The notes beneath the pieces are model-generated. The model was not told where the DNA came from, searched no databases, and saw nothing but the letters and a program-made list of their open reading frames with translations. Of a DNA stretch of 64,000 nucleotides, positions 1 to 64,000 are shown one piece after another. The stretch comes from an uncultured Gammaproteobacteria bacterium. GTDB lineage: Bacteria; Patescibacteriota; Patescibacteriia; VMEV01; CAYQCH01. Every line of letters starts with the position of its first letter. Position 1 is the stretch's first letter. A program made the position numbers and the translations under genes. Location: NCBI GenBank assembly GCA_964352335.1, contig CAYGRO010000004.1:42970-106969 (forward strand). The letters run 5' to 3'.

Positions 1-1
1 G

Positions 2-1273
2 ATTGCTTTAGGCTGGGATTGTCCACGTGCAACAATATTAGTGCTTTTTAGACAATGGACTGATAGTAATATTACATTTTCTATTCAGACGTTGGGCAGA
101 ATTATGCGCATGCCTGAACAAAAGCATTATTCTGACGACCGATTAAACAAGGCTTATTTGTATACCAGTTTACCTGACATCGAAGCTAGGATAGAAAAGA
201 GTGATATGAAAGGCGATATTAAGCCTTATAGGAGTACCAGAATTGACTCTTATAAGCCCGTTGACCTTGTTTCATACCATTCCAAGCGTTTTCGAGAAGA
301 AACACGTCTAGCATCTGATTTTGTTCCAATATTTGCTCAAGCCTCGGATGAAATGAATCTGAAGAAAAAAGTATCATTTGACTATACTATTCCAGTTACA
401 CAACTGATTGCGAGTGGAATAATTTCTGACACGGACAAAGAGGGGCATACAATTGAGCACGACAAAACTTTAGATCTCAAAAAGAATGAAGTAGAGCTTC
501 AAAGAGCTTTTGATTTGTTTGTTAGAGAAAATCTTGCCCCATTTTACCCAGAACAACGGTCAATTAAGCGTATAAATGAATCAATTTATGCCTATTTTGG
601 TGCTAGAAGAGATGAAGACAGGTGGGCTGAAATTCAAGCAGTGGTCTTGGCTGATGAAAACAAACAAGCAGTCATTGACGCTATAACCCGTGCAAAGGAA
701 CTCTATCAAGATAAAATAGGCAGAGGAAAAAATGAGCTCGTTGAGAATGATGAACTTTGGAATATCCCTGTTTCAATGTCTTTTGACACAAGTCATCAAG
801 AAAAGAAGTATAAAAAATCTGTGATGCTACCTTATTATGCTCCACAAAAGTTGAAAGGCCCACAGCAGAAGCTTCTTGAGGAAGACAGTGCGATTGAAGT
901 TAGGTTTATTGAATATCTTGAAAAAGCAAAAGATGTGGTTTGGTGGTATAAAAATGGTTCAAGTGATGCTACCTATTTTGCGGTCCCTTATGCCGAGCAT
1001 GAAGTCGATAAGCCCTTTTATGTTGATTTCATAGTAAAAATGAAAGATGGTAAGATTGGTTTGTTCGACACTAAGGGAGGGATTACTGCAGAAACTGCAA
1101 AGTATAAAGCTGAGGGGCTTTCTAGCTACATCAAACAACAAAATAAGAAAGGAATGAAGCTTTTTGGTGGGGTAACCATTCAAGACGGCAAGAGTTGGCG
1201 ATACAATGATGCTGATGAGTACGTCTATAATCCAAACGATTTCAAAGATTGGAAAATATTGCAGATAGGATAA
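2..1273 (+). CDS. C-terminal part of a helicase-domain restriction endonuclease subunit (type III Res-like), 5'-truncated by the window edge
   Basis: Frame 2 is open from nt 2. Helicase motif VI QTLGRIMR lies near the N-terminus of the visible part. A PD-(D/E)xK-like nuclease signature follows downstream: PFYVDFIV...GLFDTKGG. Confidence 0.5.
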   Translation: MALGWDCPRATILVLFRQWTDSNITFSIQTLGRIMRMPEQKHYSDDRLNKAYLYTSLPDIEARIEKSDMKGDIKPYRSTRIDSYKPVDLVSYHSKRFREETRLASDFVPIFAQASDEMNLKKKVSFDYTIPVTQLIASGIISDTDKEGHTIEHDKTLDLKKNEVELQRAFDLFVRENLAPFYPEQRSIKRINESIYAYFGARRDEDRWAEIQAVVLADENKQAVIDAITRAKELYQDKIGRGKNELVENDELWNIPVSMSFDTSHQEKKYKKSVMLPYYAPQKLKGPQQKLLEEDSAIEVRFIEYLEKAKDVVWWYKNGSSDATYFAVPYAEHEVDKPFYVDFIVKMKDGKIGLFDTKGGITAETAKYKAEGLSSYIKQQNKKGMKLFGGVTIQDGKSWRYNDADEYVYNPNDFKDWKILQIG

Positions 1274-1290
1274 GTTTTAACGGTTTAACG

Positions 1291-1320
1291 ACGCTAACGG
1301 CTACAGTTAGCGTTTTTTTG
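1291..1320 (+). terminator. Rho-independent terminator
   Basis: Stem acgctaac/gttagcgt with a 7-nt loop, followed by a T7 run. Confidence 0.7.
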
Positions 1321-1329
1321 TGTTGACGT

Positions 1330-1512
1330 TTGAAACGAATGATGAGAAAATTATTGCCGTAAAAGTCCTTTAACATGTTAGCGGGGCACGGAGAGGCCAC
1401 ATTCGCTTGGTTACTCAACCTTTAGCTCTCTCGGGAAGAATCTGAAGATCAGGTTTTTCCTGCGGGAGTCAGCTTTAAAGGTCGGGTTCCCGAATAAAGC
1501 GAATTAACTGGA
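1330..1512 (+). promoter_or_regulatory. Candidate structured 5' leader upstream of the DUF1508 gene
   Basis: A 180-nt gap richer in GC than its flanks. It has nested complementary segments (tcgggaa...ttcccga) and a TTGACG -35-like hexamer at 1323-1328. No known riboswitch consensus was recognised. Confidence 0.2.
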
Positions 1513-1515
1513 CTG

Positions 1516-1698
1516 ATGTTTATGTTTAACAGGTTTCAAATCTATAAGGATCGTGTAGGCGGTTTCCGTTGGAGATTGCTTGCTCGAAACAATGAGATTG
1601 TTGCTGTCAGCGAAGCCTATACAACCAAGTATAGTGCCGAGCGATCAGCAAAACGTGTTAAAGCAATTGCGAATTCTGCAGTAATTAATTACTCATAG
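1516..1698 (+). CDS. DUF1508 (YegP-like) small protein
   Basis: The KDRVGGFRWRLLARNNEIVAVSEAYTTKYSAE pattern is typical of YegP/DUF1508 repeats. Confidence 0.6.
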   Translation: MFMFNRFQIYKDRVGGFRWRLLARNNEIVAVSEAYTTKYSAERSAKRVKAIANSAVINYS

Positions 1699-1846
1699 TC
1701 TCGTGATTGTTCCTCGCTAGCATTTTAAAGGGCTTTTCTATATTTTTATAAACGTTCTCCAAGCTTACCAGATCAAAACCTTTCAGTTCCCCTATGTCCA
1801 AGCCAAAACAATACAATACATCCTCTTCACCATCTCCATCACCCTC

Positions 1847-2158
1847 TTGATCACCGCTTTTCTCTATGGCCAAAAACTAGCAAAAACCCAACTAACCTCA
1901 ACCCTCCAAACAGGAACAGAGATAGAAACACAACCACAACCACTACTCACCCCAGAAGAAAGAATCAGCTCTTTATCCATCCCACTCTCCCAATCAACCC
2001 AACAACGAGCCGAGCTCTCAACCTATATCGAAAACCACCAAACCTTCTTCCTCCGCGACAAATACGAAGAAGTGATAGATGAAGTTGGGGCCAATGGGAA
2101 GAGCCATGGAAAACCCCACTCTGTGAACAAAGTGTGGAAAACCAATTATCTAGTTTAG
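1847..2158 (+). CDS. Hypothetical T/Q/S/P/L-rich protein; uses a TTG start in the ORF track
   Basis: 103-aa ORF within a strongly G-depleted + strand segment. No recognisable domain. Confidence 0.2.
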   Translation: MITAFLYGQKLAKTQLTSTLQTGTEIETQPQPLLTPEERISSLSIPLSQSTQQRAELSTYIENHQTFFLRDKYEEVIDEVGANGKSHGKPHSVNKVWKTNYLV

Positions 2159-2279
2159 ATAAGCCTTTTGATTTATATCTATAGTCGACCCTGCACCTTT
2201 TTCATTCTCTAAAACTGTGCTATTGTACTTAAAGATAGCGCCGTCCAACAAGATACGGCGTTATTTTTATATCTACTTT

Positions 2280-4463
2280 ATGTCAGAAAATACCACGAGT
2301 TTAGAAACCGTTTTAAAAACCTATTTTGGGTATGATTCTTTTCGATCACATCAAAAAGAAATCATTGAATCGGTCCTAAAAAAACAAGATAGCATTGTCC
2401 TCATGCCAACCGGGGGAGGGAAATCGCTTTGTTTTCAATTACCAGCTTTATGCTTGCCGGGTTTAACATTGGTTGTCTCTCCATTGATTGCGCTCATGAA
2501 AGACCAAGTAGATTCTTTAAATGCCAATGGAATTCCAGCTGTTGCCATGACAAGCGCTATCGATTTTGATGAATTAAAAACTATTGAGCGCGATTTAATC
2601 GATGGGCAATACAAATTACTGTATATTGCTCCCGAACGATTAAAAAACTTTTACTTTCGAGAATTTTTGCAAAGAGTTTCTGTCAGCTTAATCGCTATTG
2701 ACGAAGCCCATTGTATTTCCGATTGGGGACATGACTTTCGACCAGATTACAGAAACCTTAAAGAATTACGGCTTTCGTATGCAAAAATTCCTTGTATCGC
2801 TTTAACGGCAACCGCGACACCTCAAGTACTGGCTGATATTGAACAACAACTTTGTTTAGAAAATGCCAATACCTTTGTAACAAGTTTTAATCGAGAAAAC
2901 TTGTCATACCATATTCATTCTAAAGACCAGCAATTTGATAAATTACTTCATTATCTTAAAAAGCATGAAGACGGATCAACAGTGATCTATCGATTTTCTC
3001 GGAAAGGAACAGAAAGTTTGGCCAAAGATTTACGTGCTGCTGGCTACCGAGCAGGTATTTACCATGCAGGTTTGTCTAGCGATGACCGAAGAAAGGTTCA
3101 AGATGCTTTTATTAAAGACGATTTACAAATAATGGTGGCAACCATTGCTTTTGGTATGGGAATCGACAAACCAGATGTACGGCTTGTTGTCCATTATGAA
3201 ATGCCCAAAAGCGTAGAAGGCTATTTCCAAGAAACTGGTCGTGCGGGCCGAGACGGTTTGCCTAGTGAATGTATTCTCTTTTACTCACCGGGAGATATTT
3301 ATAAACAGAAGTTTTTTATTAATCGGATTACCTTAGAAAAAGAAAAACAACAAGCCCAAAAAAAGTTAGACGAAGTTGCGCAATATTGTGAACTCACCAG
3401 TTGTCGACGTAAATTTTTATTAAACTATTTTGGCGAAGACTATAACCAAGAGAATTGTGAAAATTGCGATAGCTGTTTACATCCAAAAGAGCTGGTCGAT
3501 ATGACGGAATTAGCCAAACATCTTATCCAAACCATTGCAGAATCTGGACAAAGATGGGGAATGGCGCAAATTACGCATATGGCCAAAGGTTCAAAACGTA
3601 AATCGATTAAAGATGCAGGTTTGGACCAATTAAAAAAATTTGGTTGTGCCAGTAATTATTCGCCCAATGAAATTAAATACTATTTAGAACAAATGCTTCG
3701 TAATGGGTATTTACGTAAAACAACAGGGGAGTATCCGGTTATTATGCTTACTCTAAAAAGCAAAGAAGTCTTTACAAAAAATGAACCTGTGCGGTTATTG
3801 CCACTCGAGCAACAAATCGTTGTAGAGTCACCAAAACCAGAAATTTTGCTCGATTATGACCGAAGATTATTCGCTTTATTAAAAGCTTTAAGAAAAGCGA
3901 TTGCCGAAGAAAAAAATGTCCCGCCTTTTATTATTTTTGGCGATACAACTTTAATCGAGATGGCGACTTATTATCCAAAATCTAAAGAAAGTTTATTTAA
4001 GATTAAAGGGGTGGGAGAAGAAAAATTACAAGAATTTGGGGGAGAATTTTTACAATGTATTGCTACTTATACCGAAGCAGAAGATCTACAAGAACAACCA
4101 ATCCCCACAAGGTCAACAACGACCACAACTTCAAGAAAGAAGAAAAAAACACTTGGTGCATCTCACTTAGAAACAAAAGAACTAATCGAATCTGGTTTAT
4201 CTGTGGCCAAAGTGGCGAAGAAAAAAGGGATAGCCGAAAAAACGGTTGTTGCTCATTTAGAAGATTTCATCAAAAGGGGAGAAGATCTTTCTTTTGATCA
4301 TCTAAAAAAGGATGTGCCAAATTTAGAGAGCATTCAATCAGCATTTACCGAATCAGGAAGTCATTTATTAAAACCAGTGTATTTAGCCCTAGACGAAGCT
4401 ATTAGCTATGAAGAAATTCGCATTGCTAGACTTTTTACGCTAAAATTAGGGCAAGAGAACTAA
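2280..4463 (+). CDS. recQ: ATP-dependent DNA helicase RecQ
   Basis: Motifs LMPTGGGKSLCFQLPAL, DEAHCIS and the RecQ C-terminal Zn/HRDC-like region. The start is placed at MSENTT. Confidence 0.85.
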   Translation: MSENTTSLETVLKTYFGYDSFRSHQKEIIESVLKKQDSIVLMPTGGGKSLCFQLPALCLPGLTLVVSPLIALMKDQVDSLNANGIPAVAMTSAIDFDELKTIERDLIDGQYKLLYIAPERLKNFYFREFLQRVSVSLIAIDEAHCISDWGHDFRPDYRNLKELRLSYAKIPCIALTATATPQVLADIEQQLCLENANTFVTSFNRENLSYHIHSKDQQFDKLLHYLKKHEDGSTVIYRFSRKGTESLAKDLRAAGYRAGIYHAGLSSDDRRKVQDAFIKDDLQIMVATIAFGMGIDKPDVRLVVHYEMPKSVEGYFQETGRAGRDGLPSECILFYSPGDIYKQKFFINRITLEKEKQQAQKKLDEVAQYCELTSCRRKFLLNYFGEDYNQENCENCDSCLHPKELVDMTELAKHLIQTIAESGQRWGMAQITHMAKGSKRKSIKDAGLDQLKKFGCASNYSPNEIKYYLEQMLRNGYLRKTTGEYPVIMLTLKSKEVFTKNEPVRLLPLEQQIVVESPKPEILLDYDRRLFALLKALRKAIAEEKNVPPFIIFGDTTLIEMATYYPKSKESLFKIKGVGEEKLQEFGGEFLQCIATYTEAEDLQEQPIPTRSTTTTTSRKKKKTLGASHLETKELIESGLSVAKVAKKKGIAEKTVVAHLEDFIKRGEDLSFDHLKKDVPNLESIQSAFTESGSHLLKPVYLALDEAISYEEIRIARLFTLKLGQEN

Positions 4464-4479
4464 GTTAGTAGATAATTCT

Positions 4480-4683
4480 ATGCAAGATAAACATCAAAGA
4501 AGTTTGGTAAAAGCACTAACATGGCGTGTTATTGCATCTTTAACAACAATGGTGCTTGTCTATATTTTTACAAAAGAATGGAAATTAAGTCTTGGTATTG
4601 GTGTATTAGATGTGAGTATCAAACTTCTTTTTTACTATTTACACGAAAGAGGTTGGAATAAAATTAAGTGGGGGAAGCATTAA
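4480..4683 (+). CDS. Small membrane protein (DUF2061-like)
   Basis: 67 aa with one hydrophobic helix and a conserved KALTWRV motif. Confidence 0.45.
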   Translation: MQDKHQRSLVKALTWRVIASLTTMVLVYIFTKEWKLSLGIGVLDVSIKLLFYYLHERGWNKIKWGKH

Positions 4684-4701
4684 TTGTTTAGACTATTTCA
4701 T

Positions 4702-5184
4702 ATGAAAAAAGCGTATTTTGCCGGAGGGTGTTTTTGGGGGCTAGAAGAATTATTTCGTGAACAACCAGGTGTACTTGCAACCGAGGCTGGGTATACAGGA
4801 GGAGAGAATGAAGACCCAACTTACGAAAACCACCCAGGACATGCGGAGTCACTTGAAATTGAATATGATCCAGCAAAAATTAGTTATAAACAACTTTTAG
4901 ATTTTTTCTTTCGAGTTCACAATCCAACCACATTAAACCAACAAGGAAATGACAAGGGAACCGCTTATCGTTCGGCTATTTTTTTCCAAGACGAAGAAGA
5001 AAAAAAAGAAGCCGAAGATTTTATTAAACTGGTTGATGAATCTAAACGTTGGGAAAACCCTGTGGTAACAACCTTGGAACCTTTCACACAATTTTATCAA
5101 GCCGAAGACTATCACCAAGATTATTTGCAAAAAAATCCGGGTGGATATACTTGCCATGCGATTAGATTCGAAAGTTATTTATAG
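4702..5184 (+). CDS. msrA: Peptide methionine sulfoxide reductase MsrA
   Basis: The GGCFWG active-site motif. Confidence 0.85.
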   Translation: MKKAYFAGGCFWGLEELFREQPGVLATEAGYTGGENEDPTYENHPGHAESLEIEYDPAKISYKQLLDFFFRVHNPTTLNQQGNDKGTAYRSAIFFQDEEEKKEAEDFIKLVDESKRWENPVVTTLEPFTQFYQAEDYHQDYLQKNPGGYTCHAIRFESYL

Positions 5185-5189
5185 TCAGT

Positions 5190-6179
5190 ATGCAATATCC
5201 AAAAACGCTCAATCAGTTTTTATTTGAACACCTCAAAAATCGCCAAGACAAACAAGATCTCATTTTAATGATTTCAGATCTTGCAACCATTGGAAAAATG
5301 ATTTCTGCTAAAACGAATCGAGCAGGGATTATTGATTTACTCGGTTCTACATCAAAAGAAAATATTCAAGGAGAAGATGTGCAAAAATTAGATGAATATA
5401 CCAATGAACTTTGCAAAGAATATTTGCAACAAACCGAACACTTTGCCGCCATGGCTTCGGAAGAAGATGAACATATTGTCGATTTAGAAAATCATGGAGC
5501 ATCGTCAAACTATATCATCGCTTTTGATCCACTAGATGGTTCTTCAAATATAGATGTAAATGCCAGTGTGGGGACAATTTTTTCTATTCATACATTGTTA
5601 AAAGATCTCGAGCGCAATGACGAAAAACAATTTTTCCAAAAAGGACGAGACCAAGTACTCGCTGGGTATTTTGTTTATGGCACCAGTACCCAATTTGTTT
5701 TCTCTGTCGGAAACGGCGTACATGAATTTGTGCTCGACCAAGATATTGGTGAATTCTTTTTAGCCAAAAGCTTTATCCAAATTCCAGATGCCCCAACCTA
5801 TTACAGTATGAATGAAGCTTATTTGCCCTATATGGCTTCTAGTGACCAAAACTATATCAACTGGTTAAAAGCTACTTATAACCCCAAATCTCGTTATATA
5901 GGCTCATTAATCGCCGATTTTTACCGCAATATGATTAAAGGCGGGGTCTATCTTTATCCAGGCTTCGATAAAGAGGGAAATGGCGAGTATCTGCCTAAAT
6001 TACGCCTAAACCATGAATGCAAAGCCATCGCCTTTTTAGCAGAACAAGCAGGCGGACTAGCCATTGACGGTAATCAACCAATTCTTGATATACTACCGAC
6101 ATCACTTCATCAAAGAATTCCACTTTATGTGGGAAATAAGTCTTTAATTGAATCATATTTAAACAAAGCTTATGAATAA
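5190..6179 (+). CDS. fbp: Fructose-1,6-bisphosphatase class I
   Basis: The DPLDGSSNIDVN metal-binding motif and the GSLIADFYRNM region. Confidence 0.85.
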   Translation: MQYPKTLNQFLFEHLKNRQDKQDLILMISDLATIGKMISAKTNRAGIIDLLGSTSKENIQGEDVQKLDEYTNELCKEYLQQTEHFAAMASEEDEHIVDLENHGASSNYIIAFDPLDGSSNIDVNASVGTIFSIHTLLKDLERNDEKQFFQKGRDQVLAGYFVYGTSTQFVFSVGNGVHEFVLDQDIGEFFLAKSFIQIPDAPTYYSMNEAYLPYMASSDQNYINWLKATYNPKSRYIGSLIADFYRNMIKGGVYLYPGFDKEGNGEYLPKLRLNHECKAIAFLAEQAGGLAIDGNQPILDILPTSLHQRIPLYVGNKSLIESYLNKAYE

Positions 6180-7185
6180 AGAATTACTTCATACAATAGC
6201 CAAACAACTCGTTGAGCCAGGAAAAGGAATCCTTGCGATTGATGAAAGCCATGGAACCTGTAAAAAACGTTTTGATGCTTTAGGAGTAGAATGTACAGAA
6301 GAAACACGAAGATTATACCGACAATTACTTGTAACTACTCCCAAAATTGAAGAATCAGTGAGTGGGTATATTCTTTTTGATGAAACGATTCGGCAAAAAA
6401 CAGATAATGGAATTTCATTTCCAGAAATACTGAGAACAAAAGGAGTTTTACCTGGGATTAAAGTTGATGAAGGAAAGATTCAGTTGTCAGATGATTCAGA
6501 AGAAACAGTTACCCAAGGTTTAGAAGGTTTATCAAATCGACTAGAAGAATATAAAACACTTGGCGCAAAATTTGCTAAATGGCGAGCTGCGTTTATTGTT
6601 TCAGAAACTTTACCGAGCGAAGAAGCGATTACACAAAATTGTAAAGCGCTCGCACATTATGCAAAGACCTGCCAAGAAGCAGATATTGTACCAATGGTAG
6701 AACCAGAAGTATTAATAGACGGGAATCATTCAATAGATAGATCAGAAGAAGTAACGGTTCATATTTGGAATAAACTTTTTGAGGCATTAAAGGAAGAAGA
6801 AGTGTATCTTCCTGGTTGTTTATTAAAAACCAGTATGATTATTTCTGGAAAAGATGCACCAAACCGTGCAAGCAGAGAAGAAGTAGCCAAAAGAACCGTT
6901 GATGCATTAAAAGCAAATATCCCTGCAGAATTAGCGGGAGTTGTATTCCTCTCTGGTGGACAAGGAGATGTAGAAGCAACTGAGCATTTAAATTTAATCA
7001 ATCAAGAAAAAGATCTACCTTGGCCATTAACATTTTCTTATGGTCGTTCTATTCAAAGACCGGCCTTAGATATTTGGGCAAAAAATATGCAACAAGTTGA
7101 AGAAGCACAAATGGCATTATTGCATCGCGCAAATGCAAATGCGCTTGCGAGTAAAGGGGAGTATAGTTCTCACTTTGAAAAATAA
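6172..7185 (+). CDS. fba: Fructose-bisphosphate aldolase class I (eukaryote-type)
   Basis: Motifs ILAIDESHGTCKKRF and LLKTSMI. It overlaps fbp by 8 nt. Confidence 0.75.
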   Translation: MNKELLHTIAKQLVEPGKGILAIDESHGTCKKRFDALGVECTEETRRLYRQLLVTTPKIEESVSGYILFDETIRQKTDNGISFPEILRTKGVLPGIKVDEGKIQLSDDSEETVTQGLEGLSNRLEEYKTLGAKFAKWRAAFIVSETLPSEEAITQNCKALAHYAKTCQEADIVPMVEPEVLIDGNHSIDRSEEVTVHIWNKLFEALKEEEVYLPGCLLKTSMIISGKDAPNRASREEVAKRTVDALKANIPAELAGVVFLSGGQGDVEATEHLNLINQEKDLPWPLTFSYGRSIQRPALDIWAKNMQQVEEAQMALLHRANANALASKGEYSSHFEK

Positions 7186-7194
7186 ATTGATCAA

Positions 7195-7226
7195 AAAAAC
7201 AGAGTTACTTACTCTGTTTTTTTTGT
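7195..7226 (+). terminator. Rho-independent terminator after fba
   Basis: Stem aacagagt/actctgtt with loop tactt, then a T8 run. Confidence 0.7.
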
Positions 7227-7324
7227 TTTCCACATATAAAATTTTCTTCACGATAAGGAGTGTGCAATAATAGAGTTGTGTCACAGTCGACACTTCAATA
7301 TAAACCCGAACATGGAGAAATGAT

Positions 7325-8002
7325 ATGTATCCTGAAGAGGAAGTATCAGTTAGTCAGTCTCCTGCTCGGGAGATTGCAGAAAACAAGCCGACCACTGGTC
7401 GCACGAGTCGTGAACTTTTTAAGATCGAGGATCAGCTTCGGTCGGTCTATGACTCGCACCTTAAGCCCTTACTGTTTTTGGAGCCGCAAGTTGTGCGCAA
7501 TGCGCTGGCTCGCAATGGGGTCTTTCTTAGGGATGACCCCGAAGAGGCTCTTCCATTTAGCCACTATGGTTACTATGCCGCAGAAGGCGTTGACCTACCT
7601 ATGTGGTCACATGGTGACAAGCAGTATGACCAGGTTTTGGAGTGCCCTCGACTACTAATCGCTAGCAGGATTCCCTCACAGAAGGAATTTCCTTTTTGGG
7701 GGGCAGCGAAGACGGCAAGTGATCTGGGAAACAAAGAAGGCGTAGCAGAGTTTTTTCATCAAGGTGGCTCCATGCTCTTGGTGACATTAGCTGCATCAGG
7801 TGAGCTCATCTGGGATTGGTCAGACATTGACTCTATTCCCGGTGGTAGTTTCCATGGGCGTCTCGTGCCTGTGAAGTACAGCATTTACGAGTTGTTTCAT
7901 CCTCAATACGGGATTATCACTCGTTTACTCAATACTGTGCGTGGAGTTCAAGACCCACCCACAGAGAAGATCAGTGCTCGCTTCGAGCGATTTTTCTTCT
8001 AA
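7325..8002 (+). CDS. Hypothetical protein in a GC-rich island
   Basis: 225-aa ORF with a GGAG SD 8 nt upstream. Its GC content is clearly above the flanks. No domain recognised. Confidence 0.45.
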   Translation: MYPEEEVSVSQSPAREIAENKPTTGRTSRELFKIEDQLRSVYDSHLKPLLFLEPQVVRNALARNGVFLRDDPEEALPFSHYGYYAAEGVDLPMWSHGDKQYDQVLECPRLLIASRIPSQKEFPFWGAAKTASDLGNKEGVAEFFHQGGSMLLVTLAASGELIWDWSDIDSIPGGSFHGRLVPVKYSIYELFHPQYGIITRLLNTVRGVQDPPTEKISARFERFFF

Positions 8003-8085
8003 CCGACAGTCACGCTTCCAAGCTAACACTCGTCGGTTATACCTTATATAAAAATTTTACCAGCCAAATTATTGTTTGAGGTATA

Positions 8086-8118
8086 ATAAAAATCTTCAGC
8101 CTAGCTGAAGATTTTTAT
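8086..8118. terminator. Bidirectional terminator between convergent genes
   Basis: Perfect 12-bp stem aaaatcttcagc/gctgaagatttt with A/T runs on both sides. Confidence 0.75.
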
Positions 8119-8128
8119 TTTGCTTAAT

Positions 8129-9121
8129 TTAGAGTTGTTTTAAAATTGCTTCTACTTTTTCTACGGATTCTACTTGCATCAATTCAGATCTCGCTTTACT
8201 TGCATTGGGAAATCCTTTGATATACCAACCTAAATGTTTTCTCAATTCCATCATTCCATGATTTCCTTTTTGTTCAAACATCATTTTTGTATGGTTAATC
8301 ACAGTAGACTTTACATACTCCCAATCTGGTTCTTTGTATGTTCCTGTTTGAATATAGTCTTTCATTTGTTGCATAAGCCAGGGTTTTCCCATAACTCCTC
8401 GCCCAATACCAACACCGTCAACACCTGTTTGTTCTAAGACTTCTTTTGCTCGTTCTGGAGTTGTAATTCCACCATTAACTAAAACAATTCGTTCACCAAC
8501 AATTTCTTTAACGCGTTTAATTTGTTCAATATCTAAATCTCCAATAAAACCTTGTTCATAGGTTCGGCCATGAATCATAACCGCTTTAAAATCTAAATCT
8601 TGAATTCTTTCCATCATTTGTACAGCTGTCATTTTTTCCACATCATAAGCATCTCGCCGTTCTTGGTCAGCAAGTTTCATATTAATCCCAGCTCGAATTT
8701 TAATCGACGTAGGGATTGTTTTTGCACCTTCAATTGTTGCTTTTACAATGTCATAAACACGATCCAAATCCGTCATCAGCTTCACCCCAGATCCATGTTT
8801 GACCACACGTTTAGAAGGGCAACCAAAGTTAATATCAACACCATCTGCCCCCATTTGTTCAACAACACTTGCACCATTTTTAAATAATTCAGGGTCTTTC
8901 CCAAAGATTTGGCAAACATAGGGACGTTGTTCTTCGGTAAAATCCATTTGTTTTTTCATTTTTTTAAAGGCATGGAAAATACCGTCAACAGAAACAAATT
9001 CAGAATACACAACATCCGCACCATTCAATTTAAGAACGCTACGAAAAGCTTTATCCGTTACACCATCCATTGGAGCAACAGCAAAAATAGGTTTTGGCAA
9101 TTTTTCCCAAAAGTTATTCAT
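8129..9121 (-). CDS. dus: tRNA-dihydrouridine synthase
   Basis: Motif FAVAPMDGVTDKAFR and a TIM-barrel FMN region. Confidence 0.85.
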   Translation of the reverse strand: MNNFWEKLPKPIFAVAPMDGVTDKAFRSVLKLNGADVVYSEFVSVDGIFHAFKKMKKQMDFTEEQRPYVCQIFGKDPELFKNGASVVEQMGADGVDINFGCPSKRVVKHGSGVKLMTDLDRVYDIVKATIEGAKTIPTSIKIRAGINMKLADQERRDAYDVEKMTAVQMMERIQDLDFKAVMIHGRTYEQGFIGDLDIEQIKRVKEIVGERIVLVNGGITTPERAKEVLEQTGVDGVGIGRGVMGKPWLMQQMKDYIQTGTYKEPDWEYVKSTVINHTKMMFEQKGNHGMMELRKHLGWYIKGFPNASKARSELMQVESVEKVEAILKQL

Positions 9122-9164
9122 ATCAAAAGAATATAACAGAAAAACAGCTGTTTTTCAAGCTTGG

Positions 9165-9215
9165 ATGTCGATATCAACCTCTCCTCCTAGGAAAGGGTCG
9201 GGGAGAGGTAAATGA
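9165..9215. repeat. GC-rich palindrome of the CCTCC-TAG-GGAGG type, 3' of cysS
   Basis: The sequence cctctcctcctaggaaagggtcggggagagg. Confidence 0.5.
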
Positions 9216-9239
9216 GAAGTATTATCTCAAATCTGTCCC

Positions 9240-10682
9240 TTATTTTTTATGAACCTTTTGTCCAGAATTAGTATCCTCAACGGTCCATCCAAGTTGATCT
9301 ATTTGGTCACGTAATCGATCTGAAGCTTCAAAATCTCGTTGATCTCGAGCAATTTGTCGTCTAGCAAGTAATTCTTCTATTTCTGGTGGTAAATCTTCCG
9401 TGGTTTTTGCCATAGCTTCTAAATCTAATCCCAAAACTTCATCAGATTTAAGTAACCATTTCCAAATGGCACCAGGAGAAACAGCTAAAGTATTATTCGC
9501 CAACTGAGAATTTATGTCTTTAACAAGATCAAAAACAATAGCAAGGGCGGTAGGTGCATTTAAATCATCATTAACAGCTTCTTTAAAAGCATCTTCTTTA
9601 TCACTGAGATATTTTTTATCTTGATCTACCACTTTTCCATCTCGTAGTGAATAAATTGTTCGAACAAATTGGTTTAATCGCTCTCGGCCTTCTTTAGCTG
9701 AATCTAAAATAGCCCAAGAAAATTTCATATGACTTCTATAATGGGCTTGCAATGTGGCAAATTTAAAATCAAGAGGGGAGTAACCTTTTTCTGTAAGAGA
9801 ATCTAATGTCAAAAAAGTTCCGGCTGATTTAGACATTTTTGCATCTCCGTCGAGGGCTAAAAATTCATTATGCAACCAGTAATTTGCAAAGGGTTTTCCA
9901 GTAGCACTTTCAGATTGAGCAATTTCATTGGTGTGGTGAACAGGGACATGGTCGATACCTCCAGTATGGATATCAAATGTTTGGCCTAAGTATTTCATGG
10001 CCATAGCAGAACATTCTAAATGCCATCCTGGAAAACCTTTACCCCATGGTGATTCCCATTCCATTTCTCTTTGAGAGTCTTTTGGAGAAAATTTCCATAA
10101 TGCAAAATCTGTGCTATTTTTCTTTTCAGAATTTTTTTCTATACGTGCACCTTCTTGCAAGCCTTCTAGATCTAAGAGGGCAAGTTTTCCATAGTCACTA
10201 AGTTCAGATGTATCAAAATAAACACCGTCAGAAATGGTATATGTAAATCCTTTTTCTTCCAATTGTTTAATTAAATCGATTTGCTCAGGAATATGGTCGG
10301 TCGCTTTTGGTTCAATCGTTGGTGGAAGTGTTTGTAAACTTGCTACATCATCATGAAAAATCTTTGTATAATACTCAGCAATTTCAAAGGCAGTTTTTCC
10401 TTCACGCTTTGCTCCTTTTTCCATTTTATCTTCTCCTTCATCCCCATCAGAAACTAAATGACCTACATCAGTGATATTTCTCACATGGGTGACATTATAC
10501 CCATTCATCAGTAAGACTCTTTTCAATAAGTCTGCAAACAAAACCGCTCGCATATTTCCAAGATGTTGTCGGTCATAAACAGTGGGACCACAACTATAAA
10601 AGCCCACTTCTGGTGGGTTAATTGGGGTAAAAGCTTCTTTTCTTCGATGAAGCGTATTATAAAGGTAAAGTTGTTCGTCCAT
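9240..10682 (-). CDS. cysS: Cysteinyl-tRNA synthetase
   Basis: Motifs CGPTVYD, HLGN (HIGH class) and KMSKS. Confidence 0.9.
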   Translation of the reverse strand: MDEQLYLYNTLHRRKEAFTPINPPEVGFYSCGPTVYDRQHLGNMRAVLFADLLKRVLLMNGYNVTHVRNITDVGHLVSDGDEGEDKMEKGAKREGKTAFEIAEYYTKIFHDDVASLQTLPPTIEPKATDHIPEQIDLIKQLEEKGFTYTISDGVYFDTSELSDYGKLALLDLEGLQEGARIEKNSEKKNSTDFALWKFSPKDSQREMEWESPWGKGFPGWHLECSAMAMKYLGQTFDIHTGGIDHVPVHHTNEIAQSESATGKPFANYWLHNEFLALDGDAKMSKSAGTFLTLDSLTEKGYSPLDFKFATLQAHYRSHMKFSWAILDSAKEGRERLNQFVRTIYSLRDGKVVDQDKKYLSDKEDAFKEAVNDDLNAPTALAIVFDLVKDINSQLANNTLAVSPGAIWKWLLKSDEVLGLDLEAMAKTTEDLPPEIEELLARRQIARDQRDFEASDRLRDQIDQLGWTVEDTNSGQKVHKK

Positions 10683-10749
10683 ATATTCTGCTAAGATTAG
10701 TTACTATAATGAGATTATACGGGCTGATACCAAATGTCAATTTAGCAGT

Positions 10750-11733
10750 TTAAATCCATTTTTTCACTTTAAAATAAGCGAAGGCAAAGCTAGATAAAAT
10801 GACAACAAAAACAACAGTCAAGACAAAACCTTGGGGGTGATTGGCAAAAGGAATGAGCTTAAAGTTCATTCCAAAAATAGAGGCGACCATGGTCATTGGT
10901 GCAATAATTACAGTAAAAATGGTCAAGTTTTTTAAAATATCGTTTAAGTAAAACGAGCTCAAAGATTCATAAGTCTGTCGTAATGTGTCGATCGCTTCTG
11001 TATGCGATTCCAAATTTGTCCAAACAATACGTGGATACTCCATCATGTCTTGAATTCCCGCTAAGATTGTTCGTCCATGTGAAAATTCTGGAAGCACATT
11101 CGCGAGTTTATCAATAACCATCGAATGGCTACGCATAATTTTACGAAAATCCACGACTTCTCTTTCAATGGTAAATAAATCTTTTACAATTTTTCTATTT
11201 CCTAAATCTTCACTAAAAATCTTTTCTTCAATTTGATCAATCGAAAGTGCTAATCGATCAGAAATTGGCATGCAGTACGCGTACAATTGTGTTGTAAGCC
11301 AAGGGACAATATTTTCAGGGGAAAAATGATGTGGAGAGAATTCAGCTGCGAGATTGTCTAATTCTTGTTTCAGAATTTGCATTGGTGGAATTGTATTTGT
11401 ATGAACAAAAAGCACCATCTCTGGAAAAATGAACATTTCAAGTTTAGCGGAAGTTATTGAATTGGTTTTCGTATTTTCAATTGGGAAAATTAAAATAACA
11501 AAAAGATAATTTTCTCGAACAGTAATTTTTGGTCGTTGAAAAGTTGGCAATGTATCGTTTAAATCGGATCGTTCAATTTGAAACTCTTCAGAAAGAAATT
11601 GTATTTCTTCTTTTGCCGTTTTTTTGATATTGACAATTGAGTAAGGGCCATAATGAATTGTTTCAATATGGTTGGAAATTTTTTCAAATTGTGGGATTTG
11701 TTTTTGTTTCATATTTCTTCTCTTATTGTACAA
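10750..11733 (-). CDS. corA: Magnesium transporter CorA
   Basis: C-terminal GMNF motif and two TM helices. Confidence 0.85.
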   Translation of the reverse strand: MYNKRRNMKQKQIPQFEKISNHIETIHYGPYSIVNIKKTAKEEIQFLSEEFQIERSDLNDTLPTFQRPKITVRENYLFVILIFPIENTKTNSITSAKLEMFIFPEMVLFVHTNTIPPMQILKQELDNLAAEFSPHHFSPENIVPWLTTQLYAYCMPISDRLALSIDQIEEKIFSEDLGNRKIVKDLFTIEREVVDFRKIMRSHSMVIDKLANVLPEFSHGRTILAGIQDMMEYPRIVWTNLESHTEAIDTLRQTYESLSSFYLNDILKNLTIFTVIIAPMTMVASIFGMNFKLIPFANHPQGFVLTVVFVVILSSFAFAYFKVKKWI

Positions 11734-11781
11734 CTATTTTCTGTTTTCTAAAACACTTGTAGCAAGAGAAGCAGGAAGAAA

Positions 11782-12630
11782 CTAAATGAGTTCTAAAATA
11801 ACGATACGATCTAAATTTGCTAAATCTTTTTTTACTTTACATAAATAGGGAAGTTGCATTTCTTTTACCCACTTTGTAAATGATTCAACTTGGTATGGCA
11901 TCATTTCAAAATAGATTTTTCCATGAGGCTTTAAAACAGATACCGCTTGTTGTGCACATTTTTTCATTAATGCAAATCCATTGTCACTTGCGATGAGTGC
12001 ACTTTTGGGCTCAAATGCTAAATCTGGCGCCGTTATTGAATCAACCAAGTCTGATTCTGTTAAATAGGGCAAGTTCGCTAAGATCAAATCTAGCTTAATT
12101 GCTTGTTTCTCAAATAATTCAAGCAAATTTGATTCTAAAAAAGTAACACCACTTGCATCAAGTTTATTGGCATTGGTTTTAGCAATTTCTAAAGCGTCTA
12201 AACTTGTATCAACACCAATAACTTTTGCTGTTGGGAATACGGTAGAAATTGTAATGGCCAAACACCCAGAACCTGTTCCAATATCTGCAATGACAAGCTT
12301 TTGGTAATTTCTATACTGTTCTTTTGCTAAGTCAATCATCAATTCACTTTCCGGTCGAGGGATAAGTACAGATGGTGTAACCAGAAAATCTTTGCCGTAA
12401 AAAGCCTTTTTACCTGTAATATAGGCAATCGGTTCATGGGCAAGTCTTCTTTGAACGAGTTCTCCAAAATCTTTAATTTGTTTTTTAGCTAAAATTTCAT
12501 CTGTATGTGTTAAAACCCATGATCGTTCTTTTTTCAAGATAAAACTTAATAACACCTCAGCATCAAGTTGAGGTGTTAACTGTTGTTCTAAAATGTCAGT
12601 TGCAGCTTTTAACGACTGTAATATAGTCAT
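11782..12630 (-). CDS. prmC: Release factor glutamine methyltransferase PrmC/HemK
   Basis: Motifs DIGTGSG and NLPY. It sits immediately downstream of prfA. Confidence 0.85.
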   Translation of the reverse strand: MTILQSLKAATDILEQQLTPQLDAEVLLSFILKKERSWVLTHTDEILAKKQIKDFGELVQRRLAHEPIAYITGKKAFYGKDFLVTPSVLIPRPESELMIDLAKEQYRNYQKLVIADIGTGSGCLAITISTVFPTAKVIGVDTSLDALEIAKTNANKLDASGVTFLESNLLELFEKQAIKLDLILANLPYLTESDLVDSITAPDLAFEPKSALIASDNGFALMKKCAQQAVSVLKPHGKIYFEMMPYQVESFTKWVKEMQLPYLCKVKKDLANLDRIVILELI

Positions 12631-12631
12631 A

Positions 12632-13705
12632 TTAGTTTTGCTCTTGATCTACTTGTTGCGCCATTTTTTGAGCTTCACGTAATTTATCGACAATGATATC
12701 TAAATCACCAGCCATCACCAAATTAATATTATGCACAGTTAATTTAATTCGATGATCCGTGATTCTATCTTGAGGGATATTATACGTTCTAATTTTTTCT
12801 GAACGATCACCTGTTCCCACTTGGTCTCGTCTTGCATCAGCTAATTCTTTTGCTTTCTTTTCTTCCAAATGAGCTAAGAGTCGAGAACGTAATACTTTCA
12901 TGGCGCTTTCTCTATTCTGTTGTTGTGATCTTTCGTCTTGGCATTGAACCACAAGTCCAGAAGGAATATGAGTAATACGAACAGCGGAATTTGTTGTATT
13001 TACTTTTTGACCACCTTTTCCTCCAGCAGCATATGTATCTACACGTAAATCACTTGGGTCAATAGTAATATCGGTTTCTTCAGCTTCGGGTAATACTGCT
13101 ACAGTTGCAGTAGATGTATGAATACGTCCACTCTTTTCAGTTTCGGGCACTCGTTGAACGCGATGAACACCACTTTCAAATTTCATCCGGCCATAGGCGC
13201 CATTACCTTTGACCATAAAAATAACTTCTTTAAAACCACCAATACCAATTTGGTTAGAAGAAATTAACTCTGTTTTCCAACCCTTTATTTCTGAATAACG
13301 GGAATACATTCTAAAAAGATCTCCAGCAAAAAGTGCTGCTTCATCACCACCAGCACCACCACGAATTTCGATGATAACATTCTTTTCATCATACGGGTCT
13401 TCTACAATCAATACTTCATCTAATTCTTCTATTAATGCTTTTTTTCGAGATTGAATTAATGTTAATTCGTCAGACGCGAGCTTTTTAAATTCTTCATCTT
13501 TGCTTTGTTCTGCTGTCGTTTGTGCTTCTTGTTCTGCGACTTCTAATTCTCGGATTTCACGAATGAATTTCATTGGTTCTTGCAAAGCGGCATATTTTTT
13601 ATTGATCTCTTTTAATTCTTGATGTTGCATCACAACTGAAGTATCAGAAAGTTGTGCTTCCAGTTCATTGAATTCTTTTTCAATTTGTTCAAATTTGGGT
13701 TTCAT
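12632..13705 (-). CDS. prfA: Peptide chain release factor 1
   Basis: Motifs GGQ and [15 protein letters not shown] (PxT-type). Confidence 0.9.
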
Positions 13706-13769
13706 ACAAGAATACTATCATTAAAATACAAAGATCCCACAATTGTGGGATCTTATTTCTTCAGCGAAG

Positions 13770-14141
13770 TTATTTTTTTTCAGCTTTTTTCTTTGCAGTA
13801 GAAGCTTTCGCAGATGTTGTTTCTGGTTTTGCTTCTTTTTTCGCTTTTGCTTCAGCACGTTTTACTTTACGTCCTTTTGTTGCAGCTGCCATTTCTTTTT
13901 GCTTTTCCAATTTAGCTTGGAATTTGTCTACACGTTTAGCTGTGTCTACAAGGATTTGTTTTCCAGTATAAAATGGATGTGTTGCAGAACTTACTTCAAC
14001 GAGGATATGTGGGTATTCATTCCCATCGTCCCATTTTGTTGTTGTTTCTGCTGTAAGTGTTGATTTTGTAATAAATCGAAAACCACCTGCTGTGTCTTCA
14101 AAGACCACTGGATGATAATCTGGATGGATGTCTTTTTTCAT
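13770..14141 (-). CDS. rpmE: Ribosomal protein L31 with Lys/Ala-rich C-terminal extension
   Basis: The [15 protein letters not shown]-terminus. Confidence 0.8.
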
Positions 14142-14483
14142 AATAACTGTGTCGATTAGTAAAATGTGAACCTATAGTACCAGAAAAGAATTTCTTTGGC
14201 AAGGGGGTGCTGTCAAAAATAGATGACAACAATACCTCCGTAAATACAGGGCTAGATAGACTTATACACTTTTCGCTTTGACGATAACCTGTTTTCGCAT
14301 TATTCTATGAACAGTATGAAAACAACGCAAATTACAACATGGATGAAGCAATGCCTCAATTTCGCAATTGTGGTCTTTGTCATTTCAGGTTGTAGCGTTG
14401 GGTAAATACGAAAACATAACAAGTTTCGAAACACTCTCAATGCTAGGCCTAAAAACCTGGCGTTTGTCGTTTTAGGGGAAATC

Positions 14484-14756
14484 GTGAGTAATCAAAACAA
14501 CTCTGTTTGTGAAGTTTCTGCAGAGTCAGCGGAATCTGCAGAAGTCGTCGTCAAGCCTGAGGATTACTGGACTCGTCGTTCAGAAATTCCTCCTCAGTAT
14601 CTCGCCGGTGCTCGTCGTGCAGCCCTCCTTGCGTCAGCTCGCGTTCAGTCGGATCGGCTGCATGCGGCTTGCGTGGTCGAGGCTAGGCAGGCACATCAGT
14701 CGGGGCGAATTCCCGGCATACCAAGCGAAGACCAGTTGGTCCCACGCTCCTACTAG
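14484..14756 (+). CDS. Hypothetical ORF in a GC-rich island (14480-14860); it could instead be a structured RNA
   Basis: GC-rich segment carrying two overlapping ORFs of 90 and 115 aa. No homology recognised. Confidence 0.25.
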   Translation: MSNQNNSVCEVSAESAESAEVVVKPEDYWTRRSEIPPQYLAGARRAALLASARVQSDRLHAACVVEARQAHQSGRIPGIPSEDQLVPRSY

Positions 14757-14867
14757 TCTAAGGAGCAGGGAACAAGACGGAGATGGGGCTAGGAAGCATT
14801 TTGCAACCTGGTTCCGTCTCCGTTTTCATTTTATCGCAAAAAACGATACTCTATAAAAAGGAATGAT

Positions 14868-15593
14868 ATGAAAACTGTGATAAAAGAAGTGAAGTCAAGA
14901 TTGAAAATAATGGAAAAAAAGGAAGTAGCTGAAAAACTGGCTTCCTATTTAAAGACGAATTACGCATGCTTAGGTCTTTCTGTTCCACAAATGCGGAAAT
15001 TTGTTGTACAAGGCTATTCATTTTATACAAACTCACCAGAATCAATTTTAACCACTTGGACAAGAGTAATTCAAAATGCCACTTACTTTGAAGAAATAAG
15101 CCAAGCACTTTTATATTATCAATACAGAAAAGATGACCTTTCGCTCAAACATTTTAGGACATTTAAAAAATGGATTCCGTTTATAGATAATTGGGAGCAT
15201 TCAGATAGAATGTCAGATCTTTTAGCTGTTTTACATGAAAAGTTTCCTAAACAAGTTTATGCTGAATACGTAAAATGGAATAAACAGAAAAATCCTTGGT
15301 TTAGGCGGCAATCTATAGTAGGGTTATTTTATTACAGCTCCATGCGAAAATTGTATCCATCTTTTGCAAAAGCTATCAAATTGGTAGATGCTCTCATTCC
15401 TGATTCAGATCTTTATGTTCAAAAAGGAGTAGGGTGGACATTGCGCGAATTGTATAATGTCTATCCAGAAAAGACATATGCATATTTAGTCGAGAAGGCA
15501 AAAGTAATTCCTCCTGCTGCTTGGCAAGCATCTACAGAAAAGTTATCAAAAAAAGACAAAGCTCAGCTTATGAAAATAAGAAAAACAAAATAA
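14868..15593 (+). CDS. DNA alkylation repair protein (AlkD/AlkC-like HEAT-repeat glycosylase family)
   Basis: 241-aa helical-repeat protein. The composition and motifs resemble the DNA alkylation repair enzyme family. Confidence 0.45.
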   Translation: MKTVIKEVKSRLKIMEKKEVAEKLASYLKTNYACLGLSVPQMRKFVVQGYSFYTNSPESILTTWTRVIQNATYFEEISQALLYYQYRKDDLSLKHFRTFKKWIPFIDNWEHSDRMSDLLAVLHEKFPKQVYAEYVKWNKQKNPWFRRQSIVGLFYYSSMRKLYPSFAKAIKLVDALIPDSDLYVQKGVGWTLRELYNVYPEKTYAYLVEKAKVIPPAAWQASTEKLSKKDKAQLMKIRKTK

Positions 15594-15633
15594 TTGTCAT
15601 TAAACTAGTTGATTCAATTTTTAAAACAACTCT

Positions 15634-16071
15634 ATGTTAGCAAAGAAAACTTTTTTCATCATTCTCTTATTGGTAGGGCTCGGAGGTTTGTTTTATTGGT
15701 TTACCAAACCAGAACCATGTGGTGACTGTGAACTCCCGCAAACAACAAATGACAACCCAGACATTATTCGCCCAGGGTTTCCAAATGCGGACTCTATTCC
15801 AGTAACTCATACAAAGGATAATGGGGTACAGACAATTTCCGGTGTACTCACTTTGCCAGATCCTTGCTATTCGATTGAGCATACTGTCGATGTGAAACTC
15901 CCAATTCCAGAGCTTGTAACAATTGATATCACAACACCACGTTCAGATCAGCTCTGTGCCACTGTGATTACAGATAAAGAGTTTACAGTAACATTCAATG
16001 CAAGTGACGAAGCGATAATCACTGCCACATTAAACGGGAAAGATGTCACTCTTTTTGAAAGCAAAAACTAA
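15634..16071 (+). CDS. Secreted/membrane-anchored hypothetical protein
   Basis: N-terminal signal/TM helix. Confidence 0.5.
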   Translation: MLAKKTFFIILLLVGLGGLFYWFTKPEPCGDCELPQTTNDNPDIIRPGFPNADSIPVTHTKDNGVQTISGVLTLPDPCYSIEHTVDVKLPIPELVTIDITTPRSDQLCATVITDKEFTVTFNASDEAIITATLNGKDVTLFESKN

Positions 16072-16073
16072 GT

Positions 16074-16640
16074 ATGCATCAACAAGCGATAGATCAATTA
16101 GAAAAAATGGTCGAATTTGAAACACAATTCGATTCCAAGTTTGCTGTGGACTCAGCAACAGGGAAGTATTTATACAATTTTGTTTTAGAGAAAAAAACAA
16201 AGCGTATTTTAGAATTAGGGACTTGGCGAGGTGCTTCTGGTATTTATCTGGCAGCTGCTTTACAAGAATTAGGTGGTGGAGAGCTTGTAACGGTAGATAT
16301 TGGTAATGATCGAGTATTACAAGCAAAAGAAAATTTTCTACATGCTGGAGTAACAAATGTGATTACACAGGTTATTAGTGATATCTATGAATACTTACCC
16401 AAGGACGCAACCGTTTACGATTTGGTTTTTATGGATGCTTCAAAAAAAGATCAATGTGCTTGGTTAAAACAATTGCTGCATCAAAATCTACAAAAAGGAA
16501 GTTGGGTAATTGTAGATGATTATCTTTCCATGGGAGATCGAATGGATGATTTAACAAAATTCGTCCAATCAAATCCACTTTTAACATCAACAATCGAAAA
16601 AATTGACGATGGTTTACTCATCATCGAAGTGCTATCATAA
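16074..16640 (+). CDS. SAM-dependent O-methyltransferase (family 3-like)
   Basis: Motifs ILELGTWRGASG and VTVDI. Confidence 0.65.
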   Translation: MHQQAIDQLEKMVEFETQFDSKFAVDSATGKYLYNFVLEKKTKRILELGTWRGASGIYLAAALQELGGGELVTVDIGNDRVLQAKENFLHAGVTNVITQVISDIYEYLPKDATVYDLVFMDASKKDQCAWLKQLLHQNLQKGSWVIVDDYLSMGDRMDDLTKFVQSNPLLTSTIEKIDDGLLIIEVLS

Positions 16641-16709
16641 GGAGAGAGGTCCACTGTAATAGTACGCTTCTACAACTTTTACGACTTTACATTTTTACGT
16701 TCTACTTTT

Positions 16710-18146
16710 ATGCCAACAACTCCAAGAAAAAAAGAAATCAAACCAGAAGATATTTCAAAAAAGTTCCATGAACCAATTGACTTTAAACAGCCTTGGCGAA
16801 TTTTTAAAATCATGGCGGAATTTGTAGAAGGGTATGACTTTATCAATAATTTACATCGTGTTGTTTCTATTTTAGGTTCTGCCAGAACAAAGCCGACAGA
16901 TAAATGGTATAAGGAAGCTGTAAAATTAGGAGAGTTACTTGCGAAGGGTAAATACACCACACTCACAGGTGGTGGCCCAGGAATCATGCAAGCTGCCAAT
17001 AAAGGTGCCTTTGAAGCTGGGGGGGATTCAGTTGGGATCAATATTGAATTACCAATGGAACAAGTTTTAAACCCATATGTAAAAAAATCAAAAGGGTTTG
17101 ATTACTTTTTTACAAGAAAATTAATGTTGCTAACACCTGCACAAGCCTATGTATTTTTCCCAGGTGGATATGGAACCCTCGATGAATTTTTCGAAGTATT
17201 TGACTATATGGAAATTGGTCAATTACATGAAGCTCCTTTAATTGTCGTTGGGAAAGAATATTGGCAACCTGTTTTAGATTTTCTTTCAGGCCCTGCATGC
17301 GAGCAAGGTATTTTAAATAATAAAATGCTTGATCGAGTTTTTTTAGTCAATACAGCAGAAGAAGCTTATGATATTATTTCAACAACAAAAGAATTAGCAT
17401 CTGCGGTTTGTCCATTATCTGCCGATCAATTCGCTTGCGAAAGAGAAATTAACTGGCGAGTGTTTAAAATCATGGCAGAACTTGTAGAAGGTTTTGACAT
17501 GGTAACTCGTTTCCATGATGACGTAACTATTTTGGGTTCAAAAGCAATGTCGGAGGAAACAGAATATTATCATCAAGCATATCGTCTTGGTTTAGGACTT
17601 GGTCGTGCTGGATATACAGTTGTTACAGGAGGTGGTCCAGGTATTACAGAAGCTGCTAATAAAGGAGCGTATCAAGTAGGAGCAAATTCAGTTGGTCTTA
17701 TTTTACGTGATGGTATCGAAGATTCATCAAATCCTTATTTAAATTCTCATGCGCTCTTTCAGTATCCATTTACAAGAAAACTTATTTTAACAGCGCCTTC
17801 TCATGGCTTTGTTATTTTTCCTGGAGGTCTTGGGACCATGCATCAAGTATTTGAATTACTTACTTTGATGCAAACAGAAAAAGCACAGAAAATCCCTGTC
17901 GTCTTTTTTGACTCAGAGTATTGGAAGCCGATGTTACAATATTTAGAATCTGTTTTACTAAAGCAATTTAAGACTATTTCTCCTGGAGATGAAAAATTAT
18001 ATACGGTTGTAGATACAATTGAAGAAGTACAAAAAATTATTGCTCAACAACCTCGAGAAAGTGGAGACAGAACTAAGAAAACAACAAAAAAGCAGACTAA
18101 TGCTAGATTGTCGAAAAAAGTTGTAAAAAAGGCTAAAAAGAAGTAA
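16710..18146 (+). CDS. Tandem-duplicated LOG family protein (two Rossmann LOG domains plus a Lys-rich tail)
   Basis: Two copies of the GGGPGIM...PGGxGTxxE motif set. Confidence 0.75.
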   Translation: MPTTPRKKEIKPEDISKKFHEPIDFKQPWRIFKIMAEFVEGYDFINNLHRVVSILGSARTKPTDKWYKEAVKLGELLAKGKYTTLTGGGPGIMQAANKGAFEAGGDSVGINIELPMEQVLNPYVKKSKGFDYFFTRKLMLLTPAQAYVFFPGGYGTLDEFFEVFDYMEIGQLHEAPLIVVGKEYWQPVLDFLSGPACEQGILNNKMLDRVFLVNTAEEAYDIISTTKELASAVCPLSADQFACEREINWRVFKIMAELVEGFDMVTRFHDDVTILGSKAMSEETEYYHQAYRLGLGLGRAGYTVVTGGGPGITEAANKGAYQVGANSVGLILRDGIEDSSNPYLNSHALFQYPFTRKLILTAPSHGFVIFPGGLGTMHQVFELLTLMQTEKAQKIPVVFFDSEYWKPMLQYLESVLLKQFKTISPGDEKLYTVVDTIEEVQKIIAQQPRESGDRTKKTTKKQTNARLSKKVVKKAKKK

Positions 18147-18203
18147 TTTGTAAAAACTTTGTAATATAAACCTAACTGATTCGTTTGTATAATACGAATC
18201 AGT

Positions 18204-18941
18204 TTGTCTTTAAAGAGCTATATGAATCAAGTACCAAAACATATCGGTTTTATCATGGATGGTAATCGTCGTTGGGCCAAAGAAAGAAATTTGTCAGAGC
18301 AAGAAGGGCATGAAGCTGGAGCAAAAGCATTAATGAATCTCATAGAAGCCTGTGCCAAGCATGGCGTAGAAACAGTAACTGTTTATGCTTTAAGTACAGA
18401 AAATTTAAAAAAACGTAGCGCCAAAGAAATTGCTGGGCTTTTCCAAATTCTAACCCGCTGGTTGGGGAGGGAGAGAAATAGAATGGAAAAAAATGGTGTG
18501 CGTGTTACTTTTTTAGGTGGATTACGTGATTTACCAAAAAAGATTCAGCGAGCAACACAAGAAGCAATGGATGTACTCAAAAAAAATGAGCGAATCAAAT
18601 GTAATATCATGCTTAATTATGGAGGGAGAGATGAATTAATTAATGCGGTAAAAATGATAGTCAAAGATGGAGTGCCCGCCGATCAAATTAATGAAGATCT
18701 TATCTCTAGCCATCTCTATACAAAAAATTCGCCAGACCCAGATTTAATCGTTCGTACTGGTGGCGACAAACGCATGAGTAATTTCCTTATTTGGCAAATG
18801 TCCTATGCGGAACTTTATTTTACTAATACCTATTGGCCAGATTTTGATGAAAAAGAATTAGACAAAGTTCTCGATGATTATGCTAACCGTTCTCGAAGAT
18901 TTGGAGGACAAGATCTTGTTTTGAAAACTGAAAAGGTTTAA
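18204..18941 (+). CDS. uppS: Undecaprenyl diphosphate synthase
   Basis: Motifs GFIMDGNRRWA and RTGG. Confidence 0.9.
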   Translation: MSLKSYMNQVPKHIGFIMDGNRRWAKERNLSEQEGHEAGAKALMNLIEACAKHGVETVTVYALSTENLKKRSAKEIAGLFQILTRWLGRERNRMEKNGVRVTFLGGLRDLPKKIQRATQEAMDVLKKNERIKCNIMLNYGGRDELINAVKMIVKDGVPADQINEDLISSHLYTKNSPDPDLIVRTGGDKRMSNFLIWQMSYAELYFTNTYWPDFDEKELDKVLDDYANRSRRFGGQDLVLKTEKV

Positions 18942-18944
18942 TTC

Positions 18945-19048
18945 AATACCGCCCCCGCCCCCTCCTAGAAGGAGGGGAGAAAAGACACTTTTTTCATGCT
19001 GCTACCCCCCTCCTTCTAGGAGGAGCTGGGGGCGGTAAGCGATAAGCA
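18945..19048. repeat. Pair of GC-rich CCTCC-TAG-GGAGG palindromes
   Basis: The sequences ccccctcctagaaggaggggag and cccccctccttctaggaggagctggggg. Confidence 0.5.
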
Positions 19049-19064
19049 AAACTACTATTCCGCT

Positions 19065-20117
19065 ATGAAACGCTCAGAACTTTACTTCGATTTGCCACAA
19101 GAATTAATTGCTCAAGAACCTGCTATACCTCGGGATTCTTGTCGTTTGATGGTTTTAGACAGAAAACAACAATCAATAAGCAATGATCATTTTTACAACC
19201 TAGATAATTACCTTAAAAAAGGAGATGTGCTCGTTTTTAACCAATCTAAAGTATTGCCCGCACGATTGCACGGAAAGCTAGGCGAAAAGGAAAGAGAAGT
19301 ATTATTGCTTAAAGAAATCAAACAAGGGGAGTGGGAGGTTCTTATTGGTGGAAAAGTAAAATTGGGTGATAAAATTATATTTTCAAAAGAGCTTTCTTGT
19401 TCAATTGTAGAAAAAAAGGAAGGTATCTACCTAGTTCATTTTACGCAAATAGGTTTAGATTTTTTGCATACCATCGAAGCAATAGGGCAAGCTCCAACTC
19501 CACCTTATGTAAAAAAGATGCTAGAAGATAATAGTCTTTATCAAACGGTTTATGCCAAAGAGCTAGGTTCAGCAGCTGCCCCAACGGCTGGCCTCCATTT
19601 TACAAAAGAGCAATTAATCACACTCCAAGAACAAGGAGTGCAATTAGAATATGTGACACTACATGTTGGTTTAGGAACGTTTCAACCGATTAAGACAGAA
19701 GTAGTTGAAGACCATCCCATTCATAGTGAATTTTATAGCGTAGACCAAGAAACGATTCAGAGAATTAGAGAAGCAAAGGATCAGAGTCGACGCGTGATTG
19801 CTGTGGGGACAACATCCGTTCGAGTTCTCGAAACCATTTTCTCAAACAATCAACAAGCCACTAGCAACGAGCCACAAGCAATATCAGGAGAAACAAATAT
19901 CTTCATCTACCCAGGTTATGAATTTAAATGTGTAGATGCTTTAATCACAAATTTTCACACGCCGTATTCATCACTTCTTGCTCTTGTATTTGCGCTTGCC
20001 CAATCGGCAGGCTCAGGGCCTTCGGCAGGAAAGGAATTTATTTTAAAAGCGTATAAACAAGCAGTAGAAGAACAGTATCGTTTTTTCAGTTTTGGAGACG
20101 CAATGTTTATTCAATAA
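19065..20117 (+). CDS. queA: S-adenosylmethionine:tRNA ribosyltransferase-isomerase
   Basis: The N-terminal MKRSELYFDLPQELIAQEP signature. Confidence 0.9.
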   Translation: MKRSELYFDLPQELIAQEPAIPRDSCRLMVLDRKQQSISNDHFYNLDNYLKKGDVLVFNQSKVLPARLHGKLGEKEREVLLLKEIKQGEWEVLIGGKVKLGDKIIFSKELSCSIVEKKEGIYLVHFTQIGLDFLHTIEAIGQAPTPPYVKKMLEDNSLYQTVYAKELGSAAAPTAGLHFTKEQLITLQEQGVQLEYVTLHVGLGTFQPIKTEVVEDHPIHSEFYSVDQETIQRIREAKDQSRRVIAVGTTSVRVLETIFSNNQQATSNEPQAISGETNIFIYPGYEFKCVDALITNFHTPYSSLLALVFALAQSAGSGPSAGKEFILKAYKQAVEEQYRFFSFGDAMFIQ

Positions 20118-20120
20118 ACT

Positions 20121-20774
20121 ATGAAAAAAATAGTTCGTTTTGTTTTAAAAATTTGCTTAGTCGGTATTATATTCTTTTTTCTTGTAAATTTTTCTATTCT
20201 CTTTTCAACAAAGGATTCTCTTTACCAGGTGTCTGAAGTGACCGATCAAAAACAAGTTGGTCTTATCTTGGGCGCTCGAGTTTATCGATCAGGTAGCCTG
20301 AGCCCTATTTTGAAAGATAGGGTCGACACAGCAATTGAATTATACAAACTGAATAAAATTGAGCGTATTCTCGTCAGTGGAGACAATGGTCAAGAAAATT
20401 ATGATGAAGTAAATGCGATTAAAGATTACCTTTTGTCTCAGGGTGTTTTGCCTGAAGCTATTTTTCTAGACCATGCAGGTTTTGATACCTATGACAGCAT
20501 GGTTCGAGCTAAACAAATTTTTGAAGTTGAATCAGCGTATATTATTAGTCAAGCTTTTCATTTACCTCGAGCTGTTTATTTAGCTCGTGCCCAAGATATT
20601 GATGCTCATGGTGTTATTGCTGATAAACAAAAATATAGGGGAGAGCAATATAACCAGTTGAGAGAATGGTTAGCTCGGTTTAAATCATTTTTTGAGCAGT
20701 TTTTAGGTATTAACCCTACTTTTCTAGGTGACAAGATCCCTATTACAGGAGATAGTCGGGAGAGTTGGGATTAG
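20121..20774 (+). CDS. DUF218 (SanA/ElyC/YdcF family) membrane-anchored protein
   Basis: An N-terminal TM helix and the LVSGDNG core. Confidence 0.65.
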   Translation: MKKIVRFVLKICLVGIIFFFLVNFSILFSTKDSLYQVSEVTDQKQVGLILGARVYRSGSLSPILKDRVDTAIELYKLNKIERILVSGDNGQENYDEVNAIKDYLLSQGVLPEAIFLDHAGFDTYDSMVRAKQIFEVESAYIISQAFHLPRAVYLARAQDIDAHGVIADKQKYRGEQYNQLREWLARFKSFFEQFLGINPTFLGDKIPITGDSRESWD

Positions 20775-20942
20775 TTTTTTGCTAATATTAGATGAATATT
20801 TTTATATCACACCAGAAGCTATTGACAAAAAAGTAATAATATGGTATTGTTATTTTTGTTGATGAGAGATTTCTGAGATCGTAAGCCTCGATTTAAGAAA
20901 TCTCTCTTCAACAGCTGGTCAAACCAGCAGAAAGGAGTTGCC

Positions 20943-21401
20943 ATGCGCAACTTCATCATCCTCTCGATCTTCGTCTTCCTCACCGTCTTCACCGGCTGCG
21001 CCGCGACCCCGTTCGCAGAGCTCTCGCCCAGCGAGAAGCTGGAAATGGTCTACGGGAACTCGGGCGTCTCGTACCAGATGAAGGGGAGCGTCGTCACCCT
21101 CGCGCAGAACACCAACACGCTCGAGGTCATCAACAACCGCTTCGACTCCAACCCCGTGATCACGTTCTCCTGCGAGAGCGTGGGCGAGGAGCGGGTCAAC
21201 TCCAAGCTGGTGGGCGGGATCGTCGGTGGCGGCATCTACCACCACAAGGTGGAGATCCCCAAGCGCTTCTACAATAAGGAGGGGGTCATCTTGAGGATCG
21301 CCACTCCCATCTCGACCACCGAGAACAACGACGGCAGCTCGACCACGACTGAGTCGGTCGAGATCTTCGACCTGAAGGGAGCGCTCCTCAACCGGGAGTA
21401 G
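20943..21401 (+). CDS. Putative lipoprotein in a roughly 62% GC island
   Basis: A signal peptide ending in FTGC, a GGAG SD, and strong GC3 bias unlike its neighbours. Confidence 0.6.
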   Translation: MRNFIILSIFVFLTVFTGCAATPFAELSPSEKLEMVYGNSGVSYQMKGSVVTLAQNTNTLEVINNRFDSNPVITFSCESVGEERVNSKLVGGIVGGGIYHHKVEIPKRFYNKEGVILRIATPISTTENNDGSSTTTESVEIFDLKGALLNRE

Positions 21402-21480
21402 CTCCTAACAACCCTCACCGAGGGCGAAAAAACTCTTGCCTAGCAAGAAGACTTTCGTCGCTGGGTGAGGGTTTTTTCGT
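21400..21480. terminator. Long GC hairpin terminator(s) between convergent genes
   Basis: The stem aaccctcacc...ggtgagggtt followed by a T run. Confidence 0.6.
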
Positions 21481-21511
21481 ATAAGAAAAAACGCGCCGAA
21501 GCGCATTTTTT

Positions 21512-21664
21512 TTATTCTTCATTCTTTTTTTCCATCTGTTCATGTTGTCCATCTGTGCAATTGCATTCATGAAGTGGCTTTCCATGGTCTTTACAATCCA
21601 TGGCTTGGCATGTCCCAGGTGTTTCACTTACACCTTGGCATCCGCCTGTACAAATATAGTGCAT
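21512..21664 (-). CDS. Unannotated 50-aa Cys/His-rich putative metal-binding small protein
   Basis: Hand translation of the minus strand gives MHYICTGGCQGVSETPGTCQAMDCKDHGKPLHECNCTDGQHEQMEKKNEE (6 Cys, 4 His). It is below the ORF-track length cutoff and overlaps the listed 70-aa ORF in another frame. Confidence 0.4.
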   Translation of the reverse strand: MHYICTGGCQGVSETPGTCQAMDCKDHGKPLHECNCTDGQHEQMEKKNEE

Positions 21665-21689
21665 CTATTTTTGTTTAATAATGATAATT

Positions 21690-21860
21690 GTAGTGTATCA
21701 CAATACCCCCACCAGACCACCTCCTTTGCCCTAGGGTCTTGAGCTCTGGGTCGAAAGACAAGGGGAGGGAATAAAGTTAATCAACATTTTCCCTCCTCAC
21801 CCGGCTAAGCTTGCCCGCCTTTGGAGGAGGGAGGAGCCTGCCTGTCGGCAGACAGGGTCT
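21690..21860. repeat. Composite GC-rich palindromic element
   Basis: The stem ccaccagaccacctcc...ggtctggtggagg and the pair cctcctcac.../...ggaggagggagg. Confidence 0.4.
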
Positions 21861-21936
21861 GGTGGAGGGGCGAAAAACAAAAAAGCCCTTTTCAGGACTT
21901 ATTTTGCAGTTTTGTAAATTTACAAGTTTGCAGTTT

Positions 21937-22149
21937 TTAAGCTTGCGCTTCTGGATTCATCTTTGCAACTTCTTTTTTCAAAGTTCGAAGACATCTAGTA
22001 CAAACTTTCATCTTTCCGCCTCCATATCGTAAAGTTTGAAGGTTAGGGTATTTTCGATGTTTGGTTGTAGGGTTCCAGTTACCACGGAGGAGTTTTCGAG
22101 GAGTGATAATCATCGATCCTTTTCCGCATGCATCACAGATTCGAGACAT
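21937..22149 (-). CDS. rpmB: Ribosomal protein L28 (Zn-ribbon type)
   Basis: [11 protein letters not shown]...[22 protein letters not shown]...CTRC. Confidence 0.8.
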
Positions 22150-22366
22150 AATGGTTGAATAGAGCGACAAAAACGCCGCAACTGATAGTTATCGTTAGTT
22201 CGGACAATTTAACAGAGAATCCCTATTAGTGTCAAGTTTTCCCCCAAAGAATAGTCGTTTGAACGCTTTTTGTGGTAGGATAGTAATTAATAATTAGGCA
22301 GTAGCAAGTAGGAGAGTAGCAAGCTCTTACATATGCTACTTTCCTACCATCCTACTAGCTAACCCA

Positions 22367-23011
22367 ATGATCATGCTCTCACTTCTTCTAGAATCCCCAA
22401 TCTATCTTCTCCCGGTATTAGCGTCTATCATTATCGCTTTTACTTTTCATGAATTTTCACATGCTTTTGCTGCAGAATTATTAGGGGATACTACTGCCAA
22501 GCGTCTAGGGCGACTTACCTTAAATCCAATGGCTCATGTTGATTGGTTCGGTTTTTTTCTTTTAATAATTGCTGGATTTGGTTGGGGAAAACCAGTCCCT
22601 TTTAATGCGAATAATCTTAAAAATCCAAGATGGGGAAGTGCCATTATTGGTTTAGCAGGCCCTTTTTCTAACCTGTTACTCGCATTAGTTGTTCTTGGTG
22701 TACTTTGGTTATTGCCTATTATTGGTATTGCTTTACCTACAAATTCACTTTTGGCTATCTTTTTAGCCTTTCTCTTTCAATTCAACCTTATTTTAATGAT
22801 TTTTAACTTAATTCCTATCCCACCATTAGATGGATCAAAGCTGCTTTTTGCAATAATCCCAGATAAATATAGTGATTTTAAACATCGATTAGCTATTCAA
22901 GGTCCTATTATTCTCATCACTTTGGTGATCATCGATAGTGTTTTACCTATTTCTATCTTTGGATCACTATTTTCTTTTATCTTTGCAGTGATTAATAAAT
23001 TTGTTGGTTAA
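22367..23011 (+). CDS. Peptidase M50 family (site-2 protease-like) membrane metalloprotease
   Basis: The HEFSHAF HExxH motif in a TM helix and a multi-TM topology. Confidence 0.7.
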   Translation: MIMLSLLLESPIYLLPVLASIIIAFTFHEFSHAFAAELLGDTTAKRLGRLTLNPMAHVDWFGFFLLIIAGFGWGKPVPFNANNLKNPRWGSAIIGLAGPFSNLLLALVVLGVLWLLPIIGIALPTNSLLAIFLAFLFQFNLILMIFNLIPIPPLDGSKLLFAIIPDKYSDFKHRLAIQGPIILITLVIIDSVLPISIFGSLFSFIFAVINKFVG

Positions 23012-23358
23012 TTGATTAGTTGACGAATTGTCTTTATTAAGGCATACTGTCGTTAATAACAACTTAGCTTTTTCTAAAGTACTTAGAAACGAGCCCATTA
23101 TTTTGGGTCTCATTTTAAGGAAAGAAGGTCAAATTGGCTGGAAATAGAGATACGGGTTGTTAGAGAAAATCACTTATAAAATAGCCTAGTCGGGGCTAAT
23201 TTTGTTTTTTATAAACAGGTAAGACCTCTTTTGTGTTCTGTCTTCGATATTGTTTATTGGCGACAAAACACAAAAGAATCATAATAAGCAACAACTGACA
23301 ACTAACAACGAACAATTGACAGAAATGTCAGTGGTCAGTCGTCAATTGTAATTAAAGT

Positions 23359-23781
23359 ATGCCAACAATTAGTCAACTTGTGCGAAAACCTCGCAATAGC
23401 AAGAAGAAAAAGTCTAAAATGCCTGCATTGCAAGTAACTTTAGACTCATTGCATAGACGTAAACACACAGTGAAAAAGGGGAGTCCTTTCAAACGTGGTG
23501 TGTGTACAAAAGTAACAACAGTTACACCTAAAAAACCTAACTCAGCTTTACGGAAAATTGCTCGTGTTCGTCTCTCAAATGGGATGGAAGTTACAGCATA
23601 TATTCCAGGTGAAGGTCACAATTTACAAGAACATTCAATCGTATTATTACGAGGTGGTCGTGTAAAAGATCTTGCCGGTGTGCGATATCATGTAGTGCGC
23701 GGTGTCTACGATACACAAGGTATCGATGGTCGAAAACAACGCCGATCAGTTTACGGAACAAGAAAACCGAAAGAATCATAA
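23359..23781 (+). CDS. rpsL: Ribosomal protein S12
   Basis: The [12 protein letters not shown] and [10 protein letters not shown] motifs. Confidence 0.95.
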
Positions 23782-23862
23782 GTAAAATTGTAAAGACGTA
23801 AAAACTGTAAAACCGTAAAGCTTTACGCATTTACAAATTTACGTTTTACGCTTCTAAAAAAT
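23782..23862. repeat. k-mer-iterated inverted-repeat spacer of the gtaaa family
   Basis: gtaaagacgtaaaaactgtaaaaccgtaaagc followed by gctttacgcatttacaaatttacgttttacgc. It shares ctttacgcatttaca with the spacer at 38681-38762. Confidence 0.7.
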
Positions 23863-24330
23863 ATGCGTGGAAAAAAAGCTCCAAAACGTCCAGTAACACC
23901 AGAACCAAAATATGGAAATGTTCAACTGGCAAAATTTATCAATTACGTCATGAAAAGCGGGAAAAAAACAGTAGCACAAAAAATTGTCTACGGTGCTTTT
24001 GATGTTATTGAACAAAAGACAAAAAAGAACCCATTAGAAGTTTTTGAATTAGCGATCAAAAATGTTGGCCCAAACCTAGAGGTAAAGGGGCGACGTGTTG
24101 GTGGTGCTAATTACCAAGTTCCAATTCAAGTAAAAGCTGATCGTCGTTTTATTTTAGCGTCTCGATGGATTATCGAAGCGGCAAATACGAAAAAAGGACG
24201 ACCAATGGCAGAAAAACTTGCTCAAGAATTATTAGATGCATCTAATAAAGAAGGTGGTGCGATGAAAAAACGTGAAAACGTTCAAAAAATGGCAGAAGCT
24301 AATCGTGCTTTCGCTCATTTTGCTCGATAA
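23863..24330 (+). CDS. rpsG: Ribosomal protein S7
   Basis: Conserved S7 sequence. Confidence 0.95.
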
Positions 24331-24416
24331 TCTAATTAAACAAACAAATAATTTATCTATTTGTGACATAAGTTTTGGTTGTCTATTGTGAGATGTCACA
24401 GGTCAAATGTAATTTT

Positions 24417-26540
24417 ATGGCAAGAAAAATCCCTTTAGAAGATGTGCGTAATATCGGAATTATCGCGCATATCGATGCTGGTAAAACAACAACAACAGAA
24501 CGTATTTTGTTCTATACAGGAAAAAACTATAAAATTGGTGAAGTTCACGAAGGTGAAGCAACCATGGATTGGATGGAACAAGAACAAGAACGTGGTATTA
24601 CCATTACAGCTGCGGCAACAACTGCTGCATGGAAAGATCATCAAATCAATATTATTGATACTCCAGGTCACGTAGATTTTACTGTAGAAGTAGAACGATC
24701 ATTACGTGTACTAGACGGTGGTGTTGTGGTATTTGATGGAGTAGCTGGAGTAGAGCCACAATCAGAAACAGTTTGGCGACAAGCTGATAAATATGAAGTG
24801 CCTCGTATTTGTTTTATCAATAAATTAGATCGAACTGGTGCTGATTTTTATTTCGATTTAGGTACTATTCATCAACGATTAACAACAAAAGCACATCCAA
24901 TTCAATTACCAATTGGTGCAGAAGAAGCTTTTGCAGGTGTGATTGATTTAATTAAAATGAAGGCCTATATCTACCAAGATGATTTAGGTGAAAAAATTGA
25001 TGAAGTTGAAATTCCTGCTGACTTAAAAGAAAAAGCTGATCAATACAGACAACAATTACTAGAAGCTATTGTTGAAACAGATGAAGCTTTAATGAATAAA
25101 TTTTTCGAAGGGACAGAATTAACAGAAGAAGAAATCAAAGCTGCTTTACGTAAAGCTACTATTGCTGGAGATGTTGTTCCTGTGCTTTGTGGGACAGCTT
25201 TGAAAAACAAAGGTGTACAAAAATTATTGGATGCTGTTGTTGATTACTTACCTTCTCCATTAGATGTTCCTCCAGTAGAAGGGGTAAATCCAGATAATGA
25301 AGAAGAAGTAATCAAACGAAAAACAGAAGATACTGAGCCATTAACTGCATTAGCATTTAAAGTTGCGGCAGATCCTTTTGTAGGAAAACTTTGTTTCGTG
25401 CGTGTTTATGCGGGTACTTTAAAATCAGGATCTTACATTTTAAATGTAAATACTGGTAAAAAAGAACGTGTAGGGCGTCTCGTTCGTTTACATGCAAATT
25501 CTCGGGAAGAAGTAGATGAAATTCCAGCAGGGGATATTGCTGCTGTTGTTGGATTAAAAGATACTATCACTGGGCATACAATTTGTGACCCAGATCACCC
25601 AATCATGTTAGAAGATATCACTTTCCCAGAACCAGTAATTCAATTGGCTATTGAGCCAAAATCTAAAGCAGATCAAGAAAAACTTGGTGTTGCTTTACAA
25701 AAACTTTCTGAAGAAGATCCTACTTTCCGTGTTCATTCTGATGAAGAAACTGGACAAACAATTATTGCGGGAATGGGAGAACTTCATTTAGACATTATTG
25801 TGGATCGAATGAAACGCGAATTCAATGTAGAAGCGAATATTGGTAAACCTCAAGTATCTTACCGAGAAACAATTCTTGGAAATGCAGAAGCTGAAGGTAA
25901 ATTCGTTAAACAATCAGGTGGTCGTGGTCAATACGGTCATTGTTGGTTACGAGTGAAACCAATTGATGCTGCTGAGCTAACAGAAGAGCAAAAAGAAGCT
26001 AAGCCAGATTTACTCTTCCATGATGAAATTAAAGGTGGTGTTATTCCAAAAGAATTCATCAACCCAATTGAAAAAGGTGTTAAAGAAGCCCTTTCTCGTG
26101 GTGTGGTAGCTGGTTACCCCTTAGTAAATGTTGATGTTACTGTTTATGACGGTTCATACCATGATGTCGACTCTAGTGAAATCGCCTTCAAAATGGCTGG
26201 TTCGATGGCTTTTGTGGCTGCTGCTAAAAAAGCGCAACCAGTATTGCTAGAACCAATGATGGCATTAGAAATCACAACCCCAGAAGAATTTATGGGAGAT
26301 GTGATTGGTGACCTTAGTTCACGTCGTGGACAAGTTGAAGAAATGTTAGATCGTCATGGGGCAAAAGTTGTTATCGGTAAGGCTCCATTAGCAGAAATGT
26401 TTGGTTACGCAACTGACTTGCGTTCTTTAACACAAGGACGTGCAGGATATAGCATGACATTTGCAGACTACGCTGAAGTTCCAAACAATGTAAAAGAAAA
26501 AATTGTTGGACAACGTACTGGTACTGAACCTACCGAGTAA
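24417..26540 (+). CDS. fusA: Elongation factor G
   Basis: The [10 protein letters not shown]-domain motif. The start is placed at MARKIPLE. Confidence 0.95.
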
Positions 26541-26563
26541 GTTAAGTTCAAAAAAACTTTTAA

Positions 26564-26594
26564 ATAGCTCCCAATTTGGGGGCTATTTTTTTAA
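26564..26594 (+). terminator. Rho-independent terminator after fusA
   Basis: The hairpin atagctccc-aattt-gggggctat followed by a T7 run. Confidence 0.7.
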
Positions 26595-26699
26595 CTGAAC
26601 CAAAAGAGAAATTGACAAACAAAATAACGATAATGAGTATTGACATTCTTTGCATTGATGACTAAGATCAGAACACTTTCTTATTGATGCTTTTCGTTT

Positions 26700-27095
26700 A
26701 TGCATTCACAATTTCAAAGACTGTTTCATTTGATTAAGAAAACAGGTGATAATATTATCTTATTAGACCCTGACTCAAATGATCCCTATATTTTGATGAA
26801 CTTAAATGCATACGAAGAGTTACTAGAAAGCTATTCAAATACGAATGCAGGAGAAAGAGTACTTCAGTCAAATCAAGACTCAATCAGACCAGTGAGAAGA
26901 CCACAAATAAAAAAGGTCTCTCAAACTGATGTAGATGAGTCAGAAGTGCTACCTGGTATCGATACAGAAGTTGTTGATCTCAGTGTAGAAGAAAAGGAGT
27001 CTGAACCAGAACAAGGAGAAAAGTACTATTTTGAAGAAGTAGAAGAAACAGAAACAGAAGGAGAAAAAGACGAAAAAGAAAAAGGGGATAACTAA
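26700..27095 (+). CDS. Hypothetical protein with an acidic tail between fusA and tuf
   Basis: 131 aa with an E/D-rich C-terminal half. The N-terminal NIILLDPDSNDPYILMNLNAYEELLE segment loosely resembles the Phd/YefM fold. Confidence 0.4.
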   Translation: MHSQFQRLFHLIKKTGDNIILLDPDSNDPYILMNLNAYEELLESYSNTNAGERVLQSNQDSIRPVRRPQIKKVSQTDVDESEVLPGIDTEVVDLSVEEKESEPEQGEKYYFEEVEETETEGEKDEKEKGDN

Positions 27096-27165
27096 AGTAT
27101 TTTGCTAAAATTAGCAAAATAAACGATCTTTCCACAGCTTACAGAAATAAAAGATAGAGAAAAAC

Positions 27166-27193
27166 TTGCATTTTTGAGATTCTCTGTTATAAT
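27166..27193 (+). promoter_or_regulatory. Sigma70-like promoter upstream of tuf
   Basis: TTGCAT, 16 nt, then TATAAT with an upstream TGT (extended -10-like). Confidence 0.4.
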
Positions 27194-27232
27194 TTCAACA
27201 ATATTTCTCAAACTTTTGAGGTTTTTTTAATA

Positions 27233-27255
27233 GCCCCAGAAACGGGGTTTTTACA
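27233..27255 (+). promoter_or_regulatory. Hairpin plus U-run in the tuf leader (attenuator-like)
   Basis: agccccagaaacggggttttt lies between the promoter and the tuf start codon. Confidence 0.35.
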
Positions 27256-27294
27256 TCTAAAAAAAACTCATCTAAAAAAATAATTAATAAAACT

Positions 27295-28479
27295 ATGGCA
27301 GAGCAATTTGATCGATCAAAACCACATGTCAACATTGGTACAATTGGACACGTTGACCATGGGAAAACAACTCTTACTGCGGCAATTACAACTGTACTTG
27401 CTGAAAAAGGATTTGCAAAAAAACGAAGTTACGCTGATATCGATAACGCTCCTGAAGAAAAGGAACGTGGTATCACAATTGCGACATCTCACCAAGAGTA
27501 TGAAACAGAAAACCGTCACTACGCTCACGTAGATTGTCCAGGACATGCTGATTATGTTAAAAACATGATTACAGGTGCTGCACAAATGGATGGTGGTATT
27601 TTGGTTGTATCTGCTACAGACGGGGTAATGCCTCAAACATCAGAACATATTCTTTTAGCTAAACAAGTAGGAGTTCCTGCTATCGTTGTTTTCATCAATA
27701 AAGTAGATATGGTTGATGATGCTGATTACGTAGATTTAGTAGAAGAAGAAGTTCGTGATCTTTTAAAGAAATACGATTTCCCTGGTGATGAAATCCCAGT
27801 AGTTCGTGGTTCTGCGCTTAAAGCTTTAGAAAATCCAGCTGGAGACGAAGCTAAGCCAATTTTAGAACTCATGAAAGCTATTGATGAATACATCCCAACA
27901 CCAGAACGTGATACTGACAAATCATACCTTATGCCAATTGAAGATGTTTTCTCAATTGAAGGTCGTGGAACTGTAGTTACTGGTCGTATCGAACGTGGAA
28001 TCCTTAAACTAAATGACGAAATTGAAATCGTTGGTTTAAGAGAAACACAAAAAACTGTTGTTACAGGTATTGAAATGTTTAACAAGAATTTAGACGAAGG
28101 ACGAGCTGGTGATAATGCTGGAATCCTTTTACGTGGTCTTAAAAAAGAAGACGTAGAACGTGGACAAGTTCTTGCTGCTCCTGGAACAGTGACTCCTCAT
28201 ACTGAATTTGAAGCTGAATTCTTAGCTTTAACAAAAGAAGAAGGTGGACGTCACAAACCATTTTTTAATGGATATAAACCACAATTCTACTTACGTACAA
28301 CAGATGTAACAGGTGAAGTAACACTACCAGAAGGTACAGAAATGGTTATGCCTGGTGATACAGTTAATGCAAAAGTTAAACTTATTGTTCCTGTTGCTCT
28401 TGAAGAACAACAACGATTTGCTATCCGTGAAGGTGGGCGAACTGTTGGAGCTGGAGTTATTACTAAGATTATCAACTAA
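27295..28479 (+). CDS. tuf: Elongation factor Tu
   Basis: Motifs [15 protein letters not shown] and NKVD. Confidence 0.97.
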
Positions 28480-28524
28480 GGCTTTGGGCCACTCATTTTT
28501 TGAGTGGCCTTCCTTATTGCAAAC

Positions 28525-28857
28525 ATGGCTACGAAGCAAACAACTGAAGAAACGAAAGCAAGAATCCGAATTAAGATTCTGGCCTTTGATCATAAAATCA
28601 TTGACCAATCTACTCGGACGATTATCGAAACTGCTGAACGATCTGGGGCTTCTGTCGTTGGACCGGTACCACTTCCTACTCAAATTAAGAAGTTTACTAC
28701 CAATTCATCTACATTCGTTCATAAAGACGCTCGTGATCAATACGAAATGCGTATTCACAAACGGCTTGTAGATATTCTTGAACCAACTCCTAAAACAGTT
28801 GATTCACTCATGTCTCTAAATCTCCCAGCTGGTGTAGATGTAGAGATCAAAATGTAA
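28525..28857 (+). CDS. rpsJ: Ribosomal protein S10
   Basis: Conserved S10 sequence. The start is placed at MATKQ. Confidence 0.9.
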
Positions 28858-29125
28858 ATAAAATAACTGCTGATTGCTGCTGATATCGCTTCATAATTGT
28901 GAGTCGATATAAGCAGCAATCAATTCTCGGTATTCACACTCAAGAAAGATTCTTAGCAAAGTGCTAAGAAAAACCTTGACTGGGAGTTTACAGAGATGAA
29001 AGGTAAAGGACTATTGATTAAAGTGCTTACAACAACTTTTTCACTCAAATATGTGAAAAGGTCAGAAATAAAGCGATGTATGACACCGTTTTGTTTCTGG
29101 CTTTTTGCTTACTCAGAACACAATT

Positions 29126-29947
29126 ATGAAATTCATTCTAGGTTACAAAAAAGAAATGACTCAACAATATCGTGAAGACGGTACTGTTGTTCCTGTGACT
29201 ATTGTACAAGCTGAACCTGCTATTGTAACTCAAGTTAAGCAGTCAGAAAAAGATGGTTATCATGCTATTCAACTTGGAGTAGGGAAAAGAAATAAAGTTG
29301 GAAAATCTCAAGCTGGTCATCTTAAAACAATCACAAAATCAGGAAGAAAACCTTTTCACAGACTTCGTGAAATTCGTGTAGAAGATGCTTCTACATTTAC
29401 AATTGGAGATAGTATTACTGTAAAAACATTTGCTGCTGGAGATAAAGTAGCTGTTACAGGGACTTCAAAAGGTAAAGGTTTCCAAGGTGTTGTAAAACGG
29501 CATAACTTTGCTGGTTCACCTGCTTCTCATGGGCATAAAGATCAATTACGTATGCCTGGTTCTATTGGTTCTCAAGATCCACAACGTGTTTTTAAAGGAA
29601 CACGTATGGCTGGGAGAATGGGTGGAAAACGAATTACTGTTAAGAACTTAGAAATTATTGCTCTAGATGAGGAAAAAAACCTTTTATTCGTAAAAGGTGC
29701 CGTTCCTGGTGCTAGAAATAGTCTTATTCTTATTGCTGGTAATGGTGAATTGATCAAAGGTGCAAGCATTTTTGATGCTCCAGAAGTTATTGATACAACG
29801 GAAGAAAAAGATGAAACTACTGAAGAAGCTCCAGAAGTAAATGAAGAAAATTCTACTGAAACACCTGATAAGGAAGTAAAAGAAGAAACTATTGAAAAAC
29901 CAAAAGCAGAAGACTCTAAAGAAAGTAATGAATCATCAAGTAAATAG
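29126..29947 (+). CDS. rplC: Ribosomal protein L3 with an acidic C-terminal extension
   Basis: L3 core plus a 50-aa or longer E/T-rich tail. Confidence 0.9.
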   Translation: MKFILGYKKEMTQQYREDGTVVPVTIVQAEPAIVTQVKQSEKDGYHAIQLGVGKRNKVGKSQAGHLKTITKSGRKPFHRLREIRVEDASTFTIGDSITVKTFAAGDKVAVTGTSKGKGFQGVVKRHNFAGSPASHGHKDQLRMPGSIGSQDPQRVFKGTRMAGRMGGKRITVKNLEIIALDEEKNLLFVKGAVPGARNSLILIAGNGELIKGASIFDAPEVIDTTEEKDETTEEAPEVNEENSTETPDKEVKEETIEKPKAEDSKESNESSSK

Positions 29948-29949
29948 AT

Positions 29950-30588
29950 ATGTCTAAAGTAAAGGTCTACAATTTAAACGGTGAAGTTGTTGGTGAACAA
30001 GAGCTTAATCCAGCTTTATTTAATGTTGAAATCAACCCATTGGTTGTTCAGCAAGTTCTTGTTGCTCAACAAGCAAATAAACGTCGGCCTTGGGCGCATA
30101 CAAAAACTCGACCAGAAGTTCGTGGTGGTGGAAGAAAACCATGGAAACAAAAAGGTACAGGGAATGCCCGTCACGGTTCTATCCGATCTCCACTTTGGAG
30201 AGGTGGTGGGATTACATTTGGTCCTCGTAAAGAACGAAACTATACAAAAGCTGTAAATAAAAAGATGAAACAATCAGCGTTAAGAATGGTTTTAACTGAC
30301 CGAGCTGCTTTAGAACAAATTGTTTTAGTTGATTCACTTGATTTACCAGAAGTTAAAACGAAACAAGTTGTTCAAGCTATTGGTAAATTACCTCGCAAAG
30401 GATATAAAACTCTTTTTGTTACAGATAATGCACCTAAAAACCTTGTTTTATCAAGCAGAAACCTACAAGATGTAAAAACAGTTTCAGCTAATAGTTTGAA
30501 TGTTCAAGACTTACTACATTACCGAACAATTGTTATTCCTGTTTCAGCTTTAGAAACAATGGTAAATCTTTACGGTGTTAAGAAATAG
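29950..30588 (+). CDS. rplD: Ribosomal protein L4
   Basis: Conserved L4 sequence. Confidence 0.9.
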   Translation: MSKVKVYNLNGEVVGEQELNPALFNVEINPLVVQQVLVAQQANKRRPWAHTKTRPEVRGGGRKPWKQKGTGNARHGSIRSPLWRGGGITFGPRKERNYTKAVNKKMKQSALRMVLTDRAALEQIVLVDSLDLPEVKTKQVVQAIGKLPRKGYKTLFVTDNAPKNLVLSSRNLQDVKTVSANSLNVQDLLHYRTIVIPVSALETMVNLYGVKK

Positions 30589-30590
30589 AT

Positions 30591-31058
30591 ATGGGAATTT
30601 TCGATAAATTAAAAAGAACAAAAGAAGAAAAAGAACAGCTTAAAGAAGCTGAGAAAGTTTCTGATGCAAAAGAATCGAAAGCTAAAGATATTGAAAAAGG
30701 AAAAAAGAAAGCAACTGCAAAAAAAGAAGCTTCAGCTGATAAAAAGAATCCAAAACCAGCAGCAGCTAAACCTTTAGGTGATTCTCATTCTGTACTTGTA
30801 ATGCCAATTTTGACTGAAAAAACATTCAACTTACAACAATCAAATAAATATTGTTTCTATATCTCACAAGATGCTAATAAGTATCAAGTGAAATCTGCAA
30901 TGAAAGAAGTATACGGAATTGCTCCACTATCAGTAAACATTATCCGAAAACGCCCTCAAGCTAAAAAACGATGGGGGAAAACAATCGGTATGTCAAAAGG
31001 ATTGAAAAAAGCAATTATCACAATGCCAGAAGGAACAATTTTAAACCTCACAGAGTAG
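30591..31058 (+). CDS. rplW: Ribosomal protein L23 with a Lys-rich N-terminal extension
   Basis: L23 core after a roughly 60-aa K/E/A-rich leader. Confidence 0.85.
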   Translation: MGIFDKLKRTKEEKEQLKEAEKVSDAKESKAKDIEKGKKKATAKKEASADKKNPKPAAAKPLGDSHSVLVMPILTEKTFNLQQSNKYCFYISQDANKYQVKSAMKEVYGIAPLSVNIIRKRPQAKKRWGKTIGMSKGLKKAIITMPEGTILNLTE

Positions 31059-31172
31059 ATCAATGCCCCAATGTTTCAGTGCTTCAGTATTACAGTGATG
31101 ACCATCACTTCAACACTGAGACACTGAAGCACTCTAGCAATGAAACACTGAAACAATTCAATACTGAAATTT
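31059..31172. repeat. k-mer-iterated inverted-repeat spacer of the cagtg/cactg family
   Basis: gtttcagtgcttcagtattacagtgatg ... cactgagacactgaagcactc...aaacactgaaac. Confidence 0.7.
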
Positions 31173-32018
31173 ATGCCAATTAAAGTCTACAAACCAGTAA
31201 CTCCAGGACGACGCAAATCAAGCGTTAATGCTTTTGCTGAGTTAACAACTTCTTCACCAAAGAAGTCGTTAACAAGAAGTAAAAAACGTGGATCTGGACG
31301 TAACAATACAGGTAAAATCACTGTGAGACATCGTGGTGGTGGTGCTAAACGTCGTTACCGGCTTGTTGACTTTAAGCGACAAGAATTTGATATTCCTGCG
31401 AAAGTAGAAACAGTAGAGTATGATCCTAATCGATCTGCTTGGGTTGCGCTTCTTTCATACCGAAATGGAAAAAAAGCTTATATGCTTGCTCCACAAGGTT
31501 TAGAAGTTGGTAAGACAATCGTTTCATCTACTAAACGTGTTGATATCGAAGTTGGAAATAGAATGCCTTTAGATAAAATGCCAGTTGGTACTGTTATCTA
31601 TAATGTTGAATTATTTCCAGGTAGAGGTGGTTTACTAATTCGATCAGCTGGGCTAAGTGCTCAATTAATGGCGATCGAAGGTAAATATGCCACATTAAAA
31701 TTACCTTCAAAAGAAGTTCGAAAAGTACCTAAAGGTTGTGCTGCAACTGTAGGTGCTGTTAGTAATCCTGATCATCGTCTTGTACGATGGGGGAAAGCTG
31801 GACGAAAACGTCACTTAGGAATTCGACCAACTGTTCGTGGTAAAGCCATGAATCCAGTTGATCATCCACATGGTGGTGGTGAAGGTGGAAACCCAATTGG
31901 GATGAAGCATCCTAAGACTCCTTGGGGTAAACCTGCTTTGGGTGTTAAAACTCGAAAAGCAAAGAGAGCTTCAAATAAATTGATTATCCAAAGACGTCCT
32001 AAGAAACGTCGGAAATAA
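31173..32018 (+). CDS. rplB: Ribosomal protein L2
   Basis: Conserved L2 sequence. Confidence 0.95.
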
Positions 32019-32032
32019 CTTGAGTAAAAACT

Positions 32033-32308
32033 ATGTCTAGAAGTCTTAAAAAAGGTCCATTTGTAGATGCTAAACTGATGAAAAAAGTCAGTAAGCTTAA
32101 ATCTGGAGATTCAACGGTTATTAAAACATGGGCACGTCATAGTACAATCACTCCTGAAATGGTTGGGTTTCGATTTGCTGTTCATAACGGACGTCAACAT
32201 GTTCAAATAGCGGTTGTAGAAGACATGGTAGGACATAAGCTTGGTGAATTTGTACCAACACGAACCTTTAAGGGTCATGGTGGTAAAATGGCCAAAGCAC
32301 AAAAATAA
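32033..32308 (+). CDS. rpsS: Ribosomal protein S19
   Basis: Conserved S19 sequence. Confidence 0.95.
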
Positions 32309-32322
32309 TCTAAGAAAGATCT

Positions 32323-32853
32323 ATGAAAGAAGTTTCTGCTACATTACGAAATCTCCAAATTTCTCCTAGAAAAGTCAGACTAGTTGCTGATCTGATTAGA
32401 GGTGCTTCTGTTTCTGATGCACAAAATCAGCTTAACTTTTCTGCAAAAGGAGCTTCTCGACCAGTCTTAAAGTTATTAAATTCTGCTATTGCAAATGCAG
32501 ATCATAACTTAAACTTAGATACTTCGACTCTTCGAATTAAAACAATTTTAGTTAATGAAGGACCAATGCTTAAACGCTTTATGCCAAGAGCTTTTGGTCG
32601 AGCTACGACTATTCGAAAACGAATGTCTCACATTAAAATCGTTTTAGAAGGAGAAGAAGGAAAAGCTAAACCTAAAAAAACTACGAAGAAAAAAGCATCT
32701 GCTGATGAAAAAGAAGTAAATCAAGCTCCAGAAAAGAAACAGCCAGCAGATACAAAAAAACAACAACCAATCAAATCAGAACCACGGAAAATGAAATCAC
32801 AAAATCATAACCAAACAGGTGGTAAACGAACAATGAATACAAAGAATAAATAG
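32323..32853 (+). CDS. rplV: Ribosomal protein L22 with a Lys-rich C-terminal extension
   Basis: L22 core plus a roughly 60-aa basic tail. Confidence 0.9.
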   Translation: MKEVSATLRNLQISPRKVRLVADLIRGASVSDAQNQLNFSAKGASRPVLKLLNSAIANADHNLNLDTSTLRIKTILVNEGPMLKRFMPRAFGRATTIRKRMSHIKIVLEGEEGKAKPKKTTKKKASADEKEVNQAPEKKQPADTKKQQPIKSEPRKMKSQNHNQTGGKRTMNTKNK

Positions 32854-32936
32854 ATTTCAGCCTGTAGCTAGTGACTAGTCGTTTGTAAGATGTACAAACA
32901 ACCAGCTACTAGCTACGAGCTAATAGCAATAATTAT
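32854..32936. repeat. k-mer-iterated inverted-repeat spacer of the ctgtagc family
   Basis: cctgtagctagtgactagtcgtttgta...tacaaacaaccagctactagctacgagc. Confidence 0.7.
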
Positions 32937-33674
32937 ATGGGACAAAAAGTAAATCCAATTGGGTTTCGACTCGGTGTCATCAAAGACTGGCAGTCAAAAT
33001 GGTATGCTAATAAGCAGAACTATCCTGCCATGCTTGAACAAGATATCAAGATTCGAAAATACCTCAAAAAAGAACTAAAGGAGTCCTTAGTGAATGCTAT
33101 TGATATTGAACGATCTCGAAAAAATGTTGTTATTAATGCTCATGTTGCAAAACCAGGTTTAGTTATTGGTCGCGGTGGAGCTGGAATTGAAAAGCTTAAA
33201 AAGCATATTCAACAAAAATTCCTTCCACAAAAGACTAATGTACAAATCAATGTGCAAGAAGTGAAACAACCAAATCGTCATGCTGCTATTGTTTTACAAA
33301 CAATTGCAACAGATCTTGAAAAACGTACTGCCTTTAGACGAGCAATGAAACAAGCTGCTGGTCGTATCGAAAGAGAAGGAGTAAAAGGATTCAAAATTCA
33401 AGTGAAAGGACGATTAAATGGTGCCGAAATTGCTCGTAGCGAATCTATCTCTCATGGTCTTATTCCATTGCACACATTGCGTGCTGATGTAGACTATTCT
33501 CGAGGTGTTGCTCATACAACGTATGGAGTAATTGGAATCAAAGTATGGATCTATAAGGGAGAAGTCTTTGAAAAAAAGAAAGTGGAAAAAAAGGAAGCGA
33601 CTCCAACAACAAAAAAAGCTCCAGTAAAAAAAGCTTCTAAACCAAAAAAAGAAGAAAAAGAAGCAGTCAAATAA
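32937..33674 (+). CDS. rpsC: Ribosomal protein S3 with a Lys-rich tail
   Basis: Conserved S3 sequence. Confidence 0.95.
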   Translation: MGQKVNPIGFRLGVIKDWQSKWYANKQNYPAMLEQDIKIRKYLKKELKESLVNAIDIERSRKNVVINAHVAKPGLVIGRGGAGIEKLKKHIQQKFLPQKTNVQINVQEVKQPNRHAAIVLQTIATDLEKRTAFRRAMKQAAGRIEREGVKGFKIQVKGRLNGAEIARSESISHGLIPLHTLRADVDYSRGVAHTTYGVIGIKVWIYKGEVFEKKKVEKKEATPTTKKAPVKKASKPKKEEKEAVK

Positions 33675-33755
33675 TATACTGCCTGTAGCCTGTGGCTTGT
33701 CGCTTGTACCTATACGAGCAACAAGCCACGAGCTACAAGCTCTACTCATAAATCT
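33675..33755. repeat. k-mer-iterated inverted-repeat spacer of the ctgtagc family
   Basis: cctgtagcctgtggcttgtcgcttgta...tacgagcaacaagccacgagctacaag. Confidence 0.7.
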
Positions 33756-34169
33756 ATGTTATTACCTAAAAAGACAAAACATCGAAAATGGCATAAAGGA
33801 CGGCGACGATTTACTCGTAATGCTACGTCTGGCTTCGATTTGAGTTTCGGAGGTTTTGGTCTACAGTCTTTAGATAATAAATGGATTACATCACGACAAA
33901 TTGAAGCAGCTCGTAGAGCAATGTCTCGATATGTACAACGTGGTGGAAAAATTTGGATTCGAATCTTTCCTCATCGACCTATTACTCAAAAAGGAAGTGA
34001 AGTTCCTATGGGTAAAGGGAAAGGTGCTGTTGATCATTATGTTCAAGAAGTACGTCCAGGAACAATGATTTTCGAAATCGATGGAGTAGATGAGAAAACA
34101 GCTCGAGAAGCAATGCGTTTAGCTTCTCATAAATTGCCAATTAAAACGAAATTTGTTGTAAAAAACTAA
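33756..34169 (+). CDS. rplP: Ribosomal protein L16
   Basis: Conserved L16 sequence. Confidence 0.95.
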
Positions 34170-34171
34170 TT

Positions 34172-34399
34172 ATGAAGCACTCAGCAAAACAATTGCAAGA
34201 TATGTCAGAAAAGCAGTTAGATGAATTGCTTGGTCAACTTCGTGGTGAAATACGACAAATGCGTTTCTTGGTAACACATGGAGAGTTAAAGCAAGTACAC
34301 AAGATTAAAGTGGTTAAAAGAAGTATTGCAAGAATCATGATGCAAAAAGGAAAGCTCTCAAAAGCTGAACCATTGACAACTAAGCAAGAACAAGGTTAA
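34172..34399 (+). CDS. rpmC: Ribosomal protein L29
   Basis: Conserved L29 sequence. Confidence 0.85.
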   Translation: MKHSAKQLQDMSEKQLDELLGQLRGEIRQMRFLVTHGELKQVHKIKVVKRSIARIMMQKGKLSKAEPLTTKQEQG

Positions 34400-34411
34400 C
34401 TAGTTTGAACT

Positions 34412-34657
34412 ATGACTGAAGAAAAACCAACTACAATTGTACGGAAACTTAAAGGAACTGTTGTTAGCAATAAAATGGCTAAAACAGCTGTGGTTAGTGT
34501 TAATCGAGTAAAAACTCACACTAAGTACAATAAGCAGTATACAGTTTCAAAAAAGTATAAAGTACATGATCCAGAAAATAAAGCTGTTATTGGTGAAGTC
34601 GTAGAGTTTATCGCTTGTAGACCACTATCTAAAACTAAACGTTGGAAACTCGTTTAA
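34412..34657 (+). CDS. rpsQ: Ribosomal protein S17
   Basis: Conserved S17 sequence. Confidence 0.9.
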   Translation: MTEEKPTTIVRKLKGTVVSNKMAKTAVVSVNRVKTHTKYNKQYTVSKKYKVHDPENKAVIGEVVEFIACRPLSKTKRWKLV

Positions 34658-34677
34658 AGAGCATTTGAAATAGAAAT

Positions 34678-35049
34678 ATGATCCAAGAAGAATCAAAATT
34701 GAAAGTAGCTGATAATAGCGGAGCAAAATTACTAAAAGTAATCCGTGTTCTTGGTGGTTATCAAAAACGATATGCTCGTATTGGTGATATTGTTACTGTT
34801 ACAGTAAAAGAAGCTTCACCAAATAGTGCTGTTAAAAAAGGTGATGTTGTTCATGCTGTAATTGTTCGAACAAGAAAAGAAACACGAAGAAAAGATGGAA
34901 CCTATATCCGATTTGATGAAAATGCTGCTGTTGTTGTTGATAAAGATTCAAAAGAACCAAAAGGTACTCGTGTCTTTGGTCCTATCGCTCGTGAATTGCG
35001 TGCGAAAGGGTATCAAAAAATTATCTCATTAGCACCTGAAGTATTATAA
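34678..35049 (+). CDS. rplN: Ribosomal protein L14
   Basis: Conserved L14 sequence. Confidence 0.95.
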
Positions 35050-35053
35050 TGTT

Positions 35054-35344
35054 ATGAAAATTAAAACTGGACAAACAGTAAAAGTACTTTCTGGAAAAGA
35101 CAAGGGAAAAACTGGTCAAGTGATTCAAGTATTCCCAAAGCTTGATAAGGTTGTTGTTGATGGAGTTAATAAATCATTCAAACATCTTAAACGAAGACAT
35201 GTAAGTGGTACTGAAAAGGGAGAACGAGTTGAATACTCATCACCAATTCATGTTTCAAACGTTAAGGTGGTTGAAGTAGAGAAAGTAAAAAAAGAAGATA
35301 AACCGAAAGCAAAGAAAGCTGATAAAAAAGAAGACAAGAAATAA
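35054..35344 (+). CDS. rplX: Ribosomal protein L24 with a Lys-rich tail
   Basis: KOW motif. Confidence 0.9.
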   Translation: MKIKTGQTVKVLSGKDKGKTGQVIQVFPKLDKVVVDGVNKSFKHLKRRHVSGTEKGERVEYSSPIHVSNVKVVEVEKVKKEDKPKAKKADKKEDKK

Positions 35345-35426
35345 ATTGATGCCAGTGGCCAGTGGCTAGTAGCTTGTAGAAATACTAAAAGCTACCAGCT
35401 ACTAGCTACAGGCTACTAGAAAAACT
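35345..35426. repeat. k-mer-iterated inverted-repeat spacer of the ctgtagc family
   Basis: ccagtggccagtggctagtagcttgtag...ctaccagctactagctacaggctactag. Confidence 0.7.
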
Positions 35427-35984
35427 ATGGCAACTTTAACGCAAAAACTCTATAAAGAAAAAGTAGCTCCTGAATTAAAGGAGAAGTTTAACTATGCCAA
35501 TGTAATGCAAGTTCCAGGCATTGAAAAAATTGTGTTAAATGTTGGTGCGGGTACAAAAACAGATTACAATCTAGACGCCGTTGCTGCGAACCTTGCACAG
35601 ATTACAGGGCAACAACCAGTAAAAACTCTTGCTAAAAAATCAATTTCTAACTTTAAAATTAGAGATGGCCAACCGATTGGTTTAAAGGTGACATTACGAG
35701 GACCTCGTATGTTTGAATTCCTTGACCGATTGGTACATATCACATTTCCTCGTGTGCACGATTTCCGTGGATTATCTGCAAATGCATTTGATCGACAAGG
35801 AAACTATGCAATTGGATTTAAAGATCAGTTGGCTTTTCCTGAAATTAAAGCAGAAGGGATTGATCAGCTGCATGGATTAGAAATTGTTATTACAACTTCT
35901 GCTCCTGATGCAGAACAAGGGTACGAACTTCTAAAAGGTCTTGGTTTTCCATTATTAGAACGGAAAACAAAGAAAAAATCTTAA
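35427..35984 (+). CDS. rplE: Ribosomal protein L5
   Basis: Conserved L5 sequence. Confidence 0.95.
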   Translation: MATLTQKLYKEKVAPELKEKFNYANVMQVPGIEKIVLNVGAGTKTDYNLDAVAANLAQITGQQPVKTLAKKSISNFKIRDGQPIGLKVTLRGPRMFEFLDRLVHITFPRVHDFRGLSANAFDRQGNYAIGFKDQLAFPEIKAEGIDQLHGLEIVITTSAPDAEQGYELLKGLGFPLLERKTKKKS

Positions 35985-36002
35985 GTACTATTACGAATAC
36001 CT

Positions 36003-36188
36003 ATGGCTACTGAGGCACAAAGAGCAAAATCTCGAAAAAAACCAAAGTACTCAACGCGTATTGTACGTCGTTGTTGGCGATGTGGTCGTCAACGCGGTTA
36101 TATGCGTCGATTTAACCTTTGTCGAATTTGCTTTCGAGAACTTGCAAGTCAAGGACAAGTTCCGGGAGTTCGTAAGAGTTCTTGGTAA
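36003..36188 (+). CDS. rpsZ: Ribosomal protein S14, zinc-binding short type
   Basis: 61 aa with CWRCG...CRIC. Confidence 0.9.
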
Positions 36189-36206
36189 GAATGAATCTAT
36201 CTAAAA

Positions 36207-36635
36207 ATGACTATGGGAATGACAAACGATCCAATTAGTGACATGCTTACACGCATCAGAAACGCTTCAGCGGTTAGAAAACCTGAGGTTGTGATGCCTT
36301 ATTCGAAATTAAAGCATAAAATTGCTGACATCCTTTCTACAGAAGGTTATGTTGGTAAAATTACGAAAGTTGAACCAGATACTACAAAACCAGGTTCATC
36401 TCGTTTTGCTGAACTTCGAATTGGGTTAAAATATGATGAAGAAAAGCAACCAACTATCAATAATTTGAAGCGTATTAGTAAACCAGGTTTACGGATCTAT
36501 AAAGGATCTGATCGACTTCCTGTTGTGCTTAATCACTTAGGTATTGCTATTCTTTCAACTTCTCAAGGTCTTATGACTAATAATGAAGCAAGAAAGAAAG
36601 GTATTGGTGGGGAAGTTCTTTGCGAAGTCTATTAA
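36207..36635 (+). CDS. rpsH: Ribosomal protein S8 (true start possibly 36213-36219)
   Basis: The DPISDMLTRIRNA motif. Confidence 0.92.
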   Translation: MTMGMTNDPISDMLTRIRNASAVRKPEVVMPYSKLKHKIADILSTEGYVGKITKVEPDTTKPGSSRFAELRIGLKYDEEKQPTINNLKRISKPGLRIYKGSDRLPVVLNHLGIAILSTSQGLMTNNEARKKGIGGEVLCEVY

Positions 36636-36714
36636 AAAACCATTGACCATTGACATGTGACCTCTGACAAAGTAAGGTCAAATGTCAATAGTCAAGGGTC
36701 AAATGTAAAAAATT
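36636..36714. repeat. k-mer-iterated inverted-repeat spacer of the ttgac/gtcaa family
   Basis: ccattgaccattgacatgtgacctctgac...ggtcaaatgtcaatagtcaagggtcaaatg. Confidence 0.7.
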
Positions 36715-37257
36715 ATGTCTAGAATCGGAAAACAACTTATTGAAATCCCAAATGGTGTAGAATTAACTGTCACTGATGGTTTAGTGAAAGCAAAATCATC
36801 TAAGGGAGAACTTACATTGCAACTCCCAAAAGAGTTAACTCTTCATATTGATGGGAATCAGGCATCTGTGAAAGTTGAAAATGAAGGTGATTATCGACAA
36901 AATGTTTTATGGGGAACAAATGCAAGTTTAGTTTTGAATATGGTAAAAGGTGTTCATGAAGGTTATTCAAAACAATTAGAAGTAAACGGAATCGGATATA
37001 AAGTTGCTTTATCTGGAAAAAAACTTACATTAAACTTAGGGTTTTCTCATGCAATTGATTATGAATTACCTGCTGGAATTGATGCTAATGTAGAAAAGAA
37101 CCTTATTACAATTTCTGGAATTGACAAACAACAAGTAGGTCAAGTTGCTGCTCAAATTCGTTCATACAAAAAACCTGAACCTTATAAAGGAAAAGGGATT
37201 AAATACGTTGATGAAGTCATCCGTCGAAAAGCTGGTAAAGCTGCCGGTGGTGAATAA
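36715..37257 (+). CDS. rplF: Ribosomal protein L6
   Basis: Conserved L6 sequence. Confidence 0.95.
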
Positions 37258-37262
37258 AGTTT

Positions 37263-37622
37263 ATGAATAAGAAACTACAAAAAGTCATTCAAACCCAACG
37301 TCAACGTCGTGTAAAACGAGTACGCGCGAAGATTTCTGGTACAACAACAACACCTCGTCTTGCTGTTTATCGAAGTTTAACAAACTTTACTGCTCAGTTA
37401 ATTGATGATCAAAAAGGTCATACAATTGCCTTCGTTGATCAAAAGAAATTAGGAAAAAAAGGAAAACCACTTGAATTAGCGACTGAATTAGGAAAGAAAA
37501 TGGCTGAAGAAGCGAAAAAAGCTGGTATAACCTCTATTGTTTTCGATCGTCGTCATTATAAATATCATGGACGCGTAAAAGCTTTTGCAGAAGCTGCAAG
37601 AGAAGGCGGTCTACAATTCTAG
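37263..37622 (+). CDS. rplR: Ribosomal protein L18
   Basis: Conserved L18 sequence. Confidence 0.9.
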
Positions 37623-37640
37623 TTACAATTACAAATAATT

Positions 37641-38231
37641 ATGTCTGAAACATCTAAACCAACTGAATCAAAAGAAGTGACTGAAAAGAAATCAGCTTCT
37701 ACTCCAAATCAAAGAAATGGAGAAAAGCGACAATCTTCTCGTCCAAGACGTCCACGTAAGCCACGTGAAGAACAAGAATTTGATCAAAAAATCATTGATG
37801 TTTCACGTGTTACTCGTGTAACAGAAGGTGGTAAACAAATGTCTTTTAGAGCAACTGTTGCTATTGGAGATAGAAAAGGACGTGTTGCTGTTGGATTAGG
37901 AAAAGGATTAGATGTTACAAATGCTATTAATAAAGCAGTTGGGCGTGCTAAAAAAGACTTAGTAACTATTCCATTAGATGATGTTGGAAGTATTCCACAT
38001 GAGTTAACAGAAAAATTTGGAGCAGCTAAAATCATGATGCGACCAGCAAAACAAGGGACTGGTATTATTGCAGGTGGTGTTATGCGAGTTATTTTAGAAT
38101 TATCTGGTATTAGAAATGTTGTTGGTAAAATGAATGGTGCGAAGAATAAAATTAATAATTCTAAAGCAACTATTGAAGCATTAAAACGTTTACAAACTGA
38201 AACAGCACGAAATGCTCAACGTGGTAAATAA
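37641..38231 (+). CDS. rpsE: Ribosomal protein S5 with a basic N-terminal extension of about 40 aa
   Basis: S5 core. It is directly followed by L15 with no L30 gene between. Confidence 0.92.
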   Translation: MSETSKPTESKEVTEKKSASTPNQRNGEKRQSSRPRRPRKPREEQEFDQKIIDVSRVTRVTEGGKQMSFRATVAIGDRKGRVAVGLGKGLDVTNAINKAVGRAKKDLVTIPLDDVGSIPHELTEKFGAAKIMMRPAKQGTGIIAGGVMRVILELSGIRNVVGKMNGAKNKINNSKATIEALKRLQTETARNAQRGK

Positions 38232-38236
38232 ATCCT

Positions 38237-38680
38237 ATGTCTAACTTACAATCACACAATTTACAAGGTCCAAAAGGTGATGCTAAACGAAAGCGTAAAC
38301 GACTTGGTCGTGGTAATGCTTCTGGTTCAGGAACTTATGCTGGACGTGGTCTTAAAGGACAAAAATCGCGTTCTGGTGTTAGTGGTTTAAAACTAAAAGG
38401 GATTCGTCGAAGAATTCTTTCTATTCCAAAATTACGAGGGTTCACAAGTCTTTCTGCAAAAAATGCAGTAGTAAATCTTGGTGAATTAGAACAGGCTTTC
38501 ACTGCTGGAGCAATTGTTTCTCCAAAAACATTAGTGAAAAAAGGTTTGATTGTTACCCCAAGAAATGGTGTGAAAATTCTTAGCGAAGGATCATTAACAA
38601 AAGCACTTACATTTAGAAAGGTAAAAGCATCAGCTACTGCTAAAGAAAAAATTGAAAAAGCTGGTGGGAAGTTTGAATAA
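38237..38680 (+). CDS. rplO: Ribosomal protein L15
   Basis: Conserved L15 sequence. Confidence 0.92.
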   Translation: MSNLQSHNLQGPKGDAKRKRKRLGRGNASGSGTYAGRGLKGQKSRSGVSGLKLKGIRRRILSIPKLRGFTSLSAKNAVVNLGELEQAFTAGAIVSPKTLVKKGLIVTPRNGVKILSEGSLTKALTFRKVKASATAKEKIEKAGGKFE

Positions 38681-38762
38681 AATCGTAAACAACGTAAACT
38701 TGTAAAAACGTAAAATCTTATTAATTCTTCTTTACGATTTTACACCTTTACGCATTTACAAT
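38681..38762. repeat. k-mer-iterated inverted-repeat spacer of the gtaaa family
   Basis: cgtaaacaacgtaaacttgtaaaaacgtaaaatc...tttacgattttacacctttacgcatttac. Confidence 0.7.
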
Positions 38763-40031
38763 ATGGCTAGTAAACTGAAACAAGTATTCCAAGTAAAAGA
38801 TTTACGGAAAAGCATTCTCTTCGTTTTAGCAATGCTTTTTTTGTATCGTGTTTTAGCTCATATCCCTGTACCTGGAGTAAATACAGATAATCTGGCTGCT
38901 TTTTTTGAATCAAATCAATTATTAGGTTTAGTAAATCTTTTTTCTGGAGGTGGTCTTCAAAGCTTTTCTTTAGCTGCTTTGGGAGTTGCTCCATATATTA
39001 CTGCTTCAATTATTTTCCAATTATTGGTGATGATTGTTCCTAGTTTAGAAGAATTACAAAAAGAAGGTGAGTCTGGTCAACAAAAAATTAATCAATGGAC
39101 TCGATGGGTGAGTGTTCCATTAGCTTTTATTCAGTCTTTTGGTTTCATTACCGTAATTAGACAACAAAGTCAGTTTGATATTGCTTCTACAATGACTCCA
39201 ACACAAATCGCTATTGCAATGGTTGCAATGACTGCTGGTTCTGTCTTCTTGATGTGGATTGGTGAGTTGATTTCTGAAAAGAATATTGGAAACGGTATTT
39301 CTTTAATGATTTTTGCTGGTATCGTTGCTGGTTTACCTACAGTATTGCAACAAACTGTTGTTTCATTTGATCAATCACAAATCTTTAATATTTTGATTTT
39401 TGCGGCAATTACATTAATCACAATTATTGCCATTGTCTTTATTACAGAAGGGCAAAGAAATGTTCCTGTATCATATGCACGAATGTCGAATACTGGTGAT
39501 AATGTAGATTCTCATTTGCCAATTCGTGTGAATATGGCTGGTGTAATTCCAATTATCTTTGCTATTTCTGTTATTTTATTTCCACCAACGATTGCTCAAT
39601 TCTTAATATCAGCACAAAGCCAATGGGTTGTTGATGCTGCTAATTGGGTTATTGAATTATTTAATAATGGATTATTTTACGGAGTTATTTACTTTATTGC
39701 TGTTGTTGTTTTCACCTTCTTTTACTCAGGTGTTATTTTCAAGCCAGATCAAGTTGCTGAAAACTTACAAAAACAAGGAGCTTTTGTTCCTGGAATTAGA
39801 CCTGGAAAACCAACAGAAGAATACCTTCAATTTATTGTAAACAGAATCATGTTAACAGGTGCTTTGTTCTTAGGTATCGTTGCTATTTTACCTTTGATTG
39901 TTCAAGAATTTACAGGATTACAAAATCTTATTGTTGGAGGTACCTCAATTTTGATCGTTGTGGCTGTTGTTATTGATATTGTTCAACAAATTAACTCTCA
40001 ATTAACAATGAGAGATTACGACGCACTATAA
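38763..40031 (+). CDS. secY: Preprotein translocase SecY
   Basis: 10-TM SecY sequence. Confidence 0.95.
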   Translation: MASKLKQVFQVKDLRKSILFVLAMLFLYRVLAHIPVPGVNTDNLAAFFESNQLLGLVNLFSGGGLQSFSLAALGVAPYITASIIFQLLVMIVPSLEELQKEGESGQQKINQWTRWVSVPLAFIQSFGFITVIRQQSQFDIASTMTPTQIAIAMVAMTAGSVFLMWIGELISEKNIGNGISLMIFAGIVAGLPTVLQQTVVSFDQSQIFNILIFAAITLITIIAIVFITEGQRNVPVSYARMSNTGDNVDSHLPIRVNMAGVIPIIFAISVILFPPTIAQFLISAQSQWVVDAANWVIELFNNGLFYGVIYFIAVVVFTFFYSGVIFKPDQVAENLQKQGAFVPGIRPGKPTEEYLQFIVNRIMLTGALFLGIVAILPLIVQEFTGLQNLIVGGTSILIVVAVVIDIVQQINSQLTMRDYDAL

Positions 40032-40183
40032 AGAAGGAACTATTTGATGTAAAAATGCTCCGCTGAATGTCGGGGCATTTTTATTGCCAAAACCTCTAAA
40101 AATGCTATAGTTTCAATACTTTACAAGGATAATCAGATATTTACTGCTTTAAGGCTATAAAAGCTTTATTGCTTTCTTAACAT

Positions 40184-40837
40184 ATGAATCAGCCAACGAT
40201 TATTATCATGGGGTCTGCAGGGTCTGGAAAAGGAACTCAAGGACAATTACTAGAAGAACAATTAGGGTATGAAATAGTAGAAGCTGGAGCGATTTTTAGA
40301 AAAACGGCTCTAATGGACACTGAGCTAGGTCGCAAAGTAAAGCACATTAATGATTCTGGTGGACATGCTGATGATGAGTTGATCACAGAGCTTATGCGTG
40401 AACATATGAAAGATCTTTCTTCTGAAACATCACTTCTGATTGATGGGTATCCTCGAACAATGGGGCAAGCTGATAGATTAGAGGCATTGTTAAAAGACTC
40501 TGGGCATAACCCTGAAAATATTGTTGCGGTATGGATTAATGTTCCACGTGAAGAAACAGAACGTCGATTATTAAATCGATCGCAATGTACTGTTTGTAAA
40601 ACAGTATTTATGACACGAGAGGTCACACAATGTCCTCACTGTAATGGAGAAGTCAAACCTCGTGATTATGATAAGCCAGAAGCAATCAAAAAACGATTAG
40701 ATTTTTTTGATGAAAAGTCGAAACCTGTTATTGAGTATTATCGGGAACAAGGAAAATTGATTGATGTAAATGGTGAACAAGAAGTTGCTCATGTCTTTGA
40801 AGAAATCAAAGAAAAACTAAAACCCTATATTAAATAG
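40184..40837 (+). CDS. adk: Adenylate kinase with a Zn-finger lid
   Basis: GSAGSGKGTQ P-loop and lid CTVC...CPHC. Confidence 0.92.
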   Translation: MNQPTIIIMGSAGSGKGTQGQLLEEQLGYEIVEAGAIFRKTALMDTELGRKVKHINDSGGHADDELITELMREHMKDLSSETSLLIDGYPRTMGQADRLEALLKDSGHNPENIVAVWINVPREETERRLLNRSQCTVCKTVFMTREVTQCPHCNGEVKPRDYDKPEAIKKRLDFFDEKSKPVIEYYREQGKLIDVNGEQEVAHVFEEIKEKLKPYIK

Positions 40838-40939
40838 ACAAATGCAGATTAAAGACAGATTAACTCCAGACAAATACAGTCATCTGCACTAGTCTGAATC
40901 TAATCTGAACTTATCTGAACAAGTCTCTGTGAATCAGCT
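40838..40939. repeat. k-mer-iterated inverted-repeat spacer of the cagat/atctg family
   Basis: gcagattaaagacagattaactccagacaaatacagtcatctgc...tagtctgaatctaatctgaacttatctgaac. Confidence 0.65.
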
Positions 40940-41719
40940 ATGGTCATTGTAAAAAATAAAGAGCAAATTGATGGGATTAGAAAAAGTTGCAAATTACTTG
41001 CAGAGGTTTTAGCTATGGTGGGTAAGCAAGTAAGACCAGGAGTAAGCCCAAAAGAATTAGATGTATTGGCAGAAAAATTGATTCGAGAAGCAGGAGGGAA
41101 ACCTGCTTTTAAAGGGTATAGAACAATGCCAGGTATTAAAGCATTTCCTTCTACTATTTGTGCTTCTGTTAATGATATTGTCGTTCATGGTTTTGGTGAT
41201 TCCGATGAGCCGTTAAAAGAAGGGGATATAATCGGTATTGATTGTGGGATAAATCTAAATGAGTATTATTCTGATATGGCAAAAACTTTTGCTGTTGGAA
41301 AAATTGATCCAGAAATCCAAAAAATGATGGACGTAACAGAAAAATCACTTTATAAGGGGATTGAGCAAATGAAACCAGGAGTTTCCATTCGAGCTATTTC
41401 AGCTGCAATTGAAAATCATATACAACCACATGGATATGGAATCATTAGAGGTTTTGCTGGACATGGAGTTGGGTTACAAGTTCATGAAGACCCGTGGATT
41501 CCAAATTATGTAGATGATCACTTAGAAGATAGTTTGTCTTTGGTAATGCAACCTGGTCATGTATTTGCGATTGAGCCAATGGTGACAAATGGGGGAGAAG
41601 ATGTAGAAATTCTTAGTGATGGGTGGTCAGTACAAACGGATGATCATTCTATTAGCGCTCATTTTGAGCATACTGTACTTGTTACAGAAGATGGGTATGA
41701 AATCTTAACATTATTGTGA
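40940..41719 (+). CDS. map: Methionine aminopeptidase type I
   Basis: Metal-ligand motifs including IVVHGFGDSD. Confidence 0.9.
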   Translation: MVIVKNKEQIDGIRKSCKLLAEVLAMVGKQVRPGVSPKELDVLAEKLIREAGGKPAFKGYRTMPGIKAFPSTICASVNDIVVHGFGDSDEPLKEGDIIGIDCGINLNEYYSDMAKTFAVGKIDPEIQKMMDVTEKSLYKGIEQMKPGVSIRAISAAIENHIQPHGYGIIRGFAGHGVGLQVHEDPWIPNYVDDHLEDSLSLVMQPGHVFAIEPMVTNGGEDVEILSDGWSVQTDDHSISAHFEHTVLVTEDGYEILTLL

Positions 41720-41810
41720 TGCGAATCTGCGAATACATTCGAATCTACAAATCATTACATATATTTGTAGATTAGTGTTCATTCGTATATTAGCATCACA
41801 CATTCGTATA
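41720..41810. repeat. MITE-like palindromic repeat, copy A
   Basis: gattcgaatctacaaat...atttgtagatt...agcatcacacattcgta. Confidence 0.6.
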
Positions 41811-42223
41811 TGAGGTATTTAGGAGTTGATTATGGTTCAAGTTATATTGGATTAGCAATGGGAGATGATGATAGCTATTTAGCTATGGCATTTGATACCA
41901 TTTTAGAAAAAGATGTAAAAAGACAATTGTCCGTTATTGAGCAAATTGTTTTAGATGAAGATATTGATCAAGTAATTGTTGGGTATCCATTGAGTCTTGA
42001 TGGTGGAGAATCTGATCAAACAACGGAAACAATTAGTTTTATCACAGAGTTAAGTGGAAAGCTTGGTATTCCAGTTGAAAAAGAAGATGAACGACTGACT
42101 TCTCAATTTGCACAAACTCTCATCAAAGAAGCAGAAGGCTCTAGTGCTCAAGATGAACATGCGCATGCTGCTGCTTCTGTTTTACAATCCTATTTAGATC
42201 GCATGAAAAACGAAGTTTCATAA
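41810..42223 (+). CDS. ruvX: RuvX/YqgF Holliday-junction-resolvase-like nuclease
   Basis: The N-terminus MRYLGVDYGSSYIGLAMGD. Confidence 0.8.
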   Translation: MRYLGVDYGSSYIGLAMGDDDSYLAMAFDTILEKDVKRQLSVIEQIVLDEDIDQVIVGYPLSLDGGESDQTTETISFITELSGKLGIPVEKEDERLTSQFAQTLIKEAEGSSAQDEHAHAAASVLQSYLDRMKNEVS

Positions 42224-42285
42224 ATCAGCAAGTAGGGATCATATAGCATTTATATAGAATGATCCTTGATATATGATCCCAGTTT

Positions 42286-43059
42286 ATGACATATAAAACC
42301 AAAGCCATTGTGCTCAAGAGTAAAGCTTGGCCAAGAAATGCTCGGTTATATACTTTATATTCAGAAAAATTTGGAAAAATAAAAGGCGTGGCAGCTGGGG
42401 TACAAAAAATCAAAAGTAAAGTCGCTGGTCATTTACAGCCTTTTACTATTGTTGAGGTTATGATGGCAAAAGGGCGTTCCATAGATCGACTTGCACAAAG
42501 TCGTTTTATGAAAGGTTATACTTCTTTTGGAAATGATTTCGATTCTCTTATTCGAGGATCATATGTATTAGAAATAATTGACGCATTAACCAGTGAAGGG
42601 GTAGCTGATTTTGAAATTTGGCAATTGATCGAAGAACTTTTTGAAGAATTAAATGAACAAAGTATTTGGGGAGTAGGACAATTTGATTATCATCAAAAAG
42701 AAAAATTCGATTTGCTGATTCGCTTATTTGCGCTAAAGTTATTAGATAGATTTGGTTTTTGTCCAGAATTGTATAATTGTCTAATTTGTAGAGAATTATT
42801 AAAACCAGAGGACTTATTTTTTTCTATTAGTCAAAGTGGGATGTTTTGTATTAATTGTCGGTCTGATCAATATCCTCATAAACAAGTTCCAATTGAATTA
42901 GTTAAATTGCTTCGTAGTTCATTAAAACAACCCTTAGCGCAGTTATCACGAGTCGTTGTTCCATCCGAATTACAAAAACAAACCATTGTGAATATTGATC
43001 AAATGGTCATGACACAATTACAAAAACCACTGAAAATTTTACCTTATCTTTCATCATGA
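42286..43059 (+). CDS. recO: DNA repair protein RecO
   Basis: N-terminal OB-fold sequence and the C-terminal Zn motif CLICR...CINCR. Confidence 0.8.
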   Translation: MTYKTKAIVLKSKAWPRNARLYTLYSEKFGKIKGVAAGVQKIKSKVAGHLQPFTIVEVMMAKGRSIDRLAQSRFMKGYTSFGNDFDSLIRGSYVLEIIDALTSEGVADFEIWQLIEELFEELNEQSIWGVGQFDYHQKEKFDLLIRLFALKLLDRFGFCPELYNCLICRELLKPEDLFFSISQSGMFCINCRSDQYPHKQVPIELVKLLRSSLKQPLAQLSRVVVPSELQKQTIVNIDQMVMTQLQKPLKILPYLSS

Positions 43060-43122
43060 GACACGTTTCGTGATACGTGGTTCAATATGGACCATGTACC
43101 ATGACACCCATGTACTATATTT

Positions 43123-44358
43123 ATGGCTAAACGAATTGTTATTTTAGGCGCAGGGATTGCTGGAGCAAAAGCTTTGCGATCTATTCACAAGCAATTTCAT
43201 GATGATAAGCAAACGAGTATAACCGTTGTTGATAAAAATAATTACTCTGCTTTTATCCCAATGATTCATGAATTGGCAACTGGGTCTGTGCAAGTTACTC
43301 ATTTAACACAACCAATCAGAGGACTGATTCATTGTTGTTTAGAACGTTTTATTCAAGCAGAAGTAAAAGGGATTGACCTTGATCAAAAAATTGTAAAAAC
43401 AAGCTCTGGAGAGGTCTTATATGATTATCTGGTTATTGCCATGGGGTCGACAAATAACTATTTTGGAATTCCTGGTGTAGCTGAATATGCTCTTGATTTA
43501 AAAACAATAAAAGATGCACTACGATTAAGAGAGCATATTATTTCTCGGTTTGAACAAGTTGCTCAATTATCAGCTGATGATCCGCATAGAAGAGACCTGC
43601 TTCATTTTGTTCTTATCGGTGCGGGTTATACTGGTGTAGAAACAGCAGGGCAATTAGCTGATTTATTTTCTAAAGAATTACGTGATTTATATCCTGAAGT
43701 TCAAGCCGATGAGCCAAAGATTACCATTGTGCAAGGCAATGATCGGATTTTACCAGTCTTGTCAGAAAAGAGCAGCGAAATTGCAAAAACACGATTAGAA
43801 AAATTAGGTGTAACTGTCCTTACTGGCGTACGTGCAACGGCTGTAACTCCAGAAGGGGTGAGTTTAAATAACGGAACAGTTTTACAATCACATAATGTTA
43901 TTTGGACATCTGGGGTTTTAGCTCGTGGGTTTGAGTTTTTTTCAGATGAGTATCTAGAAAAGGGGAGGGTAAAAGTAAAAGCCACATTACAAATGGAAAA
44001 ATATCCTGAAGTTTTTGCCATAGGTGATATTGCAGGTGTTATTGAAGCGGGTGGGCCACATCCTCAAACAGCTCAATCAGCTGTACAACAAGCTGCCATT
44101 ATTGGAGGTAATATTCAAAAATTATCTGATGGTGAACCTTTAACTCCATTTACTTATAATCATAAAGGAGATTTAGTTCCAATTGGCAATAGATGGGCAA
44201 TTGCAGAAATTAAAAAAGTAAAAATCACAGGTTTTATTTCTTGGTGGATTAGACGAACTGTTTATTTGATGGGAGTTATTTCCTGGTCTGATAGGCTTAG
44301 AATTGTTATCGACTGGACATTGAATCTCTTTAGTCAACGTGATACAACTAAATTATGA
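43123..44358 (+). CDS. ndh: Type II NADH dehydrogenase (FAD-dependent pyridine nucleotide-disulfide oxidoreductase)
   Basis: Two Rossmann motifs: ILGAGIAGAKA and LIGAGYTGVE. Confidence 0.8.
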   Translation: MAKRIVILGAGIAGAKALRSIHKQFHDDKQTSITVVDKNNYSAFIPMIHELATGSVQVTHLTQPIRGLIHCCLERFIQAEVKGIDLDQKIVKTSSGEVLYDYLVIAMGSTNNYFGIPGVAEYALDLKTIKDALRLREHIISRFEQVAQLSADDPHRRDLLHFVLIGAGYTGVETAGQLADLFSKELRDLYPEVQADEPKITIVQGNDRILPVLSEKSSEIAKTRLEKLGVTVLTGVRATAVTPEGVSLNNGTVLQSHNVIWTSGVLARGFEFFSDEYLEKGRVKVKATLQMEKYPEVFAIGDIAGVIEAGGPHPQTAQSAVQQAAIIGGNIQKLSDGEPLTPFTYNHKGDLVPIGNRWAIAEIKKVKITGFISWWIRRTVYLMGVISWSDRLRIVIDWTLNLFSQRDTTKL

Positions 44359-45032
44359 AAAAAGAAAACACAGCATTAGTTATTGGTAGTGGATTAGGTA
44401 TTCTTGTTTTTGGATCCCTCTTATTTAATGTCTCAAAAGAATATAAAGAAGAAAATCCCAAACCAATAGAATATCAAGGTCAGGTAGATGCATCTGGTGA
44501 ACCAGTAGACATAGGTGCTATTGCTACAATTGGTCAATCATTCATTCAAGTAATGGCTTCTTATGACCAAGAACAAAACCAGCCAATTAAACTAATGAGC
44601 GTTAATCCTGTTAAAAATAAATGGCAAGCAAAGTATGAAGTTGAACAGGTTTTTGAAAATGATCTTTCATTAGTATATTACTATACGGTAGATATAGACC
44701 AAGGTCATGTTATTCGTCACAATGTTTCTGTTTCAGATCGTTCTAGAAGATTGCTTTTGTCTAATCCAGAACCAGATTCTATTGTTGAGCAAAAAGGGTT
44801 CACAATAAAAGGACAAGTATTTGATGAGCAAAAACAAGTTATACTTTCTGTATTTGATAAAGAAACAGGTGCTGAAATTCTAAAGGATACTATTAATGTA
44901 AATTTAGATAATGATGCCGTATACTCAAAGATAGTAACGATTACTGATAATCTTTTTGGAGATTACATTTTACAAGTATCAGATGGGCAGTCTATTGTTC
45001 AGACTGATATTGTTATTACTCAATCAAAGTAG
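44355..45032 (+). CDS. Hypothetical N-terminally anchored protein, translationally coupled to ndh
   Basis: The atga start/stop overlap with ndh and an N-terminal TM helix. Confidence 0.5.
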   Translation: MKKENTALVIGSGLGILVFGSLLFNVSKEYKEENPKPIEYQGQVDASGEPVDIGAIATIGQSFIQVMASYDQEQNQPIKLMSVNPVKNKWQAKYEVEQVFENDLSLVYYYTVDIDQGHVIRHNVSVSDRSRRLLLSNPEPDSIVEQKGFTIKGQVFDEQKQVILSVFDKETGAEILKDTINVNLDNDAVYSKIVTITDNLFGDYILQVSDGQSIVQTDIVITQSK

Positions 45033-45077
45033 TTTTTTGTTAGGATATTTGCATGTTTTTTGATATAATACCTTTAT

Positions 45078-45752
45078 ATGCCAACACCGACATTATTTAA
45101 ACTCACAACAGATGAGAGAAAAGCTGCCGTAGACAAGCTTGTTGATGGTGCATCACCAAATGCAGAATTCTATTTATTACTTGTCTTATCAACGGTTATT
45201 GTGACCCTAGGACTTTTAATCGATAATACGGCTGTCGTTATTGGGGGGATGTTGGTAGCTCCAATTATTTCTCCCATATTAAGTTTAGCCATGTCGATTG
45301 TGATGGCTGATTTTGATTTACTTTTTCAATCTGCCAAAGTACTTTTGATGTCGATTATTGCTGTTATGCTCATTGCATTTTTGATTAGTTTTGCCTCTAT
45401 TGGACTAGAAGTAAATTCTGAAATTGCTTCTCGAGCAGTAACATCCTCTGAATACTTTTTCGTTGCTTTAGCTGCAGGGATTGCGGCTGCATTTGCCTTT
45501 GCTCGTCCAAGTTTAAGTGAAGCTATTCCAGGTATTGCTGTTACAGTGGCTCTCTTACCACCTTTAGTAGTTTCTTTTATTGCCATCCCATTACAAAGTT
45601 TTGAGATTTTTGTCAAGTCTATGGGATTGTTTTCTTTGAATTTATTAGGTATAATATTTGCTGCAACTATTGTCTTTTCGTTAATGGGGTTTTATCGACA
45701 ACGATCAGAGGCTGTAAAGAAGCTAGAAGAAGAACTCTCTGAAAAAACTTGA
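45078..45752 (+). CDS. Integral membrane protein (DUF389-like?)
   Basis: About 6 TM helices. Confidence 0.45.
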   Translation: MPTPTLFKLTTDERKAAVDKLVDGASPNAEFYLLLVLSTVIVTLGLLIDNTAVVIGGMLVAPIISPILSLAMSIVMADFDLLFQSAKVLLMSIIAVMLIAFLISFASIGLEVNSEIASRAVTSSEYFFVALAAGIAAAFAFARPSLSEAIPGIAVTVALLPPLVVSFIAIPLQSFEIFVKSMGLFSLNLLGIIFAATIVFSLMGFYRQRSEAVKKLEEELSEKT

Positions 45753-45942
45753 AATATTTTAGATAAAGTTGTGTATTAATAGGTGAAAATAAAGGTAATG
45801 TGCTCGTTGGTTTATTGCTAAACCAAGAACTCATTACAATCCTATGTCAAAAACCAAAACAGCAATTTTGCCGAATATTTTTGAAAAGGCATTATCTCTG
45901 CACAAGATAAAGACAGCTACTATAACAAGAACATATGTAGAG

Positions 45943-46497
45943 ATGTCAGATGAAGAACTTGTTTCTGAAGTACAAAAAGGTGACGAAAAAGCATTCGAAC
46001 ATATTGTACAAAGATATCAAGGGAAACTTTTTGCTTATATTATGCGATTAATGAATCATCGTGATGAAGCACATGATATTACGCAAGATGTTTTTCTAAA
46101 AGCGTACAAGCATATTCAACGCTTTGATACAGAAAGAAAATTCTCTTCATGGGTATATCGAATTGCTCATAATGAAACGGTCAACTGGCTCAAGAAAAAA
46201 ACGAGAGCAAAAGTGGAATCGCTCGATAGTCATGTAGAAAATGGATTCCAATTAGCAGATAACCTGAATACAGAAAAAGCATATATAAAAGAAGAAGACG
46301 GAGGAGTCGTACGCGAGGCAATAAATAGCCTGCCAGCAAAATATAAAGAAGTCATGGAATTGCGCTACTTAAAACAACAGTCCTACGAGGAGATAAGTGA
46401 AAAATTAGATAAACCAATTAATACTGTCGGAACTCTCATTAATAGGGCAAAAAAGAAATTAGCTTTGGCACTAGAGAATGCCTCCCAAACAACTTAA
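45943..46497 (+). CDS. ECF (sigma-70 family group 4) sigma factor
   Basis: Region 2 DITQDVFLKAYK and a region 4 HTH. The start is placed at MSDEEL. Confidence 0.8.
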   Translation: MSDEELVSEVQKGDEKAFEHIVQRYQGKLFAYIMRLMNHRDEAHDITQDVFLKAYKHIQRFDTERKFSSWVYRIAHNETVNWLKKKTRAKVESLDSHVENGFQLADNLNTEKAYIKEEDGGVVREAINSLPAKYKEVMELRYLKQQSYEEISEKLDKPINTVGTLINRAKKKLALALENASQTT

Positions 46498-46533
46498 GGT
46501 AAGTTTGTCGCCAAATGTTTCTCGTTTATTCCA

Positions 46534-47481
46534 TTGAATAGCGACCTCATTTGGCGATTCGTCTTTATGAAGAATCGACCAACCAATAAACAATTAGAAG
46601 AGATGGTAAATCAAATCTGTGAATCAGATGATTTTGATTGCAAAGAAGCAATTATGTCTCAAATCAAAAGTGGGCGCACACAAATGCGGTCACGTTGGTT
46701 GATTTTAAGTGAAGAATTTGGTTTGCGTACAACTTGGATTCTTACGGTATTTCTTCTTATTGGGCTTGTTAATCTCATCGCCTTTATTATCAGCCGTAGC
46801 CCAGAAACAGCCTTTTTAGAATTCGGTGGTTCTGGTTTTGGGGTTGTATTAAAATCTTTTCCTTATGGTTGGTCTGCCTTAGCCATTGCCTTAATTCTTT
46901 TTACTATTGTGGCAATGAAACGTTTTTCATGGTCCTATTTATTTCCATTCAAATTATTTAGCTTTTTATTGGTTGGGGGGATATTAACAGCTGGTTCTGT
47001 TGCTTTTGCAACAGGAGTAAATGAAAGTCTTTATAATAAGCTCATTGAAAACCCAGGTTCTGGTGATTCCTTATTAGCAAAATTATATTGTCTTTGCGCT
47101 AATAGAGATTTAGATTCAGATAACGCATTAATGGGAGAAATTTTAGATGCAAATAGTGAACAAATTATTGTACAAACGCCAAAGTTAGAAGTAGTAACAA
47201 TTAATTTAACAACCACAACAGAATGGATGGATGATATTAATCCACAAACGTTTTTCACGGTAAAAGTATTGGGAGTAAGGAATGATAAAAATACTTTTAC
47301 GGCTAGCCATATTAAAGTGCATGATGTTCAGGGGATGGACTTAGTTCGTTCTCAAGAAGATTGTGAAAATAAACAGCAATGGGATCGTAAGCGCGAAATA
47401 GCCGATCAAAGAAGGAATGCTGTTATTCAACCATTTACACCTGCCATTGGAACAGCACAATTAGTTCGATCGATTTACTAA
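46534..47481 (+). CDS. Membrane protein, candidate cognate anti-sigma factor
   Basis: It lies directly downstream of the ECF sigma gene. It has a cytoplasmic N-terminal segment with Cys residues, several TM helices and an extracytoplasmic C-terminal domain. Confidence 0.4.
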   Translation: MNSDLIWRFVFMKNRPTNKQLEEMVNQICESDDFDCKEAIMSQIKSGRTQMRSRWLILSEEFGLRTTWILTVFLLIGLVNLIAFIISRSPETAFLEFGGSGFGVVLKSFPYGWSALAIALILFTIVAMKRFSWSYLFPFKLFSFLLVGGILTAGSVAFATGVNESLYNKLIENPGSGDSLLAKLYCLCANRDLDSDNALMGEILDANSEQIIVQTPKLEVVTINLTTTTEWMDDINPQTFFTVKVLGVRNDKNTFTASHIKVHDVQGMDLVRSQEDCENKQQWDRKREIADQRRNAVIQPFTPAIGTAQLVRSIY

Positions 47482-47590
47482 TAATGATTCGAATCTACAA
47501 ATAGATCCGAATCCGCGAATGAATACTAATCTACGAATATTGTTAAAGAGGATATTTGCAGATTAGCATCACCATTCGTATTAAAATAAG
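47479..47590. repeat. MITE-like palindromic repeat, copy B
   Basis: atgattcgaatctacaaat...aatactaatctacgaatat...tatttgcagattagcatcaccattcgtattaaaataa. Confidence 0.65.
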
Positions 47591-47839
47591 AAGTGAAATA
47601 AAAAAGAAGTGAAGCAGTATTAGTGGTTGAAAGGTTGCTCCATTACCTTTCAGTCATAGCATTAATCACGTGGTGAGCAAGTCACACCCTCGGCTTGTTC
47701 ACGCAAAGGCAATGTCCCATTCGTCGTTTTCGGCGGATGGGATGTTGTTTTTTTCAAACAATTCGGCTTTTTTGTCAGTCACTATCAGCTTTTGCTATAC
47801 TAGTTTTACGTCCCACCATTAATGGGACTTTCATATTCT

Positions 47840-49957
47840 ATGGCTGAAGAAACATATACATTATTTCAAAAACCAGAAAACCATCATTTTCAAATTGATT
47901 ATGATAATGAGCTAAACGAAGAGCAATTAAAGGTTGTAAAAGAAGGTGATGGGCCTTGTCTTGTGCTTGCTGGAGCAGGAAGTGGAAAAACACGTACCTT
48001 GGTGTACCGTGTTGCTTATTTATTGGAAAAAGGAGTGCCTGCAGATAGAATTTTGCTCGTTACTTTTACGAATAAAGCTGCTCGAGAAATGATGGAAAGA
48101 GTAGAGCAAATTTTAGGGAAAAAACCAAAAGGTCTTTGGGGTGGGACATTCCATTCAGTTGCCAATCGATTATTACGCCAATACGGAGAAAATCTTGGTT
48201 ATACCAAGGATTTTGGAATTTTAGATAGTGATGACCAAGATAAGCTAATTGCTCAAATATATAAAGAATTACGAATTCCAAAAGAATCATATATTCCTAA
48301 GAAGCGGGTAATCAAATCTATTATTTCATTTGCGAAAAATAGCCAAGAATCTATTTCTGGAATCATTGAGAAAAATTATCCTTATCTTTTACCAGAGGTT
48401 ATTCCTTTAATCGAAAGTATTGCAACAGAATATGAATCAAAAAAACGCTATGCAAATGTCATGGACTTTGATGATATGCTTACTAATTGGTTAAAGCTTT
48501 TGCAAGAGCATCCAGATATTTCAGAAAAAGTTTGTACTAAATTTCAATATGTTTTAGTGGATGAATTTCAAGATACAAATAATGTTCAGTCTCAAATAGT
48601 ACAGCATCTAGCAAATCCACAAAGAAATATTCTGGTTGTGGGGGATGATGCGCAAAGTATTTATTCATTTCGTGCGGCAACTGTAGAAAATATTTTAAAG
48701 TTTCAACAAATTTACCCAGATGCCAAGCTATTTAAGTTGCAAGTCAATTACCGTAGTACACCTGAAATATTACAATTGGCTAATGAAAGTATTCGTAATA
48801 ATCAATTTCAATACGATAAACAATTAATAGCTGAGCGTGAGTCTTCTAAGCGCCCTGTCTTAATTGCGGCAAGAGATGCTCAACAGCAAGCTGAAATAAT
48901 TGCACAAAGAACGTTAGAGCTGAGAGATGAAGGGATGAGTTTAGACGATATCGCCGTTTTATTCCGTTCTTCCTTTCAAATTATTGAATTGGAATTAGAA
49001 CTAAATCGGCGAGGAATTCCTTATACGGTTCGTGGTGGTATGCGCTTCTTTGAACAAGCCCATATTAAAGATGTCATGGCGTATTTGCAATTACTACAAA
49101 ATCCAAAGAATGAAATTGCTTGGAGAAGAGTGTTTCAAATGTATGCTGGTATTGGTCTTGTAACTGCTACCAAAGCTTGGAATAAAATGAAAGAAAGAGA
49201 AACATTGGCGCAAATGCTTTCTGCTTTAGGTGAAATTGGTGGAAAAGGAAAAGCTGCTTCTAGTTTTGGGCGTATTCAAAGATTGTTTTTTCATTTAATG
49301 GAGGTTCGATCTAATAAAATAGGTGAACTGATTCATCGTATACTTGAGCAAAGTTATCAAATGTATGTAGAGAATACGTACGATGATGCCAAGGATCGAT
49401 TAGAAGATTTAGCTCAATTGGCAATTTTTTCTAGTAATTATACGGACCTGAATGAGTTTTTGTCAGAAGCTTCATTATCAGAAGGTTTTAAGGCGGAGCG
49501 AGCGGCAACAGCTAATGAGCCGGAAGCTGATGAAAAACTTGTTTTATCTACCATTCACCAAGCAAAGGGATTGGAGTGGGATGCCGTTTTTGCAATGGGA
49601 TTAGCAGAAGGACAGTTTCCACATTATAAGGTTGCAGAAGATGATAAACAAATGGAAGAAGAACGAAGATTGTTTTATGTAACGGTGACACGCCCAAGAA
49701 AACAATTATATTTGCTCTATCCAATTATGTCTCGCAGTTATGCAACGGGGGAGGTTATCAATCGTCCGTCAATTTTTATTCGAGAGGTAGATGAAGATTT
49801 GTTTAGAACTTGGAATATTTCAGAGATAGCAACTGAGCCTGTGATTGCACTAAAAAAAGAAGCACCCAAAAAAGTTGATATGATGTATGTTGACGAAGAA
49901 TACGAGTCAGACGATAATGAAGCTAGTAGTATTTTTGATATGATTAAGAATATTTAA
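47840..49957 (+). CDS. uvrD: UvrD/PcrA/Rep-family DNA helicase
   Basis: Motifs AGAGSGKTRTL, VDEFQDTN and the helicase C-terminal motifs. Confidence 0.85.
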   Translation: MAEETYTLFQKPENHHFQIDYDNELNEEQLKVVKEGDGPCLVLAGAGSGKTRTLVYRVAYLLEKGVPADRILLVTFTNKAAREMMERVEQILGKKPKGLWGGTFHSVANRLLRQYGENLGYTKDFGILDSDDQDKLIAQIYKELRIPKESYIPKKRVIKSIISFAKNSQESISGIIEKNYPYLLPEVIPLIESIATEYESKKRYANVMDFDDMLTNWLKLLQEHPDISEKVCTKFQYVLVDEFQDTNNVQSQIVQHLANPQRNILVVGDDAQSIYSFRAATVENILKFQQIYPDAKLFKLQVNYRSTPEILQLANESIRNNQFQYDKQLIAERESSKRPVLIAARDAQQQAEIIAQRTLELRDEGMSLDDIAVLFRSSFQIIELELELNRRGIPYTVRGGMRFFEQAHIKDVMAYLQLLQNPKNEIAWRRVFQMYAGIGLVTATKAWNKMKERETLAQMLSALGEIGGKGKAASSFGRIQRLFFHLMEVRSNKIGELIHRILEQSYQMYVENTYDDAKDRLEDLAQLAIFSSNYTDLNEFLSEASLSEGFKAERAATANEPEADEKLVLSTIHQAKGLEWDAVFAMGLAEGQFPHYKVAEDDKQMEEERRLFYVTVTRPRKQLYLLYPIMSRSYATGEVINRPSIFIREVDEDLFRTWNISEIATEPVIALKKEAPKKVDMMYVDEEYESDDNEASSIFDMIKNI

Positions 49958-50027
49958 ACATGGTTCATGGGACATGAATCGTTTCTGCGCCACGCACCAC
50001 ATTCCATAATCATATAACTCGATAATT

Positions 50028-50567
50028 ATGAAAAATCTCCTTACTATTTTGATAAGCTTGTCTTTATGTGTTCCATCTTTGGCATTGGCTCATATTGGTG
50101 GAAATGCAATTGAAGACGGTGAATATCGGATTGAATTAGGAAGTTTTCCAGAAGATGGCTTAAACCCTAATGAGACAATTATTTTTTCTGCGGTAATGGA
50201 GGATTTAGAAGCAAATCCCGTTTTTAACTCTAAAGCATGGATAAGGATTTCTCAAAATGATGAGATTTTATTTTCAAGTTCTGATTTTATAACAGAAGAT
50301 GGAACGGTTGACTTTGAATATCTCTTTGCTGATCACGGGATGTACGATATGACCATCCGCATGATAAATACAAAGAATGATGATGAAGCGACGGTAACGT
50401 TTCCATTAGAAATCGGTGACCCAAATTTAGCTGTAGAAGGAGGGCAGGTAAAACAGTTTGCTCAAAGTGGTTCAAGATTTAACTTATCTGTATTGACTCT
50501 AATTATTGGATTATTGAGTGGTGTTTTTCTTGCAAGGTATCGTCCAAAATCGAGTAAAGTTGGTTAA
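50028..50567 (+). CDS. Exported protein with a C-terminal TM anchor
   Basis: A signal peptide and a C-terminal hydrophobic helix followed by a basic tail. Confidence 0.5.
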   Translation: MKNLLTILISLSLCVPSLALAHIGGNAIEDGEYRIELGSFPEDGLNPNETIIFSAVMEDLEANPVFNSKAWIRISQNDEILFSSSDFITEDGTVDFEYLFADHGMYDMTIRMINTKNDDEATVTFPLEIGDPNLAVEGGQVKQFAQSGSRFNLSVLTLIIGLLSGVFLARYRPKSSKVG

Positions 50568-50600
50568 GAGTCGTTAAAAAATGTGAAAGCCTCCCTTTCC

Positions 50601-51032
50601 TTAGTGGTTGGGGAGGCTTTGTGATTTCGAAGTGGCCGGGGCTACTTCAGTGGTGTCGATGGGCTTGAAGTCTGGTCCAAGCAGGCGACGATTAATGCGA
50701 TTGCCTTTTTGGTCCGTCGTGAGCTCGATGTAGTTTTCACCAACCTTACGATAGTGGATCAAGTAGTTTGAGTTACTCATTCCGGTGGGGCCCGTTTGTG
50801 AGGGGCTTGGGTCAAGTAGGTTGACCGGTTCCGGAGGAGCTACCGTGAGCAGCTTAGTCACATCAATTGGTGAGAAGAGCGGTTGGGGCTCATCTTGCTT
50901 GTCCTGCACCGTAGCAGGTACTGATGGTTCATTCTGCAGATTCTGGAGATATTGGATCCCGCCACAGAGGCAAATGTCAAAGATGAGCAAGCAAATGCCC
51001 AAGAGGCACAAAGACTTATCTTCTTTATTCAT
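50601..51032 (-). CDS. Membrane-anchored hypothetical protein in a GC-rich island, paralog 1
   Basis: N-terminal TM helix and the C-terminal motif VGENYIELTTDQKGNRINRR. 143 aa. Confidence 0.5.
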   Translation of the reverse strand: MNKEDKSLCLLGICLLIFDICLCGGIQYLQNLQNEPSVPATVQDKQDEPQPLFSPIDVTKLLTVAPPEPVNLLDPSPSQTGPTGMSNSNYLIHYRKVGENYIELTTDQKGNRINRRLLGPDFKPIDTTEVAPATSKSQSLPNH

Positions 51033-51460
51033 CTGGTCTTTTCCTTTTCTGTGGTAACGAACTCTCTGCGGATCTCGTTACCATTTTGGTCTTGGTAGAT
51101 TTTGAAGGTGTTTTTTCCCACCTGCACGGTAATCACGAATTGAGCTGTTGAGAATGATCCAGCTCTCGAGTGACCCGACTCTTGTGCGGCTACACCGCTA
51201 CTAAGCCCAACAATATTACTGTTGAGGTTGACGGTGATGATGGTGGGGATGGGGCTGGCAATTATTTGCTGCGCCATTGGCGCCTTCTTCTTGGTTCGCC
51301 GTTCCGTATCGAGGTTCGTCATGACCAAGAAGAAAGGATAGTAGATGGTGAGCAAAACGATACCCACTTTGATCCAGTACTTTTCTTCTTCCCAGTTTTC
51401 GTTCTTCACTTTGTTTTTACTTTCGTTTAGTGTTTTTCTACAAAGTTCATCATACAGCAT
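51029..51460 (-). CDS. Membrane-anchored hypothetical protein, paralog 2 (start moved to MLYDEL)
   Basis: The C-terminal motif VGKNTFKIYQDQNGNEIRR matches paralog 1. With the internal start the length is also 143 aa. The two genes overlap by 4 nt. Confidence 0.45.
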   Translation of the reverse strand: MLYDELCRKTLNESKNKVKNENWEEEKYWIKVGIVLLTIYYPFFLVMTNLDTERRTKKKAPMAQQIIASPIPTIITVNLNSNIVGLSSGVAAQESGHSRAGSFSTAQFVITVQVGKNTFKIYQDQNGNEIRREFVTTEKEKTR

Positions 51461-51469
51461 TATTCTTGC

Positions 51470-51900
51470 ACAGTGAATTCTACAGAAAAAGGAACGGCCG
51501 CGACACCAAAGGGGAGGTGTCGCGGCCGCTTGCCCGAGGGCATAAGGGGATATGGAGAGCATCGGAGGACGCTCATTGTGGGAGTCCCTAGTTCAAATGA
51601 TTGTTCCACAGCGTTCTTCCTGGTTTCGCTATGGGTCATCTGCACGGGGCCAAGATGGTATACGGGGCTTCACCAACGAGGTTTAGCACGGTCTACGATC
51701 TTATTGGCTGTTCGGGACATGTGTAGGTGGCTGCGTCCCCCAAGAATCATTGGAAAGTGGGGGAGAGGGGGACGCAGCCTTAGTTTTGTAGCTGTCTCAG
51801 AGCAAGGAATCGATGGGGATGGACGGCTAAGCTAATTCGTTTTCGCTTTGCCTACATCAAACTCCACAGTGGTATTCAACGACTTTCCGGTGTTTTTAGC
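51470..51900. other. GC-rich non-coding segment with strong hairpins; candidate structured RNA or leader
   Basis: Hairpins ggccgcgacacc...ggtgtcgcggccgc and gctgcgtccccc...gggggacgcagcc, plus a long-range pairing gctgtctcagagc/gctctgagacaac. The overlapping ORFs have junk-like composition. Confidence 0.25.
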
Positions 51901-52029
51901 TCTGAGACAACAGAAAAAATATATTTGCATAGTTATTAAACAATGTCAAGACTTGCTATTGAGGAAAATCTATGATAAATTTGAGAATAGTTATCAATTT
52001 AACAAGTTTTTTAGCTAAATTTAGCCAAA

Positions 52030-52413
52030 ATGTCTTATCAAACTAGTCAAAAACAAGCGATTTTACAGCATGTGATGCTTTCTAAAAGTCATCCAACAGC
52101 TGATGAAGTCTTTAAAGCAGTCAAATCTGACCTGCCTAGTATTGGTTTTGCCACGGTTTATAGAAATTTAGCGACTTTAGCGAAAGAAGGAAAAATCAAA
52201 GAAGTACAATTTATTGATAAAAAGAAAAGATACGAAGGAAATACCCATCAACATCAACATTTTATTTGTACAAAATGTGAACGTATTGTTGATATGGAAT
52301 TATCTGAATTACTCAATATCAAAGACGCTGTTACAAAAATGCAATGTCATGAGGTGACAGAATATAATCTCGAATTAATTGGTATTTGCGCTGTTTGTAC
52401 AACTGACCACTAA
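52030..52413 (+). CDS. fur: Fur-family metalloregulator (Fur/PerR-like)
   Basis: A winged-helix N-terminus, an HQHQH motif and a C-terminal CxxC pair. Confidence 0.75.
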   Translation: MSYQTSQKQAILQHVMLSKSHPTADEVFKAVKSDLPSIGFATVYRNLATLAKEGKIKEVQFIDKKKRYEGNTHQHQHFICTKCERIVDMELSELLNIKDAVTKMQCHEVTEYNLELIGICAVCTTDH

Positions 52414-52532
52414 CCACTGACGACTGACCACTGACGACTGACCACTGACCACTGACCAATGACAGCTGACTACTGACAATAAACAGTTTAATGTATAGTC
52501 AGTAGTTAATTGTCAGTTGTTCGTTGTAGAAT
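52414..52532. repeat. k-mer-iterated inverted-repeat spacer (cactgac tandem 7-mers then gtcagt)
   Basis: ccactgacgactgaccactgacgactgaccactgaccactgaccaatgacagctgactactgac...gtcagtagttaattgtcagttg. Confidence 0.7.
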
Positions 52533-53666
52533 ATGAAACGAATTTATCTAGACCATGCCGCCACGACTCCAATCGACTCAGAAGTTGCTAATGCTATGCA
52601 ACCTTTTTTGACTGAGCAATTTGGAAATCCTTCTTCTCTTCATCAAGAAGGGAAACAGGCAAGACTTGCTTTAGAAGAAGCTCGAGCAAAGATTGCTACT
52701 TTTTTACATGCACAAAATGAAGAAATAATTTTTACAGGTTCTGGGACAGAAAGTTGTAATCTTGCAATTGTTGGAGTTGCTTATGCTCAAAAAGAAAAAG
52801 GGAAACATCTTATCACAACAAAGGTAGAGCATCATGCTGTTTTAGAATCATTTGAATATTTAGAAAAACAAGGTTGGCAAATTACTTGGTTAGATGTCGA
52901 CGAATTTGGAATGGTCAATGCAAATGATGTGGCCAATGCGATTACTGATCAAACTGTTCTGGTCAGTATTATCATGGCCAATAATGAAGTTGGATCCATT
53001 AACCCTATTAAAGAAATTAATCGACGAGCGAAACAAAAGAATCCAAATGTCCTTGTTCATACAGATGCTTGCCAAGCTACTGGTTATCTAAAACTTGATG
53101 TGAAAAGCCTTGGAGTTGATTTACTTACTATCAATGCTTCTAAAATATACGGGCCAAAAGGAGTTGGTGTTTTGTATAAACAAAAATTAGTTAAACTCGA
53201 TCCTGTCATCCACGGAGGCGGGCAAGAAAAAGGTTTACATTCTGGAACACAAAATGTCCCAGCTATAGTTGGGTTTGCAAAAGCGGTAGAACTGATTAAT
53301 CTAGAGCCTGAATCAATCAAAGAATTACGAGATGAGTTTATTCAATTACTTCAAAAAGAAATCCCATCAATTGTGGTCAACGGTCATTTGGAAAAACGTC
53401 TCCCAAATAATGTAAATGTAAGTATCCCAGCAGTAGATGGGGAGACATTAGTAATCTTTTTAGATCAAAAAGGAATTGCTTGTTCAACAGCCGCTGCCTG
53501 TACAACCGCTTCAACTGAACCATCACATGTATTACTTGCCATGGGAAAAACAGAAGAAGAAGCCAAAAGCTCACTTAGATTCACCCTCGGAAAATCAACC
53601 ACAAAAGAAGATTTACAATATACCGTTGAAAAACTAAAAGAATCAATCCAAACCCTTTCTAAATAA
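52533..53666 (+). CDS. iscS: Cysteine desulfurase (class V aminotransferase, IscS/NifS-like)
   Basis: The N-terminus MKRIYLDHAATTP, the PLP-lysine region SKIYGPKG and a catalytic Cys loop. Confidence 0.85.
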   Translation: MKRIYLDHAATTPIDSEVANAMQPFLTEQFGNPSSLHQEGKQARLALEEARAKIATFLHAQNEEIIFTGSGTESCNLAIVGVAYAQKEKGKHLITTKVEHHAVLESFEYLEKQGWQITWLDVDEFGMVNANDVANAITDQTVLVSIIMANNEVGSINPIKEINRRAKQKNPNVLVHTDACQATGYLKLDVKSLGVDLLTINASKIYGPKGVGVLYKQKLVKLDPVIHGGGQEKGLHSGTQNVPAIVGFAKAVELINLEPESIKELRDEFIQLLQKEIPSIVVNGHLEKRLPNNVNVSIPAVDGETLVIFLDQKGIACSTAAACTTASTEPSHVLLAMGKTEEEAKSSLRFTLGKSTTKEDLQYTVEKLKESIQTLSK

Positions 53667-53702
53667 TATTTTACGCTTTACCAATTTACGCTTTTACATT
53701 CT

Positions 53703-54347
53703 ATGGCCCTATGTGCCCACCACAAACATGATAATGTCGACGGGATCGTGAGAAACGAGCCTTGGGTTGATACTGAGCGAGATTTTGTGAAAGTTTGTCA
53801 TTGTGAGCTTTGTACAAAAGGGAAAGCCGATGAAATCATCGAAACACTTCGAAAACATTTTACAGGGACAACTATGCAATTAGTTGCATCACCTAGCCCT
53901 GGTTCTACTTGCAAAAGAGGGAATAGCGTTATTATTAATGACCAAGTGGCGGTGATTACTGATTTGAATAATTTAGGGCAAAGAATTGATAAAGAAGTAG
54001 AAAGACAAAGGTTACAAAGACAAGATCATCCAGAAGAGAATAAAGATGTGATTAAAGTTTGTTTTGGTCCTAGTTGTGGACATAAAGGAGCAGAAGAAAT
54101 CGAAAAAAATCTTTGGAAACAATATAGTAAGAATGATGATGTAAGAATTATGCGATGCGGGTGTACAGGAAATTGTGCGCAAGCAAATAATGTGGTTGTA
54201 AATGACAATATTATCAATCGCCAAAGTCCATTGAGAGTGTTCAATAATGTCGAAATTGAATTAAGTAAACAAAGAAAAGAAAAAGCTCGAAATTCTGGTC
54301 CATTAACCATGGATGAGGCGGAAGATATTTTGGGGTTGGGGTTTTAA
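53703..54347 (+). CDS. Tandem thioredoxin-like [2Fe-2S] ferredoxin (NuoE-like) protein
   Basis: Two repeats carrying C-x4-C and a downstream Cys cluster: KVCHCELC and KVCFGPSC...CGCTGNC. Confidence 0.55.
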   Translation: MALCAHHKHDNVDGIVRNEPWVDTERDFVKVCHCELCTKGKADEIIETLRKHFTGTTMQLVASPSPGSTCKRGNSVIINDQVAVITDLNNLGQRIDKEVERQRLQRQDHPEENKDVIKVCFGPSCGHKGAEEIEKNLWKQYSKNDDVRIMRCGCTGNCAQANNVVVNDNIINRQSPLRVFNNVEIELSKQRKEKARNSGPLTMDEAEDILGLGF

Positions 54348-54452
54348 AATACCTCCCCTCAATCCCCTCCTAACTTAGGAGGGGAAGGTACGAGACTGTT
54401 TATCTTGTTCCTCCTCCCCTTTGCTAAGGGGGAGGTCGGGAGGGGGTATTGA
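54348..54452. repeat. Pair of GC-rich CCTCC..GGAGG palindromes
   Basis: The sequences cccctcctaacttaggagggg and cctcctcccctttgctaagggggaggtcgggagg. Confidence 0.5.
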
Positions 54453-54482
54453 TCAGCATTATTCAAGTGATAAAACATAAAT

Positions 54483-54806
54483 ATGCCAGTACGAATGTAC
54501 GAAGAAAATGAAATACATGAATGTAAAACTTGTGGTTTAATGCTACAGGTTTCTTTGGCTGCTGTTCCGATTGAACCGCTTATTTGTTGTGGGAGCTTAA
54601 TGGCATATTTAAAAAAGCATGAAAAACCAGAAGAAGTATTTGATCTGACACAAAAACCAGTTTTACCAAATGCTAAAGAAACTATTTATACAAAAGGGGA
54701 GAAATATACTTGTTCGCTTTGTGGTATTGAAGTTCTTATTCTTAGAACATCTCAACCTATTGATATGCTCGATTGTTGCGGAGAAGGTATGGAATTAATG
54801 AACTAA
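54483..54806 (+). CDS. Tandem desulforedoxin-domain protein
   Basis: Two copies of the Y-x-C-x2-C-G...CCGE-x-M pattern: ECKTCGLMLQV...LICCGSLM and YTCSLCGIEVLIL...LDCCGEGMEL. Confidence 0.65.
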   Translation: MPVRMYEENEIHECKTCGLMLQVSLAAVPIEPLICCGSLMAYLKKHEKPEEVFDLTQKPVLPNAKETIYTKGEKYTCSLCGIEVLILRTSQPIDMLDCCGEGMELMN

Positions 54807-54842
54807 CTAATGTGTTTGTCTTGTATTAGGTACTAGACGAGC

Positions 54843-55427
54843 ATGCTATTTAAATCATTAAGACAAAAAATTATGGAAGACCATGATATGATGCATTTCT
54901 CTCCACGTTTGGTGGGAAATCCTGCTCCATTATGGAAAATGGACGGAGTTAAAAAAGAAGATTTTCACTCTCACTCACTAGAAGATTATAAAGGAAAATG
55001 GTTGGTAATGTTTTTTTACCCATTAGATTTTACCTTTGTTTGTCCAACAGAAATTAAAGGTTTTGATAAAGAAGTAGAAAAATTCCGAGAAATGAATGCA
55101 GAAGTTGTAGGTGTTTCTACAGATTCAGTTCATTCTCATAAAGCATGGATTGCTCGAGACTTTGGTGGAGAGCTCAATATCCCATTGCTTTCAGATATGA
55201 CAAAAAATGTTGCTTACGACTATGGAGTTCTTTTAGAAGATGAAGGAATTGCTTTACGAGGAACATTTATTATCGACCCAGAAGGAGTTGTAAAATACGC
55301 TGTTGTTTCTGACAATAATGTAGGACGTTCTGTTTCTGAAACTTTACGTGTTCTAAAAGCATTACAATCTGGTGACCTTTGTCCAATTGATTGGGAAGAA
55401 GGACAAGATACTTTAGGGAAGGCTTAA
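54843..55427 (+). CDS. Peroxiredoxin (AhpC/TSA family, Prx6-like)
   Basis: The peroxidatic FTFVCPTEI motif and C-terminal LCPIDW. Confidence 0.85.
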   Translation: MLFKSLRQKIMEDHDMMHFSPRLVGNPAPLWKMDGVKKEDFHSHSLEDYKGKWLVMFFYPLDFTFVCPTEIKGFDKEVEKFREMNAEVVGVSTDSVHSHKAWIARDFGGELNIPLLSDMTKNVAYDYGVLLEDEGIALRGTFIIDPEGVVKYAVVSDNNVGRSVSETLRVLKALQSGDLCPIDWEEGQDTLGKA

Positions 55428-55460
55428 ATCAATGGATCAATAAACAATGATCAATTAGCA

Positions 55461-55488
55461 AAAAGCGCTCGTTTGGGCGCTTTTTTGT
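55461..55488 (+). terminator. Terminator hairpin after prx; its 3' half is the left copy of a 19-bp direct repeat
   Basis: aaaagcgctcgtttgggcgctttttt. Confidence 0.6.
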
Positions 55489-55545
55489 GTTGACAAAAAA
55501 GAAAAAATATGCTATCATTTTCCCAGTCTTGTTCCTGGAGGATGT

Positions 55546-55794
55546 ATGACTCGACTGGCTATTAGCTACTATTGTGATGAGTTGGGCTCAGAGGCATTGG
55601 TTCGCTTGATCAAGCGATCCATGGATAGGCGCGAAGAGATTCGCGTTCATCTGGAAGGTCGTCTTCCTGTTATCTGTATTCCCACTCCGATGAACGGAGA
55701 TATATCACCTGACGGTAGCATCTTTTGGGTAAAAGCGCATGAGCGGTATTTCCTCTCTCGTGCATTGACCCAAGTCGACGTTTTTGTCGACTAG
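55546..55794 (+). CDS. Hypothetical 82-aa protein on a GC-rich insert
   Basis: A GGAGG SD is present. Its GC content is above the flanks. Confidence 0.4.
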   Translation: MTRLAISYYCDELGSEALVRLIKRSMDRREEIRVHLEGRLPVICIPTPMNGDISPDGSIFWVKAHERYFLSRALTQVDVFVD

Positions 55795-56013
55795 TCGCTC
55801 ATTTGAGCAATAGTTGTACTGAGCTAACCCTCAGAACGAATGGTCGACATTTGTCGGCAACAATACAAAGAGGTTAGATGCTTTGTATTTCCGCGTTTAA
55901 CGACGTATACAGGGAAACCTGTTTAACAAGTCTTGGCGGTCGGACTAAAGTGATCGCACTTCAAGCCAGAAATGGCTACTTGCAGACATTGCCTTGCGCC
56001 GTGTCTGCTTTTA

Positions 56014-56032
56014 CGTTTGGGCGCTTTTTTGT
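56014..56032 (+). repeat. Right copy of the 19-bp direct repeat cgtttgggcgcttttttgt
   Basis: Exact 19/19 match to 55470-55488. Confidence 0.7.
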
Positions 56033-56055
56033 TTTTAAATTGAATTCATGTTTAA

Positions 56056-56871
56056 ATGAAACCTATGTCAACAGAAAAAACGTGGGAACAATTTTATAAA
56101 AACAATGACGGGATCTATTCTTCGGGTCATTTTTCTGATAGGAAAGATATTGATGGGCAGATTTATAATAACTATCAAATAGCTTATCGAGAAGAATTAT
56201 TGAAGTATTCTGGAAAAGAATTAGCTGTTGAGCTTGGTTGTGGGAATAAACCAATTTTTGAAGTGCTGGGGCATTTTGACTCAGTTTACTATACGGATAT
56301 TTCAAAAGAAGCTTTGGTTCAAGCAAAAAAGGCATTTGAAGCATTGGATACGAGTAAACTAATAACAGATTCAGTCTATTTTGAAGAAATGAATGTAGAT
56401 TCTTTTTTACTTTTTGATAACGACTCTCTTGATCTCGTCTTTAATACAAGGGCACCACATAGAGATGAGACTTCGAAGGAATTGTATCGAACACTCAAAG
56501 ATGATGGAGTTTATGTTTATCAAACAATAGGGGAAGAAGATTTCAAAGATTTTAAGCTTTTGTTACAAGATGGTCGGTTTTATGATGATTATTTGAAACT
56601 AGGGAAAACAAGATTTCAGGTTGTAAAAGAATCACTTATCCAAGCTAGTTTTAATCAAGACAATATTGAGCTTATTTTTGATGATCGATATAAAAACTAC
56701 TTTGACTCAAAAGAAGAATTTAAAGAAAAACTTTGGTTATTAGTTGGTGACTTCAATTTTGATTCTCCTGAGCTTGATAAGGTTATCGATGAATATATTG
56801 ATTCACATACAAATGAAGAAGGGAAGATTTGGGTGGAGAATCATCGAATTGTTATTAAGGCTGTAAAATAA
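56056..56871 (+). CDS. Class I SAM-dependent methyltransferase
   Basis: The glycine-rich motif LGCGNKP. Confidence 0.55.
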   Translation: MKPMSTEKTWEQFYKNNDGIYSSGHFSDRKDIDGQIYNNYQIAYREELLKYSGKELAVELGCGNKPIFEVLGHFDSVYYTDISKEALVQAKKAFEALDTSKLITDSVYFEEMNVDSFLLFDNDSLDLVFNTRAPHRDETSKELYRTLKDDGVYVYQTIGEEDFKDFKLLLQDGRFYDDYLKLGKTRFQVVKESLIQASFNQDNIELIFDDRYKNYFDSKEEFKEKLWLLVGDFNFDSPELDKVIDEYIDSHTNEEGKIWVENHRIVIKAVK

Positions 56872-56947
56872 CCATGTCATTCCCGCGAAGGCGGGAATCT
56901 ATCTGGAATGATGAGATACCTGCCTCCGCAGGTATGACAGCTTAAAT

Positions 56948-57610
56948 ATGCCAATCAAAATCCACCCATCCTGGAAAAGTAAATTATCACAAGAATTTGA
57001 AAAACTTTACTTCAAAGAGCTTTCTGATTTTGTAAAAAATGAGTATTTGACCAAGCGAGTTTATCCACCGCCCAAACAAATGTTTTCAGCCTTTGACCAT
57101 GCGCCATTTGATAATGTGCGAGTAGTTATTCTTGGGCAAGATCCTTACCATGGGCCAAATCAAGCGAATGGGCTTTGTTTTTCGGTGAGTGATGGAGTGA
57201 AGATTCCACCGTCATTGAGAAATATTTACAAAGAATTAGAATCTGACCTTGGAATTGTTCCTAATGAATCTGGGAATCTAGAAAGATGGGCAGAACAGGG
57301 AGTTTTTTTATTAAATGCGACTTTATCAGTTTTAGCTGGCCAAGCTGGGTCACATCAAAAGAAAGGGTGGGAAGAGTTTACAGATGCTGTGATTAAAACG
57401 CTTTCGGATGAACGTGAGCACCTTGTTTTTATCCTCTGGGGCGCTTATGCGCAACAAAAGGGGGTGGTGATAGATACAAGCAAGCACTTGGTTCTTAAGT
57501 CGCCACATCCTTCTCCATTTAGCGCGCATAGTGGTTTTTTTGGAAGTAAACCTTTTTCAAAAACGAATACTTATTTAACAGAGCATGGTTTTGAGCCAAT
57601 TGCTTGGTAA
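56948..57610 (+). CDS. ung: Uracil-DNA glycosylase family 1
   Basis: Motifs [11 protein letters not shown] and HPSP. Confidence 0.9.
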
Positions 57611-57668
57611 GTTATCAACAATTGTTTGAAAAATGTAGAAATGTTAAAGTGTTTTCACTCGTCTCGTC

Positions 57669-58265
57669 GTGGGCATCGGCCCTCGGCGTTTTTCATTCCC
57701 GCAGTTAGATAAGGGGGGACAATTGACCGAATCGAATGACCGTATTTTGCCTGAGGAGTTCTACAAGCTTCTCATGCACTCCATAACCGAACAACTGGCA
57801 ATGCTCAAGATTTCTGTCGATGCGACAGAGGAAGACTTTGTTCGCCAGCTGCTCAGGATCATCACCTCACTCCATCAAGTTCGTCGCATGCTCACCCAGC
57901 ATGATCCGCGCTTGAAGGAGATGATTGGTCAGATCATCGAGGAAGATGACTACTCTGATCCTGAGCTCGAGACTCGGCGTGCGGAGCGTGATGAGTTGAG
58001 CCAAGACTTCCTCGACGACGTCGAGATTGACCCGACGGACTTCCGTCTGGCGGAGACGCTGGTGCTTCTCGGGCAGTCCACCGGCTCGCTTCCTCCTTTG
58101 GACACCATTGACTTGGTCCAAAAGTTCTCGCGAGAGGCACTTGGGATCGGGCTCACCGTGGCCAACCAGGCAGGGGAATGCGAAGAAGTTTTCGTTCATC
58201 GCATCGTCAGCGTCATCAACGGCGAGATGGCTAGAAGCAGTTCTGCCGTTAAGGCGCTCACGTAA
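57669..58265 (+). CDS. Hypothetical acidic protein in a GC-rich island
   Basis: GC-rich 198-aa ORF with a GC hairpin at its 3' end. Confidence 0.4.
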   Translation: MGIGPRRFSFPQLDKGGQLTESNDRILPEEFYKLLMHSITEQLAMLKISVDATEEDFVRQLLRIITSLHQVRRMLTQHDPRLKEMIGQIIEEDDYSDPELETRRAERDELSQDFLDDVEIDPTDFRLAETLVLLGQSTGSLPPLDTIDLVQKFSREALGIGLTVANQAGECEEVFVHRIVSVINGEMARSSSAVKALT

Positions 58266-58611
58266 GCAACCATCCCTCTCAGCTGGCACGCGCTGGCTGA
58301 GAGGGGAAACATTATTAGTTATCCACAGTTTGATTTGAAAGTAATCTGATTTCTTAAAAATTAGGCAATTTGGTCACGGCTATGAGTTTGTGTTAGAATG
58401 TAATCACTCACAAAGGATAACGTCTAGACCTTTCGTACCACAACATGTTGTGGTATTATAAACCCAGAGGTCACTATATCTAGCAAACTGGGTTTGACGA
58501 AAAACCAGATCGGACGAGACCCTCTCATTGATCTACATACAATCGAGAATACGTCCCGCGATGTGGTTTTTTGTATGGGAAAATTTAGTTTCTCCCAATT
58601 AATTGAGTTCT

Positions 58612-58735
58612 TCAACTGCGGTATGATTCGAATTTACGAATTAATACTAATCTACAAATATCATTATAAAGAGGGTTATTTGCAGATTCGAATGTATTCG
58701 TAAATTAGCATCACCATTTGCAATAAAATAAACAG
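58612..58735. repeat. MITE-like palindromic repeat, copy C
   Basis: atgattcgaatttacgaatt...aatctacaaatat...tatttgcagattcgaatgtattcgtaaattagcatcaccatttgcaataaaataa. Confidence 0.65.
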
Positions 58736-58743
58736 TTACCCCT

Positions 58744-60552
58744 ATGACACCATCTTCTCCTAATGCTTTTACAAAAACAGCTCCAACTTCTGTTGGGGTA
58801 GATGCGAAAAGAAAAGAAATTCCTTTAAGCCAAACAGCAAAAGTGGTTGCAGAGAAACGGTATTTAACGAGAGATGAAAATGGAAATGTAAATGAAACCG
58901 TTTACGATATGTTTAAACGTGTTGCCGATAATATCGCTTCTGGTGATAAATTTTACGGAGCAACCGATGAACAAGTAGCACAAGTTTCGGAAGACTTTTT
59001 AGAAATGATGGTTGACCTCGAATTTTTAGCGGGGATGACTTTAAGAAATGCTGGTCGAGAATTACAACAATTGTCGGCTTGTTATGTTTTACCCATGGAA
59101 GATTCCATGGACTCTATTTATACAACCTTAAAAAATGCAGCCAAGTTGCATAAAACAGGTGCAGGAATTGGATACGACTTTTCTAAACTTCGGCCAAAAA
59201 ATGCAGAAGTAAAAACAACTGGAGGAAAATCTTGTGGTCCAGTTGGTTTCATGAAGCTCATTGAATTCTCTTGTGACACAATCGTCAATTCTGCTGCCAC
59301 TCGTCGGGCGGGGAATATGGGGATTTTACGTATTGATCATCCAGATATTGATGAATTTTTATCTGCGAAAGAAGATAATTCTCAATTAAATAATTTTAAT
59401 ATCTCTGTAAACGGTACCGATGTTTTTATGGAAGCCGTTAAAAATGGAACAACCTACGATATTACAGATCCACATACAGGAAAAATAGTAGAACAAAGAG
59501 ATGCACGACAAATGTTTGACCGCATTATCGAAAAAGCATGGCGTTCTGCGGAACCAGGGATGATCTTTTTTGATGAAGTAAACCGATATAATCCAACACC
59601 ACAATTGGGGCCAATGTCTGCAACGAATCAATGTGGGGAACAACCATTATTCCCATATGAAGCTTGTAATTTAGGTTCTATCGTTTTAAATCGCATGGTG
59701 CAAAAAACACCAAATGGTTTAACAGAAATCGATTGGGAAAAATTAGAAGACCGAGTACGCAAAGCCGTTCACTTTTTAGATAATACAATCGACCTTAATA
59801 ACTACCCATTAGAAGAATTACGCAAAATGAATCATGCGAACCGGCGAATTGGTCTTGGTGTCATGGGGTTTGCAGATTTATTAATCGAATTAGGGATTCC
59901 TTATAATTCAGAAGAAGGGGTAAAGACGGCAGAAGTTGTCATGAAGTTTATCCAAGAAAAATCTCATGATGAAAGCCGACGGTTAGCAAAAGAACGAGGA
60001 AGTTTTCCTAACTTCAAAGGTTCTCGATGGGAACGATTAGGGTATACAGAAATGCGAAATGCCACTGTAACAACGATTGCTCCAACAGGGACAACAAGTA
60101 TTTTTGCAGGATGTTCATCTGGAATTGAACCAATTTTCTCTTTGGTCTATGTTCGAAAAAATATTTTAGACCAAGATAAAGATTCGTTTATGGAAGTTCA
60201 TCCGCTCTTTGAAGAAAAGCTCAAAGAAAAGTGGCTCTACAATAAAGATATTCTAGAACAAGCAGCTCAACTAGGTTCATTAGAAAAGGTAAACGGAATT
60301 CCAGAAGACTTAAAACATGTTTTTGTCACCTCACATGATATTGCTCCAGAATGGCATGTCAAAATTCAAGCGGCTTTTCAGAAACATACAGATAATGCCG
60401 TTTCGAAAACAGTAAATATGCCACATGAATCGACCAAAGAAGATGTTGCTAATGTGTATATGATGGCTTATGAGACTGGATGTAAGGGAGTAACGATTTA
60501 CCGAGATGGAAGTCGGGATAAACAGGTACTTAACTTAGTTAAAAAGAAATAA
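58744..60552 (+). CDS. nrdJ: Class II (adenosylcobalamin-type, NrdJ-like) ribonucleotide reductase, module 1
   Basis: The thiyl-radical loop TNQCGEQPL, the active-site Cys pairs SACYVLP and EACNLGS, and the CSSGIEP motif. 602 aa. Confidence 0.8.
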   Translation: MTPSSPNAFTKTAPTSVGVDAKRKEIPLSQTAKVVAEKRYLTRDENGNVNETVYDMFKRVADNIASGDKFYGATDEQVAQVSEDFLEMMVDLEFLAGMTLRNAGRELQQLSACYVLPMEDSMDSIYTTLKNAAKLHKTGAGIGYDFSKLRPKNAEVKTTGGKSCGPVGFMKLIEFSCDTIVNSAATRRAGNMGILRIDHPDIDEFLSAKEDNSQLNNFNISVNGTDVFMEAVKNGTTYDITDPHTGKIVEQRDARQMFDRIIEKAWRSAEPGMIFFDEVNRYNPTPQLGPMSATNQCGEQPLFPYEACNLGSIVLNRMVQKTPNGLTEIDWEKLEDRVRKAVHFLDNTIDLNNYPLEELRKMNHANRRIGLGVMGFADLLIELGIPYNSEEGVKTAEVVMKFIQEKSHDESRRLAKERGSFPNFKGSRWERLGYTEMRNATVTTIAPTGTTSIFAGCSSGIEPIFSLVYVRKNILDQDKDSFMEVHPLFEEKLKEKWLYNKDILEQAAQLGSLEKVNGIPEDLKHVFVTSHDIAPEWHVKIQAAFQKHTDNAVSKTVNMPHESTKEDVANVYMMAYETGCKGVTIYRDGSRDKQVLNLVKKK

Positions 60553-60665
60553 TTTGTTCTCAACATAATTTATCGAATCTACGAATTAAAACCAATCTAC
60601 AAATAAATCAATTCGTAATCCGTAGATTTGTCCTAATTCGTAGATTCGATACCTAACCACTTCAA
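60553..60665. repeat. MITE-like palindromic repeat, copy D
   Basis: atcgaatctacgaatt...aatctacaaat...cgtagatttg...cgtagattcgat. Confidence 0.55.
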
Positions 60666-60729
60666 ATAAATAAATTAACATGCTTGTCTTCACCTCGCTT
60701 TCGGGCAAGGTGAGCGTGATCCCACTATT

Positions 60730-63700
60730 ATGACCGCAAAACAAATAATGGCGAAAGTCAAACCAAATCTAGCAGAACAATCTCTGGCCGTTGCTCAAAA
60801 ACGGTATATGAAAACAGATGAACAAGGGAATCCTACAGAAACCCCAGAAGAAATGTTCTACCGAGTTGCCGAATTTTTAGCTTCTGGTGATAAAAAGATT
60901 AATCCAAATGCAGATACAACGGCTTTGGCTGAATCTTTTTACCAAATGATGGCTAAGTTAGAATTTGTTCCTGGTGGACGAGCTTTTTTTGAAGCTGGTA
61001 ATGACCATACGGGTCAAATGGCTTCTTGTTTTGTCCTTCCTATTGAAGACACAATGGAAGGTATTTTTCAAACATTAAAAGATGCGGCGATTACTCAACA
61101 AAATAATGGTGGAACTGGTTTTAATTTTTCTAAAGTTCGACCAAAAGGAGATACAGTAAATGGAGTGCCTGGAGTTGCGGCTGGGCCATTACATTATATT
61201 CGAAGTTTCGACCAAGCATTTAGTAAGGTTTTGCAAGGTGGGAAACGTCATGGTGGGAATATGGGAGTCTTAAATGTAGACCATCCTGATATTGAAGAAT
61301 TTATTCGATTAAAAGATTCTGGTTCTGATATTAAAAACTTTAATATTTCTGTTGGGGTGACAAATGCATTCATGGAAGCTGTTCGTATGGATACGAGTTG
61401 GGATTTGATTAATCCTTCTACAAAAGAAGTCACAAAAACAGTTCAAGCTAAAGAAATTTTTGACGCTATTATTGAACGTGCGCATAAATGCGCTGACCCT
61501 GGGTTATTATTTATTGACCATGTAGCAGACGGAAACAATAATGCGCATCTTTACGATATGGTGGCAACAAACCCTTGTGGGGAACAACCACTTGGTCCGT
61601 ATGAAAGTTGTAATTTAGGTTCATTAATTTTGTCTAATCATGTTACACCTGCTGGGCAAGTAGATTGGCAAAAATTACAAAGAACATCAAAATTAGCGAC
61701 TCGGTTCATGGATAATATGATCGAGTTAAATAAATATCCTATTCCGGCGATTGACTACATGGTTCGCCAAACCCGAAAAATTGGAATTGGTGTAATGGGA
61801 TTTGCCCAAATGCTTTATAAACTTAATATTCCTTATTCTTCTCAAGAAGCAGTCGATTTGATCGAAAAAATCATGAAGACGATTCATACTTCTATTGAAG
61901 AAGAAAGCATGGTTTTGGCAGAAGAAAGAGGAGTATACCCAGCGTGGAAAGGTTCTCGATGGGAAGAAAAAGGAATCAAAATTCGAAATTCTCATTTAAC
62001 TTCTATTGCTCCAACAGGAACAATTTCAATGCTTGCAAATACATCATCTGGAATTGAGCCTTACTTTAACTTGGTAACAATTCGAAAATCATTTTATAAC
62101 CAAGGAGGAAGCGACAATAATACAGCCAATGCAGAAACATTAAGAATCGTAGCTGATGACTTTGAACGTGTGGCCAAAGAACGAGGGTTTTATTCTGATG
62201 AATTAATGGATCGTATTGCTGAAGAAGGAAGTGTTCAAGGATTTGCAGAAATCCCTCAAGATGTAAAAGATATTTTTGTTACAAGTAGAGATGTTGCTCC
62301 ACAATGGCATGTGAAAATTCAAGCAGCTGCACAAAAATGGACAGATGCTGCCGTTTCAAAAACAGTAAACTTGCCAAATGACGCAACAATTGAAGATGTG
62401 CGCCAAACGTATATTCTTGCTTATGAAACAAAATGTAAGGGAGTAACTATTTACCGTGATGGATCTAAATCTGACCAAGTATTGTCACTTAAAAAGAAGG
62501 CTGAAGACAAAGCGCCTGCAACTGCAGAGATCAAAGTTCCTGTGGTACAAACAGCTCCAATATCTCAACCTGTTGCACATCCTGTGTCTACAAGTACTTC
62601 TGTAAATAAACCGCTTATTACTGGTGACGTAAATCCAGAAGCGATTATTACCAAAAATGCACAAACTGTTTTACAAAAACGTGCACTCAAAAAAGATGAC
62701 CAAGGAACTGTGGTAGAAAATCCAGAAGATTTATTCCACCGTGTAGCACGGTTTATGGCTAGTCCAGAAAAACAATATGATGTGCCAGAACAACGAATAG
62801 CAGAAATTCAAGATAAATTTTACGGAATGCTTTCTCGGCTCGAATTTATTGCTGGTCAACCATTGAGAAATTCAGAAACAAATTTAACCATGTCTGCTTG
62901 TTTGGTATTGCCTATTGAAGACAATATCGAAGGGATTATGCAAACGATTTCTGAAAATGTTTTTGCGCATAAATCTACTTGTGGAACGGGTATTAACTAT
63001 TCTCGTATCCGAATGAAAGGGTCTGGTGTAGGAGAAGTTGGTCCTATTGCTGCTGGTCCTGTGCATTTTATGAAAGCGGTTTCGGTTGCACAAAAAACCA
63101 TTCAAACCAAAGGTGGTCGTTCTCAAGGAAGTATGGGGATTTTAAATGTGGACCACCCAGATATCGACGCCTTTATTAAAGCGAAAGATATTGAAGGAGA
63201 ATTCGATAATATGAATATCTCGGTTGGAGCAACCGATAAATTCATGGAAGCTCTACGAAATGACGCAGAATATGACATGTACGACCCAGGAGAAAAGAAA
63301 GTGGTTAGCAAAATGCGAGCCAAAGATATGTTCGATAAAATTGCTGAACATGCATGGGTAAGTGGAGATCCAGGGTTAATTTTTGTGGACCGATTAGAAA
63401 GAGATAATCCAACACCAAGTTTAGGGATTTTAGATGCAACTAACCCATGTGGAGAACAACCATTATTACCGTATGAAACATGTAATTTAGGTTCTATTGT
63501 TTTATCTCGCATGGTTAAACCAGATGCACAAGGAAATCCGGTAATTGACTGGGATAAATATGCAGAAACAATTTATTATTCTGTACGTTTCTTAGACAAT
63601 AGTATTGATGTAAACAATTTCCCGTTAGCAAAAGTAGAACAAATGTCTAAAGGAACTCGACGTATTGGTCTAGGAGCTATGGGGTTTGCAGATTTACTTA

Positions 63701-64000
63701 TTAAATTAGGTATTCCTTATAATTCAAATGAAGCGGTAGAACTGGCAGAAGAAATGATGAAATTCTTAAATGACCATGCACATAAAGCAACTGAAGAAAT
63801 CGGTGCAGAAAAAGGGTCTTTCCCATACTTTGATATTTCTGTTTGGCCTGAACGCGGTGTTAAGGCACGAAGAAATTCTGCGGTAACAACTATTGCGCCA
63901 ACTGGGTATACAAGTATCGTTGCTAATTGTTCTTCTGGAATCGAACCTATTTACGCTTTGGCTTTCCGTCGAGAAAACTCTATGGGAGGAACAGATCAAT
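60730..64000 (+). CDS. nrdJ: Fused tandem class II ribonucleotide reductase (modules 2 and 3 in one ORF), 3'-truncated by the window edge
   Basis: Frame 1 is open from the ATG at 60730 to the window end. Module 2 carries ASCFVLP, TNPCGEQPL and ESCNLGS. A roughly 50-aa P/V/A/T-rich linker follows at about 62490-62650. Module 3 carries SACLVLP, TNPCGEQPL and ETCNLGS. Confidence 0.75.
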   Translation, partial: MTAKQIMAKVKPNLAEQSLAVAQKRYMKTDEQGNPTETPEEMFYRVAEFLASGDKKINPNADTTALAESFYQMMAKLEFVPGGRAFFEAGNDHTGQMASCFVLPIEDTMEGIFQTLKDAAITQQNNGGTGFNFSKVRPKGDTVNGVPGVAAGPLHYIRSFDQAFSKVLQGGKRHGGNMGVLNVDHPDIEEFIRLKDSGSDIKNFNISVGVTNAFMEAVRMDTSWDLINPSTKEVTKTVQAKEIFDAIIERAHKCADPGLLFIDHVADGNNNAHLYDMVATNPCGEQPLGPYESCNLGSLILSNHVTPAGQVDWQKLQRTSKLATRFMDNMIELNKYPIPAIDYMVRQTRKIGIGVMGFAQMLYKLNIPYSSQEAVDLIEKIMKTIHTSIEEESMVLAEERGVYPAWKGSRWEEKGIKIRNSHLTSIAPTGTISMLANTSSGIEPYFNLVTIRKSFYNQGGSDNNTANAETLRIVADDFERVAKERGFYSDELMDRIAEEGSVQGFAEIPQDVKDIFVTSRDVAPQWHVKIQAAAQKWTDAAVSKTVNLPNDATIEDVRQTYILAYETKCKGVTIYRDGSKSDQVLSLKKKAEDKAPATAEIKVPVVQTAPISQPVAHPVSTSTSVNKPLITGDVNPEAIITKNAQTVLQKRALKKDDQGTVVENPEDLFHRVARFMASPEKQYDVPEQRIAEIQDKFYGMLSRLEFIAGQPLRNSETNLTMSACLVLPIEDNIEGIMQTISENVFAHKSTCGTGINYSRIRMKGSGVGEVGPIAAGPVHFMKAVSVAQKTIQTKGGRSQGSMGILNVDHPDIDAFIKAKDIEGEFDNMNISVGATDKFMEALRNDAEYDMYDPGEKKVVSKMRAKDMFDKIAEHAWVSGDPGLIFVDRLERDNPTPSLGILDATNPCGEQPLLPYETCNLGSIVLSRMVKPDAQGNPVIDWDKYAETIYYSVRFLDNSIDVNNFPLAKVEQMSKGTRRIGLGAMGFADLLIKLGIPYNSNEAVELAEEMMKFLNDHAHKATEEIGAEKGSFPYFDISVWPERGVKARRNSAVTTIAPTGYTSIVANCSSGIEPIYALAFRRENSMGGTDQ

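What the first reader, a model, noticed from the sequence alone, without database searches (positions are those of the whole stretch)
52030..55427. Redox and Fe-S cluster locus with tandem-domain metalloproteins
The locus reads: Fur-family regulator, cysteine desulfurase, a protein with two thioredoxin-like [2Fe-2S] (NuoE-type CxxxxC...CxxxC) repeats, a 107-aa protein made of two desulforedoxin modules (Y-x-C-x2-C-G...CCGE-x-M, the Fe(Cys)4 domain otherwise found at the N-terminus of desulfoferrodoxin), and a Prx6-like peroxiredoxin. A free-standing double desulforedoxin is unusual. Together with PerR/Fur and Prx it looks like an anaerobe-type oxidative stress module in which electron carriers are duplicated in tandem. 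Domain doubling recurs elsewhere in this window (LOG x2 at 16710-18146, RNR x3).
Basis: partly seen in the sequence, partly recalled or inferred. Interest (0 to 1): 0.6.

Follow-up and report, generated by a model that had tools for sequence, protein, structure and literature searches.

The report
PerR-type Fe-S/peroxide operon, fused-dimer carriers
A small-genome (candidate phyla radiation) bacterium carries a conserved five-gene operon that combines iron-sulfur cluster building, a peroxide-destroying enzyme and two small redox proteins that are each a single-chain fusion of what is normally a two-subunit protein; the parts are known families, but the double desulforedoxin and its tie to iron-sulfur assembly are uncharacterised.

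Summary
All five ORFs exist at the stated coordinates. They form one unit, bounded by a Fur-type box at 51982-51996 and a terminator near 55462-55490. The order is: PerR-like regulator, NifS-type cysteine desulfurase, tandem thioredoxin-like ferredoxin, tandem desulforedoxin (2xDx), then a typical 2-Cys Prx1/AhpC peroxiredoxin, not Prx6.

The 2xDx is real. All eight Cys are invariant in 22 homologues. The two modules match each other (hhalign E=4e-15). The AF2 model (pLDDT 93.6) superposes on desulforedoxin at 0.7 A.

The ferredoxin has two homologous repeats, but only the C-terminal one keeps C-x4-C...C-x3-C. The N-terminal one has Ser at ligand 3 and an extra Cys.

The order Fd-2xDx-Prx recurs in 8 loci, and 2xDx-Prx in a ninth. 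Five loci carry NifU plus a single Fd. Three, including the window, lack NifU, have a NifS without the IscU-binding tail, and carry the doubled Fd. Distant 96-aa 2xDx relatives sit beside Rrf2-SufCB.

Best reading: a peroxide-responsive Fe-S assembly/repair plus peroxide-scavenging operon, with both carriers being fused homodimers. The 2xDx function itself is inferred, not shown. Free-standing tandem Dx is rare but not unique; another family has at least 146 clusters.

Novelty: new variant of a known kind. Interest: 0.5.

The parts
51982..51996 (.). Fur-family 7-1-7 operator candidate, TGAGAATAGTTATCA, 34 nt upstream of the regulator start codon
   Evidence: It has 2 mismatches to TGATAATNATTATCA. 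The 64-kb window has 3 such hits against 0.67 expected. A box with 2 or fewer mismatches lies 19-48 nt (measured box start to ATG) upstream of the regulator gene in 5 of 5 loci. It is a perfect consensus in L002 and a perfect palindrome in L003.
52030..52413 (+). PerR-like Fur-family regulator (127 aa). Structural Zn site C80/C83/C120/C123. Regulatory site H21/E69/H75/H77/D88.
   Evidence: PF01475, E=1.8e-26. Best NCBIfam hits are PerR models, but far below their cutoffs. Best PDB hit is B. subtilis PerR 2fe3 (E=5e-23), with a gapless alignment that maps the PerR ligands. Asp at the PerR-104 position is the PerR signature (PMC4866751).
52533..53666 (+). NifS/IscS-type class I cysteine desulfurase (377 aa) lacking the C-terminal scaffold-binding tail
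   Evidence: PF00266, E=6e-80. NF002806 scores 320.6 (cutoff 304). TIGR03402 NifS scores 458.8, below its cutoff of 530.75. It ends about 22 residues before the clade-B orthologues. The missing segment corresponds to IscS 376-404, which is needed for IscU binding (PMC2854127).
53703..54347 (+). Tandem thioredoxin-like ferredoxin (214 aa): N-terminal Cys/His tag, two Fd units, and a conserved C-terminal DEAExILGL tail
53751..54020 (+). Fd unit 1 (residues 17-106), non-canonical: invariant C32, C34, C37, C70, with Ser65 at ligand position 3
   Evidence: No Pfam hit when scored alone. It is homologous to the single-domain Fd (33% identity, E=6e-17). Ligand columns were mapped on solved structures.
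54021..54302 (+). Fd unit 2 (residues 107-200), canonical [2Fe-2S] ligand set C120-x4-C125...C154-x3-C158
   Evidence: PF01257 scores 28.4 bits (cutoff 24.8). The unit profile hits FdsB 7e5z at E=2.5e-11 with the four Cys in register.
54483..54806 (+). Single-chain double desulforedoxin (2xDx, 107 aa)
54492..54611 (+). Dx module 1 (residues 4-43): C14-x2-C17-x17-C35C36, with invariant His12 where Dx has Tyr
   Evidence: Alone it scores 15 bits on PF06397, below the cutoff. hhalign against module 2 gives E=3.8e-15, and against D. gigas Dx 94% probability. All its Cys are invariant.
54681..54800 (+). Dx module 2 (residues 67-106): C77-x2-C80-x17-C98C99, with an LDCCGEGME motif
   Evidence: Alone it scores 23.6 bits on PF06397. 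phmmer hits PDB desulforedoxin. hhalign against Dx gives 96% probability.
54843..55427 (+). Typical 2-Cys peroxiredoxin (Prx1/AhpC type). C_P lies in FVCPTE and C_R in LCPIDW. The real start may be Met11 at 54873.
   Evidence: PF00578, E=2e-40. Best NCBIfam hits are AhpC and PrxU, both below their cutoffs. Best PDB relatives are Prx3/4/2/1, with both Cys aligned. The gene caller's start gives 184 aa.
55462..55490 (+). Intrinsic terminator closing the operon: AAAAAGCGC-TCGTTTGG-GCGCTTTTT, then a T run
   Evidence: Read directly from the sequence. It is immediately followed by a strong promoter-like site, TTGACA-17-TATCAT, at 55490-55518 for the next gene.

Best explanation
The locus is one autoregulated operon of a probable Parcubacteria/CPR bacterium: a PerR-like repressor, NifS, a tandem Trx-like ferredoxin, a tandem desulforedoxin and a 2-Cys peroxiredoxin.

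Shown:
- The gene identities and the domain architecture.
- The operator upstream of the regulator and the terminator after the Prx.
- Conservation of the gene order in 8 loci, with 2xDx-Prx also seen in a ninth, truncated locus.
- Both small carriers are internal duplications of units whose free-standing relatives are homodimers, so each is a single-chain pseudo-dimer in which the N-terminal unit has diverged.

Inferred:
- When peroxide oxidises the PerR-type sensor, the operon is derepressed.
- It then supplies together (i) sulfur mobilisation and Fe-S cluster building or repair, and (ii) H2O2 removal by the Prx.
- In part (i), NifS acts with NifU in the ancestral form of the operon. The Trx-like ferredoxin supplies the redox function that the Cys-less middle domain of this NifU cannot provide.
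- The 2xDx carries two Fe(Cys)4 centres and works with the ferredoxin. Their genes are translationally coupled in some loci. Its most likely role is accessory electron or iron handling for Fe-S assembly or repair. Reducing the Prx is less likely, because the Prx needs a dithiol reductase encoded elsewhere.

The window carries the derived form of the operon: NifU is lost, the NifS scaffold-binding tail is lost, and the ferredoxin is duplicated.
For: Identities.

2xDx:
- All 8 Cys are invariant.
- The two modules are homologous (E=3.8e-15).
- The AF2 model has pLDDT 93.6 and pTM 0.84, including an ordered linker.
- It superposes on desulforedoxin 1cfw at 0.7 A and on the Dfx N-domain at 1.0 A.

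Homodimer precedent:
- The PDB holds 6 entries and 12 chains of the 36-aa Dx.
- FeSI and Fd4 are homodimers (PMC8561814).

Operon:
- A Fur-type box is present in 5 of 5 loci that include the regulator's upstream region.
- Intergenic gaps are as small as 2-14 nt (L005), and fd and dx overlap in L011 and L014.
- A terminator follows the Prx.

Synteny: Fd-2xDx-Prx recurs in 8 non-redundant loci, and 2xDx-Prx in L016.

Fe-S link independent of the Prx: the 96-aa 2xDx relatives are followed by an Rrf2 regulator in 2 of 2 loci. In L008 this continues with SufC (271 bits, above the 212.8 cutoff) and SufB.

The clade-B NifU keeps the three IscU Cys, but its BFD-like domain has no Cys. A trans-acting ferredoxin is therefore plausible.

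Clade-A changes that occur together: no NifU, a NifS shortened by 22 C-terminal residues, and a doubled Fd. IscS(del376-404) cannot bind IscU (PMC2854127).

PerR-type ligand set: H21/E69/H75/H77/D88.
Against: - No metal content, redox potential or interaction has been measured. A Cys4 knuckle can bind Zn.
- Dx-like centres typically sit near 0 mV (PMC7482061). That is too positive to reduce a Trx-like ferredoxin or a persulfide efficiently.
- Prx adjacency (9 of 9 loci) is as constant as NifS/NifU adjacency, so synteny within the main family cannot separate an Fe-S role from a peroxide role.
- The SUF link rests on two loci of relatives that are only about 35% identical.
- The operator matches the B. 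subtilis Fur consensus (G at position 2, C at position 14) rather than the PerR consensus. That comparison is from my own recall. The regulator is also far below every NCBIfam PerR cutoff.
- B. licheniformis PerR3, which shares the Glu85/Asp104-type ligand set, lacked PerR-like repressor activity on a PerR-regulated promoter (PMC4866751). The ligand set therefore does not guarantee PerR function.
- Co-transcription is inferred. The window has 119-nt and 135-nt spacers containing hairpins.
- Only 64 kb of the genome was seen, so a scaffold (IscU/SufBCD) and Trx/TrxR may lie elsewhere.
Confidence: 0.55

Rival explanations
1. The operon is a pure anaerobe-type oxidative-stress module. Electrons flow from the Trx-like ferredoxin to the 2xDx and on to the peroxiredoxin, or to an unseen superoxide- or peroxide-reducing partner. 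NifS is present only to repair the carriers' own metal centres.
For: - The Prx directly follows the 2xDx in 9 of 9 loci.
- The regulator is PerR-like.
- Dx-type domains are the electron-entry modules of desulfoferrodoxin and desulforubrerythrin, and PerR-linked clusters in clostridia contain a desulfoferrodoxin (PMC7482061).
- The clade-B Prx carry Cys-rich N-terminal extensions containing CC pairs, which could form a metal or redox relay site.
Against: - The Prx is a typical 2-Cys enzyme with C_P and C_R. Its disulfide needs a two-electron dithiol donor, and no Trx-type CxxC reductase or flavoprotein is in the operon.
- No SOR, rubrerythrin or flavodiiron gene is nearby.
- The model does not explain the NifU gene in 5 loci, or the Rrf2-SufCB context of the distant relatives.
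Confidence: 0.2
2. This rival concerns the NifU-less clade, which includes the window. The tandem ferredoxin has taken over NifU's job. Its diverged N-terminal unit has C-x-C-x2-C...C plus an N-terminal Cys/His tag. That unit accepts persulfide sulfur from the tail-less NifS and serves as the assembly site. The canonical C-terminal unit and the 2xDx provide electrons or iron. This would be a new minimal Fe-S machinery.
For: - Four changes occur together in all 3 clade-A loci and in none of the 5 clade-B loci: NifU absent, the 22-residue IscU-binding tail of NifS absent, the Fd doubled with a new invariant Cys34 and a Cys/His N-terminus, and the Prx lacking the Cys-rich extension.
- The nifS and fd genes are 1 nt apart in L009 and L003.
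- No IscU or SufBC is present in the 64-kb window.
Against: - Only 3 loci support it, and they are related to each other.
- The rest of the genome is unseen, so a SUF system may exist elsewhere.
- Nothing shows that the N-unit binds a labile cluster.
- Loss of ligand 3 may simply mean an inactive structural pseudo-subunit.
- NifS may serve other sulfur-transfer pathways.
Confidence: 0.12
3. The 107-aa protein is a non-redox double zinc ribbon. It would act as a structural protein, a regulatory protein or a chaperone, and it resembles desulforedoxin only in fold.
For: - The N-module is below the Pfam cutoff and weakly hits several Zn-ribbon families.
- Sources label relatives of the other tandem family variously as zinc-ribbon proteins.
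- The Dx site accepts other metals: 1cfw is a Ga-substituted Dx.
Against: - The diagnostic adjacent CC pair and the CCGEGM motif of Dx are invariant.
- It shares 39% identity with true Dx at 0.7 A rmsd.
- Its constant neighbours are redox and Fe-S proteins.
Confidence: 0.1

Closest known systems
Desulforedoxin (Desulfovibrio gigas Dx; Pfam PF06397 Desulfoferrod_N; PDB 1dxg/1cfw)
   Same: - It has the same C-x2-C...CC four-Cys knuckle and the same fold (0.7 A over 36 residues, 39% identity).
- The CCGE-x-M motif is kept in module 2.
- There are two metal sites per functional particle.
   Different: - Dx is a homodimer of 36-aa chains. Here two modules are fused by an ordered linker of about 30 residues into one 107-aa chain.
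- The loop between the Cys pairs is 2 residues longer (x17 versus x15).
- Module 1 has an invariant His in place of the Tyr before the first Cys, and it lacks the GE of CCGE.
- The genomic context is an Fe-S assembly/Prx operon in CPR bacteria.
Short tandem-Dx proteins of Deferrisoma, Planctomycetota and other MAGs (P0037 type, 81-88 aa; unnamed 'hypothetical protein')
   Same: - They are free-standing proteins made of two PF06397 modules, with the same x17 loop.
- They are also uncharacterised.
   Different: - They match the window family profile only marginally (E about 1e-4).
- The linker is almost absent, and the two modules are near-identical to each other.
- The context differs: one example overlaps MqnB/MqnA-like genes and follows a single Dx gene.
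Thioredoxin-like [2Fe-2S] ferredoxins (A. vinelandii FeSI 5abr, Aquifex Fd4 1f37, C. pasteurianum 2Fe Fd; NuoE/NDUFV2/HydC/FdsB-G domains; PF01257)
   Same: - The C-terminal unit has the NuoE-type C-x4-C...C-x3-C ligands in register.
- FeSI sits in the A. vinelandii nif cluster (PMC8561814), which parallels the NifS/NifU neighbourhood here.
   Different: - The free-standing relatives are homodimers. Here two units are fused.
- The N-terminal unit has Ser at ligand 3 and an extra Cys.
- It also has an N-terminal Cys/His tag and a conserved C-terminal DEAExILGL tail that are not part of the Pfam model.
NIF-type minimal Fe-S system NifS-NifU (and IscS-IscU)
   Same: - Clade-B loci encode NifS (about 405 aa, with the C-terminal tail) followed by a NifU with the three IscU Cys.
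- The window's NifS is orthologous to these (54-77% identity).
   Different: - The window has no NifU, and its NifS lacks the tail needed for IscU binding.
- Even in clade B, the BFD-like domain of NifU has no Cys and the Nfu-type C-terminal domain is absent.
PerR regulons of anaerobic Firmicutes (C. acetobutylicum, C. difficile)
   Same: A Fur-family PerR-type repressor is linked to genes for peroxide or superoxide defence, including Dx-domain proteins (PMC7482061).
   Different: - Here the regulated genes are NifS/(NifU)/ferredoxin/2xDx/Prx rather than rubrerythrin, Dfx or flavodiiron proteins.
- The operator looks Fur-like.
- The ligand set has Glu at the PerR-Asp85 position, as in B. licheniformis PerR3 (PMC4866751).

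Membership tests
Desulforedoxin / Desulfoferrod_N (PF06397) | Profile HMM score at or above the gathering cutoff | tested here: met
   The whole protein scores 27.5 bits against a cutoff of 23, and all 22 of 22 family members hit. Scored alone, module 2 reaches 23.6 bits (met) and module 1 only 15 bits (below cutoff).
Desulforedoxin / Desulfoferrod_N (PF06397) | Four Cys arranged as C-x2-C ... adjacent CC | tested here: met
   Both modules have the motif and all 8 Cys are invariant. The spacing is x17 rather than x15. Both modules align to Dx with a 2-residue insertion.
Desulforedoxin / Desulfoferrod_N (PF06397) | Dx fold | tested here: met
   [not shown]
Desulforedoxin / Desulfoferrod_N (PF06397) | Homodimer of about 36-aa chains | tested here: not met
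   This is a single 107-aa chain with two modules. It is interpreted as a fused pseudo-dimer.
Desulforedoxin / Desulfoferrod_N (PF06397) | Binds Fe in a distorted tetrahedral Cys4 site and is redox active | not testable with these tools
   This needs metal analysis, UV-vis/EPR spectroscopy and a redox titration.
Thioredoxin-like [2Fe-2S] ferredoxin (PF01257, NuoE type) | Profile HMM score at or above the cutoff | tested here: met
   The whole protein scores 33 bits against a cutoff of 24.8. The C-unit alone scores 28.4 bits. The N-unit alone gets no hit.
   The C-unit has C120, C125, C154 and C158 in register with FdsB/HydC/NfnC. The N-unit has an invariant Ser65 at ligand 3 and an extra invariant Cys34.
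Thioredoxin-like [2Fe-2S] ferredoxin (PF01257, NuoE type) | Thioredoxin-like fold resembling NuoE/Fd4/FeSI | tested here: met
   [not shown]
PerR (peroxide-sensing Fur-family repressor) | Fur-family fold with a structural Zn(Cys)4 site | tested here: met
   PF01475, E=1.8e-26. C80, C83, C120 and C123 align to PerR C96/C99/C136/C139 (PMC4866751).
PerR (peroxide-sensing Fur-family repressor) | Regulatory site His37/Asp85/His91/His93/Asp104, with Asp (not Glu) at position 104 | tested here: met
   The equivalent residues are H21/E69/H75/H77/D88, so Asp is at the 104 position. Glu replaces Asp85, as in B. licheniformis PerR3.
PerR (peroxide-sensing Fur-family repressor) | Curated equivalog score | tested here: not met
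   The best score is NF052545 at 91.6 bits against a cutoff of 180. All Fur, Zur and Irr models are also far below their cutoffs.
PerR (peroxide-sensing Fur-family repressor) | PerR-type operator, and H2O2-driven His oxidation | tested here: inconclusive
   A conserved 7-1-7 box is present in 5 of 5 loci, but its sequence fits the B. subtilis Fur consensus better than the PerR consensus (consensus recalled from memory). The oxidation chemistry is not testable here.
NifS/IscS class I cysteine desulfurase | Family HMM, PLP-Lys and catalytic Cys loop | tested here: met
   PF00266 scores 269 bits. NF002806 scores 320.6 against a cutoff of 304. The SKIYGPKG and AACT segments are conserved across the orthologues. 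The TIGR03402 NifS equivalog is below its cutoff (458.8 vs 530.75).
NifS/IscS class I cysteine desulfurase | C-terminal helix/tail that binds the IscU/NifU scaffold | tested here: not met
   The window protein ends at about position 378 of the 402-position IscS profile. It lacks the 22 residues present in clade-B orthologues. IscS(del376-404) does not bind IscU (PMC2854127).
Typical 2-Cys peroxiredoxin (Prx1/AhpC subfamily) | AhpC-TSA domain, with peroxidatic Cys in FVCPTE and resolving Cys near the C-terminus | tested here: met
   PF00578, E=2e-40. The alignment to Prx3 (5jcg) covers both the FVCPTE and (V/L)CP(A/I)(N/D)W motifs. The AhpC equivalog score of 157 is below its cutoff of 272.
   A resolving Cys is present. 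The best relatives are Prx1-4/AhpC, not Prx6.

The most novel reading that the evidence does not exclude
In the lineage that includes this window, NifU has been discarded. A three-protein set would then constitute a previously undescribed minimal Fe-S cluster assembly machinery: a NifS without the scaffold-binding tail, a fused asymmetric Trx-like ferredoxin, and a single-chain double desulforedoxin. The ferredoxin's diverged N-terminal unit would act as sulfur acceptor and assembly site. The double desulforedoxin would supply electrons or iron. More broadly, the 2xDx would be a dedicated accessory factor of both NIF- and SUF-type systems in CPR bacteria, and that would give desulforedoxin-type proteins a physiological role.
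Probability: 0.12. Interest if true: 0.8.

Novelty: new variant of a known kind. Interest (0 to 1): 0.5.

Why it matters
- **Unknown role of Dx.** To my knowledge, the physiological role of free desulforedoxin-type proteins is still unknown. My library searches found no paper on tandem desulforedoxins or on a Dx link to Fe-S assembly.
- **Open questions in Fe-S biogenesis.** Also to my knowledge, the electron and iron donors of the NIF- and SUF-type systems remain open questions.
- **A concrete candidate.** The Dx-type protein here is small and strictly conserved. It is tied to Fe-S assembly genes in reduced CPR genomes, in two different system contexts (NIF-like and SUF). It should be easy to express and test.
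- **A natural experiment.** The two operon forms differ in three linked ways: NifU present or absent, NifS tail present or absent, and ferredoxin single or doubled. This bears on how a cysteine desulfurase changes partners.
- **A general point.** Both cases illustrate a wider evolutionary route. Fusing a homodimeric redox carrier into one chain frees one half to diverge.
- **If the conservative reading holds.** The locus is then a tidy but ordinary stress and Fe-S operon built from known families.

Tried and rejected
- **Rfam.** No family reaches gathering score anywhere in the window. In E-value mode on 50900-52030 there was only a weak CcsR1-like hairpin (22 bits against a gathering score of 65). 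I rejected this as an RNA gene.
- **tRNAs.** None found.
- **Fur/PerR boxes upstream of the dx and prx genes.** None, even allowing 3 mismatches.
- **NifU/IscU, SufB/C and thioredoxin in the window (tblastn, plus a CxxC motif scan).** None found.
- **Taxonomy.** Cluster look-ups returned no names for the window's proteins. I rejected the 'uncultured Gammaproteobacteria' titles of three TPA MAGs for three reasons. One family member is from a Parcubacteria MAG. The window lacks L30 between S5 and L15. My recollection is that L30 absence is typical of CPR and that Gammaproteobacteria have L30.
- **Metagenome scans.** The P0032/P0033 profile found nothing. The family profile found only one short contig. 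The genome scan found 3 loci.
- **Literature.** No paper in the library covers tandem desulforedoxin, Dx with Fe-S assembly, Trx-like ferredoxin with cysteine desulfurase, or Fe-S systems of Patescibacteria.
- **'Prx6-like'.** Rejected.
- **GC-rich hairpins in the fd-dx spacer.** They are not a dispersed repeat.
- **Metal-site geometry.** It could not be measured because model coordinates are not exposed by the tools.

Full report
**1. Observation**

- **52030-52413.** Pfam assigns it to the Fur family (E=1.8e-26).
- **52533-53666.** It is a class-V aminotransferase / cysteine desulfurase (E=6e-80). It passes the IscS-subfamily model NF002806 (320.6 vs 304). It falls below the NifS equivalog cutoff.
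- **53703-54347.** It matches 2Fe-2S_thioredx over residues 113-179 only.
- **54483-54806.** It matches Desulfoferrod_N (27.5 bits vs cutoff 23, two stretches).
- **54843-55427.** It matches AhpC-TSA (E=2e-40).
- **Side claims.** Both hold. The LOG protein has two Lysine_decarbox stretches. A stand-alone RNR is followed by an ORF with two RNR units that runs off the window.

**2. The double desulforedoxin**

*Rarity and conservation*
- The word-indexed search of 5.8 billion proteins returned only 24 clusters, all about 105 aa. One is from a Parcubacteria MAG.
- The exhaustive profile search of 1.84 billion representatives returned 9 hits.
- In an alignment of 22 members, all eight cysteines are invariant: C14, C17, C35, C36, C77, C80, C98 and C99.

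*Scoring each half alone*
- Module 2 just reaches the Pfam cutoff (23.6 bits). Module 1 does not (15 bits).
- Profile-profile comparison of the two modules gives 98.5% probability, E=3.8e-15. The alignment is gapless over 40 columns with the four Cys in register.
- Both modules align to D. gigas desulforedoxin with the same 2-residue loop insertion, C-x2-C-x17-CC.

*Structure*
- The AF2 model is confident throughout, linker included (pLDDT 93.6, pTM 0.84).
- Foldseek found nothing.
- The refutation criterion (HMMs fail, or Cys spacing incompatible) is therefore not met for this protein.

*Is the architecture unique?*
- No. The profile search also picked up tandem-Dx proteins of 83-88 aa.
- Searching with one of them found at least 146 clusters, including Deferrisoma camini and Planctomycetota/Brocadiaceae MAGs. 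All are labelled hypothetical or given generic names.
- That family has almost no linker. In one locus it overlaps MqnB/MqnA-like genes.

**3. The double ferredoxin**

*Homologues and repeats*
- Only seven homologues were found.
- In related operons, the same position is occupied by a 123-aa single-domain ferredoxin with the same leader and the same C-terminal DEAExILGL tail.
- That single-domain protein matches both halves of the window protein: 51% identity (E=6e-28) and 33% identity (E=6e-17). The two-repeat observation is therefore correct.

*Ligands*
- I aligned all units and anchored them to solved FdsB, HydA/HydC, NfnC and NDUFV2 domains.
- The C-terminal unit has the canonical C120-x4-C125...C154-x3-C158.
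- The N-terminal unit has an invariant Ser65 at ligand 3 and an additional invariant Cys34, giving C32-x-C34-x2-C37...C70. It gets no Pfam hit on its own.

*Fold*
- The AF2 model (pLDDT 70.5) has the same secondary-structure pattern in both halves.
- Whether the N-unit binds a cluster cannot be decided here.

**4. Regulator, peroxiredoxin and operon boundaries**

*Regulator*
- Its best solved relative is B. subtilis PerR (2fe3, E=5e-23), with a gapless alignment. This places H21/E69/H75/H77/D88 on PerR H37/D85/H91/H93/D104, and C80/C83/C120/C123 on the structural Zn site.
- PMC4866751 states that PerR proteins keep Asp at position 104 where Fur has Glu. It also reports that B. licheniformis PerR3 has Glu at position 85. 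The window protein has exactly that PerR3-like set.
- In that paper, PerR3 was oxidised by H2O2 at histidine residues. It lacked PerR-like repressor activity on a PerR-regulated promoter.
- The window protein is far below all NCBIfam equivalog cutoffs.

*Operator*
- A 7-1-7 box, TGAGAATAGTTATCA, lies at 51982-51996. The 64-kb window has 3 such hits against 0.67 expected.
- A box with 2 or fewer mismatches lies 19-48 nt upstream of the regulator gene in all five loci where that region is available. L002 has the perfect consensus, and L003 has a perfect palindrome.
- It is usually the only match in about 12 kb of locus.
- No box precedes the dx or prx gene.
- By my recollection of the B. subtilis consensus sequences, the box is more Fur-like than PerR-like.

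*Peroxiredoxin*
- It aligns best to Prx3/4/2/1, with both the peroxidatic (FVCPTE) and resolving (LCPIDW) cysteines. It is a typical 2-Cys Prx1/AhpC enzyme, not Prx6.

*End of the operon*
- A terminator hairpin with a T run follows the Prx at about 55462-55490. A strong promoter-like site for the next gene comes directly after it.

**5. Comparative genomics**

*The two operon forms*
- Across non-redundant loci the order ferredoxin, 2xDx, Prx is invariant.
- A further short contig shows 2xDx followed by Prx.
- Gaps can be as small as 2-14 nt (L005). The fd and dx genes overlap in L011 and L014.
- Clade B (L002/L012, L005, L010, L011, L014) reads regulator-NifS-NifU-Fd(123 aa)-2xDx-Prx, as far as each contig extends upstream.
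- Clade A (window/L001, L009, L003/L004/L013) reads regulator-NifS-Fd(about 210 aa)-2xDx-Prx.

*Features that differ between the clades*
- Clade-B NifU keeps the three IscU cysteines, but its BFD-like middle domain has no Cys.
- Clade-A NifS lacks the last 22 residues. The equivalent E. coli IscS segment (helix alpha12) contacts IscU, and IscS(del376-404) does not bind IscU (PMC2854127).
- Clade-B Prx carry Cys-rich N-terminal extensions that no curated model covers. Clade-A Prx do not.
- The window therefore carries a derived form in which three changes coincide: loss of the scaffold gene, loss of the scaffold-binding tail, and duplication of the ferredoxin.

*Distant relatives*
- The two distant full-length 2xDx relatives (96 aa, P0032 and P0033) are each followed by an Rrf2 regulator.
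- In L008 this continues with SufC (271 bits, above cutoff) and SufB.
- This is a second link between the 2xDx and Fe-S assembly. It involves a different assembly system, and no Prx is visible on those short contigs.

**6. Organism**

- The window is ordinary bacterial chromosome. It carries EF-G, EF-Tu, ribosomal protein operons, SecY, RecQ, FBPase, aldolase and CysRS.
- L15 starts 5 nt after S5, so there is no L30 gene between them. Together with the Parcubacteria label of one family member, this points to CPR/Patescibacteria.
- I regard the 'uncultured Gammaproteobacteria' titles of three TPA MAGs as unreliable.
- That L30 absence is typical of CPR is from my own knowledge.

**7. Mechanism**

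*Established*
- Free-standing Trx-like ferredoxins are homodimers (PMC8561814).
- The 36-aa Dx occurs as 12 chains in 6 PDB entries. It is, to my knowledge, a homodimer.
- The simplest account of the 'domain doubling' is therefore gene fusion of homodimeric carriers into single-chain pseudo-dimers. Fusion then allowed the N-terminal units to diverge.

*Proposed (inferred)*
- The PerR-type repressor releases the operon under peroxide stress.
- NifS, with NifU where present, and the ferredoxin rebuild Fe-S clusters, while the Prx removes H2O2.
- The 2xDx acts with the ferredoxin as an accessory Fe(Cys)4 electron or iron handler.

*Why direct reduction of the Prx is less likely*
- A 2-Cys Prx needs a dithiol donor, and none is encoded in the operon.

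*Weaknesses*
- Dx-like centres sit near 0 mV (PMC7482061).
- Metal identity is unknown.
- Prx adjacency is as constant as the Fe-S adjacency.
- Only 64 kb of the genome was visible.

*Confidence*
- Identity and architecture are well supported, at about 0.9.
- The functional assignment of the 2xDx stands at about 0.4.

**8. Novelty**

- All domains belong to known families.
- New elements are: the CPR-specific long-linker 2xDx family, its constant placement in Fe-S/Prx operons, the asymmetric tandem ferredoxin, and the natural NifU-less, tail-less NifS variant.
- No paper in the searchable library describes any of these.
- I classify the finding as a new variant of a known kind, with moderate interest (0.5).
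- The bolder reading is that NifS-Fd2-2xDx form a new minimal Fe-S machinery. The evidence does not exclude it, but only three related loci support it (probability about 0.12).

Noticed in passing
window 52402-52477 (and 52494-52527): A heptamer tandem array, (ACTGACC) x 10.9 (TRF score 103), begins in the last codons of the regulator gene and fills the regulator-nifS spacer. An imperfect inverted partner follows it, so the spacer could form a long hairpin. The related loci have shorter spacers here (3-113 nt).
   Followed up: partly
window 54352-54446: The 135-nt fd-dx spacer holds two GC-rich hairpins: TCCCCTCCTAA/TTAGGAGGGGA, and CCTCCCCTTT/AAGGGGGAGG, which contains CCTCCTCCC. They are local rather than a dispersed repeat. 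L009 has only a 3-nt spacer at this position. They may act as an internal attenuator or as an mRNA-stability element.
   Followed up: partly
window 50600-51900: A GC-rich segment (45-60% against about 36% for the window) lies between the UvrD gene and the operon. It has two minus-strand ORFs (50601-51032 and 51029-51562) and a 15-bp GC hairpin at 51493-51530. The only Rfam hit is a weak CcsR1-like match (22 bits against a gathering score of 65). In L003, UvrD is followed directly by the regulator, so this looks like an insertion in the window lineage.
   Followed up: partly
L002 6386-6952; L005 6333-6902; L010 1948-2535; L011 1629-2192; L016 327-944: The peroxiredoxins of NifU-containing operons carry Cys-rich N-terminal extensions with 3-8 Cys, often including CC pairs (for example MEGSCDMNEGCCGGDCGCGSGSGCGDMSEDCG). 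No curated model covers them. The window's Prx and the other clade-A Prx lack them.
   Followed up: partly
L002 4867-5514 and orthologues in L005, L010, L011, L014: The 215-aa NifU of the related operons keeps the three IscU-type Cys. Its BFD-like middle domain contains no cysteine, and there is no Nfu-type C-terminal domain.
   Followed up: partly
window 37641-38680: Ribosomal protein S5 is followed 5 nt later by L15, with no L30 gene between them. This is consistent with a CPR/Patescibacteria origin. It conflicts with the 'uncultured Gammaproteobacteria' titles of related TPA MAG contigs (L012-L014).
   Followed up: yes
window 16710-18146; 58744-60552; 60727-64000: The LOG-family protein has two Lysine_decarbox/SLOG units. 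One stand-alone RNR is followed by an ORF with two RNR units that runs off the window end. RNR genes lie 3-5 kb downstream of the operon in most of the related loci with enough downstream flank (not in L005).
   Followed up: partly
window 43123-44358: An NDH-2-like pyridine-nucleotide-disulfide oxidoreductase (Pyr_redox_2 plus NDH2_C) lies 8 kb upstream. It is a possible NAD(P)H entry point for the small redox carriers.
   Followed up: no
L006 4816-6834: In a Deferrisomatales-like MAG, a 62-aa single Dx and an 88-aa tandem Dx overlap by 4 nt with genes matching PNP_UDP_1 and VitK2_biosynth, which I read as MqnB-like and MqnA-like futalosine-pathway genes. An Nfu-type NifU domain gene and a rubrerythrin gene lie within 2.3 kb.
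   Followed up: no
L008 1286-3531; L015 353-984: The 96-aa distant double-Dx relatives are each followed by an Rrf2 (IscR/SufR-like) regulator. In L008 this is followed by SufC and SufB.
   Followed up: yes

What the first reader, a model, noticed from the sequence alone, without database searches (positions are those of the whole stretch)
55470..56032. A 545-bp GC-rich insert flanked by a perfect 19-bp direct repeat that coincides with the prx terminator
cgtttgggcgcttttttgt occurs at 55470-55488 and again at 56014-56032. The first copy is the 3' arm and U-tract of the peroxiredoxin terminator. The segment between the copies is GC-rich against an AT-rich backbone. It carries an 82-aa ORF with a canonical GGAGG SD, whereas native genes here are largely SD-less. 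It also carries two similar palindromes, gtcgacgtttttgtcgac and gtcgacatttgtcggc. This looks like insertion of a small foreign cassette with duplication of the target, or integration at a terminator att site. No integrase or transposase is present.
Basis: seen in the sequence. Interest (0 to 1): 0.5.

Follow-up and report, generated by a model that had tools for sequence, protein, structure and literature searches.

The report
Small foreign gene unit splitting a terminator
A 525-base, strain-specific stretch of foreign-looking DNA carrying its own promoter, ribosome-binding site, a small orphan reading frame and an unusually dense run of hairpins sits inside the transcription terminator of a peroxiredoxin gene. 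It has duplicated 19 bases of that terminator; it is a real but modest case of gene gain at a variable spot, and the way it was inserted is unknown.

Summary
CGTTTGGGCGCTTTTTTGT occurs exactly twice in 64 kb, at 55470-55488 and 56014-56032. Copy 1 is the loop, 3' arm and U-tract of the prx terminator; copy 2 has no 5' arm.

The 525 bp between the copies (45-48% GC against 36%) is a self-contained unit:
- a near-consensus sigma-70 promoter with an extended -10
- a GGAGG ribosome-binding site, in a lineage whose own genes have none
- an 82-codon reading frame with no homologue anywhere
- the densest hairpin run in the window
- its own terminator

No relative carries it.
- One relative (L106) has a single terminator followed by the methyltransferase-upstream motif. 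This is an empty-site-like state that aligns with the window once the insert is removed.
- The nearest relative (L096/L097) shares the terminator and the first 7 inserted bases (GTTGACA), then carries a different GC-rich orphan gene.
- Others have prx next to udg, or other cargo.

So prx-udg is a gene-gain hotspot and the insert is recent. No transposase, integrase, terminal inverted repeats, integron core sites, phage or plasmid match were found. The insertion mechanism and the product (protein or RNA) remain inferred. Interest is moderate to low.

The parts
54873..55427 (+). Peroxiredoxin (AhpC/TSA) gene, the conserved left flank
   Evidence: Pfam AhpC-TSA, E=2e-40. The gene is called as 184 aa in the Logan assembly. 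Orthologues in relatives are 71-90% identical at the nucleotide level.
55458..55488 (+). Intact prx intrinsic terminator T1: 5' arm AAAAAGCGCTC, loop GTTT, 3' arm GGGCGCTTTTT, then U-tract
   Evidence: Folds at -15.2 kcal/mol, z = -3.6. The same terminator, with one extra T, is present in L096/L097. It is orthologous to the terminators of L098, L099 and L106.
55470..55488 (+). Direct repeat copy 1 (last base of the 5' arm, loop, 3' arm, U-tract, GT)
   Evidence: Exact 19-mer, 2 copies in the window, 0/100 shuffles.
55489..56013 (+). Strain-specific inserted segment (525 bp; 544 bp with one repeat copy)
   Evidence: Absent from all relatives. No similarity elsewhere in the window apart from the promoter. 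No phage or plasmid match.
55490..55518 (+). Sigma-70-type promoter: TTGACA, 17 nt, TATCAT, with TGn extended -10
   Evidence: 11 of 12 consensus matches plus TG, the best in the scanned region. One of only two such sites in 64 kb. It is 23/26 identical to the promoter of the GC-rich islet at 20822.
55537..55541 (+). GGAGG Shine-Dalgarno motif, 4 nt before the ATG
   Evidence: Read in the sequence. Native genes here and in relatives lack SD motifs. The leader, SD and AUG are unpaired in the centroid fold.
55546..55794 (+). 82-codon orphan reading frame; coding status uncertain
   Evidence: - Homology: it hits only itself in 5.8 billion clusters. In 1.8 billion representatives the only hits are short-motif matches to repeat proteins. 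There are no Pfam, PHROG, PADLOC, NCBIfam or PDB matches.
- Codon positions: GC1/2/3 = 0.55/0.40/0.49.
- Length: 82 codons or more arise in 17% of shuffles.
- Structure: AlphaFold pLDDT 46.
55602..56008 (+). Dense run of about 14 short hairpins. It spans the second half of the ORF and the 3' region and includes the two GTCGAC palindromes (55774-55791, 55843-55858).
   Evidence: 12 perfect hairpins against 3.1 +/- 1.5 in shuffles, 0 of 500 reaching 12. This is the highest density of any 494-nt stretch of the window. Fold z-scores are -3.3 for the ORF, -3.8 for the 3' part and -4.05 for the whole transcript. No Rfam family matches.
55982..56018 (+). The insert's own terminator-like hairpin GCAGACA...TGTCTGC followed by TTTTACGTTT; the U-tract runs into repeat copy 2
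   Evidence: Hairpin present in the MFE and centroid structures. The U-rich tail was read in the sequence.
56014..56032 (+). Direct repeat copy 2. It has no adjacent 5' arm and is followed by the conserved methyltransferase-upstream motif GAATTCATGTTTAAATGAA.
   Evidence: The downstream motif is shared with L098 and L106.
56056..56871 (+). Class I SAM methyltransferase gene, the right flank; AT-rich and itself accessory in the wider clade
   Evidence: Pfam Methyltransf_11/25. Present after prx in L098/L100/L101, absent in L003, L099 and the P0008 contig. Its homologues elsewhere sit in unrelated contexts.

Best explanation
The feature is a recently gained, self-contained transcription unit inserted into the intrinsic terminator of the peroxiredoxin gene.

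Shown:
- The ancestral arrangement was prx, one terminator, about 30 nt, then the methyltransferase gene (or udg).
- In this strain 525 bp of GC-richer DNA lies between the terminator's 5' arm and its loop.
- Nineteen bases (loop, 3' arm, U-tract, GT) are present on both sides.
- prx therefore keeps a complete terminator, and the downstream gene keeps its original upstream sequence.
- The insert has a near-consensus promoter with an extended -10, a GGAGG ribosome-binding site, an 82-codon orphan frame, a very hairpin-dense body and its own hairpin terminator.
- The site is a hotspot with different contents in different relatives.

Inferred:
- The 19-bp repeat is the footprint of the insertion. 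It could arise from fill-in of a staggered break in the hairpin, or from a crossover in a short shared core carried out by an enzyme encoded elsewhere. The insert has no mobility gene and no transposon ends.
- The unit is transcribed from its own promoter. It yields a small protein, a structured RNA of about 0.5 kb, or both.
- Read-through past its weak terminator could feed the methyltransferase and udg genes.
For: - Repeat and terminator anatomy.
- The segment is absent from all relatives.
- L106 has a single terminator followed by the methyltransferase-upstream motif. The window with the insert and one repeat removed aligns to it on both sides.
- The two copies are 19/19 identical while the terminator differs between lineages (15/19 against L098), which points to a recent event.
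- Foreign signals: promoter; SD against an SD-less native gene set here and in L003, L098 and L099; GC and GC3.
- Hotspot: five different contents between prx and udg in six lineages.
- Not an artefact: an independent assembly is 100% identical.
Against: - No known mechanism fits. There are no terminal inverted repeats, no recombinase in 64 kb and no second copy. 19 bp is longer than usual transposase duplications.
- The nearest relative shares the terminator plus the first 7 inserted bases, then has a different cargo. At least one further event (a swap), or a cassette family, is needed.
- L098 and L099 carry their own duplicated terminator arm without cargo.
- The empty-site relative is about 19% diverged, and its contig ends before the methyltransferase gene.
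- The exact empty junction was not found in metagenomes.
- Expression and product are untested. ORF length alone is not significant.
Confidence: 0.55

Rival explanations
1. The duplicated terminator arm is older than the cargo. Two copies of the arm bracket a replaceable slot downstream of prx. Contents are exchanged between strains by homologous recombination in the conserved flanks (a 'minimal mobile element' type hotspot). The two copies are kept identical by conversion or repeat-family turnover.
For: - L098 and L099 each have two copies of the terminator 3' arm, 111 and 105 bp apart, with no cargo. The copies are identical within a genome but differ between genomes at the same two positions.
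- Copy 2 sits at the same distance from the methyltransferase start in the window and in L098.
- The window and L096 share the left junction but not the cargo.
- No mobility genes are present.
Against: - In L098 and L099 the first copy lies inside a REP-like module of about 130 nt that also occurs upstream of RNR in L003. Both copies there have their own 5' arms, so that repeat is probably two repeat-element copies and not the same thing.
- L106 has a single terminator.
- In the window the repeat includes the loop and copy 2 has no 5' arm, which fits a fresh local duplication.
- A 19-bp tract is short for RecA-type conversion (own knowledge).
Confidence: 0.2
2. The insert is a small non-replicating cassette integrated by a site-specific recombinase encoded elsewhere in the genome. 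The 19-mer is the shared att core (attL/attR). GTTGACA is a conserved cassette end shared with the different cargo in L096/L097.
For: - A perfect 19-bp repeat is typical of att cores (own knowledge).
- The window and L096 cargoes start with the same 7 bases after the same terminator.
- 0.5-kb single-gene circles are used by integrons (own knowledge).
- The cargo differs between strains at one site.
Against: - No recombinase was found in 64 kb.
- Boundaries do not match the integron core GTTRRRY/RYYYAAC arrangement (sequence reading).
- The other five GC-rich islets have no flanking repeat of 10 bp or more that brackets the islet.
- The cassette and the 19-mer are found nowhere else.
Confidence: 0.15
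3. The cargo is a gene for a structured RNA of about 0.5 kb and not a protein gene (this rival concerns the product, not the insertion). The 82-codon frame would then be fortuitous.
For: - Hairpin density is the highest in the window, and five hairpins lie inside the frame.
- Whole-transcript z = -4.05.
- Three of five 4-nt loops are GNRA.
- An ORF of this length arises in 17% of shuffles.
- There is no protein homologue in 5.8 billion clusters.
Against: - No Rfam family matches even at E <= 10.
- GGAGG sits 4 nt before an AUG in an unpaired leader.
- The GC1 > GC3 > GC2 pattern resembles the other GC-rich ORFs.
- There is no homologue on which to test covariation.
Confidence: 0.4
4. Assembly artefact: a chimeric join at a shared 19-mer.
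For: The source is a metagenome-assembled genome, and composition changes abruptly at the junctions.
Against: - An independent k=31 Logan contig is 100% identical over 7415 bp across both junctions.
- 19 bp is shorter than the k-mers used.
- Such a join would need the foreign piece to carry the 19-mer at both ends.
Confidence: 0.02

Closest known systems
Phage 'morons' (independent promoter-gene-terminator units inserted between conserved genes; Hendrix and colleagues, own knowledge)
   Same: A single small gene with its own promoter and terminator, composition unlike its surroundings, lying between two conserved genes, present in one strain and absent in relatives.
   Different: It sits in a bacterial chromosome next to housekeeping genes and not in a prophage. 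It has no phage match. It is flanked by a 19-bp duplication.
Minimal mobile elements of Neisseria (Saunders & Snyder 2002, Microbiology 148:3756, as cited in PMC1538595): strain-specific cassettes between conserved genes, exchanged by homologous recombination
   Same: Conserved flanks (prx, udg) with different contents in different relatives, no mobility genes, and small repeat elements nearby.
   Different: A perfect duplication of the target terminator is not a feature of those elements. Transformation-driven exchange is untested here.
att-flanked elements without an integrase (cis-mobilisable elements of streptococcal ICEs; Xer-dependent IMEX and pdif modules; own knowledge)
   Same: Direct repeats at both ends and no recombinase inside.
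   Different: It is only 0.5 kb. The repeat does not look like a dif site, no cognate recombinase was seen, and no second element uses the same site in the data available.
Integron gene cassettes
   Same: The size (about 0.5 kb), a single orphan gene, and a hairpin-forming 3' end.
   Different: No GTTRRRY/RYYYAAC core pair at the boundaries, no integrase, no array; it carries its own promoter; and 19 bp are duplicated where an integron cassette has a 6-7 bp shared core.
Terminator-targeting group IIC introns (Robart, Seo & Zimmerly 2007, own knowledge) and hairpin-targeting IS200/IS605 or IS110 relatives
   Same: Insertion at or next to an intrinsic terminator hairpin, with a hairpin-rich body.
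   Different: No group II intron, HEARO or other RNA family matches even at E <= 10. There is no reverse transcriptase or transposase. Those elements do not duplicate 19 bp.

Membership tests
Insertion sequence / MITE | Terminal inverted repeats | tested here: not met
   No inverted repeat pairs the two ends. The ends read GTTGACAAAAAAG... and ...GTGTCTGCTTTTA.
Insertion sequence / MITE | Transposase gene (IS) or multiple copies in the genome (MITE) | tested here: not met
   No transposase domain in 37 ORFs. No second copy in 64 kb. The rest of the genome was not available.
Insertion sequence / MITE | Short target-site duplication of fixed length | tested here: inconclusive
   A duplication exists but is 19 bp. 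That is longer than most families, although IS1634-type elements make long ones (own knowledge).
Integrase-mediated integrative element (att-flanked) | Identical core sequence at both junctions | tested here: met
   19/19 identical.
Integrase-mediated integrative element (att-flanked) | Cognate tyrosine or serine recombinase | tested here: not met
   None in the insert or in the window. One acting in trans from elsewhere in the genome cannot be excluded.
Integrase-mediated integrative element (att-flanked) | Empty site with one core copy in relatives | tested here: inconclusive
   L106 has a single, diverged terminator followed by the same downstream motif. The exact empty junction was not found.
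Integron cassette | attC with RYYYAAC ... GTTRRRY core sites at the cassette boundary, and an integron integrase | tested here: not met
   The boundaries read GT|GTTGACA and GT|TTTTAAA. GTTTAAC occurs twice inside, but without a complementary partner at the end. No integrase was found.
Moron-like autonomous transcription unit | Own promoter, own terminator, composition unlike neighbours, absent in relatives | tested here: met
Moron-like autonomous transcription unit | Located in a phage or prophage genome | tested here: not met
   The neighbours are prx, methyltransferase, udg, RNR and iscS. There are no PHROG hits for the ORF.
Minimal mobile element / recombination hotspot | Conserved flanking genes with different intervening genes in different strains, and no mobility genes | tested here: met
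   Five different contents in six lineages. No mobility genes.
Minimal mobile element / recombination hotspot | Exchange by homologous recombination after DNA uptake | not testable with these tools
   This needs population data or an experiment.
Known structured RNA families (Rfam 15) | Covariance-model match | tested here: not met
   No hit at gathering thresholds in the whole window. Only chance-level hits on the terminator at E <= 10.

The most novel reading that the evidence does not exclude
The insert is one member of an undescribed class of recombinase-less, promoter-first mini-cassettes. Members would start with GTTGACA and integrate into the loop side of intrinsic terminator hairpins with a duplication of about 19 bp, mobilised by a hairpin-specific enzyme encoded elsewhere. 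This particular cargo would be a new hairpin-array RNA of about 0.5 kb and not a protein gene.
Probability: 0.1. Interest if true: 0.7.

Novelty: new variant of a known kind. Interest (0 to 1): 0.33.

Why it matters
If the insertion reading is right, this is a clean natural example of how a reduced, SD-less, AT-rich bacterium gains a single expression-ready foreign unit without any recognisable mobile element. The unit lands inside a terminator, so the upstream gene stays terminated and the downstream gene keeps its leader. The same window holds at least five more GC-richer, SD-bearing orphan islets, and the prx-udg gap holds different cargo in each relative. The lineage could therefore be a good system for studying gene gain at hotspots. 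On its own the locus does not open a new question. Its product and insertion mechanism are unknown, and there is only one copy in public data.

Tried and rejected
- Homology for the 82-aa frame: the word-indexed search of 5.8 billion clusters returned only itself. The full phmmer search of 1.8 billion representatives returned only short-motif hits summed over repeat proteins such as InlB B-repeat proteins, which I rejected as spurious. Pfam, PHROGs, PADLOC, NCBIfam and PDB gave nothing. tblastn against phages, plasmids and IMG/VR gave nothing.
- DNA of the insert against phages and plasmids: nothing.
- AlphaFold on the single sequence gave pLDDT 46, so I ran no fold search.
- Rfam: no family.
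- Empty-site junction in metagenomes: no hit. The 19-mer gave 13 unrelated contigs.
- Methyltransferase homologues sit in unrelated contexts and did not give closer relatives.
- Flanking repeats at the other five GC-rich islets: none of 10 bp or more that brackets an islet.
- Rejected readings, for lack of defining features: integron, group II intron, IS200/IS605-type, dif/Xer.
- Other islet ORFs and the L097 cargo against IMG/VR: nothing.
- A paper search for the run accession found nothing.

Full report
**1. The observation**

CGTTTGGGCGCTTTTTTGT occurs at 55470-55488 and 56014-56032. It occurs nowhere else in the 64-kb window, even with three mismatches, and none of 100 dinucleotide-preserving shuffles gave two matches. 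It is the longest direct repeat within 3 kb in the window.

Copy 1 is the last base of the 5' arm, the loop, the 3' arm and the U-tract of a strong hairpin 30 nt after the peroxiredoxin stop codon. The hairpin is AAAAAGCGCUC-GUUU-GGGCGCUUUUU, -15.2 kcal/mol. Copy 2 has no adjacent 5' arm. It is preceded by an unrelated hairpin (55982-56008) and TTTTA.

An independent Logan assembly of run ERR3534985 is 100% identical over 7415 bp across both junctions. I therefore rule out an assembly join at a 19-mer.

**2. What lies between the copies (55489-56013, 525 bp)**

- Promoter: TTGACA, 17 nt, TATCAT, with a TGn extended -10 at 55490-55518. It matches 11 of 12 consensus positions.
- Ribosome-binding site: GGAGG lies 4 nt before an ATG.
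- Reading frame: 82 codons, 55546-55794.
- Non-coding tail: about 220 nt, ending in a hairpin and a U-rich tract that runs into copy 2.
- Composition: GC is 48% in the ORF and 45% in the tail, against about 36% in the backbone. GC3 is 0.49 against 0.19-0.31 in the neighbours.
- Native genes: about 55 native ORFs have essentially no SD motif, and neither do the native genes of three relatives.

The frame is an orphan.
- It hits only itself among 5.8 billion protein clusters.
- A full phmmer scan of 1.8 billion representatives gave only short-motif hits summed over repeat proteins.
- No profile library, PDB, phage, plasmid or IMG/VR search matched.
- A frame of this length arises in 17% of shuffles, so length alone is not evidence of coding.
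- AlphaFold gave pLDDT 46.

- Twelve have perfect stems of 5 or more pairs. Shuffles give 3.1 +/- 1.5, and none of 500 reached 12.
- This is the most hairpin-dense 0.5 kb of the window.
- The native genes and other GC-rich islets tested are close to their shuffle expectation.
- Five hairpins lie inside the frame.
- Three of the five four-base loops are GNRA.
- The whole predicted transcript folds with z = -4.05, with the leader, SD and AUG unpaired in the centroid.
- No Rfam family matches.

Whether the product is a small protein, a structured RNA or both cannot be decided. I put it near even.

**3. Relatives**

The prx protein search and exact-protein look-ups gave six related lineages. Conserved synteny is fur, iscS, a ferredoxin-like gene, a desulfoferrodoxin-N-like gene, prx, [variable], udg, [variable], RNR.

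| Lineage | prx nt identity to window | What follows prx |
|---|---|---|
| L003 | 71.5% | udg directly |
| P0008 contig | not measured (no DNA; 84% protein identity) | udg directly |
| L098/L100/L101 | 84% | REP-like module, spacer, second terminator, methyltransferase, udg |
| L099 | 81% | same REP-like module, then a 450-aa AT-rich orphan, then udg |
| L106 | 81% | 45 nt, one terminator AAAGAGCCC-ATTTC-GGGCTCTTTTTT, then AATTCATGCTTAAATGAA |
| L096/L097 | 90% | same terminator (one extra T) and GTGTTGACA, then a different GC-rich orphan of 216 aa or more; contig ends |

- The motif after the L106 terminator precedes the methyltransferase gene in the window and in L098.
- The window with the insert and one repeat copy removed aligns to L106 on both sides of the terminator. 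It is a diverged one, and the contig ends before the methyltransferase gene.
- None of these relatives has the 525-bp segment.
- GTTGACA is not present after the terminator in L098 or L106, so it belongs to the inserted DNA in both the window and L096.

**4. Reading**

The simplest account is that DNA entered the ancestral single terminator between the 5' arm and the loop, and that 19 bp were duplicated. This leaves prx with an intact terminator. It leaves the downstream gene with its original leader behind copy 2. Perfect identity of the two copies argues for a recent event, because the terminator differs at 4 of 19 positions from that of L098.

The mechanism is not identified.
- There are no terminal inverted repeats.
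- No recombinase or transposase domain was found in 37 ORFs of the window.
- There is no second copy in the window.
- There are no integron core sites at the boundaries.
- No phage or plasmid relative was found.

Two facts complicate a one-step story.
- First, the window and L096 share the first seven inserted bases and nothing after them. Either one old insertion was followed by replacement of the cargo, or two cassettes share a common end.
- Second, L098 and L099 each have two copies of their own terminator 3' arm (14 nt, 111 and 105 bp apart). The copies are identical within a genome and differ between genomes at the same two positions. There the first copy lies inside a REP-like module of about 130 nt that also occurs upstream of RNR in L003, and both copies have their own 5' arms. 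I read that as two copies of a repeat family rather than an insertion footprint. It still shows that repeated terminator arms recur at this site.

**5. Context in the window**

- At least five more GC-richer islets lie in intergenic positions.
- They carry orphan ORFs, most with SD motifs.
- None is bracketed by a direct repeat of 10 bp or more.
- The promoter of the islet at 20822 is 23/26 identical to the one here. These are the only two such sites in 64 kb.
- A GC-rich orphan in L098 has the same kind of promoter and an AGGGAGG SD.
- The islet gene at 57669-58265 has a 45% identical, equally GC-rich homologue at the same position in L098. Such islets can therefore be old and retained.

**6. 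Comparison with known systems, and verdict**

It works like a phage moron (autonomous promoter-gene-terminator unit of foreign composition) placed at a minimal-mobile-element-type hotspot between conserved genes. It is not in a prophage, and neither kind is defined by a 19-bp duplication of a terminator half. It fails the defining tests for IS/MITE, integron cassette, integrase-bearing island, group II intron and every Rfam family.

I class it as a new variant of a known kind (a single-unit genomic islet at a hotspot). The open points are the hairpin-dense cargo and the shared GTTGACA end.

Noticed in passing
window 7250-8010; 14450-14830; 20820-21480 and 21690-21900; 50600-51900; 57660-58310: Five further GC-richer islets (47-61% GC, GC3 up to 0.95) sit in a 36% GC backbone. 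Each lies between housekeeping genes. They carry orphan ORFs with no Pfam, PHROG or PADLOC match, and most have SD motifs, while native genes have none. None is bracketed by a direct repeat of 10 bp or more.
   Followed up: partly
window 20822-20850 and 55490-55518: These are the only two sites in 64 kb matching TTGACA-N14-TGnTATnnT. They are 23/26 identical over the promoter, and both head GC-rich orphan units. A GC-rich orphan on the minus strand of L098 (about 9079-9140) has the same promoter type with an AGGGAGG SD.
   Followed up: partly
window 57669-58265 and L098 9219-9815: The 198-aa GC-rich orphan between udg and RNR has a 45% identical homologue of the same length, also GC-rich (56%), at the same position in a relative whose housekeeping genes are about 80% identical. 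It is a retained, fast-evolving GC-rich gene.
   Followed up: partly
L098 6541-6760; L099 4810-5020; L003 8010-8130: A REP-like module of about 130 nt (GGCGAATTTCTTCGTCAA ... long hairpin ... GGGCTTCTT ... CCTTGAACTTCATCCAGATCTGAAAA) lies downstream of prx in two relatives and upstream of RNR in a third. In L098 and L099 its hairpin 3' arm is repeated about 105-111 bp downstream. The two copies are identical within a genome and change together between genomes (TG against CA).
   Followed up: partly
window 56875-56940; L003 6650-6770 and 7638-7700: Two GC hairpins lie just upstream of udg. The first has the form ATTCCC-N8-GGGAAT and occurs only once in the window. Related hairpins flank udg in L003 as 17- and 19-nt direct repeats.
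   Followed up: partly
window 58624-58713, 41713-41804, 47504-47564, 60571-60651: A dispersed AT-rich repeat of about 90 nt, built around a 37-nt inverted repeat, is present at four intergenic places in the window.
   Followed up: no
window 58310-58586 (L098 9855-10125): The non-coding stretch upstream of the ribonucleotide reductase gene is 83% identical between lineages, more than the adjacent coding DNA. It has no Rfam match and may be a regulatory leader.
   Followed up: no
window 52399-52477: A tandem repeat with a 14-nt (7-nt sub-) period, ACCACTGAC..., lies in the gap between the fur-like gene and iscS.
   Followed up: no
window 51470-51900: A GC-rich (50-56%), ORF-poor stretch with long GC hairpins lies next to two minus-strand orphan ORFs. 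No Rfam family matched at E <= 1 apart from chance-level hits.
   Followed up: partly
window 56056-56871; L103, L104, L105: The methyltransferase downstream of the insert is itself accessory. It is absent between prx and udg in three lineages. Its 55-64% identical homologues elsewhere sit in unrelated neighbourhoods, one of them next to HTH, M78 peptidase and RhuM genes.
   Followed up: partly

Follow-up and report, generated by a model that had tools for sequence, protein, structure and literature searches.

A free class II ribonucleotide reductase (RNR) gene, nrdJ, followed by a second gene that fuses two further NrdJ modules in one chain, lies at the end of the window, the 64,000-nt stretch of DNA that we analyzed. 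Public data contain this arrangement in abundance; it is a conserved system and not peculiar to one genome. We explain the locus best as an operon for deoxyribonucleotide synthesis in a Patescibacteria (CPR) bacterium. We refer to the free module (m1) as class F and to the two modules of the fused protein as class N (m2) and class C (m3).

Three class II modules in two genes

The ORF listing and translation agree with the layout given in the initial annotation, one free module and two modules in one frame (Table 1), and every motif that it had quoted is present in the translated modules. The redox-Cys motif reads SACYVLP in m1, ASCFVLP in m2 and SACLVLP in m3, the thiyl-radical motif reads TNQCGEQ in m1 and TNPCGEQ in both m2 and m3, and the second redox-Cys motif reads EACNLGS, ESCNLGS and ETCNLGS, respectively. 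The complete fused protein is 1467 aa long, with 377 residues beyond the window end. There m3 continues with the remainder of the barrel, a TSCPD domain (residues 1260-1354, PF12637), a low-complexity spacer and a Cys-rich zinc-finger tail. The protein ends with this TSCPD domain and tail, and the fourth module that had been thought possible after m3 is absent.

Table 1. Coordinates of the features of the nrdJ locus, counted from the first nucleotide of the window
Feature	Position	Strand	Evidence or detail
Tandem NrdR-box-like palindromes, upstream of m1	58438..58486	+	CCACAACATGTTGTGG at 58438-58453, TCACTATATCTAGCAA at 58471-58486
Hairpin repeat (REP/MITE-like), upstream of m1	58624..58713	.	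37-nt arms, 81% complementary
m1 (class F), free nrdJ, 602 aa, ATG to TAA	58744..60552	+	TIGR02504, PF00317 and PF02867 matches
m1 apical loop, L-A-G-M-T	59026..59040	+	class F consensus [S/A]-G-M-[T/A/S], one residue short of canonical
m1 specificity loop 2, VNSAATRRAGNM	59284..59319	+	Asn for canonical Gln, one-residue insertion
m1 finger loop (Asn, thiyl Cys, Glu) and second redox Cys, TNQCGEQPLFPYEACNLGS	59623..59679	+	
Hairpin repeat, between m1 and fused gene	60571..60651	.	30-nt arms, 90% complementary; predicted fold -31.8 kcal/mol
Fused gene, open frame of 1090 codons	ATG 60730 to window end	+	ORF listing, translation
m2 (class N), N-terminal NrdJ module of fused protein, residues 1-592	60730..62505	+	TIGR02504
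m2 apical loop, V-P-G-G-R	60967..60981	+	P-G-G-R is a triphosphate-type motif (PMC8365446)
m2 specificity loop 2, LQGGKRHGGNM	61231..61263	+	canonical Gln kept
m2 finger loop and second redox Cys, TNPCGEQPLGPYESCNLGS	61567..61623	+	
Inter-module linker, 31 aa, DKAPATAEIKVPVVQTAPISQPVAHPVSTST	62506..62598	+	Pro/Val/Ala/Thr-rich, predicted disordered
m3 (class C), second NrdJ module of fused protein, ends at window edge	62599..64000	+	TIGR02504
m3 apical loop, I-A-G-Q-P	62848..62862	+	class C consensus [S/C/A]-G-[G/Q]-[T/A/P], one residue short of canonical
m3 specificity loop 2, QTKGGRSQGSM	63103..63135	+	canonical Gln lost
m3 finger loop and second redox Cys, TNPCGEQPLLPYETCNLGS	63439..63495	+	

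When the modules were run separately, each passed the NrdJ equivalog model TIGR02504 (cut-off 400 bits), with 671 bits for m1, 662 for m2 and 470 for m3, of which 460 aa are in view. The class I model TIGR02506 (cut-off 341) gave 341, 334 and 221 bits, and the monomeric-type RTPR model TIGR02505 (cut-off 340) gave 46-80 bits across the modules. In six relatives' loci we found no gene for a partner that generates the radical, be it nrdB/nrdF or nrdG with a glycyl radical domain. The class II call of the initial annotation therefore stands: judged by sequence, all three modules can be securely assigned to class II NrdJ, and both the NrdJ equivalog model and a neighboring adenosyltransferase gene support dependence on AdoCbl.

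Among solved structures, dimeric T. maritima NrdJ comes closest (E = 5e-109 in the sequence comparison). Foldseek gave a TM-score on target of 0.82-0.84 against 1xje/3o0n, and m1 aligns with 1xjk over the dimer-type region with a single one-residue gap, located in loop 2. The fold and catalytic residues are common to the known dimeric enzymes, NrdJd (T. maritima NrdJ, PDB 1XJE/3O0O; Stackebrandtia nassauensis), and to the Patescibacteria modules, which also share the region of helix alpha-A, loop 1 and loop 2 and lack the insertion of the monomeric enzymes. All three modules belong to the dimer-forming type (NrdJd).

The complete catalytic constellation that had been claimed for every module is present and invariant across orthologues. 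Both redox Cys, the Asn, the thiyl Cys and the Glu, together with the flanking Gly and Asn, are conserved at 100% in 283 modules (69 of class F, 107 of class N and 107 of class C). The effector-site Asp and loop-1 Arg are likewise 100% conserved in every class. Values of dN/dS are 0.060 for m1 (against a 90%-identical relative), 0.075 for m2 and 0.072 for m3.

Conservation, age and setting of the arrangement

We examined the loci of six relatives (L001, L003, L005, L087, L088 and L089), from lineages 48-90% identical to the query. All six carry a free nrdJ and a fused nrdJ~nrdJ-TSCPD. The 90%-identical locus, L001, served as a proxy for the DNA beyond the window end. In four of the six (L001, L003, L088 and L089), the gene directly downstream encodes a CobA/BtuR-type adenosyltransferase, instead of the btuFCD locus that the initial annotation had envisaged. 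The nrdR gene lies upstream of the free nrdJ in L005, L087, L088 and L089, and DUF4430 proteins are encoded near the relatives' loci. For 31 of the 43 closest fused proteins, the longest contig is equally long for the fused protein and for an F-class protein. Small ORFs that follow the free nrdJ in Dojkabacteria were considered as NrdJb-like or redoxin partners and rejected, as they contain no Cys. In a genome collection, a back-translated motif pattern matched any NrdJ; the matches listed, at least 80 loci, were single-module enzymes of other phyla and were uninformative about the fused family.

A 1467-aa protein deposited at NCBI is identical to the fused protein. The two-module layout with two NxCGE motifs recurs in more than 100 cluster representatives of 1350-1670 aa that come from independent assemblies, and the contigs with the fused frame include some of 0.8-1 Mb. 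The identical NCBI protein and the independent representatives indicate that the m2~m3 frame is not an assembly or frameshift artefact, and the fusion reported in the initial annotation is real. We therefore give almost no probability to a frameshift or chimeric m2-m3 join, or to collapsed strain variants. No support was found for such an artefact; an independent Logan contig (L086) breaks in the repeat after m1. Against it, the modules share just 45-49% identity (over about 580-590 aa, 45.7% for m1/m2, 49.1% for m1/m3 and 44.6% for m2/m3), and the linker region, with a dN/dS of 0.16, is under purifying selection. Linker length ranges from 3 to 43 aa among homologues, and some Dojkabacteria have a Ham1/ITPase domain in the linker position.

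In phylogenetic analysis, class F formed a clade in 50/50 bootstraps and class N in 47/50 and 39/40, while the groupings predicted by lineage-specific duplication appeared in 0/40. Separate duplications within each CPR lineage are thus ruled out. Since the modules cluster by position across distant Patescibacteria, the triplication must be ancient. The initial annotation had likewise proposed an old triplication with no assembly collapse, and both the 45-49% identity of the modules and their position-specific orthologues agree with it. Identity to canonical NrdJ is 56% for F, 50% for N and 47% for C, such that N and C are more diverged than F.

REP/MITE-like hairpin repeats had been described as separating the modules and as possible mediators of their duplication. 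They are present upstream of m1 and between m1 and the fused gene, but none lies between m2 and m3, which are joined by coding sequence. With up to 2 mismatches allowed, the window contains 10 copies of the repeat core ATTCGTAGATTCGA, compared with 0.39 expected. In relatives, the spacers between m1 and the fused gene are 18-41 bp long and hold no hairpin repeat. These spacers, together with the position-specific orthologues found across Patescibacteria, rule out repeat-driven duplication; the repeat does not belong to the enzyme system.

The two NrdR-box-like palindromes upstream of m1 are spaced 33 bp start to start and match the NrdR-box consensus at 12/16 and 11/16 positions; the whole window has only 6 sites that reach 12/16. 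In an NrdR regulon, tandem 16-bp boxes stand about 31-33 bp apart in the promoter region and an nrdR gene is present. A box-like pair with a spacing of 32-33 bp also lies upstream of the free nrdJ or nrdR in L001, L003 and L088. We infer that NrdR may bind at these palindromes. A motif search of the 64,000-nt window found no nrdR gene. Nothing reached the gathering threshold in a search of the whole window for a cobalamin riboswitch or other RNA element, and RNA matches upstream of m1 or the fused gene were limited to chance-level miRNA hits (E of about 0.3).

In the literature searched, which was incomplete, we found neither fused or tandem NrdJ modules nor the RNR of CPR bacteria described. 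The suggestion in the initial annotation that the architecture is undescribed agrees with this outcome.

One reducing tail and class-specific loops

Three features that the initial annotation lacked matter most for function: the sole reducing tail, the class-specific loop 2 and the class-specific phosphate loops. The Cys-rich zinc-finger tail, which re-reduces the active-site disulfide in other NrdJ, is shown by the translated proteins to sit on the C module only. Its six-Cys motif, CPDC...CLLCRGC...KCG, is absent from m1 and m2, and m1 also lacks the TSCPD domain. A Cys tail motif is present in 114/115 fused homologues. The tails of F-class proteins are 10-30 aa long and mostly without Cys; the F module of L088 keeps a TSCPD domain, so F is not devoid of C-terminal domains everywhere.

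In NrdJ, the Cys-rich tail passes electrons to the active site in a different subunit and oligomerization is tail-dependent (Loderer et al., PMC5704485). For electrons to be transferred in trans, S. nassauensis NrdJ must form tetramers or larger assemblies (PMC5704485), and the tail domain is able to work as a separate chain (Crona et al., PMC4520616). The C module shares the IscU-like (TSCPD) domain and six-Cys zinc-finger tail of NrdJd. In known NrdJd, a single gene product forms a homodimer and each catalytic module has its own tail, whereas the Patescibacteria system has three modules that are not identical, two of which share a chain, and one tail for all. A close parallel for the tail is P. 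aeruginosa NrdJa/NrdJb (PMC4520616), in which a tail-less catalytic chain relies on the tail of another polypeptide, as proposed here for F and N~C. However, NrdJb has no catalytic module and the complex is (NrdJa-NrdJb)2, whereas the Patescibacteria tail donor is a double catalytic chain; the Patescibacteria architecture came about by duplication and fusion and not by fission.

Loop 2 positions were mapped on T. maritima NrdJ by alignment. Loop 2 differs between the F, N and C classes and is conserved within each. The apical loop, which determines whether an enzyme is specific for di- or triphosphates (Schell et al. 2021, PMC8365446), is also class-specific, with P-G-[S/G]-R in N, [S/A]-G-M-x in F and x-G-[G/Q]-x in C. 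Two motif groups, diphosphate P-N-S-P and triphosphate P-[A/S/G]-G-R, together cover over 97% of NrdJ sequences (PMC8365446). By its P-G-G-R, the m2 loop belongs to the triphosphate type. The F and C loops fit neither described motif, and the P-G-S-R found in 59% of N modules differs from the characterized P-[A/S/G]-G-R. Unlike in NrdJd, the specificity and phosphate loops of the Patescibacteria modules are non-canonical. The class-specific loop residues are conserved across lineages that are just 48-60% identical.

The apical loop is PNSP in 100% of the closest single-copy relatives. Since F, N and C each have PNSP enzymes as their nearest single-module relatives, the N motif is derived. Descent of N from a triphosphate-type NrdJ lineage is not supported, the best single-module relatives of m2 being P-N-S-P enzymes. 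Where a genome carries several nrdJ genes, their specificities tend to be mixed (PMC8365446), and paralogues with differing apical motifs in one genome are found there as in Patescibacteria. The multi-nrdJ cases in that study are separate genes, with no fused proteins mentioned, and the Patescibacteria F and C loops lie outside both motif families.

Proposed pairing of the modules and division of roles

While the identity of the enzyme is secure, we give an even chance to a mechanism in which a tethered N~C pseudo-heterodimer works beside a third paralogue, substrate handling is divided and one tail is shared. N and C would pack together as a covalently tethered pseudo-heterodimer, and this pairing would make its two specificity sites, and likewise its two active sites, non-equivalent. 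F, the class nearest to ordinary homodimeric NrdJ, would form its own dimer. The single tail, on its long flexible spacer, would re-reduce N and C at their active sites in cis; F, which has no tail, would be served in trans inside a higher oligomer. Substrate handling may be split among F, N and C through their class-specific loop 2 and apical loops.

An AlphaFold2 model of residues 14-1212 reached a pLDDT of 87.7 and a pTM of 0.78 despite a 36-residue disordered linker (pLDDT <50 at model residues 577-612). The greater divergence of N and C from canonical NrdJ also speaks for a tethered dimer. The two-module pTM is compatible with the fused heterodimer with an asymmetric specificity site that the initial annotation proposed, although a prediction is no proof: the predicted N:C packing is one pTM value, and AlphaFold may fit any two RNR modules to the known dimer mode. 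The initial annotation also suggested that the fusion could fix this asymmetry. The effector-site residues are intact in all three modules, which are therefore still under allosteric regulation and not hard-wired.

Other module pairings are within reach of so long a linker. It is possible, if doubtful, that N and C meet between chains, in a head-to-tail (N~C)2 ring, or as F:N plus C:C or F:C plus N:N, such that F is part of a hetero-oligomer and there are not two enzymes. F and N~C are co-encoded in every locus examined, F has no tail of its own, and a linker of 3-43 aa plus flexible flanks forces no single geometry. The need for tetramers or larger assemblies in S. nassauensis points the same way. 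The Ala-Ala that helix alpha-A carries in S, F and N is replaced by Asn-Ile/Val in class C, which suggests that C cannot self-pair and does not indicate its partner. On the other hand, the single-chain pTM favors intramolecular packing, and among the classes F is the most like homodimeric NrdJ.

Duplicated RNR subunits are known from yeast, with its Rnr2-Rnr4 beta heterodimer and Rnr1/Rnr3 alpha paralogues, and Rnr4 is an obligate non-equivalent partner. Rnr4 lacks the catalytic metal ligands, and the eukaryotic subunits are class I and not covalently fused. One or two Patescibacteria modules could similarly be non-catalytic pseudo-subunits, with a regulatory or scaffolding role, that complete the specificity site of an active partner as Rnr4 does for Rnr2. 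The missing canonical Gln in loop 2 of F and C, their non-canonical phosphate loops and the presence of one reducing tail for three modules would fit such a role. Nonetheless, we consider it improbable, as all three modules, unlike Rnr4, keep the catalytic residues: the five residues and the flanking Gly and Asn do not vary in any of the 283 orthologous modules, dN/dS is equally low for m1, m2 and m3, and the full-length NrdJ equivalog matches cover the C-terminal part. There is similarly little chance that the modules are redundant paralogues kept for dosage or condition-dependent expression, with no division of labor and a fusion that is a neutral accident. Many bacteria do have more than one RNR, and all three modules look competent. 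However, one operon-like cluster in small genomes argues against differential expression, the functional loops have kept their class-specific residues across distant lineages, and the fusion and single tail are maintained in the >100 representatives.

Beyond the tethered N~C mechanism, we regard it as rather unlikely that all modules make up one obligate hetero-oligomeric reductase, in which each module, by means of its loop 2 and phosphate loop, handles another subset of nucleotides, possibly both di- and triphosphates, and the single mobile tail serves all. If true, non-equivalent catalytic subunits would be seen in a class II RNR for the first time, and the reductase would be a naturally occurring heterodimer in a single chain whose two specificity sites differ.

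The genomes of CPR bacteria are minimal, and these bacteria rely on scavenged nucleotides and cobalamin. That about 6.2 kb is devoted to this enzyme across distant CPR lineages argues for a real selective reason. All of these proteins are currently annotated just as "vitamin B12-dependent ribonucleotide reductase". The regulation of RNR specificity is known from symmetric homodimers, in which the same loop 2 reads all four effector-substrate pairs. Three intact, differing alpha modules, two of them in one chain, offer a direct route to asymmetric specificity-site function. The system also allows us to ask whether di- versus triphosphate specificity can be partitioned in one enzyme, and to test the reach of one Cys-rich tail.

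Three class II reductase modules in two adjacent genes

The free nrdJ gene (module m1) is followed by one reading frame that contains two further catalytic modules, m2 and m3. The initial annotation placed both modules in a single frame with a Pro/Val/Ala/Thr-rich linker between them. Translation confirmed this arrangement, and every catalytic motif quoted for the three modules was found. Their reported identity of about 50% was also close: pairwise BLASTP over ~580-590 residues each gave 45.7% for m1/m2, 49.1% for m1/m3 and 44.6% for m2/m3. An NCBI record of the fused polypeptide (P0001, 1467 aa) is identical to the 1090 fused-frame residues in view, and by arithmetic its stop codon lies ~1.13 kb past the window end. 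After m3, P0001 has only a TSCPD domain (PF12637; positions 1260-1354 of the protein), about 60 residues of low-complexity spacer and a terminal Cys motif, so the fourth module once considered possible downstream is absent.

Coordinates of the features discussed (positions in the window unless a relative's locus is named)
Feature	Position	Strand	Remarks
m1, free nrdJ	58744-60552	+	602 aa; ORF listing
Fused frame m2~m3	60730 (ATG) to window end	+	1090 codons; open after several stops; translation from 60553
Linker	62506-62598	+	Pro/Val/Ala/Thr-rich, joins two RNR-like halves; translation
Putative NrdR-box-like palindromes	58438-58453; 58471-58486		5' of m1
Intergenic palindromic hairpins	41715-41800; 47485-47570; 58624-58713; 60571-60651		80-90 bp; share core ATTCGTAGATTCGA
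Cysteine desulfurase and three ORFs	52533-55427		just 5' of the nrdJ cluster
GC outlier ORF, 198 aa	57669-58265		54.6% GC; no Pfam match
Its 198-aa counterparts	L001 5193-5789; L086 4290-4886		5' of the nrdJ cluster
GC outlier ORF	20943-21401		60.8% GC; no Pfam match
P0076, fused NrdJ with Ham1/ITPase linker	L087 8001-13007		likewise P0109, P0110, P0113, P0114, P0116-P0118
Small Dojkabacteria ORF	L005 6555-6800; L087 7088-7537		overlaps free nrdJ stop by 4 nt
Free NrdJ with TSCPD domain	L088 5814-7970		718 aa
cobA/btuR and three more genes	L001 12669-20334; L089 12318-13962		3' of fused gene

When each module was searched separately, m1, m2 and m3 scored 671, 662 and 470 bits against TIGR02504, the NCBIfam NrdJ equivalog (cut-off 400 bits), with m3 scored on the portion inside the window. 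Class I models reached roughly half these scores for all three modules, which supports the original assignment to class II NrdJ. The monomeric RTPR model TIGR02505 gave 46-80 bits versus a cut-off of 340. Pfam all-alpha and barrel domains occur as one set in m1 and two in the fused chain. The closest solved structure is the dimeric Thermotoga maritima NrdJ (E ~5e-109 by sequence). Across the stretch bounded by the first redox Cys and loop 2, which takes in helix alpha-A, loop 1 and helix alpha-B, the alignment to this enzyme has one 1-residue gap, at loop 2; TM-scores (on target) against its fold are 0.82-0.84. Because TIGR02505 scores are low and the closest sequence and fold are those of a dimeric enzyme, m1, m2 and m3 are all of the dimer-forming NrdJ type. 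A module of this type requires a partner for building its specificity site.

We refer to the free proteins as class F, the N-terminal fused modules as class N and the second fused modules as class C. No variation was seen at either redox Cys, at four finger-loop residues (Asn, thiyl Cys, Gly, Glu) or at the Asn next after the second redox Cys in any of 283 modules (69 from F, 107 each from N and C). The Asp that starts helix alpha-A and the loop 1 Arg, both effector-site markers in class I and class II enzymes, likewise do not vary in any class. Compared with a 90%-identical relative, dN/dS is 0.060 for m1, 0.075 for m2, 0.072 for m3 and 0.16 for the linker. These data agree with the earlier view that no module is a dead pseudo-subunit, and none of the three bears any apparent sign of being one.

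Conservation and age of the fused family

Over 100 cluster representatives, 1350-1670 aa long, matched the fused frame, all with the same domain order and two NxCGE motifs, which indicates that the fusion is not an artefact. Representatives with a name belong to Parcubacteria, Kerfeldbacteria, Andersenbacteria, Uhrbacteria, Dojkabacteria/WS6 or "Patescibacteria group". In six of six relatives' loci, from lineages 48-90% identical to the query, a free nrdJ (584-718 aa) precedes the fused gene; the gap is 18-41 bp in four, and one or two small genes intervene in both Dojkabacteria loci. Directly 5' of the free gene, nrdR is found in four of the six (L005, L087, L088, L089), and a CobA/CobO/BtuR-type adenosyltransferase gene lies directly 3' of the fused gene in four (L001, L003, L088, L089). 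Judged by gene order, the operon is conserved together with regulator and cofactor-activation genes. For 31 of the 43 closest fused proteins, a free-type protein from a second search sits on the same contig, since the longest contig is exactly the same size for both. Among the listed 50%-identity representatives, double-module scores (>1100 bits) belong to three entries; the next best has 751 bits, and listed scores run down to ~500, a single-module range judged by score alone. Because only these three exceed 1100 bits, the fused family appears to be one narrow clade.

Some Dojkabacteria carry a whole Ham1/ITPase domain (PF01725) inside the inter-module linker, as at residues 620-805 of P0076. 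These fusions are 1600-1670 aa long and combine a nucleotide-sanitising enzyme and a reductase in one chain. The small ORF conserved in Dojkabacteria has no Cys and no Pfam match, and a NUDIX-like protein then precedes the fused gene.

Each of 107 fused proteins was divided into its two modules, and these were aligned with 69 orthologues from class F and 47 single-copy NrdJ enzymes from among the closest relatives (class S). In neighbour-joining trees, F formed a clade in 50/50 bootstrap replicates and N in 47/50 (39/40 in a second run), and 38/50 replicates separated F+S from N+C. The C modules are the most divergent class and do not form one clade. Mean identities are 56% for F-S, 50% for N-S, 47% for C-S, F-N and F-C, and 44% for N-C. 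Free genes of Dojkabacteria have F as their nearest class. On the basis of these clades and identities, F, N and C are older than the split of these CPR lineages, and all three have diverged from the canonical enzyme, F the least. For every class, the top-ranking relatives with a single module are dimeric-type enzymes with P-N-S-P. Lineage-specific duplication would group N and C modules of the same lineage, a grouping seen in 0/40 bootstraps, and the old triplication first proposed is upheld by classes that follow position.

The hairpin repeats had been suggested to have mediated the duplications. Their core ATTCGTAGATTCGA has 10 matches in the window versus 0.39 expected, and the assembly of L086, an independent Logan contig of the same organism, stops within one copy, 276 bp after the m1 stop. 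Hairpins are missing from the short free-to-fused spacers of relatives. These elements are recent in this genome and are not the source of the paralogues.

Two further proteins are of note. In P0241 (1351 aa), a divergent member of the fused family, the apical loop of the N module is still near-canonical (P-A-S-P), and the apical region of the single-module P0255 (765 aa), FVCSGKAMFEAGN, resembles class N. These proteins suggest stepwise evolution, possibly with unfused N-type genes.

Differences between modules and a proposed division of labor

A six-Cys terminal motif ends 114 of 115 fused proteins. F proteins stop 10-30 residues past the barrel, mostly without Cys, and the N module passes directly into the linker. 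In the L088 lineage the free NrdJ still has a TSCPD domain with four Cys, lacks the zinc-finger tail and looks like an intermediate in tail loss.

Specificity loop 2, mapped to T. maritima residues 202-211, is an invariant K-Q-G-G-T-R-R-G-A in S. The F version, V-N-N-A-A-T-R-R-A-G, is longer by one residue, and 84% of F modules have Asn in place of Gln. Gln is retained by 99% of N modules, which read L-Q-G-K-K-R-G/H-G-G, but has been lost from C, which reads R/K-G/T-R/K-G-G-R-x-L/Q-G. All four classes share an invariant central Arg.

The apical loop is P-N-S-P in diphosphate reducers and P-[A/S/G]-G-R in triphosphate reducers; these two motifs between them account for over 97% of NrdJ sequences, and both types occur together in 69% of multi-nrdJ genomes (PMC8365446). 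P-N-S-P is present in 100% of S. N has P-G-[S 59% / G 35%]-R (P-G-G-R in m2). Both F, with [S/A]-G-M-[T/A/S] (A-G-M-T in m1), and C, with [S/C/A]-G-[G/Q]-[T/A/P] (A-G-Q-P in m3), are shorter by one residue. Each version is class-conserved across lineages otherwise ~50% identical. The N loop predicts triphosphate use, and the F and C loops predict no known specificity. At the sequence level, the system thus comprises three intact dimer-type modules, one tail, and class-specific loop 2 and phosphate loops.

The fused chain had been proposed to form an asymmetric dimer. An AlphaFold2 model of residues 14-1212, built from a 107-sequence alignment, had a mean pLDDT of 87.7 and a pTM of 0.78, with the linker as the only long low-confidence stretch. 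Because this pTM is high for two ~580-residue domains, it implies a confidently placed N:C interface and is compatible with that proposal, but AlphaFold2 might simply fall back on the dimer mode already known. N and C would then pack as a tethered pseudo-heterodimer. F would most simply be a homodimer, because it is the class nearest to homodimeric enzymes. Other pairings may occur, namely F:N, C:C or a head-to-tail (N~C)2. In helix alpha-A (alignment columns 298-299; m3 ~62950-62960), C has Asn-Ile/Val versus Ala/Thr-Ala in S, F and N, which might make the dimer interface asymmetric in knob-and-hole fashion.

The single tail, carried on a long flexible spacer, could extend to several of the active sites. 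The tail domain of the P. aeruginosa enzyme functions as a separate polypeptide (PMC4520616). Because of this precedent and the spacer, it is plausible that one tail reduces the tail-less F and N active sites. Substrate handling may be divided among F, N and C modules, since their loops differ.

Genomic neighborhood and relation to known reductases

Box pairs equivalent to the NrdR-box-like palindromes, at 32-33 bp spacing, occur in L001, L003 and L088, judged against the NrdR-box consensus. The 64-kb window yielded neither an nrdR nor a tRNA gene, and no Rfam family, riboswitches included, reached the gathering threshold. Elsewhere the window carries ordinary chromosomal genes (RecQ, EF-G, SecY, UvrD, cysteine desulfurase). 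Two ORFs are GC outliers versus 37% for the window, and the 198-aa one is kept 5' of the nrdJ cluster in L001 and L086. By relatives' annotation, the three ORFs beside the cysteine desulfurase gene encode thioredoxin-like [2Fe-2S], desulfoferrodoxin-N-like and peroxiredoxin proteins, with matching genes in L001/L086; these redox genes might be tied to the tail's reductant or be coincidental.

Three proteins follow cobA/btuR in relatives (L001, L089). One, of 660 aa, combines prenyltransferase/squalene-cyclase-like repeats with DUF4430 and is reminiscent of transcobalamin in its architecture; a DUF4430 protein and a DUF6580 protein make up the rest. In L001, the 90%-identical relative, they are encoded a few kb beyond the adenosyltransferase gene. 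Going by architecture, this set may serve to capture and take up cobalamin. Near the L088 nrdJ locus there are two nucleoside-diphosphate kinase genes, and near that of L089 a dCTP deaminase gene.

Taken singly, NrdJd core, zinc-finger tail, IscU-like domain, CobA and NrdR are known parts; their arrangement is not a known one. Two broad RNR surveys treat class II C-terminal domains and a split enzyme in detail and say nothing of catalytic modules fused or in tandem (PMC9531940, PMC9669993). Fused proteins are likewise unmentioned in a study of co-occurring NrdJ paralogues (PMC8365446), and nothing relevant emerged from literature searches that paired CPR taxon names with NrdJ or ribonucleotide reductase. 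Within these sources, the architecture is undescribed, as was first supposed. Because the fused proteins are already in public databases under generic names, the novelty is one of recognition and interpretation, not of new sequence. The mechanism of the three-module reductase is the part we infer. The arrangement itself would surprise an RNR specialist and is open to direct testing.
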